Shown: in pieces, positions 1 through 64,000 of the stretch
How positions within the stretch are numbered: the stretch's first letter is position 1
Layout: each line of letters opens with the position of its first letter
NCBI GenBank assembly: GCA_913009875.1
Contig: CAJVYS010000002.1
Coordinates: 2,073-66,072 of the forward strand
From: an uncultured Gammaproteobacteria bacterium
GTDB taxonomy: Bacteria; Pseudomonadota; Gammaproteobacteria; SZUA-152
Direction: 5' to 3'
DNA: 64,000 bases
Notes under the pieces: generated by a model
Seen by the model: the letters and a program-made list of their open reading frames with translations, nothing else
What the model was told of the DNA's origin: nothing
Database searches by the model: none
Translations under genes and position numbers: made by a program

Positions 1-1
1 T

Positions 2-2599
2 GGTTATGCCGACATTCCATTCAACAATTCCTCTGCAATCTACGATGCCATCGATACGGGTGTTGATGTGGACGATCAGGTTGGTAATGTCGGCACTATC
101 GACTTTTGGTACAAGAGCAACGTGCGATGGGATGGCAGTAATGGTGATCGACAGCTGCTGGATGCGAGTCTGGCGGCTACGGGAACCTGGATAGACAAGT
201 ATTTCTTTCTCACTCTGCGTAATAACAGCCGTCTTCGTTTCGGCCTGGAAGACAGCAATGATGGCGATTTTACGTTAGATACCGGAAGCAACAATTTCAT
301 GGCCGGGGTCTGGGTGCATATTGCCGTCACCTGGGATCTGCCCGGCGACCGCCTGCAAATCTATATCAACGGCAACCTGGCCGCCTCGCAGGCCTTCGGT
401 ACCAACGGTGTGCTGGGGGAGCTGGATACACTTTATCTGGGCGATAACCGCAGCTCATACATCGTCGGAGGCATGACCGGTAATTCGGCCAATGGCTCCA
501 TTGATGAGGCACGGGTTTATAGCTCGGTTTTGTCAGCCACGGAAATACAGGCGGATATGAACGCCACCCATCCCTGTGGCGGTATTCTTGATCACTTTGT
601 GATTAACCACGATGGCTACGGTATCAACTGTGTCGCCGAGACCCTCAGCGTGACGGCGGTGGCCGCGGATGGATCAACCATCACCAGCTATGCCGGCGCC
701 ATAACCCTGGACACCCAGACAGGCACTGGCGACTGGAGCCTGAACAGCGGCACTGGCAACTTTGTTGATGTGCTGGCCGGTGATGGTCTGGCCAGCTATC
801 AGTTTGCCGCTGGTGATGCGGGCGTGGCGAGCTTTGACCTCGACTACCAAACCGGCGCCGCGAGCATCAATGTCGATGTCTACGACGGCGCGATTCGTGA
901 TGATGACACGGAAGGCAGTCTGGTATTTTCTCCCAGCGGCTTTATGGTTACCGCCGCGCCCCTGGGCAACCCACCACCGGCGAGCATTGATCAAGCCATT
1001 CCGGCGCAGACTGCAGCCAGTGATTTTCCATTATACATTGCCGCCTATGGGCAGACGCCGACAGACCCTGTGTGCGGCATCATCGAGGCCTACGACGGGG
1101 CGAAAAATATCAAGTTCTGGTCGTCGTACAATAACCCGCTTACGGGCACCCTGGCGGTTGCGGTCGACGGCAATGCCATTGTCGGCAGCGAGGCGGGTTC
1201 CGCTGCACAGGCCGTTACATTCACCCAGGGTCAGGCTGCGATCACGGTGAATTATGCCGATGTGGGTGATATCGATATGGCCATGAAGGATGATGCCACC
1301 GGCAACCCGTCACTGCCGACAGGCATTCGTGGCGCCAGTCAGCCAATCGTGGTTAGACCCGCCGGTTTCGTGCTGAGCAATATCGTGCGTACGGGTGATG
1401 GATTTTCCAACCCGGCGGCCACGGATGAGAACGATCCAGTATTCATTGCTGCTGGCAACCCCTTCTCAGTAACCGTCACCGCTATCAACAGCCTGGGAAA
1501 TTCCACGCCCAACTACGGACAGGAAATAATGCCCGAGTCCGTGCTGCTGACCTCTACCTTGGTGGCGGCCGGTGGGATAAATAATCCGTCGCTGAACTTT
1601 ACCGCCGGCTTCGGCAGCTTCGCCAACGGTGTCGCCACCGGCAGCGACTTCAGCTGGGGTGACGTGGGTATCATCACTCTTACCCCCAGCGTCGGTGATG
1701 GTAATTATCTGGGCGGTGGTGATGTGACGGGCACGGTCAGCGGCAACATCGGCCGCTTTACGCCCTTCGATTTCAATGTGCTGCTGGACAACTCGCCGGC
1801 CTTCGCCACCACCTGCGGCAGCTTTACCTACATAGGACAGGCCTTCAATTACGCTACCGCGCCGCAGGTGACGATTGCCGCGCGCAACAGTGCCGGCAGC
1901 ATTACACAGAATTACGACAACAACTGGTGGAAGCTGGCGGACTTCAGCGAGAGCTATGCCCACAATGGCAGCCTGCCGGCCACGGTATCGTTGGATGCCA
2001 GCGGCGCCGGGCATGCCGCCATCAGTTGTAGTAATTGCGTGGGCACGGTGACGACGACATTCAATGGCAGCCTGAGTTACGCCACCACGCAGCTGGAGAC
2101 AGTGCCCTTCAATGGCGTGGTGGACATCAGCTTTCCCGTTATCGACAGCGATGGCATCGGTTATGCCGGCAACCCGTTCACTATCAGCGCCATCGGTTTT
2201 GATGCCGGCAGTGAGCAGCGCTCCGGGCGCGGCTTCGCACAGGATGTCTACGGCACCCACGCCAATATTGGCGATGTGCTGAGCATGCCGGTGGGGACGC
2301 AGTATTATTCCACCGCCGGCACCTGGCTGGATAACAGTGCCGATGGTTGCACGACTTACAGTTACGCCAAGTCTGACAGCGGCATCACCACGGCGGCAAC
2401 GCCGGCCAGCCCGGTGAGCGTGACGGCGGGCAAGGGTGATCTGGCCATCCAGTTAACGGGCGACAGTGGTGATCCCGGTGGTGCTGCAACTTTCACCTTT
2501 ACCTGGCCGGGCTGGCTGACAGGGACCGCCAGTGCCAGCGCTACCTTCGGCATCTTCCGTGGCGATGACCGCTTCCTCTACTGGCGGGAAGCACCGTAA
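2..2599 (+). CDS. MSHA-type pilus biogenesis protein, MshQ-like, with a LamG/concanavalin-like domain. It is 5'-truncated by the window edge; the reading frame is open from position 2.
   Basis: LamG-like motifs are present (WVHIAVTWD...RLQIYINGN...IDEARVYSSVLSATEI). The protein is large and Gly/Thr-rich and lies directly upstream of three prepilin-type genes. No stop codon occurs between position 2 and the listed ORF start. Confidence 0.5.
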   Translation, partial: GYADIPFNNSSAIYDAIDTGVDVDDQVGNVGTIDFWYKSNVRWDGSNGDRQLLDASLAATGTWIDKYFFLTLRNNSRLRFGLEDSNDGDFTLDTGSNNFMAGVWVHIAVTWDLPGDRLQIYINGNLAASQAFGTNGVLGELDTLYLGDNRSSYIVGGMTGNSANGSIDEARVYSSVLSATEIQADMNATHPCGGILDHFVINHDGYGINCVAETLSVTAVAADGSTITSYAGAITLDTQTGTGDWSLNSGTGNFVDVLAGDGLASYQFAAGDAGVASFDLDYQTGAASINVDVYDGAIRDDDTEGSLVFSPSGFMVTAAPLGNPPPASIDQAIPAQTAASDFPLYIAAYGQTPTDPVCGIIEAYDGAKNIKFWSSYNNPLTGTLAVAVDGNAIVGSEAGSAAQAVTFTQGQAAITVNYADVGDIDMAMKDDATGNPSLPTGIRGASQPIVVRPAGFVLSNIVRTGDGFSNPAATDENDPVFIAAGNPFSVTVTAINSLGNSTPNYGQEIMPESVLLTSTLVAAGGINNPSLNFTAGFGSFANGVATGSDFSWGDVGIITLTPSVGDGNYLGGGDVTGTVSGNIGRFTPFDFNVLLDNSPAFATTCGSFTYIGQAFNYATAPQVTIAARNSAGSITQNYDNNWWKLADFSESYAHNGSLPATVSLDASGAGHAAISCSNCVGTVTTTFNGSLSYATTQLETVPFNGVVDISFPVIDSDGIGYAGNPFTISAIGFDAGSEQRSGRGFAQDVYGTHANIGDVLSMPVGTQYYSTAGTWLDNSADGCTTYSYAKSDSGITTAATPASPVSVTAGKGDLAIQLTGDSGDPGGAATFTFTWPGWLTGTASASATFGIFRGDDRFLYWREAP

Positions 2600-3051
2600 T
2601 GCGCCAGCATGGCTTCACGCTTATCGAGATGATCGCCGTGATGGTGATCATGGCCACCCTGGCGGTGGTGGCGCTGGGCAGCTTTAATCCCAATGATTAC
2701 GAGTTGAGCGCCGTGCGTGATGAGCTGGTGGGCGCGCTGCGCTATGCGCAGTCGATGTCGCTGAGTCACACGGGGGCAACGGATTACGAGGTCACGCTGA
2801 GTGGCACGGGTTATAGCGTGACCCAGGGTGGGGCGGCGATTCCCCATCCCGTCACCGGTGCCGGCACCTACAACAGCAGCTGGAGCAACGTCACTCTGGG
2901 CAGCAGCGGCACGGTCAGCTTCGATGGCTACGGCGAGCCCAGCCTGGCCGGCGGGCTGGCGTGGAGCGGTAACCAGCTGGCGGTGACAGTCAGCGTCGGC
3001 AACGTCAGCGACACGTTGTTGGTCGAGCGCGTAACGGGATTTGTGCGATGA
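2599..3051 (+). CDS. Prepilin-type N-terminal cleavage/methylation domain protein (MSHA minor pilin-like)
   Basis: The N-terminus MRQHGFTLIEMIAVMVIMATL has the canonical G|FTLIE class III signal. Its start overlaps the stop of the upstream gene. Confidence 0.7.
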   Translation: MRQHGFTLIEMIAVMVIMATLAVVALGSFNPNDYELSAVRDELVGALRYAQSMSLSHTGATDYEVTLSGTGYSVTQGGAAIPHPVTGAGTYNSSWSNVTLGSSGTVSFDGYGEPSLAGGLAWSGNQLAVTVSVGNVSDTLLVERVTGFVR

Positions 3052-3587
3052 GAATACCCGTTTCCCGAGTCCGCAGACAGTCCGGCTTCAGCCTCATCGA
3101 GACCATTCTGGTGATTGTGCTGCTGGGCGTGGCGGTGGCCGGCATGGCGGCAATGTTCCTCAATAATGTCAGCAAGAGTCACGAGCCCTACCTGCGCCAG
3201 CGTGCACTGGCGGTGGCTACCGCCTTCATGGATGAAATCCTGCGCAAGCGCTGGGATAACAACTCACCGCTGGGCGGCGGCTGTGTGAATACCGGTACGG
3301 CGTTGTGTTCCAGCGGCCCGGCACCGGCCGGCATCGGCAGCGAAGAGGTGTCGCGTTCGGACTGGGATGATATCGACGATTTCAATGCCATTGGCAATCA
3401 GTCACCACCGCAGGACTCTTCCGGCAGCGCCATGCCCGGCTACGGGGGTTTCACGGTTTCCGTGACGGTGAGCCAGCCCGGCGCCTGGAACGGCGTGCCG
3501 GCGGTGGACGTGAAGCGCATCGAGGTGCAGGTGACGTCCAACAACGGCGAGACGATTTCGCTCTCGGCCTACCGGGTGAACTTCTGA
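3048..3587 (+). CDS. Prepilin-type minor pilin (MshD/MshO-like)
   Basis: The N-terminus ...QSGFSLIETILVIVLLGVAVAG is a prepilin motif, and the gene overlaps its upstream neighbour with ATGA. Confidence 0.65.
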   Translation: MRIPVSRVRRQSGFSLIETILVIVLLGVAVAGMAAMFLNNVSKSHEPYLRQRALAVATAFMDEILRKRWDNNSPLGGGCVNTGTALCSSGPAPAGIGSEEVSRSDWDDIDDFNAIGNQSPPQDSSGSAMPGYGGFTVSVTVSQPGAWNGVPAVDVKRIEVQVTSNNGETISLSAYRVNF

Positions 3588-4429
3588 TGAAGCTGGGCGG
3601 GAGAGAGCACGGCTTCACCCTGGTGGAGATGGTCACCGTGATCGTGCTGCTGAGTATTATCGCCGTGGTGCTGGCGCCGTTCATCGCCAATGCGATACAG
3701 GCCTGGCATGACGGCAAGGCGCGCGCCGAGCTGGTAGCGCGTGGCCGTCTGGCCCTGGAACGTCTGGCGCGTGAGGTACGCCAAGCGGTGCCCAACAGTC
3801 TCGAAACCCTGGATGCCGGGCAGGGCATTCAGTTCGTGCGCTCGCGGGCCGGGGGGCGCTATATCGAGCGTTTCGACAATTTCGGTACGGCATTCACGCG
3901 CATGAATCGGCGCTTTCGCAAGAACGTTGCGCTGGCCAATGGGCTGTACAAAATGGGCACCGGGCTGAGCGTGTCGGCCGGAGACATTCTGGTGATCGGC
4001 AATACCTCCCCGGTGGCCTTGAAGGCCTTTCCCGGCAATGGTCCCGCGGTGCTACTGAGTGGAATTAGCGCCACTACCTCGGCGGCCGACGGCACTAATC
4101 AAGGACAGATTCTGGGCTTTGCCAATCACCGCTTTCCGGTCGATTCGCCTGGACGCCATTTCACCATTGCGGATCAGACCGTGGAGGTCGGACTAACGGG
4201 AAATACCCTGCGCTGGCACACGGCTGCGGGCCTGACCAATTACGATGCCAATGCCGATTGGGGGGCATCGGACCCGGTGCTGGTGGACGGCGTCAGTGCC
4301 GTGAGCTTTACCTATGCGCCAGGCACGCCAGCGGCGACCGGCGTATTGCGTATCGACCTGCAATTGGCCACGGACACCAACAACAGTATTCGTCTCTATC
4401 ACGAAGTGCATGTAAGGAACACGCCGTGA
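3587..4429 (+). CDS. Prepilin-type protein (MshO/PilW-like)
   Basis: The N-terminus ...EHGFTLVEMVTVIVLLSIIAVVLAP is a prepilin motif, and the gene overlaps its upstream neighbour with TGATGA. Confidence 0.6.
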   Translation: MKLGGREHGFTLVEMVTVIVLLSIIAVVLAPFIANAIQAWHDGKARAELVARGRLALERLAREVRQAVPNSLETLDAGQGIQFVRSRAGGRYIERFDNFGTAFTRMNRRFRKNVALANGLYKMGTGLSVSAGDILVIGNTSPVALKAFPGNGPAVLLSGISATTSAADGTNQGQILGFANHRFPVDSPGRHFTIADQTVEVGLTGNTLRWHTAAGLTNYDANADWGASDPVLVDGVSAVSFTYAPGTPAATGVLRIDLQLATDTNNSIRLYHEVHVRNTP

Positions 4430-4480
4430 GCAGACCTGCCTACATCAAGTTTGCTATGCCTTTGCCGCTAATCAGATTAC

Positions 4481-4556
4481 GTAGGAGTGGACCCCTGGGC
4501 CGCGATTCGTCGCTGACAGAGATACCACCATCGCGGCCCGGGGGTTCGCTCCTACG
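4481..4556. repeat. REP-B hairpin: gtaggagtggacccctgggccgcgat ... atcgcggcccgggggttcgctcctac
   Basis: It is a near-perfect inverted repeat. The same family recurs at 20001-20073 and 26420-26490. Confidence 0.7.
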
Positions 4557-4563
4557 GGGTGAT

Positions 4564-4965
4564 ATGGGGCCGGCCGCGATGGGTACTGGCCTGGCCGCCC
4601 GTCAACGCGGTGCCTCGCTGGTGATGGCTATATTTCTCATCACCGCCCTGGCGGCGCTGGGTGGGTTACTCACGCAACTCTTGGTGCTGGGATCTGAAGA
4701 GACCATCAACGAATGGTATTCCGCCCAGGCCCTGTATGCCGCCGAGAGTGGTGTGGAGTGGGCGGCGCGGGATATCAGCGCCGGTGGTGCGGGCAGTATC
4801 AGTAACGGTGTGGTGCTGACGAACCAAGCCTGGATGACAACCACGGTGAGTCCGGTGAGTATCGGCGGGCGTACCCTGTACACCATCACCAGCACCGGCA
4901 GCGCCGGAGGGCTGGTATCAGCCCCGCGCACGCAGCGGCGTATCGTGGTGCAGTTTATGCCGTGA
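4564..4965 (+). CDS. PilX/MshP-like pilus assembly protein; the start is uncertain (4564 or 4579)
   Basis: The N-terminus ...ARQRGASLVMAIFLITALAALGGLL resembles the PilX_N motif (QRGAaLivaLifL). It is the last gene of the pilin block. Confidence 0.5.
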   Translation: MGPAAMGTGLAARQRGASLVMAIFLITALAALGGLLTQLLVLGSEETINEWYSAQALYAAESGVEWAARDISAGGAGSISNGVVLTNQAWMTTTVSPVSIGGRTLYTITSTGSAGGLVSAPRTQRRIVVQFMP

Positions 4966-5034
4966 TGGCAGGGCAGGTGGGATAACATCCCATTGCGAAC
5001 GATAGGGTACAGGGCTGTGGGAGCGGCTTCAGCC

Positions 5035-5081
5035 GCGAAGCATTCTTGGCACTGCCTTCGCGGCTGAAGCCGCTCCCACAG
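5035..5081. repeat. REP-A hairpin: ctgtgggagcggcttcagccgcgaa ... ttcgcggctgaagccgctcccacag
   Basis: The inverted repeat is perfect. The family recurs at 6108, 18741, 27240 (half) and 33471. Confidence 0.75.
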
Positions 5082-5122
5082 TAGTTTTTTGCCGCAGCCA
5101 AAGCGATTGAAGGGATAAAATT

Positions 5123-6049
5123 ATGTTCGGTCTTTTTTCAAAACAGTCCAACGCCGGCTATGCCGCCCTGGTACCCGGAGAAGCGGGCCTCTGCGTGGCC
5201 AGCATCGCCGCCAACGGCAAGCCGCCACGGCTGGAGGCCTGCGACTTCATGCCCTGGCCGGAAGGCGGGGATAAGAAAAAATTGCTGGCCGACGCGGTGC
5301 GCCGCCACCGGCTGGAAAAGCGCGCCTGTACCACGGTGATGGAACTGGACGACTACACGGTGTTGAGCGTAGAGGCGCCGGACGTGCCGCCGGATGAACT
5401 GCGGGCGGCGATTCGCTGGCAGATCAAGGATCTGATCGATTTTCATATCGACGACGCGGTGGTGGATATCTTCGATGCACCGCCCAGTGGCGCGCATGGC
5501 CGGCAGAATACGCTGTATGTGGTGGTGTCGCGGCTTTCCCGGGTGCGTGAGCGTGTCGACCCGCTGCAGGACGCCGAGGCCAATCTCACCACCATCGATA
5601 TTCCCGAACTGGTACTGCGCAATATTACCGCGCGCCTGCCGGAAGATGAGACCGGGGTGGCTTTCATCTATCTCACCCGTGAGCGTGGGTTGTTGATTAT
5701 TACCCGTCAGTCGACGCTGTATTTCGCCCGCACCCTGGGTATGGGTTATGCCGCGTTGAGTGATGGCGATCATGCGCAGTACGACCAACTGGTGCTGGAG
5801 GTGCAGCGCTCGCTGGATTATTACGACCGTTATTTTGTGCAGCCGCCGGTGGCGGGGTTGGTGCTGGCACCCTGCGAGGTGCCTCTGTCGGGGTTGGAAG
5901 GGTATCTGCACGATTCGCTGGGATTGGCCGTGCGTAGTCTGAACCTGCAAGAGATCATTGCCTGTGATCACGCCATGGACACCGCCACCCAGGCGCGCTG
6001 TCTGCCGGCCATTGGTGCGGCCTTGCGGCAGGAGCAGGCTGTTTTGTAA
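5123..6049 (+). CDS. MSHA biogenesis protein MshI-like (PilM-like N-terminal domain)
   Basis: The N-terminus MFGLFSKQSNAGYAALVPGEAGLCVASIA and the overall architecture resemble MshI-family proteins. It sits next to the pilin gene block. Confidence 0.5.
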   Translation: MFGLFSKQSNAGYAALVPGEAGLCVASIAANGKPPRLEACDFMPWPEGGDKKKLLADAVRRHRLEKRACTTVMELDDYTVLSVEAPDVPPDELRAAIRWQIKDLIDFHIDDAVVDIFDAPPSGAHGRQNTLYVVVSRLSRVRERVDPLQDAEANLTTIDIPELVLRNITARLPEDETGVAFIYLTRERGLLIITRQSTLYFARTLGMGYAALSDGDHAQYDQLVLEVQRSLDYYDRYFVQPPVAGLVLAPCEVPLSGLEGYLHDSLGLAVRSLNLQEIIACDHAMDTATQARCLPAIGAALRQEQAVL

Positions 6050-6050
6050 C

Positions 6051-6209
6051 AGCGGGCCATGCCCGCGATTGCTTTGCCTTTCACCAAGAGGTAATGGATT
6101 TGGACATTGTGGGAGCGGCTTCAGCCGCGAATGAAATCTGCCTTCTTCGCGGCTGAAGCCGCTCCCACAAGTTATTGTCTTTCGCTGTTTTTCGCGGGCA
6201 TGGCCCGCT
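6051..6209. repeat. Composite palindromic element, about 160 bp. The outer inverted repeats are agcgggccatgcccgcga / tcgcgggcatggcccgct, and the inner REP-A hairpin is at 6108-6169.
   Basis: The outer inverted repeat is seen directly. A second copy with the same architecture lies at 33424-33575. Confidence 0.6.
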
Positions 6210-6539
6210 CCTCCACAAATAGCACAGTAGGTTGGGGTGAACGTTTTTTGTGAACCCCAACGTTCCCGCCGGTGATGCACAATATTGTGCGCCCGCCCTT
6301 TTTGTGCGCGCTATTTTGGTGCGCCAGCCGCCGGGCTGTTCTTTCTCTTCGCCTTAACTCTTTGATATATCTGACCGTTTCTATTCTGGCCTGGGTCTTG
6401 CTATTAGGTTGGCATCCCTTTGCGCCGCTGGCGTGCCATTCGGCGCTGCGCCCGCAGATGGGGTTAAATTTCCAAGGGTAGAGTGCCACCAACGGGTGGT
6501 GCCGGATCACGAAAACTAAATTATCGAGGAATTTTATCC

Positions 6540-7577
6540 ATGCGTAAGAGCATCCTTGCCGCAAGCATTGCCGCACTCACCGCCCCCGCCGCCTTTGCCG
6601 GCAGTGTGGTTTCCGACGCCGATATCAACCTGAATGGTGGCATGACGGCGGGTTATTTCTACACCACCAATACGGGCAGCAACAATAATGAGAACTACCA
6701 GGTCTCCGACTTCATGGTCGAGCTGTCTGGCGAAGCCACCGAAGGCGTAGGCTTCGTCGGCGCCTTTGGCACCATGGCCGGCATCACCGTGCTGGACGGC
6801 GGCGTGAATAACAGCGTCTATGACTACGGCTTCCAGTACGGCTGGCTGACCGTGGCCCCCATGGAGGGCCTGAGCATCGACGCTGGTATGCTGGCCACCA
6901 ATATTGGCTACGAAGTCGCTCCCTCCTACGCCAATCCGCATGCCACTATCGCGGCTCTGTGGGGCGGCCAGCCGGTTTACTATCCCGGTGTGCGTGTCAA
7001 TTATGAGGCCGGGGATATGGGCTTCTACGCCGAGGTCAATGATGACAGCATGGAAATGACGCCTGCAACTTCTACTACTTCTGCAGTCTACTATTCAACA
7101 GCCGCTTGGGCCGCGGGTATCAACGGCGCCGCCGGTTCCCTGGAGTACGCCGTCAGCTATTACAACTACAACGGCTACAAGGACCTGATTGACGTCATCG
7201 TCTCCGCCGACCTGGCCGGCATTCCTGTGGCAGCCAATTTCGACTATCACCTGCTGGAGAACGCCCCGGTCGCTGGTGGTGATGACAGCGCCTACGGTAT
7301 TGCACTCTACGCCACCCCCAGCTTCGGTCAGGTGACTGTGCCGGTACGTGTGGAATTCCTCAGCGATGGCAACAGTGGTGTCTATAGCGTGAACGGCGTT
7401 GGCGTGGATAGCGCCACCACGCTGACCATCACCCCGACCTACAACTTCTCGGACAACACCTTCGTGCGCGCCGAGCTGTCCATGGTCAGCAGTGACAACA
7501 AGATCTTCGCCGATGACAAGGGTGTGGCGGAAGACACCAAGACCTCCTTCGCCGTGCAGGCCGGCTTTACCTTCTAA
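6540..7577 (+). CDS. Outer-membrane beta-barrel (porin-like) protein
   Basis: It has a signal peptide, MRKSILAASIAALTAPAAFA, alternating beta-strand-like composition and the C-terminal motif ...VQAGFTF ending in Phe. A Shine-Dalgarno-like gaggaa lies upstream. Confidence 0.6.
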   Translation: MRKSILAASIAALTAPAAFAGSVVSDADINLNGGMTAGYFYTTNTGSNNNENYQVSDFMVELSGEATEGVGFVGAFGTMAGITVLDGGVNNSVYDYGFQYGWLTVAPMEGLSIDAGMLATNIGYEVAPSYANPHATIAALWGGQPVYYPGVRVNYEAGDMGFYAEVNDDSMEMTPATSTTSAVYYSTAAWAAGINGAAGSLEYAVSYYNYNGYKDLIDVIVSADLAGIPVAANFDYHLLENAPVAGGDDSAYGIALYATPSFGQVTVPVRVEFLSDGNSGVYSVNGVGVDSATTLTITPTYNFSDNTFVRAELSMVSSDNKIFADDKGVAEDTKTSFAVQAGFTF

Positions 7578-7602
7578 GCCAAGTCTCGCGCAATGCGAAG
7601 CA

Positions 7603-7640
7603 GAAGGCCCGGCGGGATTGCTCCCGCCGGGCCTTTTTTC
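7603..7640 (+). terminator. Rho-independent terminator
   Basis: aaggcccggcgggattgctcccgccgggcc followed by a run of T. Confidence 0.6.
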
Positions 7641-7715
7641 GTCAGGGTCTGTGCGCCGCCGCACAGAATTTTCGCCAAAATGTGTGGCGGAAAAAGGCAG
7701 ACATAAAAAAACGGG

Positions 7716-7745
7716 CCCGAAGGCCCGTTTTTTCTTTCCGGGTCG
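7716..7745 (-). terminator. Bidirectional terminator hairpin for the minus-strand outer-membrane protein gene
   Basis: aaaaaaacgggcccgaaggcccgttttttc. Confidence 0.55.
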
Positions 7746-7752
7746 GTATGAC

Positions 7753-8733
7753 TTAGAAAGTGCCGATGAACTTCAGGTTGATGGTGGAGTCATCGATGAC
7801 CTGGGTGACGGCGCTGACCACGCCATTGCTTACGGTGTTGCCACGGTCACCCTGGCTGTACTCCAGCGCCGTAGACAGATTGTCGGCGATGGCATAGCTG
7901 CCGTAGAGGCTGTACTTGGTGATGGTGTCGCTGCCAGTGATATCGAAGGAGACGGCCTCGTAGCGGGCCTTGACGGCAATCTGGTCGGTGATGGCGTAGC
8001 TGCCCCACACGTTGTAGGCATTGTCGACGATCTCGTCGGCCATCAGGTAATCCAGGCCAACGGTAAAGCCGGCGATGCCGTACTGGGCGTTGACGTCGAG
8101 GACGTTGCCTGCGCGGTTGTTAGCGACGGTATCGTCCTGGGTGACGTAACCCAGCTCAAGGGCCAGGCCTTCCATGGGGTTGACGTTCAGCACGGCGGCG
8201 ATGGAGTTCTTCATGTCGCCGCCGGTATCGGTGACGTGACCGATGTCATTCAGCACGGCCAGAGTGCCGGTAAACATCTCGTTGCCGCCCGCCACGGCGA
8301 CACCGGCGATGTTGTTGCCGTTCAGTGCGGTCTGCTGGTCGAGGACGTTGTAGACGATGCTGTGGCTGTTGAACTCGATGTCAGGGAAGTCCACGGCTTC
8401 CTGGCCGATAGGGTTGTTGAACACACCGCCGATCACGGTCAGGGCATCCATGGGTTTCCAGGCGAAGAAGGCCTGCTCGAGGGTGGCGCCAGTGCCAGTT
8501 GCAGTGCCTTCACCCGTACCAGTATCAACATTCGCAACCCCGCTATCCAGCAGGTTGAAGTCCAGGTCGGCGCGCACGGTCACGGAACCCTTGGTGGCCT
8601 GGACGTCAACCTCGGCGTCGGCGTCGGCGTCGCCATAGCTGGTGTAGTCGATATTGGCGAAACCGCTGACGGAGGCGCTATCTGCCTGGGCTACCAATGG
8701 GCTGGCGAGGGTGGCGGCGACGGGCCAGTGCAA
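7753..8733 (-). CDS. Outer-membrane beta-barrel protein. The N-terminus is anomalous: the ORF has a TTG start, and the signal-peptide start MKKNLIAL lies in another frame at 8749.
   Basis: The C-terminus ...INLKFIGTF ends in Phe and the protein is rich in beta-strand composition. The sequence ATLASPLVAQA resembles the end of a signal peptide. Confidence 0.55.
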   Translation of the reverse strand: MHWPVAATLASPLVAQADSASVSGFANIDYTSYGDADADAEVDVQATKGSVTVRADLDFNLLDSGVANVDTGTGEGTATGTGATLEQAFFAWKPMDALTVIGGVFNNPIGQEAVDFPDIEFNSHSIVYNVLDQQTALNGNNIAGVAVAGGNEMFTGTLAVLNDIGHVTDTGGDMKNSIAAVLNVNPMEGLALELGYVTQDDTVANNRAGNVLDVNAQYGIAGFTVGLDYLMADEIVDNAYNVWGSYAITDQIAVKARYEAVSFDITGSDTITKYSLYGSYAIADNLSTALEYSQGDRGNTVSNGVVSAVTQVIDDSTINLKFIGTF

Positions 8734-8956
8734 TCAAATTCTTCTTCATGAGTTTTCTCTCCCGGTTGGATAAATTATGTCTGGAATTACTTAAGAGCTT
8801 CTTCTCTTAATACGCAGGGTATAAAGCGCGCCGGGAGAATATACATCTGGTTGATGTGGACATTCAAATCCTTGTAGTGCTTTTTTGCAACAAAACCAGA
8901 ATAATTTTGCTTATATCGTAGAGGCTTAAGGGGTTATTGTTGTTATTTGGCAACAT

Positions 8957-10360
8957 TTAGGGCTGTATTCCCAATTCCTTGATCTTGCGCGTGAGGGTGT
9001 TGCGTCCCCAGCCGAGCAGTTTGGCGGCGTCCTGGCGGCGTCCCCCCGAGTGCTGCAGGGCGATGTCGATCATGATGCGCTCGAAGCGTGGCACGGCGTC
9101 GGCGAGCAGGTCGTTCTCACCGCTGGCAAGGCGCAGGTCGGCCCACTGGCGCAAGCCCTCTTCCCAGCTGCCGCCGGTAGGGCTGCGGGCGCTTTCCTGC
9201 TGCAGTTCGGGCGGCAGTTCGTCCATGTGCACCACCTGCCCCGGGGACATGACGGTGAGCCAGCGGCAGGTGTTTTCCAGTTGGCGCACGTTGCCCGGCC
9301 ATTCGAGCTGTGACAGGTAGCGTTCGACGTCACTGTCGAGCTGTTTGGGGTCGACGTTCAGCTCTTCTGCCGCCTGGGCGAGGAAATGGCGCACCAGCAG
9401 GGGGATGTCCTCGCGGCGTTCGCGCAGGGCCGGCATGTGGATGCGGATCACGTTGAGGCGGTGGAACAGGTCTTCGCGGAACTGGCCTTCCTTGACCCGC
9501 TGTTCGAGGTTTTGGTGGGTGGCGGCGATGATGCGCACGTCGACCCTTGTGGGGGTGTGGCCGCCGACGCGGTAAAACTCGCCGTCGGCCAGCACGCGCA
9601 GCAGGCGGGTCTGCAGTTCGGCGGGCATGTCGCCGATTTCGTCGAGGAACAGGGTGCCGCCGTCGGCCTGTTCGAAGCGGCCGGCGCGGGTGGCCTGTGC
9701 GCCGGTGAAGGCGCCGCGTTCGTGGCCGAACAACTCGGACTCCAGCAGGTCACGGGGGATGGCGGCGGTGTTGAGGGCGATGAAGGGCTTGTCGGCACGC
9801 GGGCTGTGGCGATGCAGGGCGCGCGCCACCAGTTCTTTGCCGGTGCCGGATTCGCCGTTAATGAGTACTGTGATCTTGGAGCGGGCGAGGCGGCCGATGG
9901 CGCGGAACACCTCCTGCATGGAGGGTGCGGCGCCGATGATCTCCGGCGCCGCCTCCTGCGGGGTGGCCTGGGCGCCGGCGCGGCGTGAGGCGCTGTGCTG
10001 CACGGCGCGGCTGACCAGTTCGGTGGCCTCGTCGATGTCGAAGGGCTTGGGCAGGTATTCGAAGGCGCCGCCCTGGTAGGCGGACACGGCGCTGTCCAGG
10101 TCCGAGTGGGCGGTCATGATGATCACCGGCAGCTCGGGGTATTTTTCGTTGATCTGCGCCAGCAACTGCAGGCCATCCACGCCGGGCATGCGGATGTCGG
10201 TGAGGATGGCGCTGGGCGTCTCGTGTTCGAGGTGCTCGAGGATGCCGTTGGCGTTGTCGAAGCTCTGCACGTTCATGCCCGCCTGCTTGAGGGCCTTTTC
10301 CAGTACCCAGCGGATGGCGTGGTCGTCGTCGATGACCCAGATGGGGTTGCTTTCCGTCAT
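8957..10360 (-). CDS. ntrC: Nitrogen regulation response regulator NtrC (sigma-54 activator)
   Basis: It has a receiver domain (MTESNPIWVIDDDHAIRWVLEKAL), an AAA+ sigma-54 interaction domain (GESGTGKE ... GAFTGA) and a C-terminal helix-turn-helix. Its ATG overlaps the end of ntrB. Confidence 0.85.
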   Translation of the reverse strand: MTESNPIWVIDDDHAIRWVLEKALKQAGMNVQSFDNANGILEHLEHETPSAILTDIRMPGVDGLQLLAQINEKYPELPVIIMTAHSDLDSAVSAYQGGAFEYLPKPFDIDEATELVSRAVQHSASRRAGAQATPQEAAPEIIGAAPSMQEVFRAIGRLARSKITVLINGESGTGKELVARALHRHSPRADKPFIALNTAAIPRDLLESELFGHERGAFTGAQATRAGRFEQADGGTLFLDEIGDMPAELQTRLLRVLADGEFYRVGGHTPTRVDVRIIAATHQNLEQRVKEGQFREDLFHRLNVIRIHMPALRERREDIPLLVRHFLAQAAEELNVDPKQLDSDVERYLSQLEWPGNVRQLENTCRWLTVMSPGQVVHMDELPPELQQESARSPTGGSWEEGLRQWADLRLASGENDLLADAVPRFERIMIDIALQHSGGRRQDAAKLLGWGRNTLTRKIKELGIQP

Positions 10361-11475
10361 GACGGGTTTCTCTCTGTGGTGGTGGTTTTGCCGCTGTCGG
10401 GGCCGCTGTGTTCCAGCGGCAGCAGCAGACAAAACCGGGTGAGGCCGGGCCGGCTCTTGCAGGTGATGAGGCCGTCGTGCTGGTTGATCAACGACTGGGC
10501 GATGGACAGGCCCAGCCCGGTACCATCGGCGCGCCCGCTGACCATGGGGAAGAAGATGTTTTCCGCCAGTTCCTCGGGGATGCCGGGGCCGTTGTCGATG
10601 ATGCAGACCTGGCACACCAGGCGGTGCTGGCGGCTGCCGATGGTGAACTGGCGCCGCGCACGGGTGCGCAGGGTGATCTCGCCTTCGTCGCCCAGGGCCT
10701 GCACGGCGTTGCGTACCACGTTCAGTACCGCCTGGATCAGCTGGTCACGGTCGCCGGTGATGTGGGGGATGCTGGGGTCGTAATCGGTGAGGATGTGGAT
10801 ACCTGTTGGCAGTTCGGCCTGCACCAACTGGCGGATATGTTCGAGTATCCGGTGAATGTTTAGAGATTCCTTGCGGGCGATGGTATTGGGGCCGAGCAGG
10901 TGGTCCACCAGATTTCTCAGTCGGTCGGCCTCGCCGATGATGATGGCGGTGTATTCCTTCAGTTCGGCTGCCGGCAGTTCGCGTTCCAGCAGCTGCGCCG
11001 CGCCGCGCAGCCCGCCGAGGGGGTTTTTGATTTCGTGCGCGAGGCCTCGCACTAGAGTACGAAAGGTCTGTTGGCGGGCGATCTGCTGCTCCTCGCGTGC
11101 CACGCGGCGTTGGTGATCCAGCGGCCGCAGTTCCACCAGCAGGCCGGAGTCGTCGGGGCACGTGCTCAGTGGCGTGACGGTGCAGTCCGCGGTGATGGTG
11201 TGTTGGCCCGGCAGACTGAGCTGCACTTCGTATTCGGTAGTGGGGTGGCTGCTCTGCAGACCGCGTTTGAGGGCCGCCAGCAGGGGGCTGTCGCCGGGCA
11301 GAATTTCTTCCGCGGACAACCCCAGCAAGCGGCTGGCGCTGATGGCGAACAGCATTTCCCCGGCCGGGTTGATGAAGACCAGCCTGAGCGCGGTATCGAA
11401 CATCAGCACGGCATGGCTGAGGTTGTCCAGTATGCGCTGGTGAAGCCCGGTCGACAGATTGTTCTCAGCATTCAT
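10357..11475 (-). CDS. ntrB: Nitrogen regulation sensor histidine kinase NtrB
   Basis: The N-terminal region has NtrB/GlnL-like PAS similarity, followed by an H-box (HEIKNPLGG) and a HATPase domain with G-boxes. It lies directly upstream of ntrC. Confidence 0.8.
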   Translation of the reverse strand: MNAENNLSTGLHQRILDNLSHAVLMFDTALRLVFINPAGEMLFAISASRLLGLSAEEILPGDSPLLAALKRGLQSSHPTTEYEVQLSLPGQHTITADCTVTPLSTCPDDSGLLVELRPLDHQRRVAREEQQIARQQTFRTLVRGLAHEIKNPLGGLRGAAQLLERELPAAELKEYTAIIIGEADRLRNLVDHLLGPNTIARKESLNIHRILEHIRQLVQAELPTGIHILTDYDPSIPHITGDRDQLIQAVLNVVRNAVQALGDEGEITLRTRARRQFTIGSRQHRLVCQVCIIDNGPGIPEELAENIFFPMVSGRADGTGLGLSIAQSLINQHDGLITCKSRPGLTRFCLLLPLEHSGPDSGKTTTTERNPS

Positions 11476-11644
11476 AAGATGTGCAAAGCAAGAACCAAAC
11501 CAAGTTTTGAATTCCTGTCTATTGACCTGCAGGCAAGCAATAAGTTTGCCTAATCAGTGGGTTAGCCGGCCATGTGAGAAATTGCTGACGGTGGGAGGGG
11601 TTGCCGGCCGGTGTCTGGCTTCAGATTAGCGCAAAATGGACGTG

Positions 11645-11662
11645 CGCGCACCAGATTGGTGC
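11645..11662. promoter_or_regulatory. Candidate NtrC enhancer site, gcGCACCAgatTGGTGCg
   Basis: It is a perfect match to the TGCACCA-N3-TGGTGCA consensus and lies about 175 bp upstream of ntrB. Confidence 0.5.
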
Positions 11663-11695
11663 GGCGGAGGGTGGGTGGACGGTGGAGGCGGGGGG

Positions 11696-12232
11696 TCAGC
11701 GCCGGGGGATTGCCACGCGCAGCATGTGAAAGGTCACGCTTTCCGAGCTGATAATGACGTTGTCGCTATCGTCCACGATCTGCACCTGAATCGTATGGGT
11801 GCCACGATCGACATTTTGCAGGCGTAACGTTGTGCTCTGCCCTTCAGTGACCGGCATGCCATCCATACGCAGCACGAAGCGGTGGCCGGGCTTGAGTGCG
11901 GGGATGAGGTCGATGTTGACCTCGAGTGCGCCGCTGTTTTCCCGTATCGGGCTGTCGTCTGCGGGATGGGTGATGGTGACGAATTCGTAGCCTTGGGCGT
12001 CGTTGTTCTGATCTGTGGCCTGGTGGTCATCGGCGGGGACGTTGGCTATGGCCGGCGCCTTGTAGATGCTGGGGGGGCTCAATTTAATAGGTTTGGCATT
12101 TTCGGAACTGGGCCGGTCGGTGAAGACGGTGTTGCCCTCGGCGTCCTTTTCCATATACACCGCAGCAGCAGCGGAGAGACTGAGCAGCAGGGCAGCGAAA
12201 CCAAGAAGGATGGTGCGATTTTGTCTGTTCAT
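11696..12232 (-). CDS. DUF4124-like secreted protein (the conserved gene found between glnA and ntrB)
   Basis: It has a signal peptide and a VYMEKDAEGNTVFTDRP motif resembling DUF4124. The position matches Pseudomonas glnA-ntrB locus synteny. Confidence 0.55.
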   Translation of the reverse strand: MNRQNRTILLGFAALLLSLSAAAAVYMEKDAEGNTVFTDRPSSENAKPIKLSPPSIYKAPAIANVPADDHQATDQNNDAQGYEFVTITHPADDSPIRENSGALEVNIDLIPALKPGHRFVLRMDGMPVTEGQSTTLRLQNVDRGTHTIQVQIVDDSDNVIISSESVTFHMLRVAIPRR

Positions 12233-12297
12233 GGATCAAATGTAGCCGAATTAGAGGGGCTATACAAACGCCCCACCGGGCCGGGGATGCACTCATA

Positions 12298-12330
12298 AAA
12301 AAGCCACCCCGAAGGGTGGCTTTCGTGCAT
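12298..12330 (-). terminator. Rho-independent terminator for the lipoprotein gene
   Basis: On the minus strand it reads gccacccttcggggtggc followed by a T-run. Confidence 0.55.
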
Positions 12331-12348
12331 TGATTACAATTTCAGTCC

Positions 12349-14778
12349 CTATGGCACCAAGATACTGGTTCCGCTCCACAATTCGCCATCAGAACCATTT
12401 GAGCGAATCATGTCGCTGTAATTGCTTCCTTCGGCATAGTGAATGAAGCTGAAGGTATCTACACTCTGCGCTGTTAAGGCGCTGGTTTCTCTGAATTGGA
12501 AGTCGACTGGGTGAGCGCTATCAATGCTTGAGTCTGTGTAAAGAACAAGATAACTGTGCGTACAATCAGCGCACGTTGCATTTTCTACATACCACTCAAA
12601 ACTAATAGCAGGATCAACGCCATTAGCGAAGCTTCCTGTTTCCGGGTCAGCGGCAGTTGCGGCGGTGCCTGTATCATTGAATGTCGTGATTTCACCGTCG
12701 TTATCAAACGCATTTCCTGCAATATCCGCACGCGTAAGTGACTGGGCAGAACCGCAGTCCGCTATTGCGGCTTCAAAATCAGCGAAGCTATAGGGTGTGA
12801 TAGGCGCACCTAGTCCACCGTTAGCAGTATCATCCCATCCTGACTCTGTTGTGCATGCCAGCGATGAGCCGCTGCCAGAACCAGAACCTGTAGCGATTAT
12901 GCTGTTGATAACATCACTAATAGCCGTGCTGTTGAAGGCCGATCCGCCTGAATTGCTAGCTCCGGCGGGAGTGTAAGACCCTTCATAAACCGCATTGTTA
13001 TAGACGGAAAAGATTCTCTGCACATCGTTATCAGAATCCTCATTCAGATAGGCGTAGGTCGTTGCCACTGAGGCGGGAGTTTCATATGACAGTATCGCAG
13101 CCCCACTTACAGTCTGAATAGACCATGTGCTGGTTGCGACCTTATTAACTGAATGAAAACCGGTAGCATTATTGCGATTGACGTAATCCGTCAAATAGAA
13201 GTTTGCCGTACCTGATACTCCCGAGCCAACCAGTTCAACGATCATGCCTTGAGAAAGAGTACACAGGGTGTCACTACTGCTGGATGAATATGCGGGCTCA
13301 ATACAGCCCTCAGGTGAGCGTTTAAAACCTGCCCATACAGCCTTAGGTTCACTACTTCCGTCATCAACCCAAGCAGATGAAGATAGCAAGTCAGTCAAGC
13401 TAGCTGGCTGGGTAATCAAAGGAGTATCATCCAAGGTATAAGAAGCCGTATCATATGTAATGCTCATTATGTATGCCTTGGCACCCGCAGAGAAAACAGC
13501 GGTAGAGTCAACCGCTGAGCTAAAGCCGCCATTATCCGAACCATCAAGATAGGCCGAAATGTTTAAACCGGCTGCATCGACCACTTGAGAGCTGACGGTA
13601 AATGTTTCAACATCACAAGTAAATGTGCCGCTGCCATTGCTGTTAAAGGCGACTGTGCAGTTACTTAAATCATCACCGGCAGTTGAAGGAATCCAACCAT
13701 TATTCCCCAGATATACATCTGGCGATGAGGTAAGCGGCTCAAAAGTGCTTGAGGTGAAATTGTATGTGTACTGATTTTCTGTCACCACACCGCTGGCAGC
13801 GGTGATAGTGCCATATTCAATCTCTTGCCAGTCGGGGTTAATTTCACCCCATACCCAGTTAAAGCCATCAGCAAGCTGTTGTTCGAGTGTGGTGTTGGCT
13901 GCACTATTGGTCGCCTCAACCACGGCCACTTTGGTTTCAACTGTAGTGGTATCTACAGCAACATTGCTTGTTGTCGTTACAGCATCTGCATCAATAGAAC
14001 CATCAGTGGAAGCCGCTTCTGCTGTCTCAACTTCGGCAGTGATGGCCGCAAGCTGGGTCACTACTTCTTCCACCACAATCTGAATCAATGCGTCAAAGGC
14101 TTCATCAATAGTAAGATTTACACTGCCATTAGTGATGGCGGCTTCAATGGTTTCAATATTATTTGCCAGGGTACGGGCTGTTACCTGGGCAATATTATGC
14201 AAGGTAGCGTAATCACTAGCGGCCGCATTAGTGGAATCAGCTTTTGCTACGACATAGTCGGTGAAAAGTGAAACCGCAGCAGGATCCTTACCCATACTCG
14301 AGATTAACGCAGCTTCGGCCGCATCAACGGTCATATTAGGATTGGCTTCGATTTGGTTTTGTACCATTGTTGTTAACGGACTAATGAATGCAGACTTACC
14401 TATAGGTGCACTAAGAACAAACTTCTTGCCTACCGCCATTCCCGTATCTGAGTCTATCGCTTCAGCAGGCACTTCAACAAATATTGGGTATTGATTTAGC
14501 AGGGTCGCGTCCGTGACGTCGAGCGTATACGCGCCACCAGTCCCTGTGGTTGCAGAAGGCTCACCAGTATTACAGATTTTATTTTGATTGATATCAAGAC
14601 AGACTTTCGCGCCAGACAAATAGCCGTCAGCTACGATGCCCGATGTAGATCCAGGTGTTAAAGTCACAGGATTGTCACCGCCACCGCCACAACCCGTGAG
14701 GGCCAGCAGCAGTGCCGAGGGAATCAGTACATTTGTCCTTTGGTTATTATTTTGTCCAGTCAGCCAACGAAAATTCAT
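12349..14778 (-). CDS. Large lipoprotein of unknown function (809 aa). It has low GC and is probably horizontally acquired.
   Basis: The signal peptide carries a lipobox, LLLALTGCGGGG. An SGSGSGSS linker is present. The gene is about 48% GC against a backbone of about 64%. It has its own terminator and is flanked by AT-rich DNA with IS and MITE remnants. Confidence 0.6.
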   Translation of the reverse strand: MNFRWLTGQNNNQRTNVLIPSALLLALTGCGGGGDNPVTLTPGSTSGIVADGYLSGAKVCLDINQNKICNTGEPSATTGTGGAYTLDVTDATLLNQYPIFVEVPAEAIDSDTGMAVGKKFVLSAPIGKSAFISPLTTMVQNQIEANPNMTVDAAEAALISSMGKDPAAVSLFTDYVVAKADSTNAAASDYATLHNIAQVTARTLANNIETIEAAITNGSVNLTIDEAFDALIQIVVEEVVTQLAAITAEVETAEAASTDGSIDADAVTTTSNVAVDTTTVETKVAVVEATNSAANTTLEQQLADGFNWVWGEINPDWQEIEYGTITAASGVVTENQYTYNFTSSTFEPLTSSPDVYLGNNGWIPSTAGDDLSNCTVAFNSNGSGTFTCDVETFTVSSQVVDAAGLNISAYLDGSDNGGFSSAVDSTAVFSAGAKAYIMSITYDTASYTLDDTPLITQPASLTDLLSSSAWVDDGSSEPKAVWAGFKRSPEGCIEPAYSSSSSDTLCTLSQGMIVELVGSGVSGTANFYLTDYVNRNNATGFHSVNKVATSTWSIQTVSGAAILSYETPASVATTYAYLNEDSDNDVQRIFSVYNNAVYEGSYTPAGASNSGGSAFNSTAISDVINSIIATGSGSGSGSSLACTTESGWDDTANGGLGAPITPYSFADFEAAIADCGSAQSLTRADIAGNAFDNDGEITTFNDTGTAATAADPETGSFANGVDPAISFEWYVENATCADCTHSYLVLYTDSSIDSAHPVDFQFRETSALTAQSVDTFSFIHYAEGSNYSDMIRSNGSDGELWSGTSILVP

Positions 14779-15045
14779 GCAGTTGCTCCTTTTATATTCT
14801 CTCTGATTAATGTGTGGATGAAGAAAATATTTCTCGGTGCTCTCAGTAAAAACCTGATGACACGCAAGATATAGCGGCAGGCATGGACATTATTCAAGTC
14901 TGCATTCTTTTCTGAATGGATATAAAAGAATATAACTCGCTGTTTTCTTATTGCTGCGAGGGATAAGGCGTGAAGTTTGGGTATGTATTCAGGAAAATAT
15001 TTGGGAACAGCCCTTGGAAGTCACCCGTGGTAGCACCCAGTTGTG

Positions 15046-15266
15046 CAAAGGGGGTAGTCAATTAACGCCTCCTAGCACAAGATATAGGAACTACATGTAA
15101 CTGGATTTCTCAGTATATTATCTTGTAATACGCTGTTTTTATTGCTAATAATATTCTCTTGTGTCGTCTGGTGTTAAGTCGCAAATACACAGCATATAGT
15201 GGGTGGAGGCGCTAGCTGACTACCCCCTTTTGTGCAATAGAACTACCCCCTTTTGTGCAATAGAAG
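15046..15266. mobile_element. MITE-like element with inverted repeats of about 28 bp (caaagggggtagtcaattaacgcctcc / ggaggcgctagctgactacccccttttg) and a tandem 23-bp duplication on the right
   Basis: The inverted repeats flank an AT-rich core of about 130 bp. The unit ctacccccttttgtgcaatagaa occurs twice in tandem. Confidence 0.4.
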
Positions 15267-15299
15267 AGTGCTGATGGAGAGTGATCGCATGCGTGCCGG

Positions 15300-15530
15300 T
15301 TGCAGCGCGTAACAAAAATGGGGCATAAGGGCCTGTTTGGAAGAGAAAGCCTCGGATTGAATCTTGTCAAACGTCTCCGCAATTACCCGCGCGGCATCCT
15401 TGCCAGCGCTTGGTATCAACTGCATACCAGCGTACTCGAAGGTGTTAATAACAAGATCAAGGCCGCCTTCCCCAGAAAAGGTGCGATGAATCAAAAAAAG
15501 CCCCGCTCTTGGTGCGTACACCGAGAGCGG
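15300..15530 (+). pseudogene. C-terminal fragment of an ISL3-family-like transposase (degraded)
   Basis: The translation ...ASAWYQLHTSVLEGVNNKIKAAFPRKG resembles the conserved ISL3 C-terminus (xEGxNNKIKxIKRxAYGF). There is no N-terminal part, and the fragment is wedged between the MITE-like element and the glnA stop. Confidence 0.4.
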
Positions 15531-15540
15531 GGCTTTTCGT
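15493..15540 (-). terminator. glnA terminator (bidirectional hairpin)
   Basis: The hairpin gccccgctct...agagcggggc is flanked by T-runs on both strands. Confidence 0.5.
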
Positions 15541-15571
15541 TTGTGCGCCGCGAGCGGCTTGGTTTATGGAC

Positions 15572-16981
15572 TTAGCAGCTGTAGTACATATCGAACTCGA
15601 CCGGAGACGTGGTCATGCGCAGGCGCGTGATTTCTTCCATCTTCAGTTCGATGTAGGCGTCGATCATGTCGTTGGTGAAGACGTCGCCAGCGGTCAGGTA
15701 GTCGCGATCGGCGCTCAAGCATTCCAGGGCCTGATCAAAGGAGTGGCACACGGTGGGAATCTGTGCCGCTTCTTCGGCGGGCAGGTCATACAGATCCTTG
15801 TCCATGGCTTCGCCCGGATGGATCTTGTTCTGAATACCGTCCAGGCCGGCCATCATCATGGCGGCAAAGGCCAGGTAGGGGTTGGCGGTGGGATCCGGGA
15901 AACGCAGTTCGATGCGGCGACCCTTGGGGCTGCTGACGAACGGGATGCGGATGGAGGCCGAGCGGTTACGCGCGGAGTAGGCCAGCATCACCGGGGCTTC
16001 AAAGCCGGGCACCAGGCGCTTGTAGCTGTTGGTGGAGGCGTTGGTGAAGGCATTCAGTGAACGCGCATGCTTGATGATGCCGCCGATGTAATACAGTGCG
16101 GTCTCGCTGAGGCCGCCGTACTCGTTACCGGCGAAGATGTTTTCACCGTCCTTGGCCAGAGACATGTGCACGTGCATGCCGGAACCGTTGTCGCCCACCA
16201 GCGGCTTGGGCATGAAGGTGGCGGTCTTGCCATAGGCGTGGGCCACGTTGTGCACGCAATACTTGAGGATCTGGTTCATGTCGGCGCGCTTCACCAGGGT
16301 GTCGAACACGGTGCCGATTTCACACTGGCCGGCGGTGGCGACCTCGTGGTGATGGACTTCGACTTCAACACCCATGTCTTCCATGGCCAGACACATGGCG
16401 GCACGGATGTCGTGCAGGGAGTCGACCGGCGGTACGGGGAAGTAGCCGCCTTTGACGCCGGGACGATGGCCCATGTTGCCGTCTTCGTAGACCTTCTCGG
16501 AGTTCCACTCGGACTCCTCGGAATCGACCTTGTAGAAGGAGCCGGCCATGTTGGAGCCCCAACGTACGTCGTCGAGGATGAAGAATTCAGGCTCGGGACC
16601 GAAGTAGGCGGTGTCGGCAATGCCGGTGCTCTTCAGATAGGCTTCGGCGCGGCTGGCGACAGAGCGGGGGTCGCGTTCGTAACCCTGACCCGTGGAAGGT
16701 TCGACGATGTCGCAACGCAGGATCAGCTGGGTTTCATCGGCGAACAGATCCAGTACGGCCGTCGAGGTGTCCGGCATCAAAATCATGTCGGATTCGTTAA
16801 TCCCCTTCCAGCCGGCGATGGAGGAGCCGTCGAACATCTTGCCTTCGGTGAAGACGTCTTCGTCAACGGTGTGGGCGGGAACCGAGACGTGCTGTTCCTT
16901 GCCGATTGTGTCGGTAAAGCGGAAATCGACAAACTTCACATCATTTTCTTTAATGGTATTCAGAACGTCTTGAGCAGACAT
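15572..16981 (-). CDS. glnA: Glutamine synthetase type I
   Basis: The 469-aa protein has GS-I signatures (an N-terminal beta-grasp domain and the catalytic domain) and the adenylylation-region tail ...VEFDMYYSC. Confidence 0.9.
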
Positions 16982-17094
16982 TACGTGCCCTCCAGTGTTT
17001 TCAGTAAGTTTTCAGTGTGTTCTATCAGTGTGTTCCAAAGGTGAATTGCTGTGTCATCAGTCGTGATTCTGATTCTTTCATTTTCCGGCTAATT

Positions 17095-17110
17095 AGCAGA
17101 AAATATGCCA
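17095..17110 (-). promoter_or_regulatory. Sigma-54 promoter for glnA (TGGCAT-N5-CTGCT)
   Basis: The reverse complement reads tggcatattttctgct. The GG at -24 and the GC at -12 are correctly spaced, and the site lies about 115 nt upstream of the glnA ATG. Confidence 0.5.
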
Positions 17111-17256
17111 TTCGCTGAATTGGTTGATTAATCAATGAGTTCCAGTAATACGCGGTTGTATTGGTGAGCAAGTCGCGTCGGCTTGGTGCAAGTAAGGCGG
17201 AATCTTGCACTGTTTTTGTGCGTTTTGCGGCCCCTGCTCTGGCCCTTAAACCCAGA

Positions 17257-18420
17257 TTAATAAAAGCTGACCTGGACATCCGCGATGCTGTCTTCCTCCT
17301 CGGCGAGGCGGGCCAGCTGCCGTGCAAGGGCCCTGGCCTGATCAATGTCCCGCACTTTTTGCAGCGGCAATGATACCTCTACATGGATTTTACCGTCCAG
17401 ATAATGCAGGCGGACATGGTCGGTGTCAGGTGTTTCTTCGATGCCTTGCCAGCGCCGCTGTAACAGCGCCAACACCTCATCACGCATGGGCAGGTCACTG
17501 CTGGGTGCGCTGACTTCATCGTCTTCGGGGTCGATGTGTACCATGACCTCGGTGATGCCGTCCACTTTCTCCATAACCGCCTGGCGCACACGCTCGCTGA
17601 TCAGGTGGCCCTCGGAGACGCTGCTCTTCGGGTCGACGAGGATGTGCACGTCCACCAGGCCGTCATTGGCCATGCGCCGGGTGCGCAGCATGTGCAGGGC
17701 CTCGACGCCGTTCACAGAGAGGATGGCGGCGCGGATCTTTGTCACCCGCTCGGGCTCCATGGCGCGGTCGATGAGCTCCTGTGCGCTGTGCCAGGCCAGT
17801 TCGGCGCCGATCTTGCCGACCATGGCGCCGACGGCGATGGCGGCCACGGCATCGAGCCAGGGCAGGCCATTCATGGCGCCGGTGATGCCGATCACCACCA
17901 CCACCGATGAGATGGCGTCGGAACGGCTGTGCCAGGCATTGGCGCGTAGCAGCTGGCTGTTCAGGCGGTTGGCCACCCGCATCGTGTAATGGTAGATGGC
18001 CTCCTTGGCGACGATGGAGATGGCTGCGACGCTCAGCGCCAGCCAGCCGGGATGGGGCAGCAGCTCAGGATTGAGCAGGCGCAGGCTGGCATCGTAGGCG
18101 ATGCCGATGGCCACCGCCAGCAGTGCCACGCCCAGAACCACCGTGGCCAGGGTCTCGATGCGGCCGTGGCCGTAGGGGTGTTCCTCATCGGCGGCCCGGG
18201 AGCCGTGCTTCATGGCAAGCAGCACGATGACGTCGGTGGCCAGATCCGACAGGGAGTGTATGCCGTCGGCGACCAGCGCCTGCGAATTGCCGATGAAACC
18301 GACGATGATCTTCGCTACGCCCAGCAGCAGATCCACCACCGCGCCAACCAGGGTGACGTGGCGCGCCTCGCTGTAGCGTTCGTCGTGGGTCAGCGGGGCA
18401 TGCCCGTGGTGGTGGCCCAT
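17257..18420 (-). CDS. Cation diffusion facilitator family metal efflux transporter
   Basis: It has six transmembrane helices with conserved HxxxD-type motifs (HSLSDLATD), a C-terminal cytoplasmic domain and a His-rich N-terminus, MGHHHGH. Confidence 0.8.
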   Translation of the reverse strand: MGHHHGHAPLTHDERYSEARHVTLVGAVVDLLLGVAKIIVGFIGNSQALVADGIHSLSDLATDVIVLLAMKHGSRAADEEHPYGHGRIETLATVVLGVALLAVAIGIAYDASLRLLNPELLPHPGWLALSVAAISIVAKEAIYHYTMRVANRLNSQLLRANAWHSRSDAISSVVVVIGITGAMNGLPWLDAVAAIAVGAMVGKIGAELAWHSAQELIDRAMEPERVTKIRAAILSVNGVEALHMLRTRRMANDGLVDVHILVDPKSSVSEGHLISERVRQAVMEKVDGITEVMVHIDPEDDEVSAPSSDLPMRDEVLALLQRRWQGIEETPDTDHVRLHYLDGKIHVEVSLPLQKVRDIDQARALARQLARLAEEEDSIADVQVSFY

Positions 18421-18656
18421 CAGCCGTCGCTGTCGCCGACGCGCACGGTGATGCTGATTTCACCGTCCGACTCGCGGGTGGCGATGACCTCGTGGCCGTT
18501 GATACGACTCCACGCGGGCACGTCGTTGAGGGCGCCGTGGTCGGTGCAGAACACCTCCACGGTGTCACCGGGCTTCAGCGTGGCGACGAGGTTCTGGGTC
18601 TTGATCACCGGCATCGGGCACAGCATGCGGCGGGCGTCGAGTTCGTAATGGCTCAT
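18420..18656 (-). CDS. TusA-like sulfurtransferase
   Basis: It has the CPxP motif (LCPMPVIKT) and is about 78 aa long. Its stop overlaps the start of the CDF transporter gene. Confidence 0.75.
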   Translation of the reverse strand: MSHYELDARRMLCPMPVIKTQNLVATLKPGDTVEVFCTDHGALNDVPAWSRINGHEVIATRESDGEISITVRVGDSDG

Positions 18657-18740
18657 AGTGTTTCCGGATTGGTTTGTCGATAGAGATTGCTTGTGGTGGA
18701 TGAATCCATCCCCGCCGGAGTGGCGGGGTATTGTGCTATG

Positions 18741-18819
18741 TGTGGGAGCGGCTTTAGCCGCGAAAAGGACTGGCATCGTTCTTCGTGGCGTGTCATTCGC
18801 GGCTGAAGCCGCTCCCACA
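18741..18819. repeat. REP-A hairpin pair
   Basis: tgtgggagcggctttagccgcgaa ... ttcgcggctgaagccgctcccacaa. Confidence 0.7.
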
Positions 18820-18859
18820 AGGGTGTTGTTTTCTCCATTTCCGCGGGTGGGGCTCGTGT

Positions 18860-19903
18860 CTATAGGTACCACTCCTGCGGCATCTCGCCACTGGGCATTG
18901 GGGCGACGTGCTCGCGTCGTGCCTCGGCACCCAGCGGGGTGATTTCCACCTCCACCTGTTCGGCATCACGGCCCTTGCTGAAGCGCGCGGCGATGCGTGC
19001 GGCGAGGGCGATGTCGTCCGCGCCGGGTTCGCCGTCGAGCAGCACCAGCGGGCCGGGGTGGCTGAGGGTGCGAATATGGGTGAACTGCTTGCGGTAGCCT
19101 TCGAGGAAATTATTCTCCCCTTCTTCGCGGCCGATGATGAGCTTGAAGTTGGGCCGTGGGCGCAGGTGGCGGCCGACCTTGAGCAGCATGATGTCGTCCA
19201 GTTCGTAGCGGCGTTCACCGCGCGCCTGCCACAGGTCGGTGAGCTTGTGCGAATAGGCCTCGTCGGTGAGGAAGCAGCAGCCACCGGAGGGCTGGGCGTA
19301 GTCTTCGATGCCCATTTCCCGGGCCAGGGCGATCTGCGGTTTGCGGCCACGACCGGAGAAACCGTACAGGCGTTCGCGGTCGATCCAGCCCTCGCGCTCG
19401 GGCAGGGTCTCGGGCAGGTTCTTGCCGCACAGGGGGCGCAGCAGGCGGTCTTCGGCACCGGATTCGCGCTGGATCACCGGCATGGTATCGCGGCGCTGGG
19501 ACATGGGCCGCTGGCCGATCACCTCGCCGGTGATGATGAAGTCGAAATTGTGCGCCTGAATCCACTCGTGGGCCTTGCGCACCATGAAGCACTTGCAGTC
19601 CAGACAGGGGTTCATGTTGGAGCCGTAGCCATGCTTGGGATTGATCACCACGTCCTTGTATTCGTCGATGACATCGACGATGTGCAGTTTGATGCCGAGG
19701 GTCTCGGCCACCCACAGGGCGTTGTTGCGCTTGGGCTTGGCGCGGTCTTTCTTGCGGATGGCGTGGGTGTGGCCCTCGACACAGAAGCCGGTGAAGAAAT
19801 TGACCCCCTCGACATGGATGCCCTGGTCCAGGATGACGCGGGTGGCGAGCATGGAATCGAGTCCACCGGAAATGAGGGAGAGGGCCTTGCGTTGTGTGGA
19901 CAT
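18860..19903 (-). CDS. PP-loop ATP pyrophosphatase family protein, MnmA/TRMU-like tRNA thiolase paralog
   Basis: It has the PP-loop SGGLDS near the N-terminus and two Cys motifs, NPCLDCKCF and SGGCCFL, that resemble the MnmA motifs NPCxxCN and GICFIG. Confidence 0.55.
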   Translation of the reverse strand: MSTQRKALSLISGGLDSMLATRVILDQGIHVEGVNFFTGFCVEGHTHAIRKKDRAKPKRNNALWVAETLGIKLHIVDVIDEYKDVVINPKHGYGSNMNPCLDCKCFMVRKAHEWIQAHNFDFIITGEVIGQRPMSQRRDTMPVIQRESGAEDRLLRPLCGKNLPETLPEREGWIDRERLYGFSGRGRKPQIALAREMGIEDYAQPSGGCCFLTDEAYSHKLTDLWQARGERRYELDDIMLLKVGRHLRPRPNFKLIIGREEGENNFLEGYRKQFTHIRTLSHPGPLVLLDGEPGADDIALAARIAARFSKGRDAEQVEVEITPLGAEARREHVAPMPSGEMPQEWYL

Positions 19904-20000
19904 GGTGTGCCGGTCGATGAATAGCTACGGGCCGGCAATTGTAGCCCAAAACGGGGTGCCGGGCATGGGGCCCGGGGTGAGAGTGATGCGATTGAAGACT

Positions 20001-20073
20001 CTGTAGGAGCGGCCCCTCAGGCCGCGATAGCGATGGCGGGGAATTCTTCGCGGCCTGAGGGGCCGCTCCTACA
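20001..20073. repeat. REP-B hairpin
   Basis: ctgtaggagcggcccctcaggccgcgat ... cgcggcctgaggggccgctcctaca. Confidence 0.7.
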
Positions 20074-20077
20074 CTTG

Positions 20078-20677
20078 TTAATGGCGACGCTGCCCGTCTG
20101 GCCGTACCAGGGTGCCGCTGCTGATCTCGGTGAGGGTGTCGCGGGCACGCTGGCTGTCGGTGGCCTCCCACAGCTCGAAGGCGGTCAGTGGGTCAAGGGC
20201 CGGCTCGTCCGCGCCCAGGTCGCGCATGGTCTGCAGCACGTCCATGGCCGGCACGAAGTGTTCACTGAGTTGTGCGTACAGGCGGCCGAGGGAATGGCTG
20301 GCGGTACTGTGCAGCTGCTGGTAAGCGCCGATACCGAGGTCGACGTAATAATTGACGGAGACGCGCCGGCGTCTGGCCCGCTGCGGGTAGAGCCCGGCAA
20401 ACAGCAGACAGATGTCGCCCACATCGCGCAGTTTGTCATGCTGTTGATGACCCGTTGAGAGCAGGCCGGTCAGATAGTCGAGGGCGAGGATACGCGAGGC
20501 GATCTCCGGCTTGCTGAGAAAACGCTGTAGCAGAAATACCAGATAACTCTGCACGTCTTCGCCCAGTTCGCGCCGGGCCTTTTGCTCCGCCTCGCAGACC
20601 AGTGCGTGCCAATGGGCGGCGGCCGTGGGTTGCAGTTCGATATCGCGCATACACACCTCCAAAACCTGTGCTCTCAA
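20078..20677 (-). CDS. Hypothetical protein
   Basis: The ORF has backbone-like GC content; no motif was recognised. Confidence 0.4.
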   Translation of the reverse strand: MRAQVLEVCMRDIELQPTAAAHWHALVCEAEQKARRELGEDVQSYLVFLLQRFLSKPEIASRILALDYLTGLLSTGHQQHDKLRDVGDICLLFAGLYPQRARRRRVSVNYYVDLGIGAYQQLHSTASHSLGRLYAQLSEHFVPAMDVLQTMRDLGADEPALDPLTAFELWEATDSQRARDTLTEISSGTLVRPDGQRRH

Positions 20678-20723
20678 CCAGGGTATCGGGCGTTGCAGCG
20701 GGCGGCTTGAACCCGGCAGGCGG

Positions 20724-21302
20724 TTATTTTTCCGTGCCGTCCAGCAGCTGGCGGATATTGCTGCGATGACGCCAGATCAACATCACGCTGATCACCGCCG
20801 AGACGCCGATCAGCTCGGGTTCCGGCCGCAGCCACCACATGAACAGTGGTGACAGGGCCGCCGCGGTGAGCGCCGCCAGCGATGAAATGTGGAATACCTT
20901 GGCCATCAACAGCCATACACCCAGCAGGCACAGCGCCACCGGCCAGGCCAGGGCGGTCAGCGCGCCGAAGGCGGTGGCGACACCCTTGCCGCCCTTGAAA
21001 CCGAAAAACAGCGGATACAGATGGCCGAGGAAGGCAGCCAGTGCCGTCAATGCCAGGGTCTGGTTGGAGACCTCCAGCGCCTGCGCCAGCAGTACCGGCA
21101 ACAGGCCCTTGATGGCGTCACCGGCGAGGGTGATGACGGCTGGTTTCTTGCCGCCCACGCGCATCACGTTGGTGGCGCCAGGATTGCCCGAGCCCTGGCT
21201 GCGAGGATCCGGCAGACCCATCAGGCGGCAGGTGATAATGGCAGCGGAGAGTGAGCCGGCGAGATAGGCGCCGAGAATCAGTGCGATATCGATCATGAGC
21301 AC
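20724..21302 (-). CDS. plsY: Glycerol-3-phosphate acyltransferase PlsY
   Basis: It is a 192-aa polytopic membrane protein with PlsY-conserved blocks (GSGNPGATN, FKGGKGVAT). It is divergent from folB, as in E. coli. Confidence 0.85.
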   Translation of the reverse strand: MLMIDIALILGAYLAGSLSAAIITCRLMGLPDPRSQGSGNPGATNVMRVGGKKPAVITLAGDAIKGLLPVLLAQALEVSNQTLALTALAAFLGHLYPLFFGFKGGKGVATAFGALTALAWPVALCLLGVWLLMAKVFHISSLAALTAAALSPLFMWWLRPEPELIGVSAVISVMLIWRHRSNIRQLLDGTEK

Positions 21303-21413
21303 ATTATCCCGTGCTGGTACGGCTCAGGGCAAACCGCTATAGTCCTCAGGAAATTTCGAAGCCCTTTATCGGCTCCCAAATCATCCCTTATTAAAACGAA
21401 AAACGAATACGGC

Positions 21414-21818
21414 ATGGACATCATTTTTTTACACGATCTGACCATTGAAACCATCATTGGCATCTACGACTGGGAGCGCAAGGAAAAACAGTCGATCATC
21501 CTCGACCTGGATATGGGCGCCGACATCCGCCGCGCCGCCGCCAGCGATGCCATCGAAGATACCCTCAACTACAAGGCCGTGGCCAAGCGCCTGATCGAAT
21601 TCGTCGGCGACAGCGATTTTCAGTTGGTCGAAACCCTGGCCGAGCGGGTGGCCGAGATCGTGCTCACTGAATTTGACGTGGAGTGGGTGCGCCTGCGGGT
21701 GAATAAAAAGGGTGCGGTGCGTTATGCCGGTGATGTCGGCATTGTTATTGAAAGAGGTAGCGAAAGAGGCATCGCAAGAGGCGTTGAGCGTGGATCTGTC
21801 GGCGGAGAGAAGGGCTGA
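21414..21818 (+). CDS. folB: Dihydroneopterin aldolase, with an unusual repetitive C-terminal tail (ERGSERGIARGVERGSVGGEKG)
   Basis: The N-terminus MDIIFLHDLTIETIIGIYDWER is a FolB signature. Confidence 0.8.
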   Translation: MDIIFLHDLTIETIIGIYDWERKEKQSIILDLDMGADIRRAAASDAIEDTLNYKAVAKRLIEFVGDSDFQLVETLAERVAEIVLTEFDVEWVRLRVNKKGAVRYAGDVGIVIERGSERGIARGVERGSVGGEKG

Positions 21819-22318
21819 TGCCGCAGGTCTTCATCGGGGTTGGCAGCAATGTCGAACGTGATGCCAGCATCCGCACCGGCGTCGCCGATCTGCGCACCCA
21901 TTACGGCGAGCTGCGGCTGTCCTCGGTATACGAGAGCGAGGCGGTGGGCTTCGCCGGTGATGCCTTTTACAACCTGGTGGTGGCCTTCGATACGCAAGAG
22001 TCTATCGGCACCGTGGCGGACGTACTGGCCGCCATCGAGGATCGTAATGGCCGCCAGCGCGGCAGCGGGAAATTCACCCCGCGCACCCTGGATCTGGACC
22101 TGCTGCTGTACGGTGACGAGATCATTAGCACCGAGCATTTTCACGTGCCGCGTGACGAAATTCTTCGCTATGCCTTTGTGCTCTGGCCACTGGCCGAGAT
22201 GGTGCCGGATCTGATTCATCCGCAGGTGGGGGAATCCTTTGTGCAGTTGTGGGAAAAGTTTGACAAGGATGGCCCGGCATTGGGGCCTATCCCATTTTCG
22301 TGGCAGGCGCCGATATAA
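21818..22318 (+). CDS. folK: 2-amino-4-hydroxy-6-hydroxymethyldihydropteridine pyrophosphokinase
   Basis: It carries the motifs VFIGVGSN ... RTLDLDLLLYGD ... and its start overlaps the folB stop. Confidence 0.85.
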   Translation: MPQVFIGVGSNVERDASIRTGVADLRTHYGELRLSSVYESEAVGFAGDAFYNLVVAFDTQESIGTVADVLAAIEDRNGRQRGSGKFTPRTLDLDLLLYGDEIISTEHFHVPRDEILRYAFVLWPLAEMVPDLIHPQVGESFVQLWEKFDKDGPALGPIPFSWQAPI

Positions 22319-22342
22319 AATAGTATCAAGGGGTAGGTAAGC

Positions 22343-23521
22343 ATGGCCGAGGGGTTTGCAGAAGGTACGACGTTGGCGGAAAAGGACAAACCGCTGATCC
22401 TGATTGTCGATGACTCGCCGACGATTCGTATGTCGCTGAAGCGTGCGGTACAGGATGAATTTCAGTCGCTCGAAGCGGAAGATGGCGAGGCTGCCTGGAA
22501 ACTGCTGCTGGCGGAGGCCGATATCGAACTGTTGATCACCGATCTCACCATGCCGCATCTCGACGGTTTCGGCCTGATCCAGCGCCTGCGTGAAAACCAT
22601 GCGGCACGCATGCAGAATCTGCCGGTGATCGTCGTCACCGGGGCGGATGACACCGCCGCCCGCGAGCGCGCTTTTCATGCCGGCGCCAATGATTTTCTCA
22701 CCAAGGACAGCGACCGCATCGAACTGCTGGCGCGTTTGCGCGCCCATCTCAAACTGGCGCAGACCATTCGTCAGTTGGAGGCCAGCCAGCGCGAGCTGCG
22801 TGCACAGGCCAACACGGATCCGCTGACCGGACTTGCCAACCGGCGTTTCTTTGATGAGATCGCCGGAAAGGAGCTGTCGCTGATGCGCCGGCAGCAGGAT
22901 TATTTTAGTGTGCTGATGATTGATATCGACCACTTCAAGGCGGTGAATGATACCTACGGCCACCCGGCCGGTGATGAAATTCTCAAGCGGGTGGCCGCGA
23001 CCCTGTCGGGTAATCTGCGCGAAGAAGACACGGTGGCGCGCATTGGTGGTGAGGAATTCGTGGTCTGCTCACCGGCCACCAACCGGCTGGCCTCCATCGT
23101 CCTCGCCGAGCGTTTACGCAAGGTCGTGGAGTCCCTGGTGATCGAGTTTGATGGCCAGCGAATCCCCGTCACCATCAGTCTGGGCATCGCCCTGCGGCCG
23201 CTCGATGGCGATGACCTGCAGATGCTGCTGGGGGTGGCGGATGAACGGCTGTACAGAGCCAAGGAAGAAGGCCGCAATCGCTTCTGTGTCGCGGACAAGA
23301 CGTCACACGGTGATGAAGGGCTTGCCCTGGACAAGATCTGCCCGCGCATGGACGAGGCGCTGGCGATGATTCGCCACGGCAATCTGCATCGCCTCAAGCC
23401 GCACCTGCCAACACTGCTGAAGGAGCTGGTTCCCTTCCTGGAGCTGGTCAACCAGCAGTCGGTGGAGGCGCAGGTCGATGTCGGGCAGATCTGCGAAATT
23501 GCGGAAAATCTGCAGAATTAA
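22343..23521 (+). CDS. Response regulator receiver fused to a GGDEF diguanylate cyclase, with a C-terminal extension of about 75 aa of unknown function
   Basis: The receiver domain (LIVDDSPTIRM ... DLTMPHLDG) is followed by a GGDEF domain with an intact GGEEF motif (RIGGEEFVV). Confidence 0.85.
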   Translation: MAEGFAEGTTLAEKDKPLILIVDDSPTIRMSLKRAVQDEFQSLEAEDGEAAWKLLLAEADIELLITDLTMPHLDGFGLIQRLRENHAARMQNLPVIVVTGADDTAARERAFHAGANDFLTKDSDRIELLARLRAHLKLAQTIRQLEASQRELRAQANTDPLTGLANRRFFDEIAGKELSLMRRQQDYFSVLMIDIDHFKAVNDTYGHPAGDEILKRVAATLSGNLREEDTVARIGGEEFVVCSPATNRLASIVLAERLRKVVESLVIEFDGQRIPVTISLGIALRPLDGDDLQMLLGVADERLYRAKEEGRNRFCVADKTSHGDEGLALDKICPRMDEALAMIRHGNLHRLKPHLPTLLKELVPFLELVNQQSVEAQVDVGQICEIAENLQN

Positions 23522-24117
23522 CCCTCCTTTCGTCGCCACACCAGGATGCGATTGTTGGCCGGCATTTCATGGTCGGCGACGCGTTGCAAGCCCTGTTTCC
23601 GTGCCAGCCCATCAAGCTCGGCACGGTCGCGGATGCCGCTTTTCGGGTCGCGCTGTTTCAGCCAGACATCAAAGCGTGCATTGCTCTCACTGGTGAATTT
23701 TCCATCCCGGTTGAATGGCCCGTAGAGACAGAAGCGGCCGCCCGGGGCGAGTACCTGCCCGACCCCCGCGAACAGTTTTTCCACCTCCGTCCAGGCCATG
23801 ATGTGCACGGTGTTGGCGCTGAAGATGCCGTCGTATAGGTGCCGGGGCCAAGGGTCGTAGTTGACGTCCAGTGCCAGCGGCAAGTGTACATTGCTGCCGC
23901 CGTCTTCGCTTAGCCAGGCGAGGATACCGGGGTGATTCTCGCTACAGTCGCTGGTTTGCCAGTGCAGGTGTGGCAGGGCGTGGGCGAAGAATACGGCGTG
24001 CTGTCCGGTGCCGCTGCCGATTTCAAGAATTTCCGAGGCCTGTGCAAATTCCTCACGCAGTACGGTGAGGATGGGGTGCTTGTTTTGTTCGCAGGATTCG
24101 GCGAAGGGTTTTATCAC
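23518..24117 (-). CDS. SAM-dependent methyltransferase (DUF938-like)
   Basis: It has the SAM-binding motif EIGSGTGQH and its length is typical of the DUF938 family. Confidence 0.55.
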   Translation of the reverse strand: MIKPFAESCEQNKHPILTVLREEFAQASEILEIGSGTGQHAVFFAHALPHLHWQTSDCSENHPGILAWLSEDGGSNVHLPLALDVNYDPWPRHLYDGIFSANTVHIMAWTEVEKLFAGVGQVLAPGGRFCLYGPFNRDGKFTSESNARFDVWLKQRDPKSGIRDRAELDGLARKQGLQRVADHEMPANNRILVWRRKEG

Positions 24118-24355
24118 TTTGGGTTAAATTTCCCGCAGATTGCTGTGGATATCACCCCAGCCTATCTGCTGTCACTGCTGAAGGAACAGTCTTGTAGAAG
24201 GGTAGGCGTCGCCTATCAATGCAGCAAGTAGCCTGGGTTGAGCCCACGAAACCCGGGGGGAAGGGCGGCACAATAAAAACTCCCGGGTTTCGCAGGCTAC
24301 GGCTTTGACTCAAGATACTGCTCCACGTCACTTCTCGTCTGCGCCGGAATATCCA

Positions 24356-25123
24356 CTAACTATTCAACGACCGCCCGCCATCCACCGTTAGCACCTGGCC
24401 ACTGGTGTACTCGGCATCACGAATCAGATACAGCACCGCGCGCGCAATATGCTCCGGACTGCCCTGCCGCTTGAGAAAGGTGCGGTTGATGATGCGCTGC
24501 TTGGTGACTTCATCCATGTCCGTTTCCGGCCACAGGATGGCCCCCGGTGCGACCGCATTGACGCGGATCTCCGGTCCCAGTTCACAGGCCAGCGCCTTGG
24601 TCAGCATGACCAGCCCTGCCTTGGCCATACTATAAATGGGGTAGCGCTTGAGTGGTCGATCAGCGTGGATGTCGGCGATATTGACGATGCAGCCGCGGCT
24701 GGCCCTGAGGTGTGGCGCGGCGGCCTGGGCGAGGAAAAAGGGCGCCTTGAGATTGGAGCCGAACAGGTCGTCCCACTGCTGCGGGGTGGCCGTGCCGATG
24801 GGGGTGGGATAGAAGGTGGAGGCGTTGTTGATCAATACGTCCAGCCGTTTCCAGGCCGAGAAGGCGTCATTGATGAGGGCGGGCAGGGCCGCCTCATCGA
24901 GCAGGTCGGCGCATACCAACACCACGGAATTGGCGCGATTTTGGTTGAGTTCAGTTTGCAGGGTATGGGCGGCGTCACGTGAGCTGCGGTAGTGCAGCAC
25001 CAGATTTGCCCCCTTGGCATGCAGAGTGCGCGCGGTGCGAGCACCGATGCGATGGGCGCCGCCGGTGATCAGCACGGCGCGCCCGCTCAGCGGGCCGTTG
25101 TTGGCTTCTGTGGTATCATCCAC
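24356..25123 (-). CDS. Short-chain dehydrogenase/reductase, pteridine reductase (FolM/PTR1)-like. The start is uncertain: GTG at 25123 or ATG at 25183.
   Basis: The Rossmann motif is GRAVLITGGAHRIG and the catalytic Tyr and Lys lie in YSMAKAGLVMLTKALA. This matches the SDR/PTR1 pattern. Confidence 0.6.
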   Translation of the reverse strand: MDDTTEANNGPLSGRAVLITGGAHRIGARTARTLHAKGANLVLHYRSSRDAAHTLQTELNQNRANSVVLVCADLLDEAALPALINDAFSAWKRLDVLINNASTFYPTPIGTATPQQWDDLFGSNLKAPFFLAQAAAPHLRASRGCIVNIADIHADRPLKRYPIYSMAKAGLVMLTKALACELGPEIRVNAVAPGAILWPETDMDEVTKQRIINRTFLKRQGSPEHIARAVLYLIRDAEYTSGQVLTVDGGRSLNS

Positions 25124-25181
25124 GGCTTGTCCTCCGAGACTATCCCGACACTGTAACCCACCTGCGCCGATCTTGCCCAGC

Positions 25182-26396
25182 ATGCCCCCCCCCGTTTCCC
25201 GAGCCACTTCACGGCATGCCATCCGGCAGGCTGGCGAGGCCCTTGCGCGCCTCCCCGAGCCGGATGAGGAAGCCCGGGCACACAGCATGGCGCTGATCCA
25301 GTTGATCGTCGATGACATTGCTGATGCCGGTGGGCGGATCAGCTTTGCGCGCTATATGGAGCTGGCCCTGTTCGCCCCCGGTTTGGGCTATTACAGCGCC
25401 GGCAGCCAGAAGTTCGGCGCCAGTGGCGACTTCGTAACCGCGCCGGAAATCTCACCGCTGTTTTCCCGTTGCCTGGCGTGGCAGACGGCCGAGGTGCTGA
25501 AAAGCCTCGGTGGTGGCGATGTGCTGGAGGTGGGTGCCGGCTCCGGCGTCATGGCGGCGGATCTGCTGGCCGAGCTGGCGGCGCTGGGTACGTTGCCCGA
25601 TCACTACTTTCTGTTGGAGTTGAGCGCCGATTTGCGTCAGCGTCAGCATGAAACCCTGGCGCGGAGGGTGCCACAGCTGCTCGACCGGGTGCAGTGGCTG
25701 GACAGCCTGCCCGAGGGCGGCTTTTGCGGGGTGGTGCTGGCCAATGAGTTGCTCGATGCCCTGCCGGTGCACCTCTTCCGTGTCGAGGCCGGCGGCCCCA
25801 CGGAGCGCTGTGTGGGCTGGCAGGATGGGCGCTTCCAGTGGTGTAGCGCCGAGATTGGCGACGCGGTGCTTGCGCAACGCCTGGCGACGCTGAGTGAGGG
25901 CCTGCCTGAGGGCTACGAGTCGGAGTTCAATCTCGCCGCCGAGGGCTGGATCGGCTCCATCGCCAGCATGCTGCAGGCCGGCGTGGTGCTGTTGATCGAC
26001 TACGGTTTTCCGCGCCACGAGTATTACCACTCACAACGCGACCGTGGCACCCTGATGTGCCACTATCGCCATCGAGCCCATGACGACCCCTTTGTTTATC
26101 CCGGCCTGCAGGACATCACCGCCCACGTAGACTTCACCGCCGTCGCCGAGAGCGCCGTGGATGCCGGGCTGGATGTGCTGGGTTACAACACCCAGGGCCT
26201 GTTTCTGCTCGCCAACGGGATCACCGAACTGGCGCAGTCAGACGATGAACGTGAACAGCTACGCCTGGCACAGCAGGTACGCACCCTGACCCTGCCGGGC
26301 GAGATGGGGGAGCTGTTCAAGGTGATGGCGTTGGGGCGTGATTTTGATGCGCCGCTGCGTGGTTTTGTGCTGCAGGATCTGCGCGGCAAGCTATAA
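25182..26396 (+). CDS. Class I SAM-dependent methyltransferase, MidA/DUF185-like; the start is uncertain (25182 or 25287)
   Basis: The N-terminus ...GRISFARYMELALFAPGLGYYS is the DUF185 signature, and the glycine-rich motif EVGAGSG is present. Confidence 0.6.
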   Translation: MPPPVSRATSRHAIRQAGEALARLPEPDEEARAHSMALIQLIVDDIADAGGRISFARYMELALFAPGLGYYSAGSQKFGASGDFVTAPEISPLFSRCLAWQTAEVLKSLGGGDVLEVGAGSGVMAADLLAELAALGTLPDHYFLLELSADLRQRQHETLARRVPQLLDRVQWLDSLPEGGFCGVVLANELLDALPVHLFRVEAGGPTERCVGWQDGRFQWCSAEIGDAVLAQRLATLSEGLPEGYESEFNLAAEGWIGSIASMLQAGVVLLIDYGFPRHEYYHSQRDRGTLMCHYRHRAHDDPFVYPGLQDITAHVDFTAVAESAVDAGLDVLGYNTQGLFLLANGITELAQSDDEREQLRLAQQVRTLTLPGEMGELFKVMALGRDFDAPLRGFVLQDLRGKL

Positions 26397-26419
26397 CTTT
26401 CGTCAGGGTAAAAAAAACA

Positions 26420-26490
26420 GTAGGAGTGGACCCCCGGGCCGCGATGACAATGTTGGTCAATCTATCGCGGCCCAAGGGTCCGCTCCTACG
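26420..26490. repeat. REP-B hairpin
   Basis: gtaggagtggacccccgggccgcgat ... atcgcggcccaagggtccgctcctac. Confidence 0.7.
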
Positions 26491-26534
26491 GGTAATAACA
26501 ACGACGCGGAACAAGAAAGGAACTGGGGTAGATC

Positions 26535-27224
26535 ATGAGTACCAAATTGAAGCAGACCCAGGACATGTTGGCCAAGCATCATCGTGACGGCGTGGCCTTT
26601 GCGCAGATGATGAAGGACACCTTCGATGGCCGTTTCAACGAGGACTTCTGGGCGATGTGGGCACAGAATATAGAGCCGGCACTGTCCGATACGCCGGTGG
26701 TTCTCGATCTGGGTACCGGTCCCGGCCTGCTGCTCAAGGCCTTGGCGGCGCGCTATCCACAAGTGCGCGCCATCGGCGTGGAATGCGCCGACTACATGCT
26801 GGATGCCGCTGATGACCTTCCCGAGGGCTGCGAGATCATCGCCGCCGATCTGCATGATCCCCATTTGCCATTGGAAGATGGCAGCGTGGATGCGGCGGTA
26901 GCCTCGGTGGTATTGCACGAGATGCACCAGCCGGTGCGCGCCCTGCAGGAGGTCGCCCGCTGCCTGAAACCGGGCGGCCGGCTGTACGTGCTGGACTGGG
27001 TGCGCGCACCGCTGGCGCAGTATCTCGAAGATGCGGAGCTGGATGTGTTTGCCGCCGACACCCCGGTGGAGGCGCTGGAAGACCTGTTCATCCACTTCAT
27101 CGAGCACAACCGATTCTCCAGTGACGATCTGGTATTTCTGCTGGAAAACACCGGCTTCCGTGTGCTGGAGGCCACCTTGCTGAAGGATGGCCGTCAGGCT
27201 CGAATCATTGCCGAGAAGGTTTGA
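26535..27224 (+). CDS. Class I SAM-dependent methyltransferase
   Basis: Motif I reads VLDLGTGPGLL and the protein has a methyltransferase fold pattern. Confidence 0.65.
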   Translation: MSTKLKQTQDMLAKHHRDGVAFAQMMKDTFDGRFNEDFWAMWAQNIEPALSDTPVVLDLGTGPGLLLKALAARYPQVRAIGVECADYMLDAADDLPEGCEIIAADLHDPHLPLEDGSVDAAVASVVLHEMHQPVRALQEVARCLKPGGRLYVLDWVRAPLAQYLEDAELDVFAADTPVEALEDLFIHFIEHNRFSSDDLVFLLENTGFRVLEATLLKDGRQARIIAEKV

Positions 27225-27239
27225 CCCTCCCCGCTGATA

Positions 27240-27265
27240 TTCGCGGCTGAAGCGGCTCCCACAGA
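27240..27265. repeat. Solo REP-A half-site
   Basis: ttcgcggctgaagcggctcccacag with no partner arm. Confidence 0.5.
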
Positions 27266-27283
27266 ACAGGAACGAATTCTCCG

Positions 27284-28081
27284 ATGGACCACCTGCACGC
27301 GATTGCCCTGGCCCTGCTGCAGGGCTTTACTGAATTTCTGCCCATTTCCAGCTCGGCGCACCTGATCCTGTTGCCGCGCCTGCTCGGCTGGGAGGATCAG
27401 GGTCTGGCCTTCGATGTCGCCGTGCATCTCGGCACCCTGAGTGCGGTGGTGCTGTATTTCCGCCGCGAACTGGTGCCCATGGCGCGCGACTGGGGCCGCT
27501 CGCTGGTCACCCGCCAGCAAACGAAAGACAGCCGCCTGGCCTGGGCGGTGCTGTGGGGCACCATTCCTGTGGGTATCGCCGGCCTGGCCTTCAAGGGCTA
27601 TATCGAGGTTGAGCTGCGCTCGGAACTGGTGATTGCCGCCGCCACTATCGGCTTTGGTCTGCTGCTGTGGTGGGCGGATGCGCGGGGCCGCGGTGAACGT
27701 GACGAGTATCACCTCGGCTGGAAGGACATCCTGATTATCGGCATTGCCCAGGCCGTGGCGCTGATTCCCGGCACCTCGCGTTCCGGCGTCACCATGACCG
27801 CCGGGCTGATGCTGGGCCTGTCACGCGAGGGTGCGGCGCGCTTTTCCTTTCTGCTGTCAATCCCGGTGATCGTGCTGGCCGGCGGCCTCAAGGGGCTGGA
27901 TCTGGTTAAAGAAGCGGTACCGGTGGACTGGGGGGTGATGATCATTGGCATGGTGACCTCGGCCATCACCGCCTATGTCTGCATCCACTTCTTCCTCAAG
28001 CTGCTGGAGCGCATCGGTATGCTGCCCTTCGTGATCTATCGCTTGGTGCTGGGCGTGGTGTTACTGGCGCTGTTCCTGTGA
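27284..28081 (+). CDS. uppP: Undecaprenyl-diphosphatase
   Basis: The N-terminus LLQGFTEFLPISSSAHL and the motif PGTSRSG identify the BacA/UppP family. Confidence 0.85.
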   Translation: MDHLHAIALALLQGFTEFLPISSSAHLILLPRLLGWEDQGLAFDVAVHLGTLSAVVLYFRRELVPMARDWGRSLVTRQQTKDSRLAWAVLWGTIPVGIAGLAFKGYIEVELRSELVIAAATIGFGLLLWWADARGRGERDEYHLGWKDILIIGIAQAVALIPGTSRSGVTMTAGLMLGLSREGAARFSFLLSIPVIVLAGGLKGLDLVKEAVPVDWGVMIIGMVTSAITAYVCIHFFLKLLERIGMLPFVIYRLVLGVVLLALFL

Positions 28082-28790
28082 GGATTGAGAGAGGAACAAC
28101 AAGCCACAGAGGCACAGAGAACGCAGAGGCAACAAAATAGTTTTTCTCCGTGTGCTCTGAGCCTCTGTGGCTTGTTTTTGGATCAGAATATCGGCGTTGC
28201 TGCTGCCACAGCCCATAAGCCAGCAGGCCGAGGCTGACGGAACCGATCACACCCTGCCACCACCAACTCAGTTCAAAGCCATCCGCGCCCAGCCCGTAGG
28301 CGATGACGAAGCCGATCCAGGTGGGACCGGCGCAGTGGTCGATGGAGGTCATGTAGGTGAAGGCCAACACCAACCCCGCCACCCCCGTCAGTCCGACGAT
28401 CATGCCCTTTTCCCCTTGTCCGTATCGCGCCAGCGGCAGCAGCAGCCGGCCACCCAGCAGGGCGGCAACGAGATACACGCCCAGGGTCAGGGCATCGTAT
28501 TCCAGGGTCCAGATGTCGAGCCCGGTCTGCATGTCCCGGTGGGCGAAGGCGATGAAGGATTTGGTGAGGATGAACTGCAGCGCCCCCAGCGGCTGCTCCT
28601 GCCAGATCAGCTGAAACATGGGCAAATAGCTGCCCACCGGGGTCAGCATGTGGTTCACCCAGCCGCCGTTGAGCAGCATGATGGGCAATAGGCTGAAGAC
28701 GAAAAAAGCCAGCAGCAACAGTCCGCTCAAGCCCAGCCATAGACGGGTGGTTGAGTGGGGGGTGGAATTTACCTCTGCGTGGCTGTTCAT
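27996..28790 (-). CDS. Hypothetical polytopic membrane protein. Its C-terminus reads through a palindromic repeat and overlaps the uppP 3' end by 85 bp, so the true end is uncertain.
   Basis: It has multiple hydrophobic helices. The ORF has no stop before 27996, but its last 60 aa or so translate the hairpin at 28100-28175. Confidence 0.45.
   Translation of the reverse strand: MNSHAEVNSTPHSTTRLWLGLSGLLLLAFFVFSLLPIMLLNGGWVNHMLTPVGSYLPMFQLIWQEQPLGALQFILTKSFIAFAHRDMQTGLDIWTLEYDALTLGVYLVAALLGGRLLLPLARYGQGEKGMIVGLTGVAGLVLAFTYMTSIDHCAGPTWIGFVIAYGLGADGFELSWWWQGVIGSVSLGLLAYGLWQQQRRYSDPKTSHRGSEHTEKNYFVASAFSVPLWLVVPLSILTGTAPVTPRPAPSDRSRRAAYRCAPAA
28100..28175. repeat. Palindromic element built from GCACAGAGA / ACGCAGAGG-type 9-mers, of the same family as 40424-40538
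   Basis: caagccacagaggcacagagaacgcagagg ... cctctgtggcttg forms an inverted repeat of about 26 bp. Confidence 0.5.
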
Positions 28791-28856
28791 GGTCCGATTC
28801 TAACCGATCCCGTTGTTCCCCATGCTATGCTGGAGCCCGCTTTTTACGGGGGCCTA

Positions 28857-29693
28857 ATGGCGATTTATGCAATTGGCGATATCCAGGGGTGCTTTGACGA
28901 GCTTCAGGCCCTGCTGGCGATGTGCCGTTTCGACCCGGCGGTGGATCGGCTCTGGTTCACCGGTGATCTGGTCAATCGTGGTCCGGACTCGCTTAAGGTA
29001 CTGCGTTTCGTGCGCGGACTGGGCGAAGGCGCCATCACCGTGCTGGGCAACCATGACCTGCACCTGCTGGCGGTGGCCGAGGGGCTGGGCAAGCTGCACA
29101 AGCCTGATACCCTGCAGGCTATCCTCGATGCCCCGGACCGCGACGAATTATTGCACTGGCTGCGCCAGCAACCCCTGTTGTATCACGATGCAGACCTGAA
29201 TGCCGCGCTGGTTCATGCCGGCCTGCCGCCGCAGTGGGATCTGCGCGAGGCGCGTGCGTATAGCGTGGAGGTGGAAACGGTGCTTCGCGGCGATGATTAC
29301 CGCGAATTTTTTACCCATATGTATGGCGACAAGCCCCGCCGTTGGGCGATGGGACTGACGGGCTGGGATCGGCTGCGTTTCATCGTCAATTGTTTTACGC
29401 GCCTGCGCTTTTGTCGTGCCGATGGTGAGTTGTGCCTGAAGGCCAAGGGTGAGCCCGGCACGCAGCCCGCAGGGTGTGTGCCGTGGTTTCAGGCGCCGGG
29501 GCGGCGCAGCACGCAGACGCAGATTATATTTGGTCACTGGTCAACACTGGGTCTGTATCAGGGAGACAATGTCCTGGCGCTGGATACAGGCTGCCTGTGG
29601 GGTGGTCTGCTGACGGCGGCGCGTCTGGATGGCGATCATGAACTCGTCTCCTGTGACTGCAGTGGCTATCGTCAACCGGGTGTCGAGGCGTAA
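28857..29693 (+). CDS. apaH: Bis(5'-nucleosyl)-tetraphosphatase (symmetrical)
   Basis: The N-terminus MAIYAIGDIQGC matches the ApaH N-terminus MATYLIGDVHGC, and the metallophosphatase motifs GDLVNRG and GNHD are present. Confidence 0.8.
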   Translation: MAIYAIGDIQGCFDELQALLAMCRFDPAVDRLWFTGDLVNRGPDSLKVLRFVRGLGEGAITVLGNHDLHLLAVAEGLGKLHKPDTLQAILDAPDRDELLHWLRQQPLLYHDADLNAALVHAGLPPQWDLREARAYSVEVETVLRGDDYREFFTHMYGDKPRRWAMGLTGWDRLRFIVNCFTRLRFCRADGELCLKAKGEPGTQPAGCVPWFQAPGRRSTQTQIIFGHWSTLGLYQGDNVLALDTGCLWGGLLTAARLDGDHELVSCDCSGYRQPGVEA

Positions 29694-29765
29694 AAAGTTG
29701 GCGGTAGCGTTAGAGGTAACTATTAATGGTTAGTATTGAATAAGTGAGAGAGAGGCTAAGGAGAA

Positions 29766-30266
29766 GTGATAATGAATAGACCGATATTTGTTGGTGCGGT
29801 GTTGTTGCTTGTCGCGACGGTTGCCGCGGCCGCACCGAAGGCGGAGATTAAGGAATACGGATATTACGAGTTTATCACTGAGGCGAAGCGTTCGACGCAC
29901 CCGGCGGCCACCTCCGGCTTTGTACAGACCGGTGAGGCCCGGCTGGTGAAACAGACACAACGCATCCCCATCGAACAGGGGCGCCTGTTTGGTTTTCGTT
30001 TTATCATCACCGGCATGAACCCCACTATCGGCCAGCTCCCAGTGGAGTTGGTAGTGACACACCCGAAAATGGACAAGCCGGATGGCTCAAGCTCTACGGG
30101 CTACCGCTATACCCTGGGTCTGACCCTGGACCAGGGCGTGGTGGAAGACCAGACCGGTTATCGCATGAATGAAAAATATGAAATGGTCGAGGGTGATTGG
30201 GTGTTCGAATACCTCTTTATGAACAAACCGCTGATGGTACAGCGTTTTACCACCTATAAACCTTGA
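29766..30266 (+). CDS. Periplasmic protein of unknown function (DUF3859-like)
   Basis: It has a signal peptide; the domain assignment is from memory. Confidence 0.45.
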   Translation: MIMNRPIFVGAVLLLVATVAAAAPKAEIKEYGYYEFITEAKRSTHPAATSGFVQTGEARLVKQTQRIPIEQGRLFGFRFIITGMNPTIGQLPVELVVTHPKMDKPDGSSSTGYRYTLGLTLDQGVVEDQTGYRMNEKYEMVEGDWVFEYLFMNKPLMVQRFTTYKP

Positions 30267-30281
30267 TGTATTCACTGCCGA

Positions 30282-30680
30282 ATGGCTATTGAGGAACCCC
30301 TGATGATGGATACTGAACAGAAAGAAAATATGACCCCGCAAGAGGCCTGGACCCGTGGCCTGTTTATGCTGATGTTTTTCATTCTCCTCCAGCTGGCCAA
30401 AATCGTGGCCGGGGTGGTGGTCGTATTGCAGTTTCTGTTTACGATTTTTACCAACCAGACCAATGACAACCTGTTGCATTTTGGTGCCAGCCTGAGCCTC
30501 TACATTTATCAGATCTGGCGTTTCCTGACCTATAACACGGAGACCCAGCCCTTTCCGTTTGCGCCATGGCCCGACGCACAGGCGGCGATGGAGCTGGAAG
30601 AGGCCGTGATACAGGATGAGCCGGATGAACCCGGAACAAGCGGGGACAATGCCGGGCAACGGGCGCCGGGGAAAGACTGA
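30282..30680 (+). CDS. Small membrane protein (DUF4389-like)
   Basis: It has two hydrophobic helices and an acidic tail. Confidence 0.45.
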   Translation: MAIEEPLMMDTEQKENMTPQEAWTRGLFMLMFFILLQLAKIVAGVVVVLQFLFTIFTNQTNDNLLHFGASLSLYIYQIWRFLTYNTETQPFPFAPWPDAQAAMELEEAVIQDEPDEPGTSGDNAGQRAPGKD

Positions 30681-30718
30681 TCCACCTCTCGCAGGGTACT
30701 CAGCGAGAGAGCGTAGCG

Positions 30719-30838
30719 ATGGCTGACATGGCGGGGAAAGCTGAAGACATAGCCGAGGAAGAAGTGTGGCAAACATTGCGCGCACTCAACGATGCCTGGA
30801 CAAAAGGCGACCCTGCCGATCCAGAGGAAAATACCTGA
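30719..30838 (+). pseudogene. Truncated fragment of an NTF2/SnoaL-like protein gene
   Basis: The translation ...EEEVWQTLRALNDAWTKGDPAD is typical of the first 35 aa or so of NTF2-like proteins, and is followed by an early stop. Confidence 0.3.
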
Positions 30839-31178
30839 CAGCTTTTTGCTCACGCGTTGCCGGGCCGTCTGGGCTATAATCCTAGGTTGATCAGTTGATC
30901 GCTTCGAGGTAAGTCTAAGCACAGGGTAATAAACGAATTCATAAAAGCGAGACTTCACCGGCTGGGTGAGGACGCTACGATCTGCCCAGTAGCTCTGAGT
31001 GCCCGCCTGGCTATGCAAAAAAACTCCTTAAGGAACAAAGCCATTAACTCATTTTTTTGTTACGCCAGACGGACACTCAGAACCACTGGACAGGCCGTTC
31101 AACTGATTAATCTAGGATAATAGGCGCGCAGCCCGTCGCACCATCACTGATTCCCCCGGGCTCAATCGAGTTTCCCCC

Positions 31179-33377
31179 ATGTCGTCTGTCACCTCCCTTT
31201 TCAGTTACCGCAAATACTGGGCCAGCCGTTTAGGTACCGCCCCCGAGCTGCCCATGTCGCGCGAGGAGATGGATAACCTGGGCTGGGATTCCTGTGATGT
31301 GATCCTGGTTACCGGCGATGCCTATGTGGATCACCCCAGCTTCGGCATGGCGGTGATCGGCCGGGTGCTGGAGGCGCAGGGATTCCGCGTCGGCATCATC
31401 AGCCAGCCGGACTGGAACGATGTCGAGGACTTCCGCCGTCTGGGCCGGCCCAACCTGTTTTTCGGCGTCACAGGCGGCAACATGGACTCCATGGTCAACC
31501 GCTACACCGCCGAGCGCAAGCCACGCTCCGATGATGCCTACACCCCCCACGGCGCCGGTGGCAAACGTCCCGACCGCTCGGTGATCGTCTACAGTCAGCG
31601 TGCGCGCGAGGCCTACAAGGACGTGCCGCTGATCATCGGCGGTATCGAGGCTAGCCTGCGCCGCATCGCCCACTACGACTACTGGTCGGACAAGGTACGC
31701 CGCTCGGTGCTGATGGACGCCAAGGCCGACCTGCTGGTGTACGGCAATGCCGAGCGGCAGATCGTCGAGATCGCCCATCGCCTGGCGCGGCGAGAGCCCA
31801 TGAGTGGGATCCACGACGTGCGTGGCACCGCCTTTATGCGTCGCGATGCCGGTGGCCGTCCGGATCGCGTGCCCGCCGGCTGGAGCCTGCTGAACTCGAG
31901 CGAGGTGGACCGGCCCGGGCGTATCGAGGCCCACCCCGACCCCTACGCCATGGGCGAAGCCTGTGACAAGGCGGCGGGCGGCAGCGAAACGCCGGACGAA
32001 GAAGGCACGGTGGTGGTCGCCGCGCCGCGCCGCCGGCTGCCCGATCCGGCGTGCACCCTGGTGCTGATCCCCGGCTATCACGCCGTGCGCGAAGACCGCG
32101 TGCTCTACGCCCACGCCTCGCGTGTGCTGCACCGCGAGACCAATCCCGGCAACGCCATGGCCCTCTACCAGCCTCACGGCGAGCGCGGCGTGTGGCTCAA
32201 CCCGCCGCCCATCCCGCTGAGCACGGAGGAACTGGACGCGGTGTTCGAGCTGCCCTACACGCGCCGCCCGCACAGCGTTTATGGCGATGCACGCATCCCC
32301 GCCTACGAGATGATCCGCTTCTCCATCAACATCATGCGCGGCTGCTTCGGCGGCTGTACCTTCTGCTCCATCACCGAGCACGAGGGACGCATCATCCAGA
32401 GCCGCTCCGAGGACTCCATCATCCGCGAGGTGGAGGCCATCCGCGACCAGGTGCCCGGCTTCACCGGCCACATCTCTGACCTCGGCGGTCCAACCGCAAA
32501 TATGTGGCGGCTGAAGTGCAAGGACGAGAAGATCGAGGCCACCTGCCGCCGGCCCTCCTGCGTCTATCCCGGCATCTGTAAGAATATGGATACCAACCAG
32601 ATGCCGCTGGTGCGCCTCTATCGCCGCGCGCGCAAGCTGCCGGGCATCAAAAAGATCTTCATCGCCTCCGGCCTGCGTTACGACCTCGCCGTGGAGACCC
32701 CGGAATACGTCAAGGAGCTGGTCACCCACCATGTCGGTGGCTACCTGAAGATCGCCCCCGAACACACGGAAGGGGGGCCGCTGTCGAAGATGATGAAGCC
32801 CGGCATCGGCACCTATGACCGCTTCAAGAAGATGTTCGACAAGTATTCGCAGGCGGCGGGCAAGGAGCAGTACCTGATCCCCTATTTCATCTCCGCCCAC
32901 CCCGGCACTACCGACGAGGACATGATGAACCTCGCCCTGTGGCTGAAGGCCAACGGCTTCCGCGCCGATCAGGTGCAGAACTTCCTGCCCTCGCCCATGG
33001 CCACAGCCTCAGCCATGTACTACTCGGGCAAGGACCCGCTGCACAAGGTCAGCCGCCGCAGCGAGGACATGCCGGTACCCAAGGGCACCCGCCAGCGGCG
33101 TCTGCACAAGGCCTTCCTGCGTTACCATGACGCCAACAACTGGCCATTGCTGCGCAAGGCCCTCAAACAAATGGGCCGCGCCGACCTCATCGGCAACGGC
33201 AAGCGCCACCTCGTACCCACCTGGCAGCCCGGCGGTACCGGCGATACCGGTGAGGGCAAGCGCGCTTTTCGCACCCAGCATAGCGGCTTGCCACAGACAC
33301 CCGCCGGCAAGTCCCGCAGCCGGCCGGCAAAAAAAACCTTCGGCAAATCATCACGCAAGCCCCGCGGCCGCCGCTGA
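31179..33377 (+). CDS. ygiQ: YgiQ family radical SAM protein (UPF0313)
   Basis: It has the N-terminal YgiQ block ([15 protein letters not shown]), a radical-SAM Cys motif (CFGGCTFCS) and a basic C-terminal tail. The protein is 732 aa long. Confidence 0.85.
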
Positions 33378-33423
33378 CGTTTCGGACATTTATTGTAGGG
33401 TGTGTGGTTAACATACAAAGGAG

Positions 33424-33575
33424 TGGGCCATGCCCGCGATAGTCCCGCATTTCACCACAGAGATAGAGGATTTGCACATTGTGGGAGCGGCTTCAGCCGC
33501 GAAGAAGGCAGGTTTCATTCGCGGCTGAAGCCGCTCCCACAGGTTGTTTTTTGTTGCTTTTCGCGGGCATGGCCC
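33424..33575. repeat. Composite palindromic element, the second copy of the 6051-6209 architecture, with an inner REP-A hairpin at 33471-33543
   Basis: The outer repeats are gtgggccatgcccgcga / tcgcgggcatggcccg. Confidence 0.6.
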
Positions 33576-33669
33576 GTTCCTACGCTGTTGCAGACACAGT
33601 CCGGCAGCTTGTCGGCCGGCACTGATTGTCGCAGACTGTCCAAGAACCTGAACCCAAGGAGATCGACCC

Positions 33670-34248
33670 ATGGCCAAGTCCATCAAAGGTACGCAAACGG
33701 AAAAGAACCTGCTCATCGCCTTCGCCGGCGAATCCCAGGCACGCAATCGTTACACCTATTTTGCCAGCACTGCACGCAAGGAAGGCCTGATGCAGATTGC
33801 CGCGATCTTTGCCGAAACTGCCGATCAGGAAAAGGAACACGCCGAGCGTTTCTTCAAATTCCTCGAAGGTGGCGAAGTAGAGATCACCGAGAGTTTTCCC
33901 GCCGGCATTATCGGCGATACCCTGGAAAACCTGCGCGCCGCTGCCGCCGGTGAGGAGCATGAATGGAGCGAGTTATATCCGGGTTTTGCCAAGGTGGCAC
34001 GTGAGGAAGGTTTTGCCGAAATTGCTGCGGCCTTTGATGCCATTTCCATCGCTGAAAAACAGCACGGCAAGCGTTACACCGATCTGGCCAACAATCTCGA
34101 TGCGGGCCGGGTGTTTCGCCGCGACGGTAAGGTGGTCTGGCGTTGCCGTAATTGCGGTTATCTGCATGAAGCGGAAGAAGCACCGGAGGTCTGCCCGGCC
34201 TGCTTGCACCCGAAGGCCTATTTCGAATTACTGGGTGAGAACTGGTAA
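33670..34248 (+). CDS. Rubrerythrin
   Basis: It has ferritin-like diiron motifs (EGESQARNRY ... EKEHAE) and a C-terminal rubredoxin-like CxxC...CxxC (CRNCGY ... CPAC). Confidence 0.85.
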   Translation: MAKSIKGTQTEKNLLIAFAGESQARNRYTYFASTARKEGLMQIAAIFAETADQEKEHAERFFKFLEGGEVEITESFPAGIIGDTLENLRAAAAGEEHEWSELYPGFAKVAREEGFAEIAAAFDAISIAEKQHGKRYTDLANNLDAGRVFRRDGKVVWRCRNCGYLHEAEEAPEVCPACLHPKAYFELLGENW

Positions 34249-34261
34249 GCAAGTAGCTTGG
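34241..34261. repeat. Left copy of the 21-bp direct repeat actggtaagcaagtagcttgg, overlapping the rubrerythrin stop
   Basis: It matches 35428-35448 at 18 of 21 positions. Confidence 0.5.
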
Positions 34262-34347
34262 ATGAAGCGAAGCGTGATCCGGAGCAGGAAGGTGCCGCAT
34301 ATCCCGGATCACGTCGCACTCCATCCAGGCTGCCTTGCTAGGGGTGG

Positions 34348-35175
34348 ATGATGAGCAGTGATGTGGATGTAAAAAATGGAAGATATCTGCTATTTTTAGA
34401 TATCCTTGGTTTTAGTGAACTGGTTAAGTCTAAGGGCGTAGAAGAAATTTATGCAATTATAGATGAGTCACTACAAGAATTTGATCGATGGGAACACTTG
34501 AATAAATTATTTAAAACGATCTATTTTTCTGACACATTCATTTTTTATCAGGAGCCAAAAGGCTATGGTAAGTGGGCTTTCTTAGATGTATATGCCATTG
34601 GTGCAATGATCTTTTCTGCATTACTAGCTAAAGGAGTTCCTGTTAGAGGGGCGATTTCCTTTGGGGGTTTTGAGGTTCGATCAGATAGTTTAAGTAGACA
34701 TCAGGTATATTTCGGGGAAGCTCTAATTGAAGCATATAAAGCCGAACAAAGGGAAAATTGGATTGGAATAACGATACTAGAGTCTGCTTGGGCGCCATAC
34801 GAAGATGAAAATAGAGGTACTATAGCTGCTTTTGAAAGAGAGAGAGTTTGGAAAAAGAGGCACGATAGGGTATTGATGCTCAATCCGTTCCTTAAGTTGC
34901 GTGGTTGGTGCGGCGAAGACCGAATTGGTGAGATAGAAGGGCCTTATTTAGAGTGGGATGATCCGGAGTTCCCGAATGATATTCTTGCTTTTAAGTTTCT
35001 GCGTGAGCAGGCGGCCTCTTATAGCAAGAAGGGTGATTTCTCTGGTAACGTAGCGATTAAATATCACGCAACAATAGCTTTTCTTAAGGAGATTCTAGGT
35101 GTTGAGATATACGAATGGGGAGTGCGGATTAGCGAGCCTGATAAGGTGGGTGGGTCTTGTGTGCCCCCGCGTTAA
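34348..35175 (+). CDS. Divergent class-III nucleotidyl cyclase / GGDEF-fold (palm domain) protein with an unknown C-terminal region of about 100 aa; low GC
   Basis: YLLFLDILGFSEL matches the cyclase beta1 motif FxDIxGFT. A second acidic hairpin follows (KTIYFSDTFIFY), then VRGAISFGGF resembling RIGIHTGPV, then GEALIEAYKAE resembling GDTVNLASRLE. The gene is about 40% GC. Confidence 0.45.
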   Translation: MMSSDVDVKNGRYLLFLDILGFSELVKSKGVEEIYAIIDESLQEFDRWEHLNKLFKTIYFSDTFIFYQEPKGYGKWAFLDVYAIGAMIFSALLAKGVPVRGAISFGGFEVRSDSLSRHQVYFGEALIEAYKAEQRENWIGITILESAWAPYEDENRGTIAAFERERVWKKRHDRVLMLNPFLKLRGWCGEDRIGEIEGPYLEWDDPEFPNDILAFKFLREQAASYSKKGDFSGNVAIKYHATIAFLKEILGVEIYEWGVRISEPDKVGGSCVPPR

Positions 35176-35396
35176 CTTGGTAGTGTGCTCTTTTCCGTCC
35201 GCTGTCTGCCGGCCGCAATAGCTCAGCGCATTGTGCCATATGTTGATCGTCGCAAGTTAAGTCTGGCTATCTCCTGTTGCAGGTCACCACTTTCGGCGTA
35301 ATGCCCTTCGGTTATTGCGCCCTGCGGCTTGGCGGGTTCATAAGGGATGGGGCCTGATGTATCCCCATGAAGTTATTTCGTTACACTGCTCTGCGG

Positions 35397-35421
35397 TGTA
35401 ACGAAATAAACTGGTAAGCAA
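35397..35421. repeat. 23-25-bp perfect palindrome cgttacactgctctgcggtgtaacg, of the GTRACACCGC-N3-GCGGTGTYAC family
   Basis: The same palindrome recurs at 42663-42687. The related variant tgtgacaccgcNgagcggtgtcaca occurs at 42745 and 59947. Confidence 0.55.
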
Positions 35422-35427
35422 GCAGTC

Positions 35428-35448
35428 TGGCCTGCAGCTTTGATTCAG
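35428..35448. repeat. Right copy of the 21-bp direct repeat actggtaagcaagcagtctgg
   Basis: Direct repeat of 34241-34261. Confidence 0.5.
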
Positions 35449-35598
35449 AGCCCAGCAGCCTCTACGAGAGTGTTTTCCTTGCTCCGTCTGCAGTAACGTT
35501 AGACTGCCATGGCTCTACCCTTCGGCTAGATGAAATATGCTGGAATCCGAAGGGCGTTCTCTAGTTAAAACACCTCTGTACAATAATAACCCTGAGAG

Positions 35599-36432
35599 AT
35601 GATTATGGATAACCTGGAAAAATATATGGATCAGGCGATCAGTCTGAGTATGGCTTACGGCCCTAAACTGTTGCTGGCGTTGATCGTTCTCGTTGTCGGT
35701 TTGCGGCTGATTAAATCCGTGGTGAAGTTACTTAATCGTGCCATGGAGAAAAGCCATACCGAAGACACGCTAAGGAGCTTCCTGGATAATCTGTTGGGTG
35801 TTCTCCTCAAGGTTCTGCTGCTGATCAGTGTCGCCGCGATGGTTGGCGTGGAGACCACTTCGTTCATTGCCATACTCGGTGCCGCTGGTCTTGCCATTGG
35901 TCTTGCACTACAAGGTAGTTTGGCAAACTTTGCCGGCGGCCTCCTTATCCTGTTTTTCAAACCCTTTAAGGTGGGTGATGTTATCGATGCCCAGGGGTAT
36001 CTGGGCGTGGTGCGTGAAATTCAGGTATTCAATACGATCATCCTCACCCTGGATAACAAAAAAGTGATTATCCCCAATGGCAATCTTTCCAATGGCTGCG
36101 TAGAAAATGTCTTTAGTGAGCCCACCCGCCGGGTCGATCTTACCTTTGGCATCAGTTACAACGATGACATTCTCTTTGCCAAAGAGGTGTTGCGTAAAGT
36201 GATCACCAGTGATGAGCGTATTCTTACTGACGCTGATCATGCGCATGAGATTTATGTGGCGGAACACGGCGACAGCTCCGTCAATCTGCTGGTTCGTGTC
36301 TGGGTCAATACCGAGGACTACTGGCCTGTGCATTTCCATCTCATGGAGCAGGTCAAGCTCAGCTTCGACAAGGAAGGTATTTCCATTCCCTTCCCGCAAC
36401 GGGATGTTCATCTCTTTCAGCCGGCGGGGTAG
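35599..36432 (+). CDS. Small-conductance mechanosensitive channel, MscS family
   Basis: It has three transmembrane helices followed by the conserved MscS beta-domain (GDVIDAQGYLGVVREIQVFNTIILTLDNKKVIIPNG). Confidence 0.8.
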   Translation: MIMDNLEKYMDQAISLSMAYGPKLLLALIVLVVGLRLIKSVVKLLNRAMEKSHTEDTLRSFLDNLLGVLLKVLLLISVAAMVGVETTSFIAILGAAGLAIGLALQGSLANFAGGLLILFFKPFKVGDVIDAQGYLGVVREIQVFNTIILTLDNKKVIIPNGNLSNGCVENVFSEPTRRVDLTFGISYNDDILFAKEVLRKVITSDERILTDADHAHEIYVAEHGDSSVNLLVRVWVNTEDYWPVHFHLMEQVKLSFDKEGISIPFPQRDVHLFQPAG

Positions 36433-36519
36433 CCAGTCTTGAAGCCCTGAACACGACATATATAGTCGCCAGGTTGAATGGCACTTTCCTAGGCTCGAGA
36501 GACTTGGAATACCGTCATT

Positions 36520-36612
36520 CTCGCGAAGGCGGGAATCCAGAATGTCGGTCGCTTCAAACATTCTGGATTCCGGGTCTTCACTTCGTTTCGCCCGGAATGA
36601 CGGTCTTTTCTT
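36520..36612. repeat. Imperfect inverted-repeat element (ccgtcattc...ggaatccagaatgt / acattctggattcc...ggaatgacgg)
   Basis: Seen directly in the sequence. Confidence 0.4.
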
Positions 36613-36626
36613 TTGAAGGTCACGGA

Positions 36627-37229
36627 TCAGGATCGGACAAATTGAAGCAATGGTCCGTAATCATGGTTGTCAGCTGCCCGGAGAGCTGCGACATATGCTT
36701 TTCGTGTCTTGCTGGCATCTACAAGATTAATGCGTCCCCAGGTAAATCGAGGGCGGCCTGAGGCTGTTAGCAGCAGGTCGGCTGCCAATCGGGCGTGGCG
36801 ACCATTGCCATTCGGAAAAGGATGGATCAATACCAGGTGGTGATGGAACCGCGTAGCGATTTCATCAGGATCATAGGTGCCATTCTCTATCCAGTAACGA
36901 CAATCGTCGACAAGCTGTCGAAGGCCGGTTGAAATGCGATAGGCATCGACGCCAATATTGCGTTCCGATTGCCGGAACTTGCCAGCCCACCGCCAGACCC
37001 GACCAAACATTCTCTGGTGAAGATTTTTAAGGAACCTCTCATCGAGCACATCACGCTTGCGTGAAAATGCCCATTCCTCTGCTTCCAGAATATTGGCCTG
37101 TTCTGCTTCATTCAGTTCTGAGCGCAGCGTGATATAGGAGGGGGCCAACTGTTCCCGCTCTTCTTCCGTCAATGGGGTGGATGCGTCATCCTGCTCATCC
37201 AACGGATCGGTCATCCATCTTCCTTCCAA
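36627..37229 (-). CDS. Fic/DOC family protein (mobile mystery protein B)
   Basis: The Fic motif HPFPNGNGRHAR is present. The partner HTH gene lies directly upstream with overlapping ends. Confidence 0.75.
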   Translation of the reverse strand: MEGRWMTDPLDEQDDASTPLTEEEREQLAPSYITLRSELNEAEQANILEAEEWAFSRKRDVLDERFLKNLHQRMFGRVWRWAGKFRQSERNIGVDAYRISTGLRQLVDDCRYWIENGTYDPDEIATRFHHHLVLIHPFPNGNGRHARLAADLLLTASGRPRFTWGRINLVDASKTRKAYVAALRAADNHDYGPLLQFVRS

Positions 37230-37693
37230 AGCTCGGAGCTTGCCTTATCCCGCAGGTTTTGGATCATGCGCTTAAGCTGTTCTTGTTCGTCCATTGCATC
37301 AATGCCCTGGGCTTCAAGGGCCATGCTGTGGCGTGTTGATTCCAGCCGTTTCCTGGCGAGGTGTTCAGCGCGCTCGGCGACCAATTCGTCGAGCGGCTTC
37401 CTTGGCACCAACGCATATACCAGACGGCAATCCAGGGCATGGGCCGCTTTTTCGAGGGTGTTTAGCGTAATTGTGCCTTTGGTCTCCGCTTGCTCAATAG
37501 CAACGGCACGCGACTGAACAACCCCCAGCCGTTTTGCCATCTGGGTGGTTGTCATGCCTAAGGCCTCACGGATGGCCTTGATCCATCCGCGTGGCGGACG
37601 TGCAAATAACTCTGCTTTTTTTTCCAATTCAGTCAACCGCTTATCAAGCTGGCGGCGGGCCGTGGCTCGATCTTTCGAGCGCATTATAATCAC
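37211..37693 (-). CDS. HTH (XRE-like) protein, mobile mystery protein A
   Basis: It has a helix-turn-helix (MTTTQMAKRLGVVQSRAVAIEQ) and a characteristic C-terminal coiled region. Its end overlaps the Fic gene. Confidence 0.7.
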   Translation of the reverse strand: MIIMRSKDRATARRQLDKRLTELEKKAELFARPPRGWIKAIREALGMTTTQMAKRLGVVQSRAVAIEQAETKGTITLNTLEKAAHALDCRLVYALVPRKPLDELVAERAEHLARKRLESTRHSMALEAQGIDAMDEQEQLKRMIQNLRDKASSELWKEDG

Positions 37694-37872
37694 CTTTATA
37701 TGATAAATAATTTCTGTTAATATTGCATATATATAATAGCTTGACAGAAAATAATTACAAATTTGTGATAATTTAGGAATTAATCAAGCATAAATATGTG
37801 ATCGCTTAGTTCTGGTTTTCTAAGGGGGGGCACCCTGTTGATGTGGTCTGGTAGGAAGGATTGCTCTACCCT

Positions 37873-39327
37873 TCAAATATCCCACTCATGCACCGGCGCG
37901 CCGTTATGTTGGCGTTCGAGATAGGCGGCCAGCAGGGCCGGCATATCCGGGCCGTGGCGGGCGACGTAGGCGCGCTGCCACGCGGCGCCGTTGCAGGCGT
38001 TTTTCACCCGCGATTCGATGATGCCCAGGTAGTGCGCGGCTTCATCATGATCGATGCCCAAGGCCTCCAGCCCCTGCGTGGCCAATGGCAACAGGGTCTT
38101 CAACAGTAGTGAGTGGGCCGGTTGTTTGTTGCCATCCAGCCAGATGAGCTGGGTGTCGAGGCCGTGGCGGGCGGCGGCATAAAAATTGTCGCGCGCGGTG
38201 GCGAAAGGGAGCCGGGTTTCGGCGGCCTCGCCCTGCCGACACAGAGCCCAGCAGAGGCCGTAGAAAAAGGCGGCGTTGGCAACGCTATCGGCGATGGTAG
38301 GCCCGGCGGGCACCACGCGTTGTTCGATGCGCAGGTGGGGCTTGTTACCTTGTGCACTGCGAATTTTGCTAGGCGTAAAGCCGATCAGCGGCCGGTTCCA
38401 GCGCCACAGGGTGCCGTTGTGCAGGCGCAGGTGGGCGAGGTGTTCGGGGGGGGCGTCGAACAGCACCGGCAGTAGTACCGGGAAGTGTTCGAGGTTTTCC
38501 GTGAACACTTCCTGCAGCGAGGCCCGTGCATAGCCGGAGCCGAAACTGACGCGGCGCATGGGGCCGTGGGCGTCCTCTTCGTAACCACCGACTTCCACCG
38601 ATTGCTCGAACAGGGGGATGCGCGTTTCGGCCCACAGGTCGTGGCCGAACAGGTAGGGCGAATTGGCGCTCACCGCCACCAACGGCGCGGAGGCGATGAT
38701 GCTGGCGTTGTAGGCACGTGCGGCGAGTTCGGGGGCCACTTGCAGGTGTATCTGAAAGGAGGTGGTGGCGGATTCCAGCATCACGTCGCAATGTTCAGCG
38801 CGCAGGATGTCGTGGCCGTGGATGTCGAGGCGCAGCGGGCGGCCGCCGCGTAGGCGCATGATCTCGCTGTTCAGTGCGTGGTAGCGGTTCATGGCGGAGA
38901 GGTTGGCGGGGCTGAGGTCGGCGTCGCGGACGGTGGGCAGGATGCCGATCATGGCCAGTTCCAGTTGCATCTCATGGGCCGTTCGGCGTGCCTGCTGCCA
39001 GGTCTGTTGAAGGCCGTTGGCCATTTGCGAGAGGATGTGGCCGCCGAGTGGCAAGGGTTCGATGTTGAACTCGACGTTGAAGGTGGCTAGCTCGGGAAAT
39101 ACCTGTGGGCTGCCCAGGCGTTCGATGAAGCGGGCGTTGACGGGGGCGGGGCGCAACTGTGCGTCCACCAGCCAGGCCTCCAGTTCGAAGCCGGCCACGG
39201 GTGGGCCGGGGTCGAAGTGGCCCTGCCGGAACCACTCAGCGAGCAGGGCGGTTTCTTCAGTTAACCGCTGGTGGAAGGTGTCGAAGTCTTGCCGGCAGAA
39301 GCAGGCGTCGTCGATTTCCTGGCCCAT
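37873..39327 (-). CDS. Glutamate-cysteine ligase family 2 (GCS2) carboxylate-amine ligase
   Basis: The length and blocks (EFELEAWLVD ... FNVEFNIEP ... SANSPYLFG) fit the GCS2/YbdK superfamily. A Shine-Dalgarno-like agaggg lies upstream of the ATG at 39327. Confidence 0.55.
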   Translation of the reverse strand: MGQEIDDACFCRQDFDTFHQRLTEETALLAEWFRQGHFDPGPPVAGFELEAWLVDAQLRPAPVNARFIERLGSPQVFPELATFNVEFNIEPLPLGGHILSQMANGLQQTWQQARRTAHEMQLELAMIGILPTVRDADLSPANLSAMNRYHALNSEIMRLRGGRPLRLDIHGHDILRAEHCDVMLESATTSFQIHLQVAPELAARAYNASIIASAPLVAVSANSPYLFGHDLWAETRIPLFEQSVEVGGYEEDAHGPMRRVSFGSGYARASLQEVFTENLEHFPVLLPVLFDAPPEHLAHLRLHNGTLWRWNRPLIGFTPSKIRSAQGNKPHLRIEQRVVPAGPTIADSVANAAFFYGLCWALCRQGEAAETRLPFATARDNFYAAARHGLDTQLIWLDGNKQPAHSLLLKTLLPLATQGLEALGIDHDEAAHYLGIIESRVKNACNGAAWQRAYVARHGPDMPALLAAYLERQHNGAPVHEWDI

Positions 39328-39500
39328 GTGCCCTCTGGATTTCCCGAAATTAGTAAAGTTATGCGTCAAAAAGCCCCGACCGTCTACCCCCTATTCTCGT
39401 CCGGCGGCTGGCGAAGCGCAGGGCGGGGCCGTTTTCGCCGCTCCCGCGCAACGGGTATACTGTGCGCCCTTTATTCTCCACACCACTCAAGTACCGACTT

Positions 39501-40412
39501 ATGTCAGCGAAACCGGATGTATCGACCTTTCAGGGGATGATTTTCGCCCTGCAACAATACTGGGCGGAACAGGGCTGCGTGATTTTGCAGCCGCTGGACA
39601 TGGAGGTGGGTGCGGGCACCTTTCATCCCGCCACCTTCCTGCGCGCCATCGGCCCCGAGCCGTGGAGCGCCGCCTATGTGCAGCCCTCGCGCCGTCCCAC
39701 CGACGGTCGCTACGGCGAGAATCCCAACCGTCTGCAGCATTACTACCAGTTCCAGGTGGTCATCAAGCCCTCGCCGCTGGAAATCCAGGAGTTGTATCTC
39801 GGTTCGCTGAAGATGCTGGGGCTAGACCCGCTGGAGCATGATATCCGCTTCGTCGAGGATAACTGGGAATCCCCCACCCTGGGTGCCTGGGGCCTGGGCT
39901 GGGAGGTATGGCTGAACGGCATGGAGGTGACCCAGTTCACCTATTTCCAGCAGGTGGGCGGGCTGGAGTGCAAGCCCGTCACCGGCGAGATCACCTATGG
40001 CCTGGAGCGCATCGCCATGTATCTGCAGGGGGTGGAGAGCGTCTATGACCTGGTGTGGGCGAAGGGCCCGCTGGGCACCACCACCTATGGCGACGTGTTC
40101 CACCAGAACGAGGTGGAACAGTCGGCCTACAACTTCGAGCACGCCGATACCGAGGCCCTGTTCAAGGCCTTCGATACCTGCGAGCGTGAATCGCAGCGCC
40201 TCATCGAGGCTGGCCTGCCACTGCCGGCCTACGAGCAGGTGCTCAAGGCCTCACACAATTTCAACCTGCTCGACGCACGCCACGCCATCTCTGTCACCGA
40301 ACGCCAGCGCTATATTTTGCGTGTGCGCACCCTGTCGCGCGCCGTGGCCCAGGCCTATTACGATGCGCGCGAAAAACTGGGCTTTCCCATGTTGTCTGAA
40401 TCCGGGACGTAA
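39501..40412 (+). CDS. glyQ: Glycine--tRNA ligase alpha subunit
   Basis: The N-terminus [26 protein letters not shown] is highly conserved in GlyQ, and the protein is 303 aa long. Confidence 0.9.
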
Positions 40413-40423
40413 CCATGTCCGGC

Positions 40424-40538
40424 ATTGAAACGCAGAGGACGCAAAGGCGCAGAGAACGCAAAGATTCAATAATGATTTCAAAGGTTTTCTCTGCGTCCTT
40501 TGCGTCTTTGCGTCCTTTGCGTTAAATCGCCGAAACCG
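40424..40538. repeat. Palindromic element built from ACGCAAAGG / ACGCAGAGG 9-mers
   Basis: acgcagaggacgcaaaggcgcagagaacgcaaag ... ctctgcgtcctttgcgtctttgcgtcctttgcgt. Confidence 0.5.
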
Positions 40539-40558
40539 AAACAACCGTGAGACTCAAT

Positions 40559-42646
40559 ATGACGAACAGCCGCGACCTGCTGATCGAAATCGGCACCGAA
40601 GAACTGCCACCCAAGGCCCTCAAGCGCCTCTCCGAGGCCTTCGGCGCCGGCATCAAGGACGGCCTGAAGGGCGCTGATCTGATCCATGGTGAACTGAGCC
40701 TGTACGCCAGCCCGCGCCGTCTGGCGGTGTTGGTGAAGGATCTGGTCGAGGCCCAGGCCGACAAGACCATCGAACGCCGCGGCCCGGCGCTGATCGCCGC
40801 CTTTGGTGAAGATGGTTGCCCCACCAAGGCCGCCGAGGGTTTTGCCCGCTCCTGCGGTCTGAGTTCGGTGGACGACCTCGACCGCATTGAGACCGACAAA
40901 GGTGCCTGGCTGATGTACCGCGCCGAGCAGCCCGGCCGGCCCACCGCCGAGCTGATTCCGGACATCGTGCGTACGGCGCTGGACAAGTTGCCGATCCCCA
41001 AGCGCATGCGCTGGGGTGCGCTGGAGGCAGAGTTTGTGCGTCCGGTGCACTGGGTGGTGCTGCTGTTTGGCGACGAGGTGATCGAGGCGGAAATCCTCGC
41101 CGTGACCAGCGGACGCGAGACCCGTGGCCATCGTTTCCATCATCCGGACACGCTCTACATCGCCGAGCCGGAGGGCTATGCCCCGCTACTGGAGACCGAG
41201 GGCTTTGTGGTGGCCGACTTCGCCGTGCGTCGCGAGGCGGTGCGCGCACAGGTGCTGGAGGCGGCAGAGGCGCTCGGCGGCAATGCAGTGATCGACGAGA
41301 GCCTGCTCGACGAAGTGACCGCAATGGTGGAATGGCCGACGGCCATTGCCGGGGATTTTGAGGCGCGTTTCCTCGACGTGCCGGCCGAGGCCCTGATCTC
41401 CACCATGAAGACTAACCAGAAGTATTTCCATATCATCGATGCTAACGGCAAGTTGATGCCCCACTTTATCACCGTGGCCAACATCAATAGCCGCAATCCC
41501 GAGCTGGTGCGCGAGGGCAACGAGCGCGTGATCCGTCCGCGCCTGTCCGATGCCGAATTCTTCTGGACCCAAGACCGCAAGCACCGCCTCGACAGCCACA
41601 TCGAACGTCTGAAGACCATCCTGTTCCAGAAGCAGCTCGGCACCCTGTACGACAAGGTCGAGCGCGTGGCCGGGCTGGCCGGTGATATCGCCGATAGCCT
41701 GGATGCCAGCCGCGTGTGGGCCGAGCGCGCCGCCTGGCTGGCCAAGTGTGACCTGATGACCGAGATGGTCTACGAGTTCCCCGAGCTGCAGGGCATCATG
41801 GGTCGCTATTACGCGTTGCATGACGGCGAACCCGAAGAGGTCGCGCTGGCCCAGGACGAACAATACCTGCCGCGCTTCGCCGGCGACGAACTGCCCGCCA
41901 CGCCCACCGGCCAGACGCTGGCCATCGCCGATAAGCTGGACACCATCGTCGGCATGTTTGGCATTGGCCAGCCGCCCACCGGCAGCAAGGATCCCTTCGC
42001 CCTGCGCCGTGCCGCGCTGGGCCTGCTGCGTATCATCATCGAGCGCCAGCTGCCGCTGGATCTGCCGGCGCTGATCGGGCGGGCGGTCGAGGGCCTTGGC
42101 GAGCGGCTTACGGCCAAAGACGTCGCCCCTCAGGTATTCGACTTCATGATGGATCGCCTGCGCGCCTATTATCATGACATCGGCGTGAGCGCGGACGTGT
42201 TCGACGCCGTGCATGCCCAGCGGCCCACCCAGCCCTACGACTTCGACCGCCGGGTGCGGGCCGTCAACCACTTCCGCAGCCTGGCCGAGGCCGACAGCCT
42301 GGCCGCCGCCAACAAGCGCATATCCAACATCCTGCGGCAGGCGGATGAAAAAGGCATCGACGTACCGTCTGAAGTGGATGCCACAAGGCTGACCGAGGCG
42401 GCGGAAAAGACCCTCGCCGAACGCCTCGCTGAGCTGGAGCAGGAAGTCTCCCCCCTATTCGATGCCCGCGACTACGAACCGGCCCTGGCCCGGCTCGCCG
42501 ACCTGCGCGAGGCCGTGGACCGCTTCTTCGATGACGTGATGGTGATGGTCGACGACGAGGCCCTGCGGGACAATCGCCTGGCCCTGCTGGCACGGTTGCG
42601 GAATCTGTTCCTGCGGGTGGCGGATCTTTCGCGTTTGCAGGGGTGA
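40559..42646 (+). CDS. glyS: Glycine--tRNA ligase beta subunit
   Basis: The N-terminus MTNSRDLLIEIGTEELPPKAL is the GlyS signature, and the protein is 695 aa long. Confidence 0.9.
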   Translation: MTNSRDLLIEIGTEELPPKALKRLSEAFGAGIKDGLKGADLIHGELSLYASPRRLAVLVKDLVEAQADKTIERRGPALIAAFGEDGCPTKAAEGFARSCGLSSVDDLDRIETDKGAWLMYRAEQPGRPTAELIPDIVRTALDKLPIPKRMRWGALEAEFVRPVHWVVLLFGDEVIEAEILAVTSGRETRGHRFHHPDTLYIAEPEGYAPLLETEGFVVADFAVRREAVRAQVLEAAEALGGNAVIDESLLDEVTAMVEWPTAIAGDFEARFLDVPAEALISTMKTNQKYFHIIDANGKLMPHFITVANINSRNPELVREGNERVIRPRLSDAEFFWTQDRKHRLDSHIERLKTILFQKQLGTLYDKVERVAGLAGDIADSLDASRVWAERAAWLAKCDLMTEMVYEFPELQGIMGRYYALHDGEPEEVALAQDEQYLPRFAGDELPATPTGQTLAIADKLDTIVGMFGIGQPPTGSKDPFALRRAALGLLRIIIERQLPLDLPALIGRAVEGLGERLTAKDVAPQVFDFMMDRLRAYYHDIGVSADVFDAVHAQRPTQPYDFDRRVRAVNHFRSLAEADSLAAANKRISNILRQADEKGIDVPSEVDATRLTEAAEKTLAERLAELEQEVSPLFDARDYEPALARLADLREAVDRFFDDVMVMVDDEALRDNRLALLARLRNLFLRVADLSRLQG

Positions 42647-42662
42647 TTTGCCGGGGCTTTCT

Positions 42663-42687
42663 CGTTACACCGCTCTGCGGTGTAACG
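42663..42687. repeat. Perfect palindrome cgttacaccgctctgcggtgtaacg
   Basis: Second copy of the element at 35397. Confidence 0.55.
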
Positions 42688-42720
42688 TAATGAGGGTGGG
42701 GAATCTGCCTTGGCTGAGGT

Positions 42721-42776
42721 GGCGCCGAGCGCCACAGGATGTGTGACACCGCGGAGCGGTGTCACAAGCAAGCCCC
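42721..42776. repeat. 50-bp double-palindrome element: ggcgccgagcgcc followed by tgtgacaccgcggagcggtgtcaca
   Basis: A near-identical copy lies at 59927-59975. Confidence 0.55.
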
Positions 42777-42807
42777 TGAGCCGTCCCACCAACCAGCGGA
42801 GACAAAC

Positions 42808-43140
42808 ATGGAACACAGCGATTCCTACCAAGCCATGCTCGACGTCGTGCAGGCCTTCCACGACAAGCACGATTTCAAAAACAAGGGGGGCGAGGAGATG
42901 CTCTACCGCATCGCCCTGATGACGGAAGAGCTGGGTGAGATGGCCGAGGTGGTGACCAAAGGAAAATCGAAAGAGCAGTTGGCCGAAGAAACCGCCGATC
43001 TGTTCATTCTCCTCATTGGCACCGCCATTTCCGCCGACTTCGACCTCAAGCAGGCCTTCTGGAAGAAGATGGATAAGATTATGCAGCGTGAGTCGAAAAT
43101 GGTGAATGGCCGTGTCCGCGTCTCCGAGTTCCGCAAATAA
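42808..43140 (+). CDS. Small MazG-like nucleotide pyrophosphohydrolase
   Basis: It is about 110 aa long, with EEMLYRIALMTEELGEMAEV ... ETADLFILLIG matching the MazG EExxE motifs. Confidence 0.65.
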   Translation: MEHSDSYQAMLDVVQAFHDKHDFKNKGGEEMLYRIALMTEELGEMAEVVTKGKSKEQLAEETADLFILLIGTAISADFDLKQAFWKKMDKIMQRESKMVNGRVRVSEFRK

Positions 43141-43236
43141 CCTGACTGTTTCTGTTGACTATAGGCTGTCATGGACTAGGCTTTGGGATACAGCTAGGGA
43201 GCTGGCTGCTTCGCAAGCCATCTTGGAGGGGATCCA

Positions 43237-43305
43237 ATGGAGTTGACCATCATCATGTTCGTGGGCCTGTTTTTGCTGACGGCCGTCTCGATGTTCTCAT
43301 CGTAG
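43237..43305 (+). CDS. Candidate 22-aa hydrophobic peptide (MELTIIMFVGLFLLTAVSMFSS)
   Basis: A strong Shine-Dalgarno sequence, ggagggg, lies 6 nt upstream, and a rho-independent terminator lies 50 nt downstream. Confidence 0.3.
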   Translation: MELTIIMFVGLFLLTAVSMFSS

Positions 43306-43354
43306 CGATGTCATAAGCCAATAATAAATAACCTTGGTAAGCTCTTGGTCGATA

Positions 43355-43388
43355 AAGCCGGAGGCATATGTCTCCGGCTTTTTTATGT
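43355..43388 (+). terminator. Rho-independent terminator
   Basis: gccggaggcatatgtctccggc followed by ttttttat. Confidence 0.6.
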
Positions 43389-43455
43389 GCGCCGATTATT
43401 GATGGCGCGCTTTTGCTAGAATGCCCGCAACGAACAACCACCCTGCGGGAGCGGC

Positions 43456-43995
43456 ATGCAATTAGTGATTTTGGATCGTGACGGCGTGATCAATGAAGAC
43501 TCCGACAATTACATCAAGTCCGTGGACGAGTTCGTCCCTCTGCCCGGCAGCCTGGCGGCCATTGCGCGCCTCAACCGTGCGGGCTATACGGTGGCCGTGG
43601 CGACCAATCAGTCCGGTGTCGGCCGGGGCCTGTTCGATCTCGCCACGCTGGGGGCCATGCACGAAAAGCTGGCCCGCCTGCTGGCGGCAGAGGGGGGCAG
43701 GGTGGATCGGGTTTTCTACTGCCCGCACAGCCCGGACGACGCCTGCGACTGCCGCAAGCCACTGCCTGGATTGATGCATCAGATCGCCGAACACTACGCC
43801 GTGCCGCTGACGGGCGTGCCGGTGATCGGTGATTCCCTGCGTGACCTCGATGCCGCCCGTACCGTGGGCGCCCGCCCGCTGCTGGTGAAGACCGGCAAGG
43901 GACAGCGAACATTGGCCGCGGGGGAAGGGCTGGACGATGTGCCGGTCTATGCCGACCTGGCCGCCGCGGTGGACGATCTGGTGGCGCCGTCATGA
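43456..43995 (+). CDS. gmhB: D-glycero-beta-D-manno-heptose-1,7-bisphosphate 7-phosphatase
   Basis: It has the HAD motif LILDRDGVIN and CxC ... CDCRKP zinc motifs, and is about 179 aa long. Confidence 0.8.
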   Translation: MQLVILDRDGVINEDSDNYIKSVDEFVPLPGSLAAIARLNRAGYTVAVATNQSGVGRGLFDLATLGAMHEKLARLLAAEGGRVDRVFYCPHSPDDACDCRKPLPGLMHQIAEHYAVPLTGVPVIGDSLRDLDAARTVGARPLLVKTGKGQRTLAAGEGLDDVPVYADLAAAVDDLVAPS

Positions 43996-44741
43996 TGTTG
44001 CTGCGTTCGTCACTGTTCAGTCTGTCGATGATCCTGTCCACCGTCGTCACCGCCCTGGGGCTGATACTCATGGCGCCCCTGCCCTTTGTCTGGCGCTCGC
44101 GTTTTGCGCGGGGCTATGCGGTCTACAATGTGAACATGCTCAAGTGGCTGTGTGGTATTGACTACGAAGTGGAGGGGAGAGAAAACATCCCCGATGGCTC
44201 GGCTATCATTTTTTGCAAACACCAGTCCACCTGGGAAACCTATGCCCTACAGGTTTTGCTCCCCCCGCAGTGCTGGGTACTCAAGCGGGAGCTCATGTGG
44301 GTGCCCTTCTTCGGCTGGGGAATGGCCATGCTGCGGCCCATATCCATTGATCGTTCGTCCGGGCGCAAGGCCGTCAAGCAGATCATCGAGCAGGGCATTC
44401 AACGCCTGAAAGACGGCATCTGGGTGGTGATCTTCCCCGAGGGCACGCGCGTGCCGCCCGGCGTACGCAAGCGCTGGGGCGTGGGCGGCGCGCTGCTGGC
44501 GGCCAAGAGCGGCGCGCCGGTGGTGCCGGTGGCGCACAATGCCGGTGAATTCTGGGGCCGGGGTTCCTTCGTCAAGCGGCCGGGCACCATCCGCGTGGTC
44601 ATCGGCGAGCCGATACAGACCGAGGGCCTCAGCGCCTCGGAGATCAATGAGCGAGGCGAGGCCTGGATGGACGAGACCATGGCGCGCATCAGCTCGGTGC
44701 CGGTGACCGAAGAATATGATCCCGCCAAGCATCGCAAGTGA
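43992..44741 (+). CDS. plsC: 1-acyl-sn-glycerol-3-phosphate acyltransferase
   Basis: The acyltransferase motifs HQSTWE (HxxxxD-like) and FPEGTR are present. The position follows glyQS-gmhB, as in Pseudomonas. Confidence 0.8.
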   Translation: MMLLRSSLFSLSMILSTVVTALGLILMAPLPFVWRSRFARGYAVYNVNMLKWLCGIDYEVEGRENIPDGSAIIFCKHQSTWETYALQVLLPPQCWVLKRELMWVPFFGWGMAMLRPISIDRSSGRKAVKQIIEQGIQRLKDGIWVVIFPEGTRVPPGVRKRWGVGGALLAAKSGAPVVPVAHNAGEFWGRGSFVKRPGTIRVVIGEPIQTEGLSASEINERGEAWMDETMARISSVPVTEEYDPAKHRK

Positions 44742-44816
44742 TTGCAGATAGTCGCGTGGACGTCCCGCCCCATAAGCGATATCCTACGCACCCCGGTCGG
44801 GGATGCTCAACAAAAT

Positions 44817-44893
44817 GCGCCTGTAGCTCAGCTGGATAGAGTACCGCCCTCCGAAGGCGGGGGTCACAGGTTCGACTCCTGTCAGGCGCGCCA
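44817..44893 (+). tRNA. tRNA-Arg (anticodon CCG)
   Basis: It has a cloverleaf fold with acceptor stem gcgcctg/caggcgc, anticodon loop ctCCGaa, T-arm ggttcgact and a CCA end. Confidence 0.85.
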
Positions 44894-44955
44894 TTTCTTA
44901 TTATTAATCAATAAGTTACAGCACTTTCCATTTTCACTTATGGTTTTCTACCTTT

Positions 44956-45150
44956 GGCACAAGCGGGCACAGCCATCGTAACTATTAGCTAACATTCATT
45001 TTTAAAATTGACCGTTAGCCAACATAGTGGATTTTGTGCCCATTTTAGCCTGTGCCCAGATTGTGCCCACCCTGTGCCATGTTTGAAATTTCGGGTTTAA
45101 ATATTAGACGGTATGAGCTCAATTTTGATTGTTAGCTTCCGTGGGCACAG
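44956..45150. promoter_or_regulatory. Iteron-like array of TGTGCCCA-type repeats immediately downstream of tRNA-Arg
   Basis: tgtgcccat, tgtgcccag, tgtgcccac and tgtgccatg occur at a period of about 11 bp. There are also gggcacag copies and an inverted gtgggcacag. Confidence 0.35.
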
Positions 45151-45396
45151 AAACCATGAAGTAGTCCGGAATCGAGTTAGGTCCGAAGGAAATTTAAACG
45201 AAGGAATTCTAGTTGGCCGATACTTGGAGTTTTGCCAATAACCATACGTTCTTACTAATGCCCCATAATTGTTGTTTGTCAGTGTATTTGATTTCAAATG
45301 CCCATCACGCAATGTCAATGGAAGCATCAATAGCTTGCGCAATCAAAACATCAATGCTAGAATCAATTTAAGCCAGTAGAAGGAGCCTACAATTCA

Positions 45397-46677
45397 ATGA
45401 ACAAAGTTACCCAATTCCCACGGGCGGTACGCTCGACACCTGATCCACTTGGCTTGTACCTTCGCCCAAACCATAATGATCACAAGGTTTTATCTGAGCT
45501 GATCACTGCTGGGGATACGGCTTTTTGTGGCGCTGTCTTAGATCCCTCCCATCTCAAACGCCAAAGCGAACTACGTGACCAAATTTTAGATAGGCGGATT
45601 GATTTAATCTTGGATCCAAAAACTCAAGAGGCTGCAGCTCCTGGCAGATTTTCGGAAAACCTAGGAAAACTTCCTTGGGTCGGAGGTCGTTGCAACACAT
45701 TTCATGATTTCTCTGGTACACAGGGAAGGCGGCGCGTAACTGAGCTAGCGAAATTCGCGATTGATGAGGGGTTTACTCAAGTAATGGCCCCAACACATTA
45801 TTTACAATCAGCTGATGATCCGTGGCTTGAGCTAGATATTGATAATGCTATCAAATTAAGAAATCTCTTAGACAGGCACTCGCAGCAACGTATCCCGATT
45901 ATTTACTCGTTAGCTATTCCGTATAAAGTTTTTCGTAACTCTGAGCAGCGAAATATATTGATCAATGAGCTTCAGCGGGCACCAATCGATTCTCTATGGT
46001 TAAAAATCGGTAGTATGGGATCGCATGCCACTTCTACAGGAATTATTAATTACATCAAGGCTTCAGAGGAATTTCATACCCTAGGTGTTCCAATTGTTGG
46101 CGACTATATCGGCGGAATGGCTGGGCTATCATTGCTTTCATTTGGCGCAGCGGGTGGAATAGCTCATGGTATAACCTTTGGTGAAAGGTTTGACCCAAGC
46201 AGTTGGGCCAAGCAGCCAAAGAAGGGAAGCTTTGGCCAAGAACGTCGTGTTTATGTTGCAGCAATCGACATGATGCTTAAACCTAAGCAAGCTGAAATGC
46301 TATTTGAAGCATCAGTCAGGGCAAAATCATTATTTGGGTGCAGAGATAAACACTGTTGCCCAAGAGGCATTCAAGACATGGTCGGTAATCCTGCAAGACA
46401 TTTTATGGTGCAACGATTAAAACATGTTTCTGAATTATCACAGATCCCTGAACAGCTTAGACCTCAGCGCTTTCTGGAAAGACATCTTCGACCGGCAACA
46501 GACTTGGCTGTATCCGCAGAACGTATAGATTGGAAAGATGATGAAATGATGCGAAAGACTCAAAAAAATAGAGCGCGATTAGATAATCTTCGGGTTGCGC
46601 TAGGCAACCAAGCAGTGAAAAAACCGCCAAGCTCTTTCTCTCAGCACCCTAAAACTAGAGTGAGCAGGGAATCCTGA
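45397..46677 (+). CDS. Hypothetical protein, 426 aa, low GC (about 45%); the island cargo gene
   Basis: It is a long ORF with a Shine-Dalgarno sequence (aaggag) upstream. No family was recognised by eye. Confidence 0.5.
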   Translation: MNKVTQFPRAVRSTPDPLGLYLRPNHNDHKVLSELITAGDTAFCGAVLDPSHLKRQSELRDQILDRRIDLILDPKTQEAAAPGRFSENLGKLPWVGGRCNTFHDFSGTQGRRRVTELAKFAIDEGFTQVMAPTHYLQSADDPWLELDIDNAIKLRNLLDRHSQQRIPIIYSLAIPYKVFRNSEQRNILINELQRAPIDSLWLKIGSMGSHATSTGIINYIKASEEFHTLGVPIVGDYIGGMAGLSLLSFGAAGGIAHGITFGERFDPSSWAKQPKKGSFGQERRVYVAAIDMMLKPKQAEMLFEASVRAKSLFGCRDKHCCPRGIQDMVGNPARHFMVQRLKHVSELSQIPEQLRPQRFLERHLRPATDLAVSAERIDWKDDEMMRKTQKNRARLDNLRVALGNQAVKKPPSSFSQHPKTRVSRES

Positions 46678-46721
46678 TGTTTTCAATAAACTATGTTTTA
46701 ACAAACAAGTACACGTAATCT

Positions 46722-47063
46722 ATGAATGCGAACGTCATATCTCGAAAGTTGGAAGCTATACAGACCAAAGGCGCTATGCGTTCGGTTGATGTAGCCAATC
46801 TGCTGGGCACAAGGCCTGAAACAGTTTCTCGTTGGAACCAAGGTAAGGCATTTCCACGCCGTTCAGCTGAAAAGACCCTTCTTGAACTCGAGTTTATAGT
46901 TGACCAACTCTCTGATTTTTACGAACCACAAGAAGCACGAATGTGGTTATTTTCACCACAGAAACTCCTAGTCGGTAGAAGACCAGCTGATTTGATTCAA
47001 TCTGGTGAAACAGAAGTAATTATAGAACTTATAGAGCAGCTGCGCGATGGCGTGTATATCTAA
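46722..47063 (+). CDS. Xre/MbcA/ParS-family antitoxin (HTH plus a DUF2384-like toxin-binding domain)
   Basis: It is 113 aa long, has a helix-turn-helix (VDVANLLGTRPETVSRWNQGK) and ends 14 bp before the RES gene. Confidence 0.75.
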   Translation: MNANVISRKLEAIQTKGAMRSVDVANLLGTRPETVSRWNQGKAFPRRSAEKTLLELEFIVDQLSDFYEPQEARMWLFSPQKLLVGRRPADLIQSGETEVIIELIEQLRDGVYI

Positions 47064-47077
47064 TTTGGGGGGCTGAT

Positions 47078-47617
47078 TTGATCCACAACCCTGAATTACT
47101 AGAAAGGCTAGCTGAGTTTGAAATCAAGCCATTCAGTTCTGAAGTTTACAGAGCTTGCAGGAAGGGATTAGATCCGACTACATCGTCGACACGCGGTGGC
47201 CGCTGGGCAAAACGTAATGGTTGCTCCGTGCTTTATACTAGTCTTACAAGCGATGGTGCATTAGCCGAACTTAGCTTCCACTGGGGTCAATTGAATCCAG
47301 TACCTACTAAGCAAGCGTTTCTGTATCGGCTACGTGTTACTACGAAACAAAGCCTTCGTCTGATAATGGCAGATTTAGCCACGTTAGGGGTCAATGAAGG
47401 GCAGTATTCAGAGATCCCTTACCCTCTCTGTCAAGAAATTGGGGAAGCAGTCGGTTTTCTTGGATGCGATGGATTAATTGTTCCCTCAGCAAGATGGAAT
47501 TGTGAGAATTTAGTGTTGTTTACAGATTCCCATAGTTTGGACGAGCAGCTTGAGATAGTAGGTTTGTCCGAAGTGGATTGGTTGGGCTGGGCCAGAAAAA
47601 ATGGGGTACAGTTATAA
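47078..47617 (+). CDS. RES-domain toxin (MbcT/ParT-like NAD+-targeting); it has a TTG start
   Basis: The R...E...S motif residues are present (TRGGRW ... ELSFHW ... LIVPSARW). The protein is 179 aa long with gggggg as a Shine-Dalgarno sequence. Confidence 0.75.
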   Translation: MIHNPELLERLAEFEIKPFSSEVYRACRKGLDPTTSSTRGGRWAKRNGCSVLYTSLTSDGALAELSFHWGQLNPVPTKQAFLYRLRVTTKQSLRLIMADLATLGVNEGQYSEIPYPLCQEIGEAVGFLGCDGLIVPSARWNCENLVLFTDSHSLDEQLEIVGLSEVDWLGWARKNGVQL

Positions 47618-47625
47618 ATTACTAC

Positions 47626-48324
47626 CTAGCCAGCAGCAAAGGATACAGCTTCATTTCTGAAAAAGGATTTCACTAAAGCCATATCCTGGGCAATCAACTC
47701 CAAGTCGATGAATGTTCTCTCCCGCAGGGATTCGCCTTTTTTGAGTGGTGACCTTGCCGTACCAGTTTGCCGCATGTAGTTCCATACCAACTCATCTGGG
47801 TTAAGGTCGGGTGCATAGGGCGGCAGTATGAATATACTCAGACGGCCCTTTAGACTGGCGACATATTCTTTTACCTTTTTGCTCTTATGCACGGGATGGC
47901 CATCCGTAATAACATAAATGGGCTTCTTGCGATTGCGAATCAAGTCTTTCAAACATTCGATACAAACATCAGCATTAAAACGCTCCGTATAGACCCGGTA
48001 CCAAAAACCACCGCTGTTCGATAGGGCTGAAATGGCATTAACACCTTGCCGTTGACCACTTGTTTTTACGGTTGGTGTTTGACCTTTTAGGCCCCAGGTT
48101 CTCATTAATGGATCATCCGAACGTATTGATGCTTCATCTAGCCAGAATATCTCTGCGCCTTGTTTTTTCGCGCTTTTCCTGATTTCAGGATAAGTCTCCT
48201 CTTTCCACTTTTTAATTTCAGCATCATCCCGTTCATAAGCTCGGCGCATCGGTTTTTGTGGGCTAAGCCCCAGACGATGAAGCAAATCACCAACAGGCAA
48301 GTGAAAAAAAGAATCTGGTCCCAT
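47626..48324 (-). mobile_element. IS630/Tc1-family transposase gene, 5'-truncated (DDE domain only, 232 aa)
   Basis: The IS630 motifs [29 protein letters not shown] and [15 protein letters not shown] are present. The upstream N-terminal HTH region is missing, with a stop 2 codons upstream in frame. Confidence 0.7.
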
Positions 48325-48814
48325 TTCTTAACGATCTCGAATTTGACGGTGAACAGGTGCAGGTATTTCTTGATCTGTTGAATATTCTTACAGTGTGCGA
48401 AGAACAGGACTGGATGGAATGTTTCGTGAAATGATGCCACCTTGAGAAGGTCTGCATGAAACCAGAGTATATGCTTCGTCTTATTCTAATAGTGATTGAT
48501 CTGCAGGAAAGCAAAATAAATGGCGGCAAAGCGATCCGGGCAGATGCTGGCAGAAGCGCTTGCGGTGTAAAAAAACAGGTATGGCGGGGTGTCGTTAAGT
48601 TGCCCGACATTCAGCGGTCGGGCCACAAACGCCTGCTATGGGCCGGGTGATTACAGTCAGGCATGAAGGGCTGGCGTCTATTGGGCCAATGCGCCGATGC
48701 TCCACAGGATGGCGCCTCGCTGCGGTATGACCACTTTTTGGATTTTGTCCGCGAAGAAATTACCGTCGATCAGCATCGTGGAGAGACGTGAACTTATCCC
48801 CGCAGTACGGCTTT

Positions 48815-50035
48815 CTAGGCGCGCTTTTCCGTCCTGCCCGACATGCTGCCCGGCAGGGTCACGCCATTGCCGACGGAGCAGTCCTGGTAGTCGATGCTGA
48901 TGCGGTCGCCGGCATAGGGCCGGAACAGGGTGTCGGCAAAGCGGACGTGGTCGGGATGCTCGCGATAGCTGTCGATCACGGCTTTATGGGTAAAGCGCAC
49001 CAGCCAGCAGAAGCGGTATTTGGCACCTTCCTGGACGGCCTCGCCAGTGAAGACGTCGCGTACGCCGGGAATGTTAGACAGGATCTGCCACCCTTTGCTT
49101 ATCATGGCCTGAGCTTGTTCATCGCTCATGTGCTCGACGACGTTGTAGATAATCAAGTGCTCTATAGGGGCCCAGGGTTCGCACTGCGTCAATACTTCAG
49201 CGGCCCGTCCGGCGCTACCCCACAGCCGCAAGCAACGCTTTACCTCAGTGCAAATGGCCTCTTTTACCCCTTGTTTTAAATCGGTAAAACTGCCTTCCCG
49301 GTCGGCCTTTACCTGGGCGCGCATGGTCTTTGCCGCGACATCGGACAGCCCGGTGAAGTAGTTGATCTTGGCGACACCCAGTGAGCTGAGGCGGCGATAC
49401 TGTTCTTCGTTCAGTCCACTGCCGCCGTGCAATACCAGGGGGATGTCGACGGCGGTATGAATCTGTTTCAGACGCTGAAAATCGAGTTTGATGCGCCCCT
49501 TGGAACGACCCTGCACGGTGCCGATGGAGACGGACAGAAAATCGATCCCACTGCGTTCGATATAGGCTTTGGCCTCGACGGGCAGGGTCAGGGCCGAGGC
49601 ATCTTCGCTGTCATCCGAGCCCACATAGCCCACCTCACCGACCACCGGCACATTGCAGCTGTGGGCCATGGCGGCGATTTCTTTGCTCAGTTTGATATTG
49701 TCGGGCAGATCCCGGTTGGAGGAACAGAGGGTGATGCCGTTGCAGCCCAGGTTGATGGCGCGCCGGGCGGATTCGAGGGAGCTGGCATGGTCGAGCTGGA
49801 TGGCGATGGGCACGGAGGCGCGCTTGGCGGCGGCTTCCACCGCCGGCATCATGAGTTCCAGGTCGTAATGGGCGAAGTGGTGTTCGGCCACGCTGAGGAT
49901 CACCGGCGCGCGGGAAGTTTCGGCGGCGTCGACAACGGCCTCAAGAAAATCCAGGCTGACCAGATCAAAGGCGCCTACCGCATAGTTGTTTTCATAAGCG
50001 TGGTGCAGCATGTCACGCATGTTAACCAGCGCCAT
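48815..50035 (-). CDS. Class IIB fructose-bisphosphate aldolase (about 290 aa) fused to a C-terminal Dabb (stress-responsive alpha/beta-barrel) domain of about 100 aa
   Basis: The N-terminus aligns to 285-aa class II FBAs (MALVNMRDML ... IQLDHASS ... LHGGSG). The C-terminus, HLIIYNVVEH ... YREHPDHVRFADTLFRPYAGDRISIDYQ, is Dabb-like. It is the last gene of the cbb operon. Confidence 0.7.
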   Translation of the reverse strand: MALVNMRDMLHHAYENNYAVGAFDLVSLDFLEAVVDAAETSRAPVILSVAEHHFAHYDLELMMPAVEAAAKRASVPIAIQLDHASSLESARRAINLGCNGITLCSSNRDLPDNIKLSKEIAAMAHSCNVPVVGEVGYVGSDDSEDASALTLPVEAKAYIERSGIDFLSVSIGTVQGRSKGRIKLDFQRLKQIHTAVDIPLVLHGGSGLNEEQYRRLSSLGVAKINYFTGLSDVAAKTMRAQVKADREGSFTDLKQGVKEAICTEVKRCLRLWGSAGRAAEVLTQCEPWAPIEHLIIYNVVEHMSDEQAQAMISKGWQILSNIPGVRDVFTGEAVQEGAKYRFCWLVRFTHKAVIDSYREHPDHVRFADTLFRPYAGDRISIDYQDCSVGNGVTLPGSMSGRTEKRA

Positions 50036-50098
50036 GTTGTTTTTCCCTCGTTATCCTGCGTGTTTTTGACAATCCACTATTTCGACAATCCTCCAGAG

Positions 50099-50455
50099 TC
50101 ACTCCTCGTGCAGGGAGTTCTCCAGCTCTTCCTCCATCAATGCCAGCGAGGGGGCGCGCAATTTTGATGCGGCAAAATGGTAATAGTTCAGCTTGCACCT
50201 GACCGGCTCATGCAGGGCATCACGCCCCTGATCCTCAAACGCCACCCAGGCCAGCACCGGCAAGTCGCCCTGCCGTTCATTGGCACAGACCCATTCGCGC
50301 TCTTCCAGAAGCATGACCATCCCCGGATAGCCCGGTAGGGCAATACGCATCGGGCAGGGGTAGTGCAGCTTTGCCCGGCGCCAAAGATTGTAGAGCTTGG
50401 CGGTGACTTCGTCGTCCCGCTGGGCATACACGGGTACATCCCGGATTCGGCTCAC
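50099..50455 (-). CDS. Hypothetical protein (118 aa) within the cbb operon
   Basis: The ORF lies between cbbO and the aldolase gene on the same strand. Confidence 0.4.
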   Translation of the reverse strand: MSRIRDVPVYAQRDDEVTAKLYNLWRRAKLHYPCPMRIALPGYPGMVMLLEEREWVCANERQGDLPVLAWVAFEDQGRDALHEPVRCKLNYYHFAASKLRAPSLALMEEELENSLHEE

Positions 50456-50472
50456 GCAGTTCCTTAATAAGG

Positions 50473-52815
50473 TTAGCGGGTCAGGCTGGCAAACAGCGTC
50501 GGCAGTTTTTCCGGCAAACGCTCGACGTGATCGATGATGGTGTAATTGTTGACGCCGAAAATACGCTTTACGTAGCGGTCGGCGTTGCGATCCAGGGTCA
50601 GACAGTAGCTCATCACGCCCTTGCTCGCCAGCTCCTCTACGGCCTTCTTGGTATCCATGCGCAGATGCTGGGGATCGCGCTCATCGATATCCGCCGGTTC
50701 ACCGTCGGTCACCAGCAGCAGCAGTTTCTTCCGCTCCTGCTGATTCAACAGGTGCCGGGCGGCGTGGCGCATGGCGGCACCCATGCGCGTGGATAGCCCG
50801 CCCTGCATACCGGCCAAGCGTGCCTTGACGTCATCGTCCCAATACTGGTTGAAATCCTTGAAGCGGTAGTATTGCACGTCGTGGCGGCTGTCGGAGGAAA
50901 AGCCATGAATGGCGAACGGATCGCCTACGCCGTTGATGGCGGTGGAGACCAGAGCGGCCGCCTCACGGGTCAGTTCCAGCACGGTTTTATCCGAACCGTC
51001 TATCTTTTCGTTGGTGGATTCAGACAGATCGAGCAACACCACCACGCTGAGGTCACGATTCTTGACCACGTTGCGCATGGTGATGCGCGGGTTGGGTTGT
51101 TCGCCCATGCGAATGGAGATCATGGCATCGATGGCGGCATTGAGGTCGATCTCGTCGCCGTCTTCCATGTTGCGCACCCGCTGCACACCTTCCGGCTGCA
51201 GCATGTCGATGATCTGTTTGATGCGCTGGGTGACGGGTTTGTGCTCGATCAGAATCTGGTCGATAAGCTCCGGGTCACCCTTGGGCTGATGTCGTTCGTA
51301 GACCGTGGCCCAGTCCGGGCGGTGCAGCTGCACCTGATAGTCCCACTCCTGATAGTGGTAGGGTTCAGATACCGGCTCTTTGCCCCACATGTCATTGAAA
51401 CTGACCGTGGCGACGCCGGCATCTTCGTAGGGCATGAATTCAGTGGGGCAGACCCAGATTTCCTGGGCGTCATCACCGGCCAGCTCACAATCCACTTCAT
51501 GGGCCATCTCAATAGCCGACACATATTTGCGTACCTGGCGCTGGCTCGCGGCGACATACTCTACGCCATCCTGCCAGGCGAATTCGTCGAAATCCCACAG
51601 CAGGCGATTGTCATCACGATAGGGAATGCGCAGCGATTCGAGGATGCGCAGGCTGGGTACGTCCCTGCGCACCGCGAGTATGTTGAACAGTTCCAGCCCC
51701 ATGTGCCAGGAGAACTGGGGATTGGTCTTGTTGGCCTCGATATTGGTGTGGAAGCGTTCGGCCAGCGTGTTGAGTTCGGCATCATCTCCCTTGACGGCGC
51801 TGTCGAGCAGCATCAACGCCATCCGCTCCAGCAAGGTAACGGTGGGGTGCTGCGGTGCATCCGCATAGTCGATACTGAGCAGCGCACCCCAGAGTTTTTT
51901 CAGGCCGGGAAAATTCTGCACGGCGCAATACTCGACCCGTGCATCTTCCATGAAGCCGATGAAAAACATCTGCGCCGGGCTGAGCTGTTCGGCGGAGAGT
52001 GGCTCGTGGGTATACATCAGGTGTGCGCCCTGGTGGACGACCATGGCGCGGTAAAGCTCGTGCCCCTTCACATCGTTAATGCCATCCACCGCATCGGGCA
52101 GGTGCATTATGCGAAATTCCAGATAGGGTTTGAAGCCTTCGTGATCGGCGGCGCTGGGACGCAGGAAGAAATCACGCCCCCACAGGGCACGCAGATAGAA
52201 ATTCATCTTGCGTTGATTATCGATAAATAGCGTGCCGCGGCGTTCCTTCTGCAGCATCGCCTTGGCGTCTTCGGTTTGTAGGCTGAAATAAGCCACCTGC
52301 CCCGGTAAATCACGGGCATAGGCCTGGGCGCCATAAAGTGCCCAGCGTTTCAAGCCACTCAGCGTCAGCCTGGAGAGCAACTCATCCATGATGGCTAGCA
52401 TGGGGCGTAACCCACGGGAGGATCTGGCGGCGAGTTGGTGGATCAGATTCAGGTAACCGCGCAACAGCTCCGGGTCGCCGAGGCGACGGGCGACCGTCGG
52501 CAGAGAGGAAAACAGCAGGGCGATGACCTCACCGGAGGTCATGGAAGAGAGCTTCATGGCCGCGGCGATACAATCGCGGATGATGTCGTCGCCACATTCC
52601 TTGGTGACAGCCGGCATATTTTCTAAAAAAGAAGTGACCAGATTGCCGCCACGGCCCAGGTTTGCCAGACCTTTGGCCCCCTCCAGGTAGTCATGCAGAG
52701 CAATGGCCGACATGTTGCGTGCCGCGTCGTGGAAGGTGGCATCCAGAGTGTCTTTCAGCTCAGGTGCGGCCCCTTCCAGGATCTCACGGTAGTCGTCCAG
52801 GTCAATGCTCGTCAT
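50473..52815 (-). CDS. cbbO: RuBisCO activation protein CbbO (von Willebrand factor A domain)
   Basis: The protein is 780 aa long and has a C-terminal VWA domain with a MIDAS motif (VLLDLSESTN). It lies directly downstream of cbbQ. Confidence 0.8.
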   Translation of the reverse strand: MTSIDLDDYREILEGAAPELKDTLDATFHDAARNMSAIALHDYLEGAKGLANLGRGGNLVTSFLENMPAVTKECGDDIIRDCIAAAMKLSSMTSGEVIALLFSSLPTVARRLGDPELLRGYLNLIHQLAARSSRGLRPMLAIMDELLSRLTLSGLKRWALYGAQAYARDLPGQVAYFSLQTEDAKAMLQKERRGTLFIDNQRKMNFYLRALWGRDFFLRPSAADHEGFKPYLEFRIMHLPDAVDGINDVKGHELYRAMVVHQGAHLMYTHEPLSAEQLSPAQMFFIGFMEDARVEYCAVQNFPGLKKLWGALLSIDYADAPQHPTVTLLERMALMLLDSAVKGDDAELNTLAERFHTNIEANKTNPQFSWHMGLELFNILAVRRDVPSLRILESLRIPYRDDNRLLWDFDEFAWQDGVEYVAASQRQVRKYVSAIEMAHEVDCELAGDDAQEIWVCPTEFMPYEDAGVATVSFNDMWGKEPVSEPYHYQEWDYQVQLHRPDWATVYERHQPKGDPELIDQILIEHKPVTQRIKQIIDMLQPEGVQRVRNMEDGDEIDLNAAIDAMISIRMGEQPNPRITMRNVVKNRDLSVVVLLDLSESTNEKIDGSDKTVLELTREAAALVSTAINGVGDPFAIHGFSSDSRHDVQYYRFKDFNQYWDDDVKARLAGMQGGLSTRMGAAMRHAARHLLNQQERKKLLLLVTDGEPADIDERDPQHLRMDTKKAVEELASKGVMSYCLTLDRNADRYVKRIFGVNNYTIIDHVERLPEKLPTLFASLTR

Positions 52816-52880
52816 CTTTCTCTCCAGCTATTGTGTTGAGGCCGCCTTTTTGGGTTACCTGAATCCGTGGCTTCAGATGG

Positions 52881-53744
52881 TTATTCAAAGAACGTAGAAA
52901 CGGCCGCATCCAGTGTTTCACGCATATCCGGATCATCCGTCAGCGGGCGCACCAGCGCCACTCGGCAAGCCACAATCGGATCCAGGCCCTTGACAATGAG
53001 CTGGCCGGCATACACCAACAGCCGGGTGGAGATACCTTCATCCAGGCCGTGACCCTTGAGGTTACGGCCGCGCTCACCGATTTGCACCAGCTTTTCGGCG
53101 GTCGCCTTGTCCACGCCGGCCTCTTTGCTGATGATTTCTATCTCGGTTTCAACATTGGGATAATCAAAATCCAGGGCGCCAAAACGCTGCTTGGTGGACT
53201 GTTTCAGATCCTTCATCAGGCTCTGGTAGCCGGGGTTATAGGAGATCACCAGCTGAAAGTCCGGATGGCACTTCACCAGCTCGCCCTTTTTCTCCAGGGG
53301 CAGCTCGCGTCGATGGTCGGTGACGGGATGGATGACGACAATGGTGTCCTGGCGGGCTTCCACCACCTCATCCAGATAGCAGATGGCGCCGATACGTGCA
53401 GCCAGGGTCAGCGGACCGTCCTGCCATTTTGTGCCGTCTTTATCGAGCAGGAAACGCCCCACCAGGTCGGAGGCGGTCATGTCCTCGTTGCAGGCCACGG
53501 TGATCAACGGCTTGCCCAGCTTCCAGGCCATGTACTCCACGAAACGGGATTTACCACAACCCGTTGGTCCTTTCAGCATCATGGGCATGCGTGCGGCATA
53601 GGCCGCTTCGTAGGTGTCTACCTCGTCTGCAACCGGGCAGTAATACGGCTCTTCGGTAATCGTGTATTGCGACGCAACATTATCCACTTTTTTTTCCGCG
53701 ACTGGGCTCATCGTTTGATCCTCATCTTTGTCCGCATGCTTCAT
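52881..53744 (-). CDS. cbbQ: RuBisCO activase CbbQ (MoxR-type AAA+ ATPase)
   Basis: It has the Walker A motif GPTGCGKS and MoxR-family blocks. It lies downstream of cbbLS. Confidence 0.85.
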
Positions 53745-53792
53745 AAAAAAACCGATTCGTCACCGGGCTCTTTAGGAAATATGCGAGGTAAA

Positions 53793-54056
53793 GGGCACTT
53801 CTAATGATGGCTTGTGGCCTCTGCGCAACCTGGCAAGGGTTGGCGCAAGACGGCTTGCGAAGGGAAGGCTGGTTGCCCTTTCCAAGCAAGCCAACGCAGT
53901 GCCTGCCCTTGCCAGGCAGCGCCCTGCGGGGCCTACAGGCTGGTTCGCACTCGGCGTTGCAACTTTACGCCAAGCTACCAGCTTGCCTTTAAAGTTGCGT
54001 CTTGATTGCGAACCAGTCTGTAGGCCAGAGGCCGCAAGCCATCATTAGAAGTGCCC
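53793..54056. repeat. Complex nested palindromic element of 264 bp in the cbbS-cbbQ intergenic region. It has outer inverted repeats of 31 bp (30 of 31 identical) and a nested 18-bp inverted repeat.
   Basis: The outer repeats are gggcacttctaatgatggcttgtggcctctg ... cagaggccgcaagccatcattagaagtgccc. The inner repeats are cctacaggctggttcgca / tgcgaaccagtctgtagg. Confidence 0.6.
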
Positions 54057-54107
54057 TAAAACATGACCCGGAAAAATCCGGGCCATGTCGATACTCAATG
54101 CCGACAA

Positions 54108-54464
54108 TTAGGTTGGCGTACCACGGAAGATAACCATGGATGCACCTTGTGATTGGGCAAAGTTGTCAAAACCAACCAGGCGAACATGATTGTTTGGGTG
54201 TGCCTTATGGGCCGCTTCCGCTTCAGCCAGGATGCGATCCACATCCGTCTCACCGAACATCGGCAGCTTCCACATGTACCAGTAAGAGCTGAAGGCATTG
54301 GCGGGTTCGGTGTGCTCAATGGCCGGGTTCCAGCCCTTGGAGACAATGTACTGAACCTGTGCCTTGATTTGCTCGTTAGTCATTTCCGGCAGGTAGGAAA
54401 ATGTTTCGAACTTCCGGCTTGAGACATCGCTCAGGCTGGATTTGTAATCTTGCATTTCACTCAT
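54108..54464 (-). CDS. cbbS: RuBisCO small subunit
   Basis: It is 118 aa long, with [13 protein letters not shown]... and the motif KGWNPAIEH. Confidence 0.9.
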
Positions 54465-54566
54465 GTTGTTTTCCTCAATGATATTCCAATTCGTTGGCGA
54501 GCAAAGGGGCGGGCCAGGACCATCAGGCCCGCCACATTGTTCGCGTAGGGGTTTTGGCTGGTGTTG

Positions 54567-55988
54567 TTACTTGTGTGCAACGTCCAGCTTGTCCACCGTG
54601 TCGAATTCGAACTTGATCTCTTTCCAGGTTTCCATGGCCATCTTCAGCTCAGGGCTGGACTTGGCGGCACCGTTCAAGATGTCTTTGCCTTCCTTCTCCA
54701 GCTCGCGACCTTCGTTACGCGCCTGCACGCAGGCTTCCACCGCCACACGGTTGGCCGCCGCACCGGCTGCGTTGCCCCAGGGGTGGCCCAGGGTGCCGCC
54801 ACCGAACTGCAGCACAGAGTCATCACCGAAGATGTTCACCAGTGCAGGCATATGCCAGACGTGGATACCACCAGAGGCAACCGGCATGACACCCGGCATG
54901 GCGCCAAAGTCTTGATCGAAGAAGATACCGCGTGAACGGTCTTCCTTGATGAAAGAGTCACGCATGATATCGATCCAGCCCAGAGTCGCCTCGCGGTCAC
55001 CTTCCAGCTTGCCGACAACGGTGCCGGAGTGCAGGTGATCACCACCGGACAGACGCAGGCACTTGGTCAGTACGCGGAAATGAATACCGTGGTGGGGGTT
55101 GCGATCCATGACCGCATGCATGGCGCGGTGAATGTGCAGCAACATGCCGTTATCACGACACCAGTTGGCCAGGCCCGTATTGGCGCAGAAGCCGCCGGTC
55201 AGGTAATCGTGCATGATGATCGGTGCGCCGATTTCTTTGGCGAATTCGGCACGCTTGTACATCTCTTCAGGCGTGGCCGCCGTGACATTCAGGTAATGAC
55301 CCTTCTTCTCGCCGGTCTCTGCCTGCGCCTTTTCGGTCGCTTCCTGGACGAACTCGAAACGATCACGCCAGCGCATGAACGGCTGGGAGTTGACGTTCTC
55401 GTCATCCTTGGTGAAATCGAGACCACCACGCAGACCTTCATAACAGGCGCGGCCATAGTTCTTGGCGGACAGACCCAGCTTGGGCTTGATGGTGCAACCG
55501 AGCATCGGACGACCGTACTTGTTCATCTTGTCGCGTTCGACCTGGATACCGTTAGGCGGTCCACCACAGGTCATGACATAAGCCAGCGGGAAGCGAATGT
55601 CTTCCAGGCGCAGGGCGCGCAGCGCCTTGAAGCCGAATACGTTACCGACCAGAGAGGTCAGCACGTTGACCATCGAACCCTCTTCGAACAGATCGATCGG
55701 ATAAGCGATGAAGGCATAGAAGGCCTCGTCATCACCCGGCACGTCTTCGATGGCGTAGGCACGACCCTTGTAATGGTCGAGGTCAGTGAGAAGGTCGGTC
55801 CAGACGGTGGTCCAGGTACCGGTGGAAGATTCGGCTGCAACAGCAGCAGCGATCTCTTCACGCGGCACACCCGCCTGCGGAATGACCTTGAAGCAGGCCA
55901 GAATATCGCTTTCCTTGGGCGTATACTCGGGCATCCAATAAGTTTCGCGGTATTCTTTTACGCCCGCGCTATAGGTTTTATCAGCCAT
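54567..55988 (-). CDS. cbbL: RuBisCO large subunit, form I (green-like IA)
   Basis: It is 473 aa long and has the active-site blocks [23 protein letters not shown] and the GxDFxKxDE lysine region. Confidence 0.95.
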
Positions 55989-56194
55989 TGAATAGCATCC
56001 TCTTCATGTGCTTTGACTTTCGACTCAGGGAAATAAACGCCCTCAGTCCCAACAAACTCTGTTTAATCGTCCGGTTGTTTTCCCCGGAAGATCCGCCGGT
56101 TGTCAGGCGAGATAGCAATATAGGCGCGTAGATCCATTTAAAAAAATTAATTGTTGTTATAAAATACATTTACATTTGTTTATGGATGTTTGTC
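55989..56194. promoter_or_regulatory. cbbR-cbbL divergent promoter region with LysR-type T-N11-A candidate sites
   Basis: An AT-rich segment lies between the divergent genes; it contains ttataaaatacatttacatttgtttat. Confidence 0.5.
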
Positions 56195-57112
56195 ATGCAT
56201 TTCACCTTGCAACAGCTGAAACTGTTTGAGTCCGTGTACCGAAACGGCAGCTATACCCACGCCGCAAAGGAGCTGCATCTCACGCAACCGGCTGTATCTA
56301 TTCAAATAAAGAGGCTGGAGGCTCAGGTGGATCTGCCCCTGTTTGAGCAGGTGGGCAAGAAAATATTCCCCACCGCCGCCGGTAAGGCGGTGTACCAGGC
56401 CTGCGTGGACATCCTCGGCAGGGTGGCCGAGTTGAAGCGCTTGGTGGAGGAGATGAAAGGCGAGGTCAAAGGGCCGCTGGAGCTGTCCGTAGTGACCACC
56501 GCCAAGTATTTCATGCCGCACCTTTTGGGGCATTTTCTGCAAGATTATCCGGACGTGGAGCCCAAGCTGCGCTTCACCAACCGCGCCCGCGTGGTGGAGC
56601 GCCTGATGAACAACGAGGATGATTTCGTCGTCATGGGCCAGATTCCCGATGACAAAAATCTGGAAACTCACCCCTTCCTGGAGAACATCCTCGGCGTGGT
56701 GGCGCCGCCGGGCCACCCGCTGGTGGGCAAGAAAAAGGTTCGCCTGCAAGACCTGGTCAAGGAGCGCTTTATCGAACGAGAAGAGGGCTCCGGTACGCGG
56801 CTGGTGTTCGACGGTCTGCTGGAAAAAAACGGCCTCAAGATCGTGCCCTACATGGAACTGGGCAGCAGTGAGGCCATTAAGCAGGCCGTGATGGCGGGCC
56901 TGGGGCTGGCGGTACTGTCTTTGCACAGCCTTCGCCTGGAACAGGCCGCCGGCAAGCTGGTGGTACTGAATGTGACAGGTTTCCCGCTCAAGCGACGCTG
57001 GTATGCCGTGTATTTGAAGGGCAAGCGACTTTCGCTGGTTGCCAGAACCTTTCTTGACTACATTCTCGCAGAGAGTCACCAGCTGCTGGATATGCGGCAA
57101 GAGCCGTCGTAG
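56195..57112 (+). CDS. cbbR: LysR-family transcriptional regulator CbbR
   Basis: It has an N-terminal helix-turn-helix (LQQLKLFESVYRNGSYTHAAKELHLTQPAVSIQIKRLE) and is divergent from cbbL. Confidence 0.8.
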   Translation: MHFTLQQLKLFESVYRNGSYTHAAKELHLTQPAVSIQIKRLEAQVDLPLFEQVGKKIFPTAAGKAVYQACVDILGRVAELKRLVEEMKGEVKGPLELSVVTTAKYFMPHLLGHFLQDYPDVEPKLRFTNRARVVERLMNNEDDFVVMGQIPDDKNLETHPFLENILGVVAPPGHPLVGKKKVRLQDLVKERFIEREEGSGTRLVFDGLLEKNGLKIVPYMELGSSEAIKQAVMAGLGLAVLSLHSLRLEQAAGKLVVLNVTGFPLKRRWYAVYLKGKRLSLVARTFLDYILAESHQLLDMRQEPS

Positions 57113-57423
57113 TGGATCCGGGGTGTTTCCCGAAGGCGCCCAAAACACGTTGGCCGATGGGGTATCCATCTTGTGCGCACGGCGCACACTACACCTGCCC
57201 GTAGCGTGCGCCGCGCGCACGGTGACCTTTGTTCAGCTCACCACAGGGGTACGAATGCACAGAGGAATTCGACACTGAAATTGCTCAATGACGAAAGAAA
57301 TGGGATCTTGCTGCACTCACCCGTGCCTTCCCCCGATATTCATTCCATTTAGGTATTCTCTGTGCTTCTGTGCCCTCTGTGGTGAATACTTACGAATGAT
57401 TTTCTGCTCATCGAGGATCGACA

Positions 57424-57948
57424 ATGACCTGCCCCGATTATCTCAGCCAGGGCCTGGAACGGACCTTCAAGCGTATCCTGCGGGAGCGCATGCGGCACAT
57501 GCCGGTGATCAATGATGATTTGCGCGTAGAGGCGGTGGGCTTTCACCCCTGGCAGGGGCACAGCCTGGGCGTGATGGTGACGCCCTGGTTCATGGGCCTG
57601 ATGCTGATTCCGCGTGAGGGCGATGACTGGAGTGGGCTGCAGCTGGGGGAGAAATGCATCCATGAGTTCCCCACCGGCGCCTATGAATTCACCGTTGCCG
57701 AGGAGGATGGCATCGGGCGTTACCAAGTGTGCACGCTGTTTTCGCCCATGGCCCGATTTACCGACCAGGAGACCACCGTGGCCACTGCCGAGGCGGTGCT
57801 GCGGGGCCTGACCGGCGAGAAAAGGCGCGACCCGGCCGTCGCCGTAGATACCGCGGGTAAAGGTGAGGCCGCAGAGCCGCAACCGTTGGAGGAGCGCTCC
57901 CTCAGCCGCCGGGACCTGCTCAGGGGCCGGTTTCTGGGGCGTTCGTGA
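57424..57948 (+). CDS. HybE-family chaperone-like protein (the hydrogenase-2 assembly chaperone family)
   Basis: GVMVTPWFMGLMLIP ... EFPTGAYEFTVAEEDGIGRYQVCTLFSPM aligns to E. coli HybE (GCVITPWMLSAVIFP ... GTMTFTVGELDGVSQYLSCSLMSPL). The conserved C-terminus RRDLLRGR matches RRALLFGRR. Confidence 0.55.
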   Translation: MTCPDYLSQGLERTFKRILRERMRHMPVINDDLRVEAVGFHPWQGHSLGVMVTPWFMGLMLIPREGDDWSGLQLGEKCIHEFPTGAYEFTVAEEDGIGRYQVCTLFSPMARFTDQETTVATAEAVLRGLTGEKRRDPAVAVDTAGKGEAAEPQPLEERSLSRRDLLRGRFLGRS

Positions 57949-58010
57949 GGCGGCACGGTGGGACTCGTGCGAGCGACAATGACAAAAACAGAAAACTAAG
58001 GAGTGGTGTT

Positions 58011-58994
58011 ATGTATGGCAGAGTCCGTAAATCAGGTGTGAAGGGCGAGTTGAAAACGACAGCAGCCGTGCTGTTGGCGGGATTCATGGCGGCGCCGGTC
58101 ATTGCCGACGAGCTGTTTCCCGAGCCGGCCTATGTGTCGCTGAGGGAGTCCGGCCAGGTGGCGAAATATCCGGGCCAGGTCATCTGGCCGGGCGGCCCGA
58201 AGATGCTTTACAGCTCGGTGACACCGGATGGGCGCGGATTGGTGGTAAGCAGCCCCAAGGACGGCGGCATCTATTTTTTTGATACGGCCTCTGGCCAGCA
58301 TTCGGCCGTGACCAAGACCGGCAAAGGGGCCAAGGGGCTGAAGATCTCGCCGGATGGCAAAGAGGTCTACGTCAGCAATGAAGGCGAAAACAGCATCTCG
58401 GTGGTGAATGTGGCCACACGACGAGTGGTGGCGACGATCGCCACGGAAGACATGCCGCATAACGTGCGCTTCACCGGGGACGGCAAGACCGCCTACGTCA
58501 CCCTGCAGGGCGGTGCCGGGCTGGGTGTGATCGATACCCGCATGCGCAAACTGCTCCGCGTGATCCCCACGCCGGGCATCGATGCCCCGCACAATCTGGA
58601 TCTGTCCGCCGATGAGCGGCTGGCCTTCATCCGTGGTGTCTCGAATCAGGTCGGGGTACTGGATCTCGTCTCCGGCGAGATGCGCAAGATCATCCCCGTC
58701 GGCCAGGGGCATGCCGGTATCGATGTCATCCCCAATGGCAAGCTGGTATTTACCGGCGCCATTGCCGACGACGTGGTGACCGTCATTGATGCCGACACCT
58801 TGGCCATCGTCAAGCGGATAAAGGTCGGCTTCGGCCCCCATGGCGTGCGAGCCAGCAAGGACAGCCGCTATCTGTACGTGTCCGTGACGGCCGATGACGA
58901 GGTCTACGTTATCGATATTGCGACACTCGACGTAGTCAAGAAATATACCGTCCCAAGCTTCCCGTTTTGGGTGGGAGTGAGAGGGAATCCTTAG
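58011..58994 (+). CDS. Secreted YVTN-family beta-propeller repeat protein
   Basis: It has a Sec signal peptide (AAVLLAGFMAAPVIA) and repeated blades of about 40 aa (GKxxYVSNxxxNSISVVNVAT ...). The Shine-Dalgarno sequence is aaggag. Confidence 0.6.
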   Translation: MYGRVRKSGVKGELKTTAAVLLAGFMAAPVIADELFPEPAYVSLRESGQVAKYPGQVIWPGGPKMLYSSVTPDGRGLVVSSPKDGGIYFFDTASGQHSAVTKTGKGAKGLKISPDGKEVYVSNEGENSISVVNVATRRVVATIATEDMPHNVRFTGDGKTAYVTLQGGAGLGVIDTRMRKLLRVIPTPGIDAPHNLDLSADERLAFIRGVSNQVGVLDLVSGEMRKIIPVGQGHAGIDVIPNGKLVFTGAIADDVVTVIDADTLAIVKRIKVGFGPHGVRASKDSRYLYVSVTADDEVYVIDIATLDVVKKYTVPSFPFWVGVRGNP

Positions 58995-59090
58995 TGCAGC
59001 GTGCTGCCTGGTTCTGGGGCGGCGCTTGACCCTAAGGTTGATCAGGGGGGCGAGGCGTGGCCTGGGCCTTTTCCGATCCCTTTTCCTGGT

Positions 59091-59678
59091 TTATTTCTCG
59101 TATTTCTCCTGCTCCTGAAGCGCTTCTATCAAGTCAAGTATATTGTAGTTCGACTGCAATTCTTCAATCGATTCCAATTTATGCTGGGCAGTCTTGCTGA
59201 TGGATTGATATTGTGACAGAATTTTGAAGTATGAGTCTGGTAAAGAAAACAGTAACTCTTTTGTGTTGTCAATTTTCATTAATATGGATTTAAGTTTAGC
59301 GCCTGACTCTATGTTGATTTTTTCGTTCTGCGCTATTTTTATTACATATTTAAGGTCGGACGCTTTTGAAATATACGCTCCAACTGCACCGCTAATGCAC
59401 TTATCACTGTGCTTTTTCTTCAAAAGAAACAGAGCGGAATTTAATTGTTGTTTGGATAGCCCTGCAGGAATTTTTTTTACAACCGAGTCAAAGTCATAAT
59501 CGCGCTCTGTTCGCAAACTACAGTTATTAACTTGCTTGTTAAGTGTTTCATAGGCGATTTGATATTCTGAGTATAAATTCAAAAATGCGCTTTCATAATA
59601 AGCCATGTCATCGTCAGCATTCGCTTGGCCGAACAATATACATATTAAAAAAATCACTAATGATTTAGTAGCATTCAT
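59091..59678 (-). CDS. AT-rich (about 35% GC) secreted hypothetical protein; foreign
   Basis: It has a signal peptide (MNATKSLVIFLICILFGQANA) and is extremely AT-rich relative to the backbone. Confidence 0.5.
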   Translation of the reverse strand: MNATKSLVIFLICILFGQANADDDMAYYESAFLNLYSEYQIAYETLNKQVNNCSLRTERDYDFDSVVKKIPAGLSKQQLNSALFLLKKKHSDKCISGAVGAYISKASDLKYVIKIAQNEKINIESGAKLKSILMKIDNTKELLFSLPDSYFKILSQYQSISKTAQHKLESIEELQSNYNILDLIEALQEQEKYEK

Positions 59679-59926
59679 ACATATTCTTTCAGAATGTATT
59701 TTCTCTTCCTTTTGTATTAAGGATCATTATCTCAATTTCCATTTGTACGGCTCTTTTAGTAACTGCATTCATAGATTTCATGGCCCTAGAAAGGGTAATC
59801 CAATCTGTGGATGTCACGCTAAATATTAACGGTATTGCCTTGTGCGGGAACTTCATGATTCCACCAGTTTAAGCGGTCAAAGCCCTTATTGCCCTCTTGC
59901 TTGAGTTTTCTTCCGCGGATTAGGGT

Positions 59927-59975
59927 GGCGCGGAGCGCCACAGGATGTGTGACACCGCAGAGCGGTGTCACAAGC
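59927..59975. repeat. 50-bp double-palindrome element, a copy of 42721-42776
   Basis: ggcgcggagcgccacaggatgtgtgacaccgcagagcggtgtcacaagc. Confidence 0.55.
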
Positions 59976-60096
59976 GGTAGTAGTTGAGGTGTCGCAGGTA
60001 GTGTTTGGCCTGCTCTCTGTCGGGCACGATCATGCCGCGCTGGATGAGGGTATCGACCTGCTGGTCGAAGGTGGTCGAGGGCTTAGTGAAGCGCAC
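59969..60096 (-). pseudogene. 5' fragment (about 42 codons) of an Abi_2 (AbiD/AbiF-like) abortive-infection gene, truncated at the palindromic repeat
   Basis: The translation (V)RFTKPSTTFDQQVDTLIQRGMIVPDREQAKHYLRHLNYYRL* matches the Abi_2 N-terminal signature (KPxLTFEEQIxLLxxRGL ... YYRL). The stop lies inside the repeat. Confidence 0.4.
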
Positions 60097-60475
60097 TTTC
60101 TAGCCCCTAGAAAAGTGCCCCCACCCCAGGGTGCGCCGTTCCAAATATTCTTTCTATACAACAAAACTACCCACCGTGTCGACATTGTTTTACTTTACAG
60201 GGGGTAAGTGTCCGTGAAAATAATTACTGTAGCGTATCGATTTAAGTGCTCTGTGTGGGATTTTCTGGCTTTTGTCACCACGGGTAAAGAAACAACATAA
60301 CCCCAATCATCCTCAGCAGTGACTGCCTGACCTGGGCTGTGGCTAGGTGGTTTCTCAGGTATTAGATAGCTAATGTGGGGGGCTAGGAAAGGCTGAATTC
60401 CCCTTTATATTGGAGTTCCGCTGGTTTTTTCAAAGCTGTCGATGTCGCCAGCAAGGCTGTAGTCCGCATGAGATA

Positions 60476-60507
60476 TGGTCGGCGTGAGAGGATTTAAACC
60501 TCCGACC
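60476..60507 (-). pseudogene. Partial tRNA-Thr 3'-end copy (att-like remnant)
   Basis: The reverse complement aggtcggaggtttaaatcctctcacgccgacca matches the tRNA-Thr 3' end aggtcggaggttcgactcctctcatcggcacca at about 80%. No pairing 5' acceptor strand exists. Confidence 0.45.
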
Positions 60508-60615
60508 TCATGGTTGAAGGGAAAATTCTGGGCTATTAAACATCATTTGCGGTGACTTACTTGGTGACTTGGATGTCGCCCGAACGTCTGTTCTAGATGT
60601 AACTCGTTGATTGTA

Positions 60616-60691
<76 letters not shown>

Positions 60692-60794
60692 GTGTGATCG
60701 GGTTTACCGCGCGGGAGGCGGGAGTATACGAGATGGGGGGGTGGGGAAACAACCGGCGCCGCTGAATGGTGGTTTCCCGGGGTGGCGGTCGGGG

Positions 60795-61220
60795 TCAGGG
60801 TTTGTTGCGCAGGCGGACGATGACGTCGATGCCTTCCAGCTCGGTGCCGTCGGGGGCCTTGGGCAGCTGGCTGAGGGCGATCTGCTCGTCATCGATGTCG
60901 CTCAGCATGCCGGTGCTGAGGTTGAAATAGTGGTGGTGCGGGCGGGTATTGGAGTCGTAGAAGATCTTGCTGGGATCGACCACCACTTCGCGGATCAGGC
61001 CCTTGCGGGTGAACAGACCGAGGGTGTTGTACACAGTGGCCTTCGAGACCTGATAGTCTTTTGTGTTGACGCGCTCGAGGATCTGCTCCGCCGAGAGGTG
61101 CTGCGGGCGGGCAAACATGATGCGGGCAATCTGCCGGCGCTGTTGGGTGGGTGAGATGCCGTAGCTGGCCAGCAGTTCGCCGACGTCACCACCAAATCGC
61201 TTGTCGTTATTTCCTACCAT
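60795..61220 (-). CDS. Fur-family transcriptional regulator; an alternative start lies at 61241
   Basis: GELLASYGISPTQQRRQIARIM ... ATVYNTLGLFTRKGLIREV ... HHHYFN shows the Fur-family helix-turn-helix and a His-rich metal site. Confidence 0.7.
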   Translation of the reverse strand: MVGNNDKRFGGDVGELLASYGISPTQQRRQIARIMFARPQHLSAEQILERVNTKDYQVSKATVYNTLGLFTRKGLIREVVVDPSKIFYDSNTRPHHHYFNLSTGMLSDIDDEQIALSQLPKAPDGTELEGIDVIVRLRNKP

Positions 61221-61479
61221 GATGCTAAGTATATCGTCCAATGTGGAAAATTTCTAATTTGGGCGTCTTGGGAGCTTGTCGGACTTAGGGAGAATCTACT
61301 ACGGCGGCGGGAAATCGGCCCATTTTTTCGATCCTTTTCGTTAAATAGGTCCACTATTTACCTACATGGATGTAGGCAAGGGGCGATAGCAGGACGCGGT
61401 AGCTTCGCCTCAAAGGATCAAAAAAATGGCCTCGATTTCCCACTCGCCTTGCTACGATTCCCTAAGTCCGACAAGCTCC

Positions 61480-62580
61480 TCAGGCCGCGCTGGAGTGGCT
61501 GTTGAGGGCGAAAGGGGTGGGATCCAGCATGGGGCGGCGTCCCAGTATCAGGTCCACCAGCAGGTGCGCGGAGGCGGGGGCCATGACGACACCATTGCGG
61601 AAGTGGCCGGCGTTGATGTACAGCCCTTCGATCTGCGGATGGGCGCCGATGTAGGGGATGCCGTTGGGAGAGGCGGGGCGCAGGCCGGCCCAGTGGCGCT
61701 CCAGCGGTACCTCGGCGAGTGCGGGGATCAGGGCCTGGGCGGCGCGTTCCAGTTCGTGTCGGGCCTGCTCGGTGACGGTCTTGTCGAAGCCGACGTCTTC
61801 CAGGGTGCTGCCGAAGAGCAGGCGGCCGTCGCGGCGCGGGATGGCGTAGTGCCCCCGATGCAGGAGGACGTGTTTCAACAGCCCGGGCTCGCCCCGGTAG
61901 AGCAGCATTTGGCCGCGCACGGGGATGATGTCGATGGCCTGGCCCAGCTCCCGCAGCAGGGAGGCGCTCCACGCGCCGCAGGCGATGATGACCTGCTCGG
62001 CGGCGATGCTGTCGCCATCTGCGGTACCGACGCCGCGGATGCGGCCGCTTTCGTGCAGCAGATGGCTGACTTCGGCCGATTCGGTGATGCGCACGCCGCG
62101 CGCCTGCACGTCCTGGCGCAGGGCCTTGAGCAGGCAGGGGTTGCGCACCTGGGCGAATTCGGGGAACAGCAGGCCGCCTCCGGGGTGCTCGCTGACGGCG
62201 GGTTCGATGCGGCCGAGTGTGTCATGGTCGATGAGGTCGAGCCGTGTGCCGGCCTTCGCGGCCCAGGCCGTGGCGTGGGCGGTTTCGTCGTCATCGAGGA
62301 TCAGCAGGCCGCTCTGAATCCACTCGGGATCAATGCCGGTGTCGGCCTGCAATTCATCGGTGAGGGCGCGGTAGTGTTGCTGGCTCCAGTGGGCGAGGGC
62401 GTTGACAGGTTCCGCGTAACGCCACGGATAGAGCGGGGACAGGATGCCACCGCCGGCCCAGGAGGATTCGCGGCCGATCTGGCGGCGTTCCAGCAGGGTG
62501 ACGCTGGCGCCGGTCTGGCTGAGATAGCGGGCGGTGAGCAGGCCGATGATGCCGCCGCCGACGATGAGATGGTCACTCAT
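61480..62580 (-). CDS. thiO: Glycine oxidase ThiO (FAD-dependent)
   Basis: The N-terminus MSDHLIVGGGIIGLLTARYL shows a GxGxxG motif, with HWAGLRP near the C-terminus. Its start overlaps the pfkB stop. Confidence 0.75.
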   Translation of the reverse strand: MSDHLIVGGGIIGLLTARYLSQTGASVTLLERRQIGRESSWAGGGILSPLYPWRYAEPVNALAHWSQQHYRALTDELQADTGIDPEWIQSGLLILDDDETAHATAWAAKAGTRLDLIDHDTLGRIEPAVSEHPGGGLLFPEFAQVRNPCLLKALRQDVQARGVRITESAEVSHLLHESGRIRGVGTADGDSIAAEQVIIACGAWSASLLRELGQAIDIIPVRGQMLLYRGEPGLLKHVLLHRGHYAIPRRDGRLLFGSTLEDVGFDKTVTEQARHELERAAQALIPALAEVPLERHWAGLRPASPNGIPYIGAHPQIEGLYINAGHFRNGVVMAPASAHLLVDLILGRRPMLDPTPFALNSHSSAA

Positions 62581-63491
62581 GGTTGTTCCTGAATCGATGG
62601 CTTGCTGAGGCCGTGAAAGCCGTGCCGGCCGACCTTGTCGCCGGCCAGCCGGCAGGCGCTGCGCAGGCTGTCGGCGAGCCCCTGTCCCGTCAGCCGGGCG
62701 TGGATCAGGCCGGCGTTGAAGGTGTCGCCGGCACCGAGGGTGTCGATGACCTTGGGCGGCGCGAAGGCCGGGCTGTGGCGGAGTTCGCCGGCCGGCGCCA
62801 GGCCGTAGGCGCCGTGCTCTCCCCAGCTGCAGACATGGATCGCCCGTGGCGCCAGCTGCCGCTGCTGGCGCAGGAAGGTATCGGCGGCAGCCTCGGGGGC
62901 TGCCTCGGCCTCTGCGCCAAGCTGGTGCAGTGCGTAGTGGCGGGAGTATATCAGCAGGTCCGCGAGCCCGCACAGCTGCTCGATGTGCTCGCGGGGCTTT
63001 TCGATCTCGACGGACAGGGGTAGCCGCGGACACTGTCGGCGGGCGTGTTTCAGCATCTCGGCGAGGGCCGCCACGTTGCGCCCCTCGGCATGCAGCCAGT
63101 TCAGTTTATGCAGGTCGATACGGTGAAAGGTATCGGCGTCGTACTCCGGCAGGTCGCGGTAATGAATGATGGTGCGTGAGCCGTTGTGCACGTTGAGGGC
63201 GATATAAGAGGTGGGCGCGTGGGCGCCGGAGAGCTGCTGCACATGCGTGGTGTCGATGCCGTATTGCGCCAGGTCGTCACGGATGGCCTCGCTGCTGGCG
63301 TCGTCGGCCAGGGTGCCGGCCCACTGGCAGAGGTGCCCCAGCTGACTGAGCACGACCAGGGTGTTGGTGACGTTGCCGCCGCGGCGGACATCCTGCGCCA
63401 GGGCGCGTACTTCTTCGTCTTCGGCGGGCCAGGCCGCGACGTGGTTGATGATGTCCAGGGTGGCGATGCCGACGCCGAGGATGTTTGCCAT
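62577..63491 (-). CDS. PfkB-family carbohydrate kinase
   Basis: The N-terminal motif GVGIATLDII and the C-terminal motif DTLGAGDTFNAG are PfkB signatures. Confidence 0.7.
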   Translation of the reverse strand: MANILGVGIATLDIINHVAAWPAEDEEVRALAQDVRRGGNVTNTLVVLSQLGHLCQWAGTLADDASSEAIRDDLAQYGIDTTHVQQLSGAHAPTSYIALNVHNGSRTIIHYRDLPEYDADTFHRIDLHKLNWLHAEGRNVAALAEMLKHARRQCPRLPLSVEIEKPREHIEQLCGLADLLIYSRHYALHQLGAEAEAAPEAAADTFLRQQRQLAPRAIHVCSWGEHGAYGLAPAGELRHSPAFAPPKVIDTLGAGDTFNAGLIHARLTGQGLADSLRSACRLAGDKVGRHGFHGLSKPSIQEQP

Positions 63492-63501
63492 GGTCGCTGT
63501 G

Positions 63502-63813
63502 TTAGCGAGTTTTGTCCGGGCCGCTGTTGGCCCTGCGCATGGCGGAGAGGGGAATAAAGAGGCTGAAGTAGTCGAGGATCAGCCAACCCGCCAGGCCGGC
63601 GAGCAGATACCAGAGGCTGTCGAGATAGGCGAGATAGCCGAACAGCACCACGTCCCACAGATAGAGAAAGTACATGGCGGCCATGACGAGGGGCTGGGCG
63701 CAGACGCGGCCGTCGCAGTTTGGACAATGCATGATGGCCCACTTTGCGCTGCGGTACTTGTCCCACCAGGAAAAGGATTTCTGCTCGCAATGGGGGCAGG
63801 GTATGGATGCCAT
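63502..63813 (-). CDS. Small zinc-ribbon membrane protein, hypothetical
   Basis: It has a CPHC ... CPNC pair followed by two hydrophobic helices. Confidence 0.4.
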   Translation of the reverse strand: MASIPCPHCEQKSFSWWDKYRSAKWAIMHCPNCDGRVCAQPLVMAAMYFLYLWDVVLFGYLAYLDSLWYLLAGLAGWLILDYFSLFIPLSAMRRANSGPDKTR

Positions 63814-64000
63814 GAGTCGTGTCGCCAGCCGCTGTTGTAGGCTGCCGATCTTAACCGAGTGGCGGGGTGCCTGCCTATTCCCGGGAGGGGGGATTGGTTA
63901 CAATCGAAAGAAAAAATACTTCACTGCTGTTTTTGTTGACGATTTACGGTGTATTGGGTGGGGGGATAGATGGGGAGTGTTATGGGAAAAATCGGCCGGC

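What the first reader, a model, noticed from the sequence alone, without database searches (positions are those of the whole stretch)
34241..35448. Precisely bounded 1.17-kb low-GC cassette encoding a divergent cyclase-fold protein, inserted at the rubrerythrin stop codon
A 21-bp sequence, actggtaagcaag[t/c]ag[ct/tc]tgg, that overlaps the rubrerythrin stop codon is repeated 1.17 kb downstream at 35428-35448. The DNA between the copies is about 40% GC against a backbone of about 64%. It carries a single gene whose product has the class III nucleotidyl cyclase / GGDEF palm signature. That signature is the beta1 FLDILGFS with a metal Asp, a second acidic hairpin YFSDTF, and RGAISFGGF / GEALIEAYKAE in place of RIGIHTG / GDTVNLASRLE, with the transition-state Asn/Arg replaced. 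A C-terminal domain of about 100 aa is unknown. Standalone minimal cyclases of this kind are the signal generators of Pycsar-like anti-phage systems, but no canonical effector with a cNMP-binding domain plus a TM or TIR module is adjacent. The direct repeats look like a target-site or att duplication from a site-specific insertion of a one-gene cassette. This is a candidate novel signalling or defence module.
Basis: partly seen in the sequence, partly recalled or inferred. Interest (0 to 1): 0.8.

Follow-up and report, generated by a model that had tools for sequence, protein, structure and literature searches.

The report
Orphan cyclase-fold gene, likely phage defence
A foreign, AT-rich single gene downstream of rubrerythrin encodes an uncharacterised protein with a divergent nucleotide-cyclase fold and a novel helical tail, and because its relatives sit in phage-defence hotspots across many phyla without any fixed partner gene, it is a candidate stand-alone anti-phage enzyme.

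Summary

The family is rare and patchy across phyla at 54-68% identity. It is AT-rich relative to its hosts and has no conserved neighbour in 30 other loci. It lies inside type I R-M operons between hsdS and hsdR, in a P4-like satellite hotspot, in Mu-like prophages, and beside AbiE, TIR, Schlafen, NACHT, HipA and Fic genes. This points to a stand-alone defence gene, not a Pycsar member.

The "precisely bounded cassette" is only partly right. The repeat exists, with 14 nt exact and 19 of 22 matching, but copy 2 is at 35409-35430. Only the ORF is AT-rich. The 3' spacer carries a host REP. No empty site was found, and no other locus has such repeats.

The parts
33670..34248 (+). Rubrerythrin gene (192 aa). 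Its last codons and stop codon form copy 1 of the repeat. It is context only, not part of the module.
   Evidence: Pfam Rubrerythrin 1.3e-30 and RUBY_RBDX 8.5e-16. Rubrerythrins 93-97% identical in related MAGs sit in a different context and have no insert.
34240..34261 (+). Direct repeat copy 1, AACTGGTAAGCAAGTAGCTTGG. It overlaps the rubrerythrin codons AAC TGG TAA.
   Evidence: AACTGGTAAGC is the native rubrerythrin 3' end in L050.
34248..34339 (+). 92-nt imperfect hairpin filling the spacer between rubrerythrin and the ORF. It includes the 3' half of repeat copy 1. It is GC-rich and has no other copy in the window.
   Evidence: DNA fold -26.2 kcal/mol, z = -4.1, and 0 of 200 shuffles fold as well. 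Inverted repeat I2. No other copy in the window.
34348..35175 (+). The gene: 275-aa two-domain protein, 40.9% GC (GC3 34.8%). A tandem ATG ATG start follows a GGGGTGG Shine-Dalgarno-like run.
   Evidence: 319 homolog clusters at 59-100% identity. The 275-aa sequence is also found in Logan data, and the 274-aa version called from the second ATG in an ENA marine metagenome.
34378..34827 (+). Residues about 11-160: divergent class III cyclase-homology (palm) domain. Metal Asp codons are D18 (34399-34401) and D62 (34531-34533). The putative phosphate-binding Arg is R100 (34645-34647).
34840..35133 (+). Residues about 165-262: conserved helical C-terminal domain of unknown fold family, with the motifs LLLNPF, PEFPND and AIKYHxT.
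35176..35408 (+). 233-nt 3' spacer, 52.8% GC, host-like. It holds a small hairpin at about 35295-35321 and a perfect 17-bp-stem REP-like palindrome at 35373-35409 that abuts repeat copy 2.
   Evidence: Fold z = -5.5 and -7.0. The REP core recurs at 42663-42687, with 0 expected by chance. The motif CCTTCGGTTATTGCGCCCTGCGG recurs at the 5' end of L047. No attC-like structure follows the stop codon (z = +2.09).
35409..35430 (+). Direct repeat copy 2, AACTGGTAAGCAAGCAGTCTGG.
35599..36432 (+). MscS-type mechanosensitive channel gene (277 aa) with no cNMP-binding domain. It is a neighbour, not a conserved partner.
   Evidence: Pfam MS_channel domains only. No MscS neighbour in any other locus.
36627..37693 (-). 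Fic/DOC protein (36627-37229) with an overlapping upstream HTH_3 protein (37211-37693), a toxin-antitoxin or defence-like pair. It is a marker that this stretch is an accessory or defence islet.
   Evidence: Pfam Fic 1.3e-13 and HTH_3 1.7e-07. PADLOC PDC-S04 3.4e-26 and SoFic 2e-13.

Best explanation
The feature is a horizontally acquired single gene, not a self-mobile cassette. It landed in a REP-rich accessory stretch between ygiQ and a GCS2-like gene, directly downstream of rubrerythrin.

The gene encodes a member of an uncharacterised two-domain family. The N-terminal domain has a strongly diverged class III cyclase fold. It keeps the two-metal/NTP-binding half of the active site (D18, D62, R100) and has lost the canonical transition-state Asn and Arg. 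The C-terminal helical domain of about 100 aa is found only in this family.

Shown: the fold, the residue conservation, the foreign composition, the patchy cross-phylum distribution, the lack of any conserved neighbour, and the recurrent placement in defence or mobile-element hotspots.

Inferred: the protein is a self-contained anti-phage (abortive-infection type) enzyme. I think the C-terminal domain most likely senses or gates. A phage cue would then let the cyclase-fold domain turn over NTPs with metal ions. The result would be either NTP depletion or a nucleotide product read by an unlinked host receptor. The conserved C-domain K238/Y239 may complete the active site in place of the missing Asn/Arg.

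The 14/22-nt direct repeat is most likely the footprint of the single recombination event that placed the gene here, by a short-homology or att-like crossover at the rubrerythrin 3' end. This is not demonstrated.

For: Active site: the PDB profile search aligns D18 and D62 with the metal Asp of sGC-beta and AC5. Across 123 divergent representatives, D18 is 112/114, D62 118/118, R100 108/122 and G123 121/123.

Family: there are 319 close clusters and 2,584 representatives at E<=1e-3. None of those tested hits Pfam or PADLOC.

Horizontal transfer: 24 close loci (plus one 24%-identity archaeal match) were found among 185,579 species genomes, spread over Pseudomonadota, Desulfobacterota, Bacteroidota, Spirochaetota, Planctomycetota and Verrucomicrobiota at 54-68% identity. 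The gene is AT-rich relative to distal flanks in 19 of 25 loci.

No partner: clustering of all ORFs within 6 kb in 30 other loci found only the family itself recurring. Adjacent ORFs are unrelated to each other.

Defence context:
- L029 has hsdM-hsdS-[gene]-hsdR with 4-nt overlaps on both sides.
- L031 has hsdS...[gene]-NucS-like-Fic-hsdR.
- A P4-like satellite has integrase-[194 aa]-[gene]-Fic-AlpA-Ogr/Delta-primase.
- Mu-like prophages of Pseudomonas carry it.
- Other islands carry TIR_2 with AbiEi/Eii, or SLFN, HNH, NACHT and UvrD, or HipAB.
- A PADLOC scan of 123 neighbours hits type I R-M, AriA (3), mad3/mad8 (4) and SoFic (2).
- In the window itself a Fic/HTH pair lies 1.4 kb downstream.

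A distant relative of the domain is fused to a GmrSD_N (DUF262) domain in Bacillus wiedmannii. The repeat is improbable by chance, 3.5e-4, and unique among the loci tested.
Against: There is no experimental evidence for defence. The family is absent from PADLOC v2 (2023) and I found no paper describing it.

The defence association is qualitative. I computed no genome-wide enrichment statistic, and several contexts are simply mobile or REP-rich DNA (RAYT/REP in L010; IS elements and IscB in L043).

Loss of the canonical Asn/Arg (position 127 is I/V/L in 113 of 122; position 131 is E/K/D/R) may mean that the domain binds nucleotide without cyclising it.

The mapping of those two positions rests on motif order and fold. 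The second half of the domain has no HMMER-detectable similarity to solved cyclases.

A single-protein cyclase has no obvious effector. The roles proposed for the C-domain are speculation, because I could not inspect the model coordinates.

For the repeat, no empty site was found, the element has no recombinase, the inter-repeat DNA includes a host REP, and homology to the nearest homolog stops at the ORF ends.
Confidence: 0.5

Rival explanations
1. The protein would be a bona fide cNMP synthase whose signal activates a dedicated effector encoded elsewhere or not yet recognised.
Against: No PADLOC or Pfam cyclase model hits the protein. No cNMP-binding, TIR or TM protein recurs next to the gene in 30 other loci. 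The one nearby TIR_2 protein (L006) is separated by a Rap1a-like gene, shows no CNBD hit, and is unique to that locus. All described immune cyclase clades have linked effectors. The transition-state Asn/Arg are absent family-wide.
Confidence: 0.12
2. The protein is a non-catalytic pseudo-cyclase. The domain would only bind a nucleotide and act as a sensor or regulator, for example in mobile-element maintenance, addiction or regulation, with the C-domain as the output.
Against: Both metal-coordinating Asp are essentially invariant across 123 representatives that differ by more than 50%, together with S61, R100 and several Gly. That pattern is what catalysis would predict.
Confidence: 0.15
3. 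The gene is a phage or satellite counter-defence or host-takeover factor, for example one that makes decoy nucleotides or rewires host cNMP signalling. The chromosomal copies would be prophage or satellite remnants.
For: The gene occurs in Mu-like prophages, a P4-like satellite and one GenBank phage record. PHROG phrog_23933 matches the N-terminal domain at E 7e-10.
Against: Viral carriage is very rare: 1 of 50,697 GenBank phages and 2 of 2.9 million IMG/VR contigs. Embedding inside hsdS-hsdR operons with overlapping stop and start codons is typical of host defence cargo. Prophage and satellite hotspots themselves usually carry defence genes (PMC9122126, listed).
Confidence: 0.1
4. The segment 34262-35408 is a discrete mobile cassette inserted by site-specific recombination, with the 22-bp repeats as attL and attR or as a target-site duplication.
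For: The flanking repeat has 14 nt exact and 19 of 22 matching, with chance 3.5e-4. Mismatches are confined to the 3' part, as expected for hybrid att sites. The repeat is absent elsewhere. The same gene sits at a different locus in a related organism (L047, from the same JGI sample as the 97%-identical rubrerythrin contig L050).
Against: The unit has no recombinase and no terminal inverted repeats. Its 3' 233 nt are host-like, with a REP that recurs at 42663-42687. Homology to L047 ends at the ORF boundaries, so the spacers do not travel with the gene. None of 26 other loci has flanking repeats. No attC-like structure is present. No empty site was recovered.
Confidence: 0.3
5. The gene is an ordinary housekeeping signalling cyclase with a fixed genomic role.
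For: UniRef auto-names two members 'Guanylate cyclase domain-containing protein'.
Against: The family was found in about 25 of 185,579 species genomes (a lower bound, because the scan is pattern-based), is scattered across phyla, sits in different contexts everywhere, has foreign composition, and has no sensory or membrane domains.
Confidence: 0.03

Closest known systems
Class III adenylyl/guanylyl cyclase catalytic domains (CHD; Pfam Guanylate_cyc)
   Different: The Pfam model gives no hit even at E<=1. The second half of the domain has no detectable sequence similarity to solved cyclases. The hairpin reads YFSDTF instead of GDxY. The transition-state Asn is replaced by Ile, Val or Leu, and the Arg position is variable and often acidic. 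There is no sensory or membrane domain. A unique C-terminal helical domain is attached.
Pycsar (PycC cyclase plus PycTM or PycTIR effector) and the related Pucsar clade
   Same: It is a small, stand-alone cyclase-fold protein of about 230-280 aa in defence islands, structurally similar to PycC (7r65, 8jsf).
   Different: There is no PADLOC hit. No linked cNMP-binding TIR or 3TM effector appears in any of 31 loci, whereas described immune cyclase clades are defined by such partners. The catalytic Asn/Arg are not conserved. The C-terminal domain is not the AGS-C sensor by Pfam (no hit).
Defence genes embedded in type I R-M operons (e.g. the PrrC anticodon nuclease between hsdS and hsdR; from my own knowledge) and cargo of P4-satellite or prophage hotspots (PMC9122126)
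   Same: The genomic placement is the same: between hsdS and hsdR with overlapping stop and start codons, next to a P4-like integrase, and in the accessory region of a Mu-like prophage.
   Different: The protein family is unrelated, and no function has been shown.
Cyclase-like ATP-binding (non-catalytic) domains, e.g. PDB 6yii
   Different: This family keeps both metal Asp invariant, and it is a short stand-alone protein rather than part of a large regulator.

Membership tests
Class III nucleotidyl cyclase superfamily (fold level) | A beta-alpha-beta-beta-alpha-beta palm fold that superposes on CHD structures | tested here: met
Class III nucleotidyl cyclase superfamily (fold level) | Two metal-binding Asp, on beta1 and on the beta2-beta3 hairpin | tested here: met
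   HMMER aligns D18 and D62 to the metal Asp of 3et6 and 1cjk. D18 is 112/114 and D62 118/118.
Class III nucleotidyl cyclase (Pfam Guanylate_cyc family membership) | A match to the curated family HMM | tested here: not met
   There are zero Pfam or NCBIfam hits at E<=1 or E<=10 for the window protein. There are none at E<=0.1 for 10 divergent members.
Class III nucleotidyl cyclase (catalytically canonical) | Transition-state Asn and Arg on helix alpha4 | tested here: not met
   Position 127 is I/V/L in 113 of 122 members. Position 131 is E in 48, K in 18, D in 16 and R in 9. The mapping relies on motif order and predicted secondary structure, not on superposition.
Class III nucleotidyl cyclase (catalytically canonical) | A head-to-tail dimer that forms the active sites, and cNMP production | not testable with these tools
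   No multimer prediction or biochemistry was available.
Pycsar / Pucsar | The cyclase is recognised by PycC models | tested here: not met
   PADLOC-DB v2 gives no hit.
Pycsar / Pucsar | An adjacent effector with a cNMP-binding domain plus a TM or TIR module | tested here: not met
   No recurrent neighbour family appears in 31 loci. The window neighbour is a plain MscS channel.
GGDEF diguanylate cyclase / mCpol (Cas10-palm) families | A GG(D/E)EF or GGDD hairpin motif and a family HMM match | tested here: not met
Integron gene cassette | An attC recombination site (structured imperfect palindrome ending in GTTRRRY) directly 3' of the ORF | tested here: not met
   The segment 35160-35290 folds no better than shuffled sequence (z = +2.09). 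Homology to L047 ends at the stop codon.
Site-specifically integrated element (att duplication or TSD) | Direct repeats at both ends | tested here: met
   14 nt exact and 19 of 22 matching, at 34240-34261 and 35409-35430. Chance is 3.5e-4.
Site-specifically integrated element (att duplication or TSD) | An empty site with a single repeat copy in related genomes | tested here: inconclusive
   The closest rubrerythrin loci (93-97% aa) have a different gene order and no MscS. The metagenome scan found only an unrelated hit.
Site-specifically integrated element (att duplication or TSD) | The whole unit, with its ends, moves together, and other copies show the same ends | tested here: not met
   The spacers are not conserved in L047. 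None of 26 loci has flanking repeats of 12 nt or more. The 3' end is a host REP.
Defence-island / hotspot cargo gene | Recurrent co-location with known defence systems and mobile-element hotspots in unrelated genomes | tested here: met
   The evidence is qualitative; no background-corrected enrichment was computed.
Defence-island / hotspot cargo gene | Demonstrated protection against phage | not testable with these tools
   This requires experiments.

The most novel reading that the evidence does not exclude
This family would be a previously unrecognised single-protein nucleotide-based immune enzyme. A cyclase-fold domain has lost the canonical trans-acting catalytic residues and is completed or gated in cis by a private C-terminal domain (conserved N179, K238, Y239, T242). 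It would work without any dedicated effector, either by collapsing the NTP pool or by producing a non-canonical nucleotide product. That would be a mechanism distinct from Pycsar, CBASS, Thoeris and type III CRISPR signalling.
Probability: 0.2. Interest if true: 0.8.

Novelty: new variant of a known kind. Interest (0 to 1): 0.6.

Why it matters
All characterised bacterial immune cyclases (Pycsar, Pucsar, CBASS, Cas10, mCpol) work as signal generators paired with a linked effector. This family has a cyclase fold and sits in the classic defence slots: the hsdS-hsdR gap, a P4-like satellite hotspot, prophage accessory regions and defence islands. It never has a fixed partner, and it has lost the canonical transition-state residues while keeping the metal site.

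If it protects against phage, there are two possibilities. Either a cyclase-fold enzyme can be a complete immune system on its own, or it uses an unlinked receptor. Either outcome would widen the known logic of nucleotide-based immunity.

The family has about 2,500 50%-identity clusters in public data and no Pfam, NCBIfam or PADLOC model, so current annotation pipelines cannot see it. Cultivable-host homologs in Pseudomonas and Azotobacter make it directly testable.

Tried and rejected
1. Pfam, NCBIfam and PADLOC scans of the protein and of 10 divergent relatives gave no hits. PHROGs gave only phrog_23933, of unknown function.

2. I looked for a conserved partner gene. All-against-all BLAST of ORFs within 6 kb in 31 loci (the window plus 30 others), plus targeted comparison of the immediately adjacent ORFs, found none.

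3. I tested the integron-cassette idea, prompted by the stop codon inside CGTTAAC and a GTTAAGT 80 nt downstream. I rejected it: the segment has no attC-like structure (z = +2.09) and homology to L047 stops at the stop codon.

4. I searched for an empty site three ways. An exact-protein look-up of rubrerythrin and MscS found nothing on record as queried. The closest rubrerythrin loci are not syntenic. The JGI metagenome scan with the degenerate 22-mer found one unrelated hit inside an integrase gene.

5. I tested whether the 3' hairpin is element-specific. It is not: it is a host REP with a second copy at 42663-42687.

7. Foldseek against afdb50 was unavailable. BFVD gave only generic cyclase hits.

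8. A profile of the second half of the cyclase domain against PDB gave only spurious hits. The Asn/Arg mapping could therefore not be confirmed at sequence level.

9. Rfam, promoter/terminator and tRNA scans around the locus found nothing relevant.

10. Four literature searches and three papers gave no description of this family.
Full report
OBSERVATION.

The window holds one intact ORF at 34348-35175 (+), 275 aa, 99 nt downstream of a rubrerythrin gene at 33670-34248.

The direct repeat is real, but the second copy is misplaced in the finding. Copy 1 is AACTGGTAAGCAAGTAGCTTGG at 34240-34261 and copy 2 is AACTGGTAAGCAAGCAGTCTGG at 35409-35430. The two share 14 nt exactly and 19 of 22 overall. 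The 13-mer core has no third exact copy in the 64-kb window. A scan of JGI metagenome contigs with the degenerate 22-mer returned a single unrelated hit inside an integrase gene.

In 20,000 first-order Markov simulations of the two flanks (200 nt upstream, 423 nt downstream), an exact direct match of at least 14 nt arose with frequency 3.5e-4. In 26 homologous loci analysed with 300-nt upstream and 450-nt downstream flanks, the longest flanking repeat was 11 nt. The repeat is therefore unlikely to be chance. It is also specific to this locus and is not a property of the gene family.

The composition claim needs correction. Only the ORF is AT-rich, at 40.9% GC with GC3 of 34.8%. The 5' spacer is 60.6% GC, the 3' spacer 52.8%, and the whole inter-repeat segment 44.9%. 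The window mean is 57.7%. The flanking core genes ygiQ and a GCS2-like gene are 64-65.5% GC with GC3 of 80-85%. Rubrerythrin, the MscS gene and the Fic/HTH pair all have intermediate GC3 (51-62%). The whole stretch from 33.4 to 37.9 kb therefore looks like a composite accessory region.

ANATOMY OF THE SPACERS.

The 5' spacer is almost entirely a 92-nt imperfect hairpin at 34248-34339 (z = -4.1). This hairpin incorporates the 3' half of repeat copy 1.

The 3' spacer ends in a perfect 17-bp-stem palindrome at 35373-35409 (z = -7.0) that abuts copy 2. The core of that palindrome, CGTTACACYGCTCTGCGGTGTAACG, recurs at 42663-42687 just after another gene, with zero matches expected by chance. It is therefore a REP-like element of the host genome.

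A second REP family, TGTGGGAGCGGCTTCAGCCGCGAA palindromes, sits upstream of rubrerythrin at 33480-33541. It also flanks another ORF at 5016-5080 and 6108-6169.

No attC-like structure follows the stop codon (z = +2.09). No Rfam family, sigma-70 consensus promoter, intrinsic terminator or tRNA is associated with the locus.

IS IT A BOUNDED MOBILE CASSETTE?

A marine-metagenome contig (L046, DRR093004) is 99.9% identical over window 34042-36431 and has the same arrangement.

The next closest homolog is L047 (86% aa, roughly 88% nt). Its DNA aligns with the window only from about 12 nt before the ATG to the stop codon. Both flanks are unrelated, and rubrerythrin is not upstream. L047 comes from the same JGI sample as L050, which carries a 97%-identical rubrerythrin with a different gene order: an ABC-F gene upstream and a convergent gene 118 nt downstream, with no insert and no MscS. 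Rubrerythrin loci at 93% identity (L051-L056) show the same kind of arrangement.

In L050 the rubrerythrin gene ends ...GAGAACTGGTAAGC, so copy 1 of the repeat is the native gene end. I could not find an empty site. The 'cassette' carries no recombinase, and its spacers do not travel with the gene.

My reading is that the gene was placed here by one recombination event, whose crossover used 14-22 nt of similarity to the rubrerythrin 3' end. This could have been att-like or short-homology integration of a circular intermediate. It remains an inference (about 0.3-0.4), and the unit is not a recognisable class of mobile element.

THE PROTEIN.

The protein has no Pfam, NCBIfam or PADLOC match, even at permissive thresholds.

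A profile search of PDB sequences gives only weak hits (E 0.25-0.6), five of the six to cyclases. These align D18 (FLDILGFS) and D62 (YFSDTF) with the two metal-binding Asp. The second half of the domain has no detectable sequence similarity to solved cyclases.

I measured conservation over 123 divergent representatives, drawn from 50%-identity clusters in a profile search of 1.84 billion proteins. That search gave 2,584 hits at E<=1e-3 and 436 at E<=1e-10. D18 (112/114), S61-D62 (112/118 and 118/118), P98, R100 (108/122), G101, G106, G123 (121/123) and G140 are near-invariant. By motif order, position 127 corresponds to the transition-state Asn. It is Ile, Val or Leu in 113 of 122 members. 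The Arg position, 131, is E, K, D or R. The metal/triphosphate half of the site is therefore under strong selection, and the canonical catalytic completion is gone.

DISTRIBUTION AND CONTEXT.

The close family comprises 319 clusters at 90% identity, nearly all about 266 aa and annotated 'hypothetical'. UniRef auto-names a few of them 'Guanylate cyclase domain-containing protein'.

Among 185,579 species-representative genomes, 24 close loci plus one 24%-identity archaeal match were recovered. This is a lower bound, because the scan is pattern-based. The loci are scattered over Pseudomonas, Nitrosomonas, Nitrotoga, Polynucleobacter, Denitromonas, Hydrogenophaga, Parvibaculum, Mariprofundaceae, Desulfobulbales, Cyclobacteriaceae, Spirochaetes, Planctomycetes and Verrucomicrobia, at 54-68% identity. 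The gene is more than 5 GC points below its distal flanks in 19 of 25 loci. It occurs in 1 of 50,697 GenBank phages, 2 of 72,556 plasmids and 2 of 2.9 million IMG/VR contigs.

Clustering all ORFs within 6 kb in 31 non-redundant loci (the window plus 30 others) found no recurrent neighbour apart from the family itself. ORFs that overlap its start by 4 nt in three contexts are unrelated to one another.

The contexts are characteristic:
- In a Parvibaculum MAG the order is hsdM-hsdS-[gene]-hsdR, with 4-nt overlaps on both sides.
- In Ca. Aalborgicola the order is hsdS...[gene]-NucS-like-Fic-hsdR.
- In a P4-like satellite the gene lies right after the integrase and is followed by Fic, AlpA, Ogr/Delta and a primase.
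- In Mu-like prophages of Pseudomonas it lies between the early and late regions.
- Other islands carry TIR_2 with AbiEi/AbiEii, or Schlafen, HNH, NACHT and UvrD, or HipAB.
- One locus is flanked by RAYT/REP copies.
- A Methylobacter megaplasmid carries it between IscB and IS630.

Scanning 123 neighbours gave hits to type I R-M components, AriA-like proteins (3), mad3/mad8 (4), SoFic (2), integrases (4), HipA (2) and PIN (2). In the window itself, a Fic/DOC protein with an HTH partner (PADLOC PDC-S04 3.4e-26, SoFic 2e-13) lies 1.4 kb downstream. A distant relative of the cyclase-like domain (27% identity) is fused to a GmrSD_N/DUF262 domain in a Bacillus wiedmannii plasmid protein.

INTERPRETATION.

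The descriptive part is well supported. This is a horizontally transferred, partner-less gene for a divergent cyclase-fold protein with a private C-terminal domain, and it is cargo of defence and mobile-element hotspots.

The functional part is inference. I consider a stand-alone anti-phage (abortive-infection type) enzyme the most likely reading, at about 0.5. The cyclase-fold domain would bind NTP and two metal ions and turn the NTP over. The C-terminal domain would gate, sense, or complete the active site.

The main rivals are:
- a Pycsar-like signal generator with an unlinked effector (0.12);
- a non-catalytic nucleotide sensor (0.15);
- a phage or satellite counter-defence factor (0.10);
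- a housekeeping cyclase (0.03), effectively excluded by distribution and context.

COMPARISON WITH KNOWN SYSTEMS.

At fold level the protein belongs to the class III cyclase superfamily. It fails the sequence-family tests for Guanylate_cyc, GGDEF and the PADLOC Pycsar models. It also lacks the defining linked effector of Pycsar and Pucsar; the published immune cyclase clades all have such partners.

Four full-text searches and three papers did not reveal a description of this family. I cannot exclude a description in sources that were not searched, or in defence-system databases released after 2023.

VERDICT.

Its 'precisely bounded cassette with att duplication' is only partly borne out, and Pycsar membership is not supported.

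I rate the finding a new variant of a known kind, with interest 0.6. It is an unannotated, experimentally tractable family that could be the first effector-less cyclase-fold immune protein. No function is demonstrated, and the field already holds many untested defence candidates.

Noticed in passing
window 5016-5080, 6108-6169, 33480-33541: A REP-like palindrome family, TGTGGGAGCGGCTTCAGCCGCGAA ... TTCGCGGCTGAAGCCGCTCCCACA, has three copies in the window. Two of them bracket the PilM-like ORF 5123-6049 exactly. The third is nested inside a larger inverted repeat (33419-33581) upstream of rubrerythrin.
   Followed up: partly
window 35379-35403, 42663-42687; also 42729-42760 and 59926-59973: A second REP-like family, CGTTACACYGCTCTGCGGTGTAACG, occurs here. 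A related GTGTGACACCGC(G/A)GAGCGGTGTCACA palindrome is preceded by GGTGGCGC(C/G)GAGCGCCACAGGATG. These elements sit just downstream of genes.
   Followed up: partly
window 36627-37693 (-) and 37694-37872: A Fic/DOC protein (200 aa) overlaps an upstream HTH_3 protein (160 aa). They hit PADLOC PDC-S04 and SoFic models. Next to them is a 179-nt intergenic region of 32% GC that holds the palindrome AAATAATTACAAATTTGTGATAATTT, a likely operator. Fic proteins also lie within three genes of the cyclase-like gene in L002 and L031. This may be no more than island co-location.
   Followed up: partly
window 12349-14778 (-) and surrounding 12-16 kb: This is a low-GC stretch (about 49%). It holds an 809-aa ORF with no Pfam hit, next to glutamine synthetase (15572-16981). 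An exact 23-nt tandem duplication lies at 15219-15264.
   Followed up: no
window 44817-48000: tRNA-Arg(CCG) at 44817-44893 is followed by a low-GC region (44-51%) that holds a 426-aa ORF (45397-46677) with no Pfam hit. This may be a tRNA-linked islet. No integrase domain was detected in that ORF.
   Followed up: partly
P0391 (84,233-bp NCBI/ENA contig that also carries the identical rubrerythrin P0270 and YgiQ P0392): On what is probably the source contig, the deposited gene call for the cyclase-like gene is only a 99-aa C-terminal piece that starts at MLNPFLKL. The window has an intact 275-aa ORF. This is either a gene-calling artefact in AT-rich DNA or a sequence difference.
   Followed up: no
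L044 (Bacillus wiedmannii plasmid p536, WP_215559167.1, locus 4428-5744): This 438-aa protein has a GmrSD_N (DUF262) domain at residues 37-183. It is followed by a distant relative (27% identity) of the cyclase-like domain. The cyclase-like domain takes the place where GmrSD enzymes carry their DUF1524 nuclease (the GmrSD architecture is from my own knowledge).
   Followed up: partly
L010 6590-9450 and L047 85-130: In L010 the homolog is bracketed by near-identical RAYT (REP-associated tyrosine transposase) genes with GGTTGGGGTGAGGAACGAACCCCAAC REPs. L047 has a similar REP, GGTTGGGGTGAACGGTTTTTGTGAACCCCAAC, upstream of its copy. The gene is repeatedly found in REP-rich spacers.
   Followed up: no
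L057 (PPYF01131368.1) 5432-5453: The only metagenome match to the 22-mer lies inside a tyrosine-recombinase gene, where it encodes ...VELVSKQLGHSS.... I treat this as coincidence.
   Followed up: yes

Follow-up and report, generated by a model that had tools for sequence, protein, structure and literature searches.

Features downstream of tRNA-Arg

The window (the whole 64-kb stretch of DNA that we analyzed) contains a gene for tRNA-Arg(CCG) (44817–44893, plus strand; found by ARAGORN, and 66 bits with Rfam), and an insert starts right past its 3' end. A sequence-only reading of this region had described the tRNA, an array of iterons, several open reading frames, and an IS fragment, and we find all of these in place. 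It also noted an AT-rich segment directly after the tRNA. Indeed, the GC content is 0.40–0.48 over about 44900–48600, versus 0.58–0.68 in the flanks, which is a drop of about 15–20 points.

Two relatives show that this segment is an insertion. In one of them (L102; PlsC is 87% and aldolase is 90% identical), the site is empty, with 115 nt of high-GC DNA from the tRNA to the aldolase stop codon. In a closer relative (L104; PlsC is 94% identical), hipB-hipA takes up this gap. Past the CCA-proximal end of the tRNA, the window, L102, and L104 already differ from each other within a few nucleotides. So, the segment adjoins the 3' end of a tRNA, has a deviant composition, and is missing at the same site in relatives, all as expected for an island, and the comparison of tRNA-Arg loci that the sequence-only reading had suggested bears out its claim of one.

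The part of the islet that is nearest to the tRNA is a leader (44894–45150) with TGTGCCCA iterons. Direct copies lie at 45035–42, 45051–58, and 45062–69, an inverted copy at 45142–49, and degenerate copies at 45073–80 and at 44965–70 (GGGCAC). The clustering of the iterons is real: there are six exact matches to TGTGCCCA in the 64-kb window, and four of these are inside 115 bp of the leader. Both the leader and its iterons are kept in two other contigs with the same tRNA 3' end (L098 and L099), and in L099 the cargo behind the shared leader is AbiEi/AbiEii. These comparisons support assigning the array to the end of the islet and not to its cargo. (Upstream of U426 homologs elsewhere, the iterons are not conserved, save for two GGGCAC copies in L089.) The earlier idea that the iterons are integrase arm sites fits with this, without proof.

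At the other end of the islet is a remnant of an IS630-family transposase (47626–48324, minus strand; 232 aa), with a DDE_3 domain (E = 2.6e-34) and the last part of the wHTH. It covers only positions 101–290 of the 299-position model NF033545, so the transposase is truncated at its 5' end and retains its DDE half, as had been claimed. Its N-terminal part is not recognizable upstream in any frame, so we take it for a remnant: a complete DDE transposase would also have its N-terminal HTH. An identical-protein contig (L090) ends inside the remnant. In the spacer between the remnant and the aldolase stop codon (48325–48814), the GC content rises from 0.44 to 0.60, which places the right junction of the insert somewhere within it. 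Similarity to L092, a 92% relative, and to L102 with its empty site ends at the aldolase stop codon (48815).

We found no integrase-like open reading frame in 44894–48814 (in the list of open reading frames or by domain search), no significant direct repeats, and, in the search for a downstream repeat that the sequence-only reading had proposed, no second copy of the tRNA's 3' 20-mer in the 64-kb window, even when up to 3 mismatches were allowed. Given the lack of an integrase or an att repeat, the islet is either a decayed remnant or the product of another insertion mechanism. As the IS630 transposase is 5'-truncated as well, we call it decayed, in agreement with the earlier proposal of a decayed integrative element. 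Leaving the mechanism of insertion aside, the description of 44894–48814 as a decayed integrative islet at the 3' side of tRNA-Arg(CCG) holds. The absence of an integrase and of a repeated tRNA 3' end would also fit a low-GC segment that is native, fast-evolving intergenic or accessory DNA and lies next to a tRNA by coincidence. However, this explanation is hardly credible given the drop in GC content, the IS630 remnant inside the segment, the hipBA cargo that L104 has at this site, and the leader that L098 and L099 share with the window, with AbiE as the cargo in L099; and the 115-nt empty site in L102 refutes it.

In related bacteria, the tRNA-Arg(CCG) site hosts differing toxin-antitoxin or abortive-infection cargo: among the contigs that we compared, it carries U426-Xre-RES, hipBA, or AbiE, or it is empty. 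Like other tRNA-associated islets and hot spots for defense or toxin-antitoxin genes, this islet lies right against a tRNA 3' end and has deviant GC content, strain-variable cargo, and an IS remnant. Unlike them, it has no detectable integrase or att direct repeat, and it has a shared 250-nt iteron leader.

An MbcTA-like pair with a third gene

Two of the genes in the islet form a toxin-antitoxin pair. The antitoxin, Xre (46722–47063, plus strand; 113 aa), has an N-terminal HTH and a C-terminal toxin-binding domain. It aligns from end to end with MbcA (6fkg_C, E = 3e-19); its score against PF09722 is 24.1 bits (0.4 under the cutoff of 24.5), and its match to NF049845 (E = 7.5e-11) is under the curated cutoff. 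After a gap of 14 nt comes a RES-domain protein (47078–47617, plus strand; 179 aa, TTG start) of the MbcT-like NAD+ phosphorylase type. It matches PF08808 (E = 4.5e-18; 66 bits versus a cutoff of 23.2), and its best solved relative is MbcT (6fkg_A, E = 3.4e-12 with the family profile). Across 68 homologs, R25, R42, W43, E64, P136, A138, and R139 of RES are invariant or nearly so. In other words, the pair has the makeup of a type II toxin-antitoxin system: a RES domain with its conserved residues and, immediately upstream, an HTH with an Xre/MbcA/ParS domain. The earlier description of a complete Xre/RES pair is correct, and these matches strongly support the view that Xre is an MbcA-like antitoxin and that RES is an MbcT-like toxin. 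MbcT itself has NAD+ phosphorylase activity (PMC6436930), and its family phosphorolyses NAD+ to nicotinamide and ADP-ribose-1''-phosphate. By homology to MbcT, RES probably degrades NAD+ and would be neutralized by Xre.

The first gene of the islet (45397–46677, plus strand) encodes a protein of 426 aa, which we will term U426. The sequence-only reading saw it as the most likely cargo or defense gene, next to a complete Xre/RES pair. Instead, it opens a conserved module of three genes. We considered the 71 non-redundant genome loci that have at least 1.1 kb of sequence after the U426 homolog (about 1000 further clusters lie outside this set). At 70 of these 71 loci, which span 32 to 54% identity to U426, a homolog of Xre begins within 400 nt after the U426 homolog and RES lies downstream (within 1 kb at 69 of the 70). 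The median intergenic gaps are 42 nt (U426-Xre) and 15 nt (Xre-RES), and in distant members the genes overlap by 1–4 nt (at their stop and start codons). The same gene order is annotated on plasmids at 24–37% identity. Furthermore, at 5/5 actinobacterial plasmids that we examined, a remote homolog of U426 (hhalign probability of 97.4% and 98.9%; hmmsearch E = 1e-23 to 1e-37) lies divergently upstream of Xre-RES. The linkage, the short gaps, the operator upstream of U426 (see below), and the divergent linkage in actinobacteria are why we do not regard U426 as separate cargo. Rather, they strongly support U426 as an obligate genomic partner of this clade of Xre-RES, in two gene arrangements, and we are quite confident that U426, Xre, and RES form a three-component module.

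Other features of the module point to its mobility. Its GC content is below that of the flanks at 61/69 loci, the plasmid copies adjoin rep/par genes, and the surroundings are otherwise unrelated. Among the three proteins, conservation is highest for Xre, with a median of 60.5% identity to the window. RES is the component that is disrupted most often, as expected of a toxin. At two loci (L064 and L066), U426 is truncated or frameshifted and RES is apparently intact, and there are two-gene Xre-RES relatives that lack U426.

A shared promoter upstream of U426

The module appears to be transcribed from a promoter/operator at 45311–45367 (plus strand). It contains four ATGTCAAT-type boxes (45312–19, 45324–31, 45348–55, and 45360–67) and a palindrome, TTGCGCAA (45335–42). 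The palindrome provides the −35 element (TTGCGC), a spacer of 17 nt separates this from TAGAAT at 45358–63, and the repeat boxes overlap both the −35 and the −10 elements. A ribosome binding site (GAAGGAG) lies at 45379–85. The region is kept in a 72% relative (L089), in an 88% relative (L091), and across the family: ATGTCAAT, with up to 1 mismatch, is present in 63/80 upstream regions versus 15/388 control windows, and its offsets from TTGCGCAA are fixed (+13, −23, and +25). In contrast, such a box precedes Xre at only 7/73 loci. This pattern of sequence conservation strongly supports a single promoter upstream of U426, overlaid by the ATGTCAAT boxes and the TTGCGCAA palindrome, for all three genes. 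The HTH of Xre may bind the ATGTCAAT boxes, so that the operon would be autoregulated. There is a precedent in Pseudomonas putida, whose Xre-RES complex represses its own promoter via repeats in the promoter region (PMC12204516).

Predicted structure and possible activity of U426

U426 has no matches in Pfam, NCBIfam, PADLOC, PHROGs, or the sequences in PDB, and we found no published description of it. So, at the level of sequence, it is uncharacterized, as had been stated, but its predicted fold is recognizable. The AlphaFold2 model (pLDDT of 93, pTM of 0.91) is a (β/α)8 barrel with a C-terminal helical domain, and the barrel is predicted with high confidence. The best structural matches of the model are to the tRNA/DNA-guanine transglycosylase (TGT) superfamily. 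This superfamily includes bacterial Tgt, QTRT1/QTRT2, ArcTGT, DpdA, and Cap10 of CBASS, and none has detectable sequence similarity to U426. Structure prediction, which the sequence-only reading had suggested as a check, thus yielded a fold and TGT-like best matches but no family match at the sequence level. In particular, PF01702 (TGT) did not match any of 40 members of the U426 family even with E as high as 10, searching PDB with a profile gave 0 matches, and hhalign of U426 to E. coli Tgt gave a probability of just 0.2%.

Some of the conserved residues can be compared with those of TGT. U426 has a Cys3-His cluster (C315, C320, C321, and H335, with conservation of 97% or more at each position among 75 sequences), which in the predicted model is in the same topological place as the zinc site of TGT. 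However, the spacing is different (C-x4-CC-x13-H versus C-x-C-x2-C-x25-H in TGT), and the TGT motifs GGLAVGE and DSGG are absent. The gene neighborhoods that we examined showed no queC/D/E or 7-deazaguanine genes either. R23, D/E73, and E/D263 are kept throughout the superfamily of U426. In the model, D/E73 lies where β3 ends and E/D263 follows β8, and many Gly and Pro positions around the C-terminal face of the barrel are invariant, so that it looks like an active site. If U426 is an enzyme, then D73 and E263 would act as its two catalytic carboxylates; their strand positions would be those of D102 and D280 of TGT, going by strand order. R23 and, in most clades, the zinc-type Cys3-His cluster would also contribute. 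The substrate would be ribosyl-N-glycosidic, either nucleic acid or an ADP-ribosyl compound derived from NAD+. The basic pI of U426 (about 9.4–9.6) favors nucleic acid.

On the other hand, the actinobacterial members do not conserve H134 and H257, and a branch on roseobacter plasmids lacks the Cys cluster, so part of the family could be non-catalytic, like QTRT2. On balance, we lean towards an active enzyme. Whether U426 is a true but divergent member of the TGT superfamily seems an even call.

The role of U426

The module shares with MbcTA of Mycobacterium tuberculosis (Rv1989c/Rv1990c) the order of antitoxin and then toxin, the short gap, and the similarity of Xre to MbcA and of RES to MbcT. 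But the published operon of MbcTA has two genes (PMC6436930), whereas here a barrel protein of about 430 aa is an obligate third gene, with the regulated promoter upstream of it. Xre-RES of P. putida has a RES toxin that is neutralized by Xre and, like the module here, repeats in the promoter region, but it is only distantly related (the RES profile gives E = 0.0086 for 9r35 and E = 0.33 for 6gw6), it lacks a third gene, and the operator here combines direct ATGTCAAT boxes with a TTGCGCAA palindrome. RES-Xre systems are defined by a two-gene architecture; because of the linkage to U426 and the shared operon promoter, we consider this module to be a variant and not a canonical member.

In other systems, too, the operon of a toxin-antitoxin pair includes a conserved third gene (TAC HigBA-SecB, HipBST, ω-ε-ζ, and PaaR-PaaA-ParE; see PMC9325769 for HipBST). 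Their third component is a chaperone, a fragment of a split toxin, or a small repressor. None of them is known to open with a gene for a 430-aa, enzyme-like TIM barrel. Finally, aRES are stand-alone proteins of 300–600 aa with RES and PF18870 domains, and they deplete NAD+ to nicotinamide and ADP-ribose-1''-phosphate as a defense against phage (10.64898/2026.01.28.702374). The RES protein here is not an aRES, as it has 179 aa and a single domain and is in an operon with Xre and U426, but the activity of aRES supports a role in defense for RES modules on mobile islets.

What might U426 do? No specific role rises above the doubtful. U426 could be a non-catalytic regulatory or sensor subunit, that is, a TGT-derived barrel that has lost catalysis, as in QTRT2. 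It would bind a ligand, a nucleic acid, or a phage product and control the release of RES from Xre or the binding of Xre to DNA. The variable histidines and the lost Cys cluster are consistent with this, as are the function of two-gene relatives without U426, the unusually high conservation of Xre (as though two or more partners constrained it), and the conserved N- and C-terminal tails of U426, whose low pLDDT suggests docking to a partner. But the retention of R23, D/E73, and E/D263 across the superfamily and the invariant glycines and prolines around the face of the barrel argue against it, and we view a sensor as a tentative idea. Another potential role, by analogy to DarG, is as a second, enzymatic antidote that reverses or detoxifies the product of RES, for instance by removing an ADP-ribosyl adduct from nucleic acid by base exchange or by processing ADP-ribose-1''-phosphate. 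The TGT and RES/ART folds both imply chemistry at the ribosyl C1', a basic protein suits nucleic-acid binding, and the first gene in the operon would be expressed whenever the toxin is. However, RES seems to be intact in L064 and L066 despite a broken U426, two-gene Xre-RES systems exist, a complete MbcA-type antitoxin is already present, and the closest characterized toxin, MbcT, depletes a metabolite and does not modify a macromolecule. Thus, an antidote is unlikely, and this form of it is improbable.

At the other extreme, U426 might share no function with its neighbors and simply hitchhike with an addiction module. Toxin-antitoxin modules do stabilize neighboring DNA, and this one is mobile and is often beside plasmid rep/par genes. 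Nevertheless, the linkage persists at 70/71 loci and down to 24% identity on plasmids, in contexts that are otherwise unrelated; another phylum retains it in a different, divergent gene layout; stop and start codons overlap in distant members; and the single conserved operator/promoter sits upstream of U426. We find it very hard to see U426 as a passenger.

As two-gene relatives work without U426 and as U426 can be broken while RES is intact, U426 is most likely an add-on to the toxin-antitoxin pair. It would couple a cue from a nucleobase or nucleic acid to the outcome of NAD+ depletion, or, alternatively, it would link that outcome to how the ribosyl product of the toxin is processed. Overall, the islet is probably a decayed tRNA-associated remnant with a tripartite MbcTA-type module in which U426 is an integral, TGT-fold-like partner. 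Our best reading, from homology, is that the module is an NAD+-depleting toxin-antitoxin or abortive-infection system with a TGT-fold accessory enzyme. On this reading, the supposed cargo gene encodes a conserved and never-annotated third partner, with an enzyme-like barrel, of a known type of toxin-antitoxin pair that destroys NAD+.

An islet between tRNA-Arg(CCG) and an aldolase gene

The GC content of the window falls from 0.58–0.68 to 0.40–0.48 across about 44900–48600 and is back up by 48800. The tRNA-Arg(CCG) gene lies at 44817–44893 on the forward strand (tRNA search and Rfam) and is the sole Rfam match in the islet. The ORFs called are U426 (a 426-aa protein, 45397–46677), an Xre-type protein (113 aa, 46722–47063), a RES protein (179 aa with a TTG start, 47078–47617), and, on the strand opposite to these three, an IS630 transposase fragment (232 aa, 47626–48324). 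Pfam and NCBIfam models identify the RES domain (E = 4.5e-18) and a DDE_3 domain in the IS630 fragment (E = 2.6e-34); the Xre/MbcA/ParS C-terminal domain scores 24.1 bits on Xre, slightly below the cut-off. The 64 kb window has six copies of the iteron TGTGCCCA, four of them inside 115 bp (three direct and one inverted) and accompanied by degenerate copies. A sequence-only reading of this DNA had described all of these features (tRNA, GC drop, ORFs, IS630 fragment, and iterons), and each is present where it placed them. It was also right that only the DDE half of the transposase survives (positions 101–290 of the 299 in the IS630 model are matched) and that no integrase is left among the islet ORFs. 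Neither a direct repeat of the tRNA 3′ end, with up to three mismatches allowed, nor any other repeat that might bound the island was detected.

The same reading took the segment for an island, and comparison with relatives bears this out. We scanned metagenome contigs with the exact 35-nt 3′ end of the window's tRNA and obtained nine loci, two of which are from close relatives of the host. In one of these (L102; 87% identity in PlsC, 84% in GmhB, and 90% in the aldolase), only 115 nt, with 66% GC, separate the tRNA 3′ end from the aldolase stop codon, and the site is empty. The other (L104; PlsC 94%) has about 2.3 kb at the site, encoding HipB (HTH_3) and HipA (HipA_C, E = 4.9e-47). This hipB-hipA pair, at 461–2029 of the locus (metagenome contig VAPL011109320.1), occupies the same tRNA-Arg/aldolase site as U426-Xre-RES does in the window. 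The window ceases to resemble both the empty site and a relative with a 92% identical aldolase (L092) exactly at the aldolase stop codon, so the insert spans about 44894–48814. (Reaching the empty site through aldolase homologues was uninformative: the L092 contig stops 300 nt past the gene, and gene order is not kept around another homologue, in L094. A contig with an exact PlsC match stops 14 nt past the tRNA; the aldolase had no exact match, and megablast of the flank against plasmids had none either.)

Two loci from other backgrounds with an identical tRNA-Arg 3′ end have the first ~220 nt after the tRNA in common with the window, including the TGTGCCCA array and its inverted copy (L098, 350–628; L099, from contig UOFY01000011.1, 124–2360). 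The cargo of L099 is AbiEi/AbiEii (AbiEii, E = 1.5e-47), and this contig also has a 109-aa ORF without a Pfam match. Because the leader is common to both loci and L099 carries AbiE, the iterons are part of the tRNA-proximal end of a tRNA-Arg islet family whose toxin-antitoxin or abortive-infection cargo is interchangeable. That location fits the earlier suggestion that the iterons are integrase arm sites, but no integrase was found in the fetched part of L099 or in any other fetched locus. We also considered the iterons as an operator for Xre and rejected this, as they are absent upstream of U426 elsewhere and occur in islets that carry something else. As an island it is nothing unusual, though the empty site and the cargo swap document it well.

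Several genes around the site differ or recur among relatives. L102 has 4.7 kb of genes with 66–76% GC between plsC and the tRNA (2617–7311) that are missing from the window; by eye they encode an OmpA-like 585-aa protein and small GTPase-like and HD-GYP-like proteins. Between glyS and a gmhB-like gene, the window has a GC dip (0.50–0.53) with a 133-aa MazG-like pyrophosphohydrolase ORF (42739–43140), which is conserved in L102, L104, and a further relative (L087). On the far side of the islet, at 48815–52815, is a gene for a class II fructose-bisphosphate aldolase with a fused Dabb (stress-responsive α/β barrel) domain; this gene is followed by a 118-aa ORF without a Pfam match and then by a 780-aa VWA protein (CbbO/NorD-like). 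The related aldolase gene in L092 has genes for RuBisCO and the carboxysome (CsoS2) next to it. A marine chemoautotrophic gammaproteobacterium is the probable host.

U426 is linked to Xre and RES

U426 had been singled out as an uncharacterised protein and as the likely cargo or defence gene of the island. The first description holds. Searches of Pfam, NCBIfam, PADLOC, PHROGs, and the PDB (phmmer and profile) gave nothing usable and no family model matches, and its 248 full-length homologues in a 90%-clustered collection are all unnamed or "hypothetical" with no Pfam domains. A divergent member used as the query (a Dinoroseobacter plasmid protein) gave 28 matches, again all hypothetical and without a Pfam domain. 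At 50% identity there are 1033 clusters (E ≤ 1e-3); among the best 150 of these, matches are in a single stretch and full-length members have about 415–460 aa.

The second description, of U426 as a separate cargo gene, does not survive. The first two homologues whose contexts we inspected were both followed by a 113-aa ORF and RES. A genome-wide scan then gave 80 U426 loci, labelled Alpha-, Beta-, or Gammaproteobacteria, Binatia, Eremiobacterota, or other metagenome-assembled genomes. We assessed 71 non-redundant loci that extend 1.1 kb or more beyond the U426 homologue. In 70 of them, homologues of Xre (no more than 400 nt downstream) and of RES follow, and RES is within 1 kb in 69. The median gaps are 42 nt (U426-Xre) and 15 nt (Xre-RES), and in distant members the genes overlap by 1–4 nt. 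The linkage is kept on plasmids. U426 is on 14 of them, all of which are among the 37 records found with Xre by tblastn. In the three that we inspected (35%, 27%, and 24% identity), RefSeq gives the order "hypothetical protein", "antitoxin Xre/MbcA/ParS", "RES family NAD+ phosphorylase", and "hypothetical" is its label for U426 homologues on plasmids. In two of these three copies, the neighbors serve plasmid replication or partition: repB/repC on the Aminobacter plasmid and, on the Roseivivax plasmid, a gene of the ParB family.

In 61 of 69 loci the module has a lower GC content than its flanks, and U426 is absent from 50,697 phage records and from IMG/VR. Low GC, absence from phages, and occurrence on plasmids and in chromosomal islets are consistent with a host-side addiction or abortive-infection role. 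Also, the module lies within a few hundred nt of other tRNA genes in four loci (L008, L013, L047, and L012; Arg(CCT) upstream, Phe(GAA) or Ser(CGA) downstream), and this suggests that it has repeatedly been associated with tRNA-targeting elements. From its sequence, the copy in a locus with a 72% identical U426 (L089) may be in a tRNA islet too: an apparent tRNA 3′ end stands at the contig start (positions 1–40, GTTCGATTCTGTCCCTGGCCACCA; truncated, with no ARAGORN call), and GGGCAC occurs twice about 330 nt ahead of U426.

Some copies have other neighbors. In a betaproteobacterial metagenome-assembled genome (L001), a 347-aa PIN_12 protein directly follows RES (12311–13354), with Fic, a phage-type integrase, and an IS91 transposase nearby. 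The Roseivivax and Dinoroseobacter plasmids (L085 and L086) keep the three-gene order with a U426 that appears to be without its Cys3-His cluster, and in L086 the module is followed by genes for a UvrD helicase and an ATP-binding protein, which might be a defence pair.

A divergent arrangement and two-gene versions

On actinobacterial plasmids, a 383–409-aa "hypothetical protein" is encoded on the opposite strand, upstream of Xre-RES. We examined five of these plasmids (L106–L110: M. avium pHP17a, Clavibacter michiganensis pCM2, and those of Mycolicibacterium chubuense, Gordonia bronchialis, and Rhodococcus antarcticus; the RES ORF of the G. bronchialis plasmid is unannotated). An HMM of 75 U426 sequences matches all five proteins (E = 1e-23 to 1e-37), and hhalign of two of them against the U426 family alignment gives probabilities of 97.4% and 98.9%. 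By profile comparison, then, they are remote homologues of U426. There are also Xre-RES versions with two genes, as in Pannonibacter, and MbcTA of M. tuberculosis has been described as a two-gene operon (PMC6436930). Given both gene arrangements and the two-gene versions, the association with U426 is old and restricted to a clade of systems like MbcTA, and U426 is not required by every RES-Xre pair.

Xre and RES resemble MbcA and MbcT

Xre aligns end to end with MbcA of M. tuberculosis (6fkg_C, E = 3e-19). RES as a single sequence had no phmmer match in the PDB; with a profile of 26 RES sequences, MbcT ranks first (6fkg_A, E = 3.4e-12) and P. putida Res lower. The window's RES retains the positions that are conserved in such proteins. 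MbcT is an NAD+ phosphorylase that produces ADPR-1''P (PMC6436930), so if the window's RES were freed from Xre, NAD+ would be depleted. Stand-alone RES proteins, termed aRES, were recently reported to defend against phage by the same NAD+ reaction (10.64898/2026.01.28.702374). Those are explicitly non-operonic, two-domain proteins, whereas this RES is in an operon with Xre and U426, which rules out aRES as an identity for the module.

A conserved promoter upstream of U426

In relatives with 72% and 88% identity, the 90 nt that precede U426 are conserved despite the different contexts. Across the family, this region has a ATGTCAAT box, a TTGCGCAA palindrome at the −35 position, a second box over the −10 (such as GATATA or TAGAAT), and a third box. 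Allowing one mismatch, we found ATGTCAAT in 63 of the 80 upstream regions that are not identical (mean 1.32), as compared to 15 of 388 windows drawn at random from these loci. It stands at fixed offsets from TTGCGCAA (+13, −23, and +25), and in most loci TTGCGCAA is 48–54 nt ahead of the start codon. The box is upstream of Xre in only 7 of 73 loci. In the window these elements lie at 45312–45367, with TTGCGC at 45335–45340, a 17-nt spacer, and TAGAAT at 45358–45363. A generic sigma-70 scan missed this promoter because TTGCGC agrees with only three of the six consensus positions; the assignment relies on conservation across loci.

Which protein binds these boxes? Residues T34-V35-S36-R37-W38 of the Xre helix-turn-helix are invariant, and the Xre-RES complex of P. 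putida represses its own promoter via promoter repeats (PMC12204516). By analogy, we infer that Xre binds the boxes upstream of U426. Alone or in complex, it would repress the operon at the ATGTCAAT and TTGCGCAA sites.

U426 is predicted to be a β/α barrel

Structure prediction, proposed in the sequence-only reading, gave a high-confidence model (pLDDT 93, pTM 0.91). The predicted fold is certain: an eight-stranded β/α barrel (residues ~19–295), followed by a β-hairpin and a helical domain bearing a cysteine cluster. The N- and C-terminal tails are conserved and have lower model confidence. The protein is basic (median pI 9.4, net charge +9); Xre and RES are neutral to acidic.

Conserved positions among the 75 sequences are D73, W94, D104, P132, H134, W143, D147, W201, D236, a glycine-rich stretch ending in H257-G258, C315, C320, C321, D327, H335, R340, and R355. 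The Cys3-His cluster is kept in most clades and lost in the roseobacter plasmid branch. Superfamily-wide, including the actinobacterial proteins, only R23, D/E73, P132, G240, G250, G258, and E/D263 persist.

Is U426 related to tRNA-guanine transglycosylase (TGT)? The fold evidence is mixed, as Foldseek searches of the PDB and BFVD gave only generic TIM barrels, and no sequence method ties U426 to TGT (with hhalign, the match between the family and E. coli Tgt has a probability of 0.2%). The relationship is thus only plausible, and we put its chances at about even. In the model, D73 is at the end of β3 and E263 follows β8. D102 and the nucleophile D280 of Tgt, whose roles are known from the literature and the Cap10 preprint, are on the matching strands. 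From strand order, D73 and E263 may correspond to D102 and D280.

What does U426 do?

The module is a mobile unit of three genes that combines an antitoxin like MbcA and a toxin like MbcT with an obligate partner, the barrel protein, and has a single conserved promoter laden with operator sites. It is spread over more than 1000 clusters at 50% identity in Proteobacteria, Actinobacteria, and metagenome-assembled genomes labelled Binatia and Eremiobacterota. We propose that U426 would be an accessory enzyme that acts at the glycosidic bond (ribosyl C1′) of a nucleic acid or of a compound derived from NAD+. More specifically, it could be a new and highly divergent branch of the transglycosylase fold that performs ribosyl-glycosidic chemistry as an obligatory third part of MbcTA-type systems. 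Candidate reactions would be base exchange or excision on nucleic acid, or the transfer or processing of NAD+-derived ADP-ribosyl species. We offer this specific proposal tentatively, as a real possibility that we would not call probable.

U426 might instead counteract the toxin's effect, as a DarG-like counter-enzyme, which seems quite improbable to us. Two-gene relatives exist, and U426 is damaged while RES is apparently intact in two loci (L064 and L066). RES is also the component that is most often broken, by frameshift, deletion, or interruption (L009, L026, L046, and L072, with a 2.35-kb insertion in L050), with U426 and Xre looking intact, although some of these broken genes could be frameshift or assembly errors in metagenome-assembled genomes. 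For these reasons, U426 is probably not the antidote. That it is a non-catalytic sensor or regulatory subunit is less likely than not, though the strongest of these alternatives. That it is a mere passenger gene is very unlikely.

RES-Xre systems (MbcTA, ParST, and P. putida Res) are regarded as two-gene modules, and they are studied as drug targets in M. tuberculosis. In the literature that we searched, we found no description of a third gene, TGT-like or other, for these systems, and an earlier description may exist elsewhere. The U426 module is a tripartite form of the MbcTA type, and its additional protein represents a large new family that is unannotated. An extensive clade of pairs like MbcTA is thus accompanied by an enzyme-like partner, possibly of TGT-like fold, which makes a concrete three-gene system. 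The U426 family merits a family model, and pipelines that annotate Xre-RES should look for it. The tRNA-Arg(CCG) site, which holds U426-Xre-RES, hipBA, AbiE, or nothing, is a small natural "cargo-swap" locus that could yield more toxin-antitoxin or defence modules. An active barrel would mean either that the NAD+/ADP-ribose arms race includes a further, novel reaction or that the transglycosylase fold has been put to another use besides those in DpdA and Cap10; if U426 is a sensor, it would show a metabolic toxin coupled to an infection cue. And if U426 is a divergent transglycosylase-fold enzyme, these modules would be three-component, enzyme-coupled NAD+-depletion systems for immunity or addiction, beyond simple toxin-antitoxin pairs.

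Follow-up and report, generated by a model that had tools for sequence, protein, structure and literature searches.

A nested palindrome within the RuBisCO operon

What is the long palindrome that lies between cbbS and cbbQ in the RuBisCO operon of an uncultured gammaproteobacterium? An earlier note on the DNA stretch analysed here (the window, 64,000 nucleotides) had placed it inside the cbbLS-QO transcription unit and had left two readings open: a MITE-like insertion, or a structured RNA that sets the stoichiometry of cbbLS to cbbQO. The placement agrees with the gene coordinates (Table 1), and all four cbb genes are on the minus strand, a detail absent from that note. The near-perfect inverted repeats of 31 bp (30/31) described at 53793-54056 are also present; a repeat search extends them to 32-bp terminal arms, 31/32 complementary (97%) and 202 nt apart, that bound a nested palindrome of 266 bp at 53792-54057. 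The previous limits correspond to the element minus its outermost A/T pair. The symmetry that had been noticed in the interior is real, and resolves into two long imperfect palindromes inside the arms, here called hairpins A and B.

Folding predicts a three-way junction (Y shape) on either strand, in which the terminal stem encloses hairpin A, a CCnnnGG mini-hairpin and hairpin B, and 105-112 pairs are formed out of ~133 possible. The MFE is -191.3 kcal/mol (z = -17.6) for the plus strand and -179.4 kcal/mol (z = -12.2) for the minus strand, which is the mRNA sense; for each strand, 0 of 200 shuffles fold as well. The antisense strand is therefore the better folded of the two (-191 vs -179 kcal/mol). 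The 23-nt terminus occurs twice in the window (0.00 expected), both times as an arm of the element. The longest ORF within the element (78 aa, 53812-54048, plus strand) has no Pfam domains and matches only other short spurious ORFs from the same element family, so the element is judged to be without coding capacity. Covariance models of Rfam 15 give only sub-threshold chance matches to the element (E >= 0.2), and a comparison of the whole window with Rfam returns two tRNAs and nothing else. No promoter directed toward cbbQ was found within the element on the minus strand.

Table 1. Positions of the element and its parts, of the surrounding cbb features, and of family members and REP-like repeats.
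Feature	Position	Strand	Description
Element proper	53793..54056	.	264 bp, GGGCAC...GTGCCC; non-coding, palindromic throughout; three-way junction fold, either strand
Terminal inverted repeat, left + strand arm	53792..53823	.	AGGGCACTTCTAATGATGGCTTGTGGCCTCTG; 3' arm in mRNA sense
Terminal inverted repeat, right + strand arm	54026..54057	.	5' arm in mRNA sense
Internal hairpin A	53823..53922	.	~100 nt; imperfect palindrome, 22-nt core arms, 82%
Junction mini-hairpin CCTGCGG (CCnnnGG)	53923..53929	.	part of the family's conserved CCTnnGGG block, within the sequence-conserved junction core
Internal hairpin B	53930..54026	.	~97 nt; imperfect palindrome, 23-nt core arms, 91%
Candidate target-site duplication TAAA, left copy	53789..53792	.	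read from sequence
Candidate target-site duplication TAAA, right copy	54057..54060	.	overlaps U-tract of cbbS-distal hairpin
cbbS-distal hairpin + U4	54058..54087	-	outside element; stem 54078-54087 / 54062-54071, loop 54072-54077, U4 54058-54061
Second terminator-like hairpin	53745..53766	-	outside element; CCGGTGACGAATCGG + T7, just upstream of cbbQ leader
cbbL	54567-55988	-	RuBisCO operon
cbbS	54108-54464	-	RuBisCO operon
cbbQ	52881-53711	-	276-aa start, as also called on identical metagenome contig
cbbO	50473-52815	-	RuBisCO operon
Family member L034	1892-2216		metagenome contig, between hypothetical gene and TPR gene; 38-nt arms at 92%
Family member L035/L036	10023-10290		two Ca. Thiodiazotropha MAGs, intergenic near tRNA; same parts, one terminal arm decayed
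REP-like GGAGCGGCTTCAGCCGCGA sites	5015-5081, 6107-6170, 18741-18819, 33480-33541, 27241-27259		

Alleles of the cbbS-cbbQ spacer

The spacer was compared among 30 related cbb loci, collected by exact look-ups of CbbS, CbbQ and their 90% cluster members. Cluster mates at 87% nucleotide identity are annotated as Candidatus Tenderia sp., and the label "Tenderia-like" used here follows from this similarity only. The comparison, which the earlier note had proposed, reveals an insertion polymorphism, with empty outgroups and with deletion derivatives in three sister lineages. All lineages at 82-87% cbbS nucleotide identity (L012-16, L025-33) have an element-free site, and their spacer of ~130 nt keeps a fixed order: the stop codon, a 10-bp GC-rich hairpin followed by TTTT, 15-40 variable nucleotides, TTTCCTAAAGAG, a weak hairpin with T7, and the cbbQ leader. 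In the more distant L003 and L007 the spacer is 80-100 nt long and contains the hairpin only, again with no element.

The ingroup loci are 94-97% identical in cbbS, cbbL and cbbQ, and five allele states occur among them at the one site. Among the loci compared, the full element is found only in the window and in the identical contig L002. L021 and L022 lack hairpin B and the inner part of the right arm, while the partner arm is intact; since that arm is kept, the full form is ancestral, and the difference reflects the loss of ~92-94 nt from these two loci, at a GCCT microhomology, and no gain in the window. L024, from which hairpin B is likewise deleted, shares the same deletion junction (GGCTTGCAGCCTG) and carries a second deletion, after which ~30 nt are left of one arm and 8 nt of its partner. 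A remnant of another kind, consisting of the distal half of hairpin A and one arm, is present in L017, L019 and L020. Finally, the site is empty in L023 and L018 despite their ~97% cbbS identity to the window; in these two, as in L012, the element is missing as one block (263 nt by alignment).

The empty locus L018 and the remnant locus L017 differ at 2 of 357 cbbS positions, and the empty locus L023 has the 3' half of cbbS and the hairpin in common with the window. Across the window, L017, L018, L020, L021, L023 and L024, the 28 variable cbbS sites form a mosaic, L023 being L021-type in its 5' half and window-type in its 3' half. Such a mosaic indicates homologous recombination within the population. 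Given these mosaic sites and the near-identical empty and remnant loci, the alleles segregate in a single recombining population. The insertion is shown to have occurred within a narrow, recombining population of Tenderia-like marine Gammaproteobacteria.

Identity among orthologous copies of the element is 90%, compared with 83-91% at third codon positions in the flanking genes. A comparison of the window with L021 shows 13 changed pairs, of which ~5 are still paired (one by a compensatory change) and 6-8 are broken; 10% of the paired sites and 14% of the unpaired ones carry substitutions. The L021 form retains its fold (z = -7.1), and the L017 remnant folds no better than shuffles (z = -0.5). 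Judged by these comparisons, resident copies are shown to drift at about the neutral rate without pairing constraint, and to be lost piecemeal by deletions. G.U pairs, counted from per-strand folds (which replaced a consensus-structure count biased by how the consensus was derived), number 8/4 on the two strands in the window and 6/7, 4/2 and 8/7 in other copies, with no consistent strand bias. This fits a palindrome of DNA rather than one functional RNA strand. Of the properties that would mark a cis-regulatory RNA, neither pairing kept among orthologous copies nor specificity for the transcribed strand is seen, and rather than being conserved in orthologous operons the element is absent from all outgroup lineages sampled (15 loci) and from 2 ingroup loci, and partly deleted in 6.

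Outside the element, the spacer contains two tandem motifs, each a hairpin with a T-run. The cbbS-distal hairpin reads CATGGCCCGG-ATTTTT-CCGGGTCATG on the minus strand (54062-54087), with UUUU after it. When 11 distinct lineages with 78-100% cbbS identity are aligned, its 10-bp stem is paired in 110 of 110 cells and 4 of its 10 pairs show compensatory changes, while slid controls pair only 23-50%. The second hairpin (53745-53766) is kept in all relatives with apparent covariation, e.g. CTGAT...ATCAG in L025. From its position and conservation, the cbbS-distal hairpin probably divides cbbLS from cbbQO, acting as a partial terminator or stabiliser. Intercistronic hairpins that follow cbbS/rbcS, and so occupy the same spacer position, have the function that the earlier note had in mind for the palindrome; that role fits the hairpin at 54058-54087 instead, its terminator or stabiliser activity being deduced rather than observed. 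On the same grounds, a part in setting cbbLS:cbbQO stoichiometry fits the small conserved hairpins and not the 264-bp element.

A dispersed family and its conserved structure

Further copies of the element were sought in several ways. No second copy was found in the 64-kb window (exact terminus search and BLAST), in 254 kb of related loci (BLAST) or in plasmid and phage collections (BLAST), and viral contigs contained nothing with a degenerate form of the terminus and nothing with the junction core. Scans of GTDB species representatives and JGI metagenomes with exact 20-mers and 19-mers of the terminus gave chance matches only (L001 and L009-L011, matching by k-mer alone). These exact scans are too strict, because even orthologous copies differ within the k-mer, and they exclude near-identical copies only. 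The check proposed in the earlier note, a search for other copies of the 31-bp terminal repeat, is accordingly negative for near-identical copies in the window, GTDB and JGI; it was too strict as well, since termini vary between family members, and diverged members do exist at other loci.

These members were reached through the spurious 78-aa ORF. A word-indexed protein search with it found nothing, and a HMMER search of 1.84 billion representative proteins gave 22 matches, about 19-20 of them short ORFs of the family, with the common pattern PLRDLKRAGARR..MAVAL.KK.NAA.VRFR.RPSGPTG...L.VA..RQA.S.PSK.RLDCE.ACKPE. Two candidates, P0185 and P0200, were discarded as unrelated repeat proteins. A profile search that started from the ORF matches returned 37 clusters. 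At the DNA level, the interior of L034 consists of hairpin A, then CCTTCGGG, then hairpin B with an enlarged loop, and a further member lies in Ca. Thiodiazotropha (L035/L036; Table 1). In P0201, a 60-aa gene is interrupted in frame by a version of the element without hairpin A. The intact protein, which is conserved (MSKTLDELSKQAFVYECASRALAASF.NPAAKPSIASMVRDAEKLWEELQEWQNRQES), is represented by P0216, P0219, P0222 and P0232, e.g. in Alcanivorax sp. DG881, and the same gene as in P0201 is seen in P0214 and P0236. P0236, another allele, begins with foreign sequence at its N-terminus and comes from a MAG of Alcanivorax jadensis, from which the protein MDF1637049.1 is annotated as an interrupted allele of the 60-aa gene. 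In a separate spurious ORF, P0195 (207 aa), the translation of hairpin B (...SRRSTTTPSKARLDSEP...) is repeated in tandem, in two or three copies, and some members of the family may accordingly occur as tandem or partial arrays.

Named sources of the family are Ca. Thiodiazotropha, Alcanivorax, a Lysobacteraceae MAG and the Tenderia-like lineage of the window, and by these matches the element is one of a dispersed family that occupies unrelated contexts in several gammaproteobacterial genera. No gene could be linked to it: the ~175-aa proteins encoded beside the elements of L034 and L035 show no relationship to one another and lack any Pfam domain, the genes next to these two elements encode no transposase-like domain, and no autonomous IS with matching termini was found in the window, plasmids, phages or viral contigs. 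Literature searches returned no description of the element.

The family ranges in size from ~190 to 330 bp. The terminus A[AG]GGCAC[CT]TCT is common to the window element, L034 and L035, and termini of the family are of the AGGGCAC(C/T)TCTGATTAAT type, with CTTGATTNNGAANNNGNCNGTANNGCCAGAGG as the core pattern. An alignment of the window element with L034, L035 and L021 (A5), which represents three independent family members as DNA, shows conserved blocks at the junction and internal loops (GGCCTCTGCG, GCGCCCTnnGGGGC, GACTCnGCGTTGC, CTTGATT and GCCAGAGG). In A5, pairs form in 93% of cells and compensatory changes are found in 33 of the 92 pairs, slid controls pairing at 33-44%; the covariation score is 0.386 vs 0.185 in shuffles, none of 500 of which reach it. 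Double changes occur in 15 of the 34 pairs of hairpin A (helices 3-5), and compensatory changes in 10 of the 22 pairs of helix 7 in hairpin B, where 98.5% of cells are paired. The pairs of the mini-hairpin (columns 141-147) are invariant. As the family covaries while its resident copies decay, the palindromic structure would be kept by selection on the element's own propagation.

Other palindromic insertions occur in the cbb operons examined. The cbbQ-cbbO spacer, 65 nt long and without insertion in the window, contains a different palindromic insertion of 168 bp in L012 (4321-4488; also in L013-L016), with z = -5.7, flanks TGA/TGA, and ends AGGGCACCTC...GTGCCCT that match the family consensus terminus. 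It was not accepted as a family member, as it scores 23 vs a shuffle mean of 18 and shares the terminus AGGGCACCTC only; GGGCAC occurs often in the window (28 and 21 times), and the insertion is a possible distant relative at most. Two unrelated palindromic insertions of ~150-190 bp, one with the repeat CCTGGCAACACTAT... and the other with GAACCGCGAAGGCGCAAAG..., are found in the cbbQ-cbbO spacer of L028 (3326-3565; also L029-L031) and in the cbbS-cbbQ spacer of L004 (3355-3606) and L005. The spacers of the cbb operon have been repeatedly colonised by palindromic elements.

The window itself is rich in repeats. A REP-like unit, GGAGCGGCTTCAGCCGCGA, is present in nine copies (0.08 expected), eight of which form four REPIN-type inverted doublets, and two of the doublets are nested within inverted pairs of a second unit, TCGCGGGCATGGCCCGC (6042-6218 and 33419-33581). 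A 184-bp element at 15047-15230, with 37-nt inverted arms (78%) and the direct repeat (T)TGTGC(AA) on its flanks, looks like a separate MITE with a target-site duplication. At 61271-61479 there is a 209-bp palindromic element with perfect 21-nt terminal arms (-117 kcal/mol), unrelated in sequence to the cbb element. A long hairpin with 34-nt arms (85%) and a T-run at its end (28095-28179) is possibly a strong terminator in both directions, or else a further repeat element. Downstream of a tRNA gene (44817-44890), three direct copies of TGTGCCCA occur within ~40 nt (45030-45070); they could be a protein-binding array or the remnant of an integration site.

Mobile element or regulatory RNA

The element has the features by which a MITE is recognised: it is shorter than ~500 bp, is without coding capacity, has terminal inverted repeats, and shows presence/absence polymorphism at orthologous sites. 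Empty sites in close and distant relatives, deletion derivatives and a diverged family at unrelated loci all lend support to the MITE-like reading that had been offered before. The most probable interpretation (roughly 75%) is that of a mobile DNA element of the MITE kind, non-autonomous and non-coding, from a family absent from Rfam and from plasmid and phage collections, which the cbb mRNA carries as a passenger.

The target of the insertion was an AT-rich sequence, probably TTTA, bordering the 3' side of the hairpin and U-tract that follow cbbS; the element sits at the 3' end of that U-tract and leaves its four U residues intact. TAAA stands on both sides of GGGCAC...GTGCCC (53793-54056), and the L017 group is flanked likewise (TTTA/TTTA). 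In L021 and L024 matching TAAA flanks are not visible, the left flank having changed. L034 has TTAA/TTAA around GGCAC...GTGCC, where TTAA is palindromic and could equally belong to the inverted repeat. A 4-bp AT-rich target-site duplication is plausible from these flanks. Such a duplication would fit several families of DDE transposases, e.g. IS5-like.

Among known elements, those of the Correia type are simple foldbacks of 100-155 bp with a TA duplication and an IHF site. Correia elements (CREE / NEMIS) and the cbb element are alike in being small and non-coding, with terminal inverted repeats of ~26-32 bp and insertions inside transcription units, and also in forming a long duplex when transcribed and in their strain insertion polymorphism; for the Correia terminal repeats in Neisseria, cleavage by RNase III is documented (PMC10969869; PMC2649163). 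They differ in that there is no sequence similarity, the host clade is another, and the element here has 266 bp, two internal hairpins of ~100 nt and a duplication of 4 bp, if real. Rickettsia palindromic elements (RPEs) are mobile and can enter protein-coding genes in frame. The in-frame insertion into the 60-aa gene, by the version without hairpin A, is similar in this respect, while sequence, size and host are all unrelated. ERIC / IRU elements of Enterobacteriaceae and Vibrionaceae are, likewise, imperfect palindromes that are co-transcribed with flanking genes; but ERIC is ~127 bp long, forms a single hairpin and is unrelated in sequence. Its copies vary from few to hundreds. In Yersinia its presence alters the fate of the mRNA through RNase E (PMC10969869). 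REP units and REPINs, which are mobilised by RAYT, are also palindromic, non-coding and intergenic, with a structure kept by selection on the element rather than the host. According to PMC3733652, a REP unit measures 20-40 bp and bears a GTAG or CGTC tag, and a REPIN spans ~70-110 bp. The cbb element has no such tag, does not match in size, and shows no similarity to the REP doublets of the window.

If the element is a MITE, it would be mobilised in trans by a transposase that recognises its termini, and would travel as a passive passenger within the cbbLSQO mRNA. Its most likely side effect would be cleavage of the 32-bp terminal duplex by RNase III, by analogy with the Correia elements. Such a cut would split the mRNA between its cbbLS and cbbQO parts, in this lineage only, with no conserved regulatory design behind it, and any effect on cbbLS:cbbQO expression is on this interpretation a by-product. 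Several points count against it. No second copy was found in the window or in 254 kb of DNA from related loci, and the element may be present only once in its genome. Searches for a transposase or an autonomous element with matching termini were negative, and the target-site duplication is no more than suggestive. Finally, simple binding of a transposase to the terminal repeats alone does not explain the strong covariation of the internal hairpins.

The covariation of the internal hairpins would be explained if the Y fold itself were the recognised substrate, i.e. if the element were mobile in a structure-dependent manner rather than as a classical TIR/DDE MITE. The route might then be a folded single-stranded DNA or RNA intermediate, e.g. 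one handled by a HUH-type enzyme, hairpin-primed copying, or retro-mobilised RNA. This is the main open alternative, with a chance of being correct that is several times smaller. Compensatory changes are spread over all helices, those of the internal hairpins included, the conserved sequence lies mainly at the three-way junction and in the internal loops, and new copies seem to arrive as near-perfect palindromes and to decay later. However, the clear terminal inverted repeats and the possible 4-bp duplication are both lacking in elements of the IS200/IS605 type, neither strand has an excess of G.U pairs, none of the three contexts has a gene for an RT, an HUH enzyme or another candidate close to the element, and there is no match to a ribozyme or any other Rfam family. 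A joint reading, in which mobilisation depends on the fold, fresh copies are near-perfect palindromes, and the intact copy acts as an entry point for RNase III that uncouples cbbLS and cbbQO mRNA in this lineage, is equally tentative.

Specific systems of this general kind were considered and set aside. A retron msr-msd would require an adjacent RT gene, and the neighbours are cbbS and cbbQ in the window, a hypothetical and a TPR gene in L034 (with an H+-PPase gene beyond the hypothetical one), and a cadherin-like gene and a tRNA in L035. An IS200/IS605-derived element, which would have subterminal hairpins and neither terminal inverted repeats nor a target duplication, was rejected in view of the 32-bp terminal inverted repeats, and Rfam gives no HEARO/OrfB RNA match. 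A group II intron was rejected on anatomy (no RT, no six-domain fold), and a dif/Xer site by eye, for want of resemblance.

That the palindrome is a host-functional structured RNA, i.e. a processing or attenuation device selected to set the ratio of cbbLS to cbbQO, is improbable, and markedly more so than fold-dependent mobility. It does lie within the transcription unit, it is very stable in the mRNA sense (-179 kcal/mol, z = -12), its 32-bp duplex is of the kind that RNase III cuts (PMC10969869), and the window's copy has hardly been damaged (1 mismatch in 32). Yet the element occurs in no orthologous operon beyond a narrow clade, two members of which are also without it, deletions have removed parts of it in three sister lineages (in one of them down to a non-folding remnant), its pairing is under no constraint among orthologous copies, and the antisense strand folds better than the sense. 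The role of attenuator is, moreover, probably already filled by the small hairpin and U-tract, which covary and are present in all lineages. The proposal that a structured RNA here sets cbbLS:cbbQO stoichiometry is thus not supported. Least credible, and largely refuted, is a local, non-mobile palindrome made in place by template-switch replication errors or by inverted duplication of neighbouring sequence: the window does hold a single copy and template switching can perfect palindromes, but no part of the element matches other sequence in the window, and homologous elements with the same termini and junction lie at unrelated loci in other genera.

The preferred interpretation, that of a MITE-like passenger, removes the tempting view of a riboregulator in the RuBisCO operon and shifts attention to the small hairpin after cbbS as the structure likely to set stoichiometry. 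A second outcome is a family of Y-shaped palindromic elements in marine Gammaproteobacteria that is apparently uncatalogued and has a conserved three-way junction as its unusual feature. Strong covariation across the family, together with decay of the resident copies, makes it a clean case of selection at the level of the element and not of the host. The allelic series at this one site (full, hairpin-B-deleted, two kinds of remnant, and empty), held within one recombining population, amounts to a natural experiment that could reveal the effect of a large RNA duplex inside an operon on its expression.
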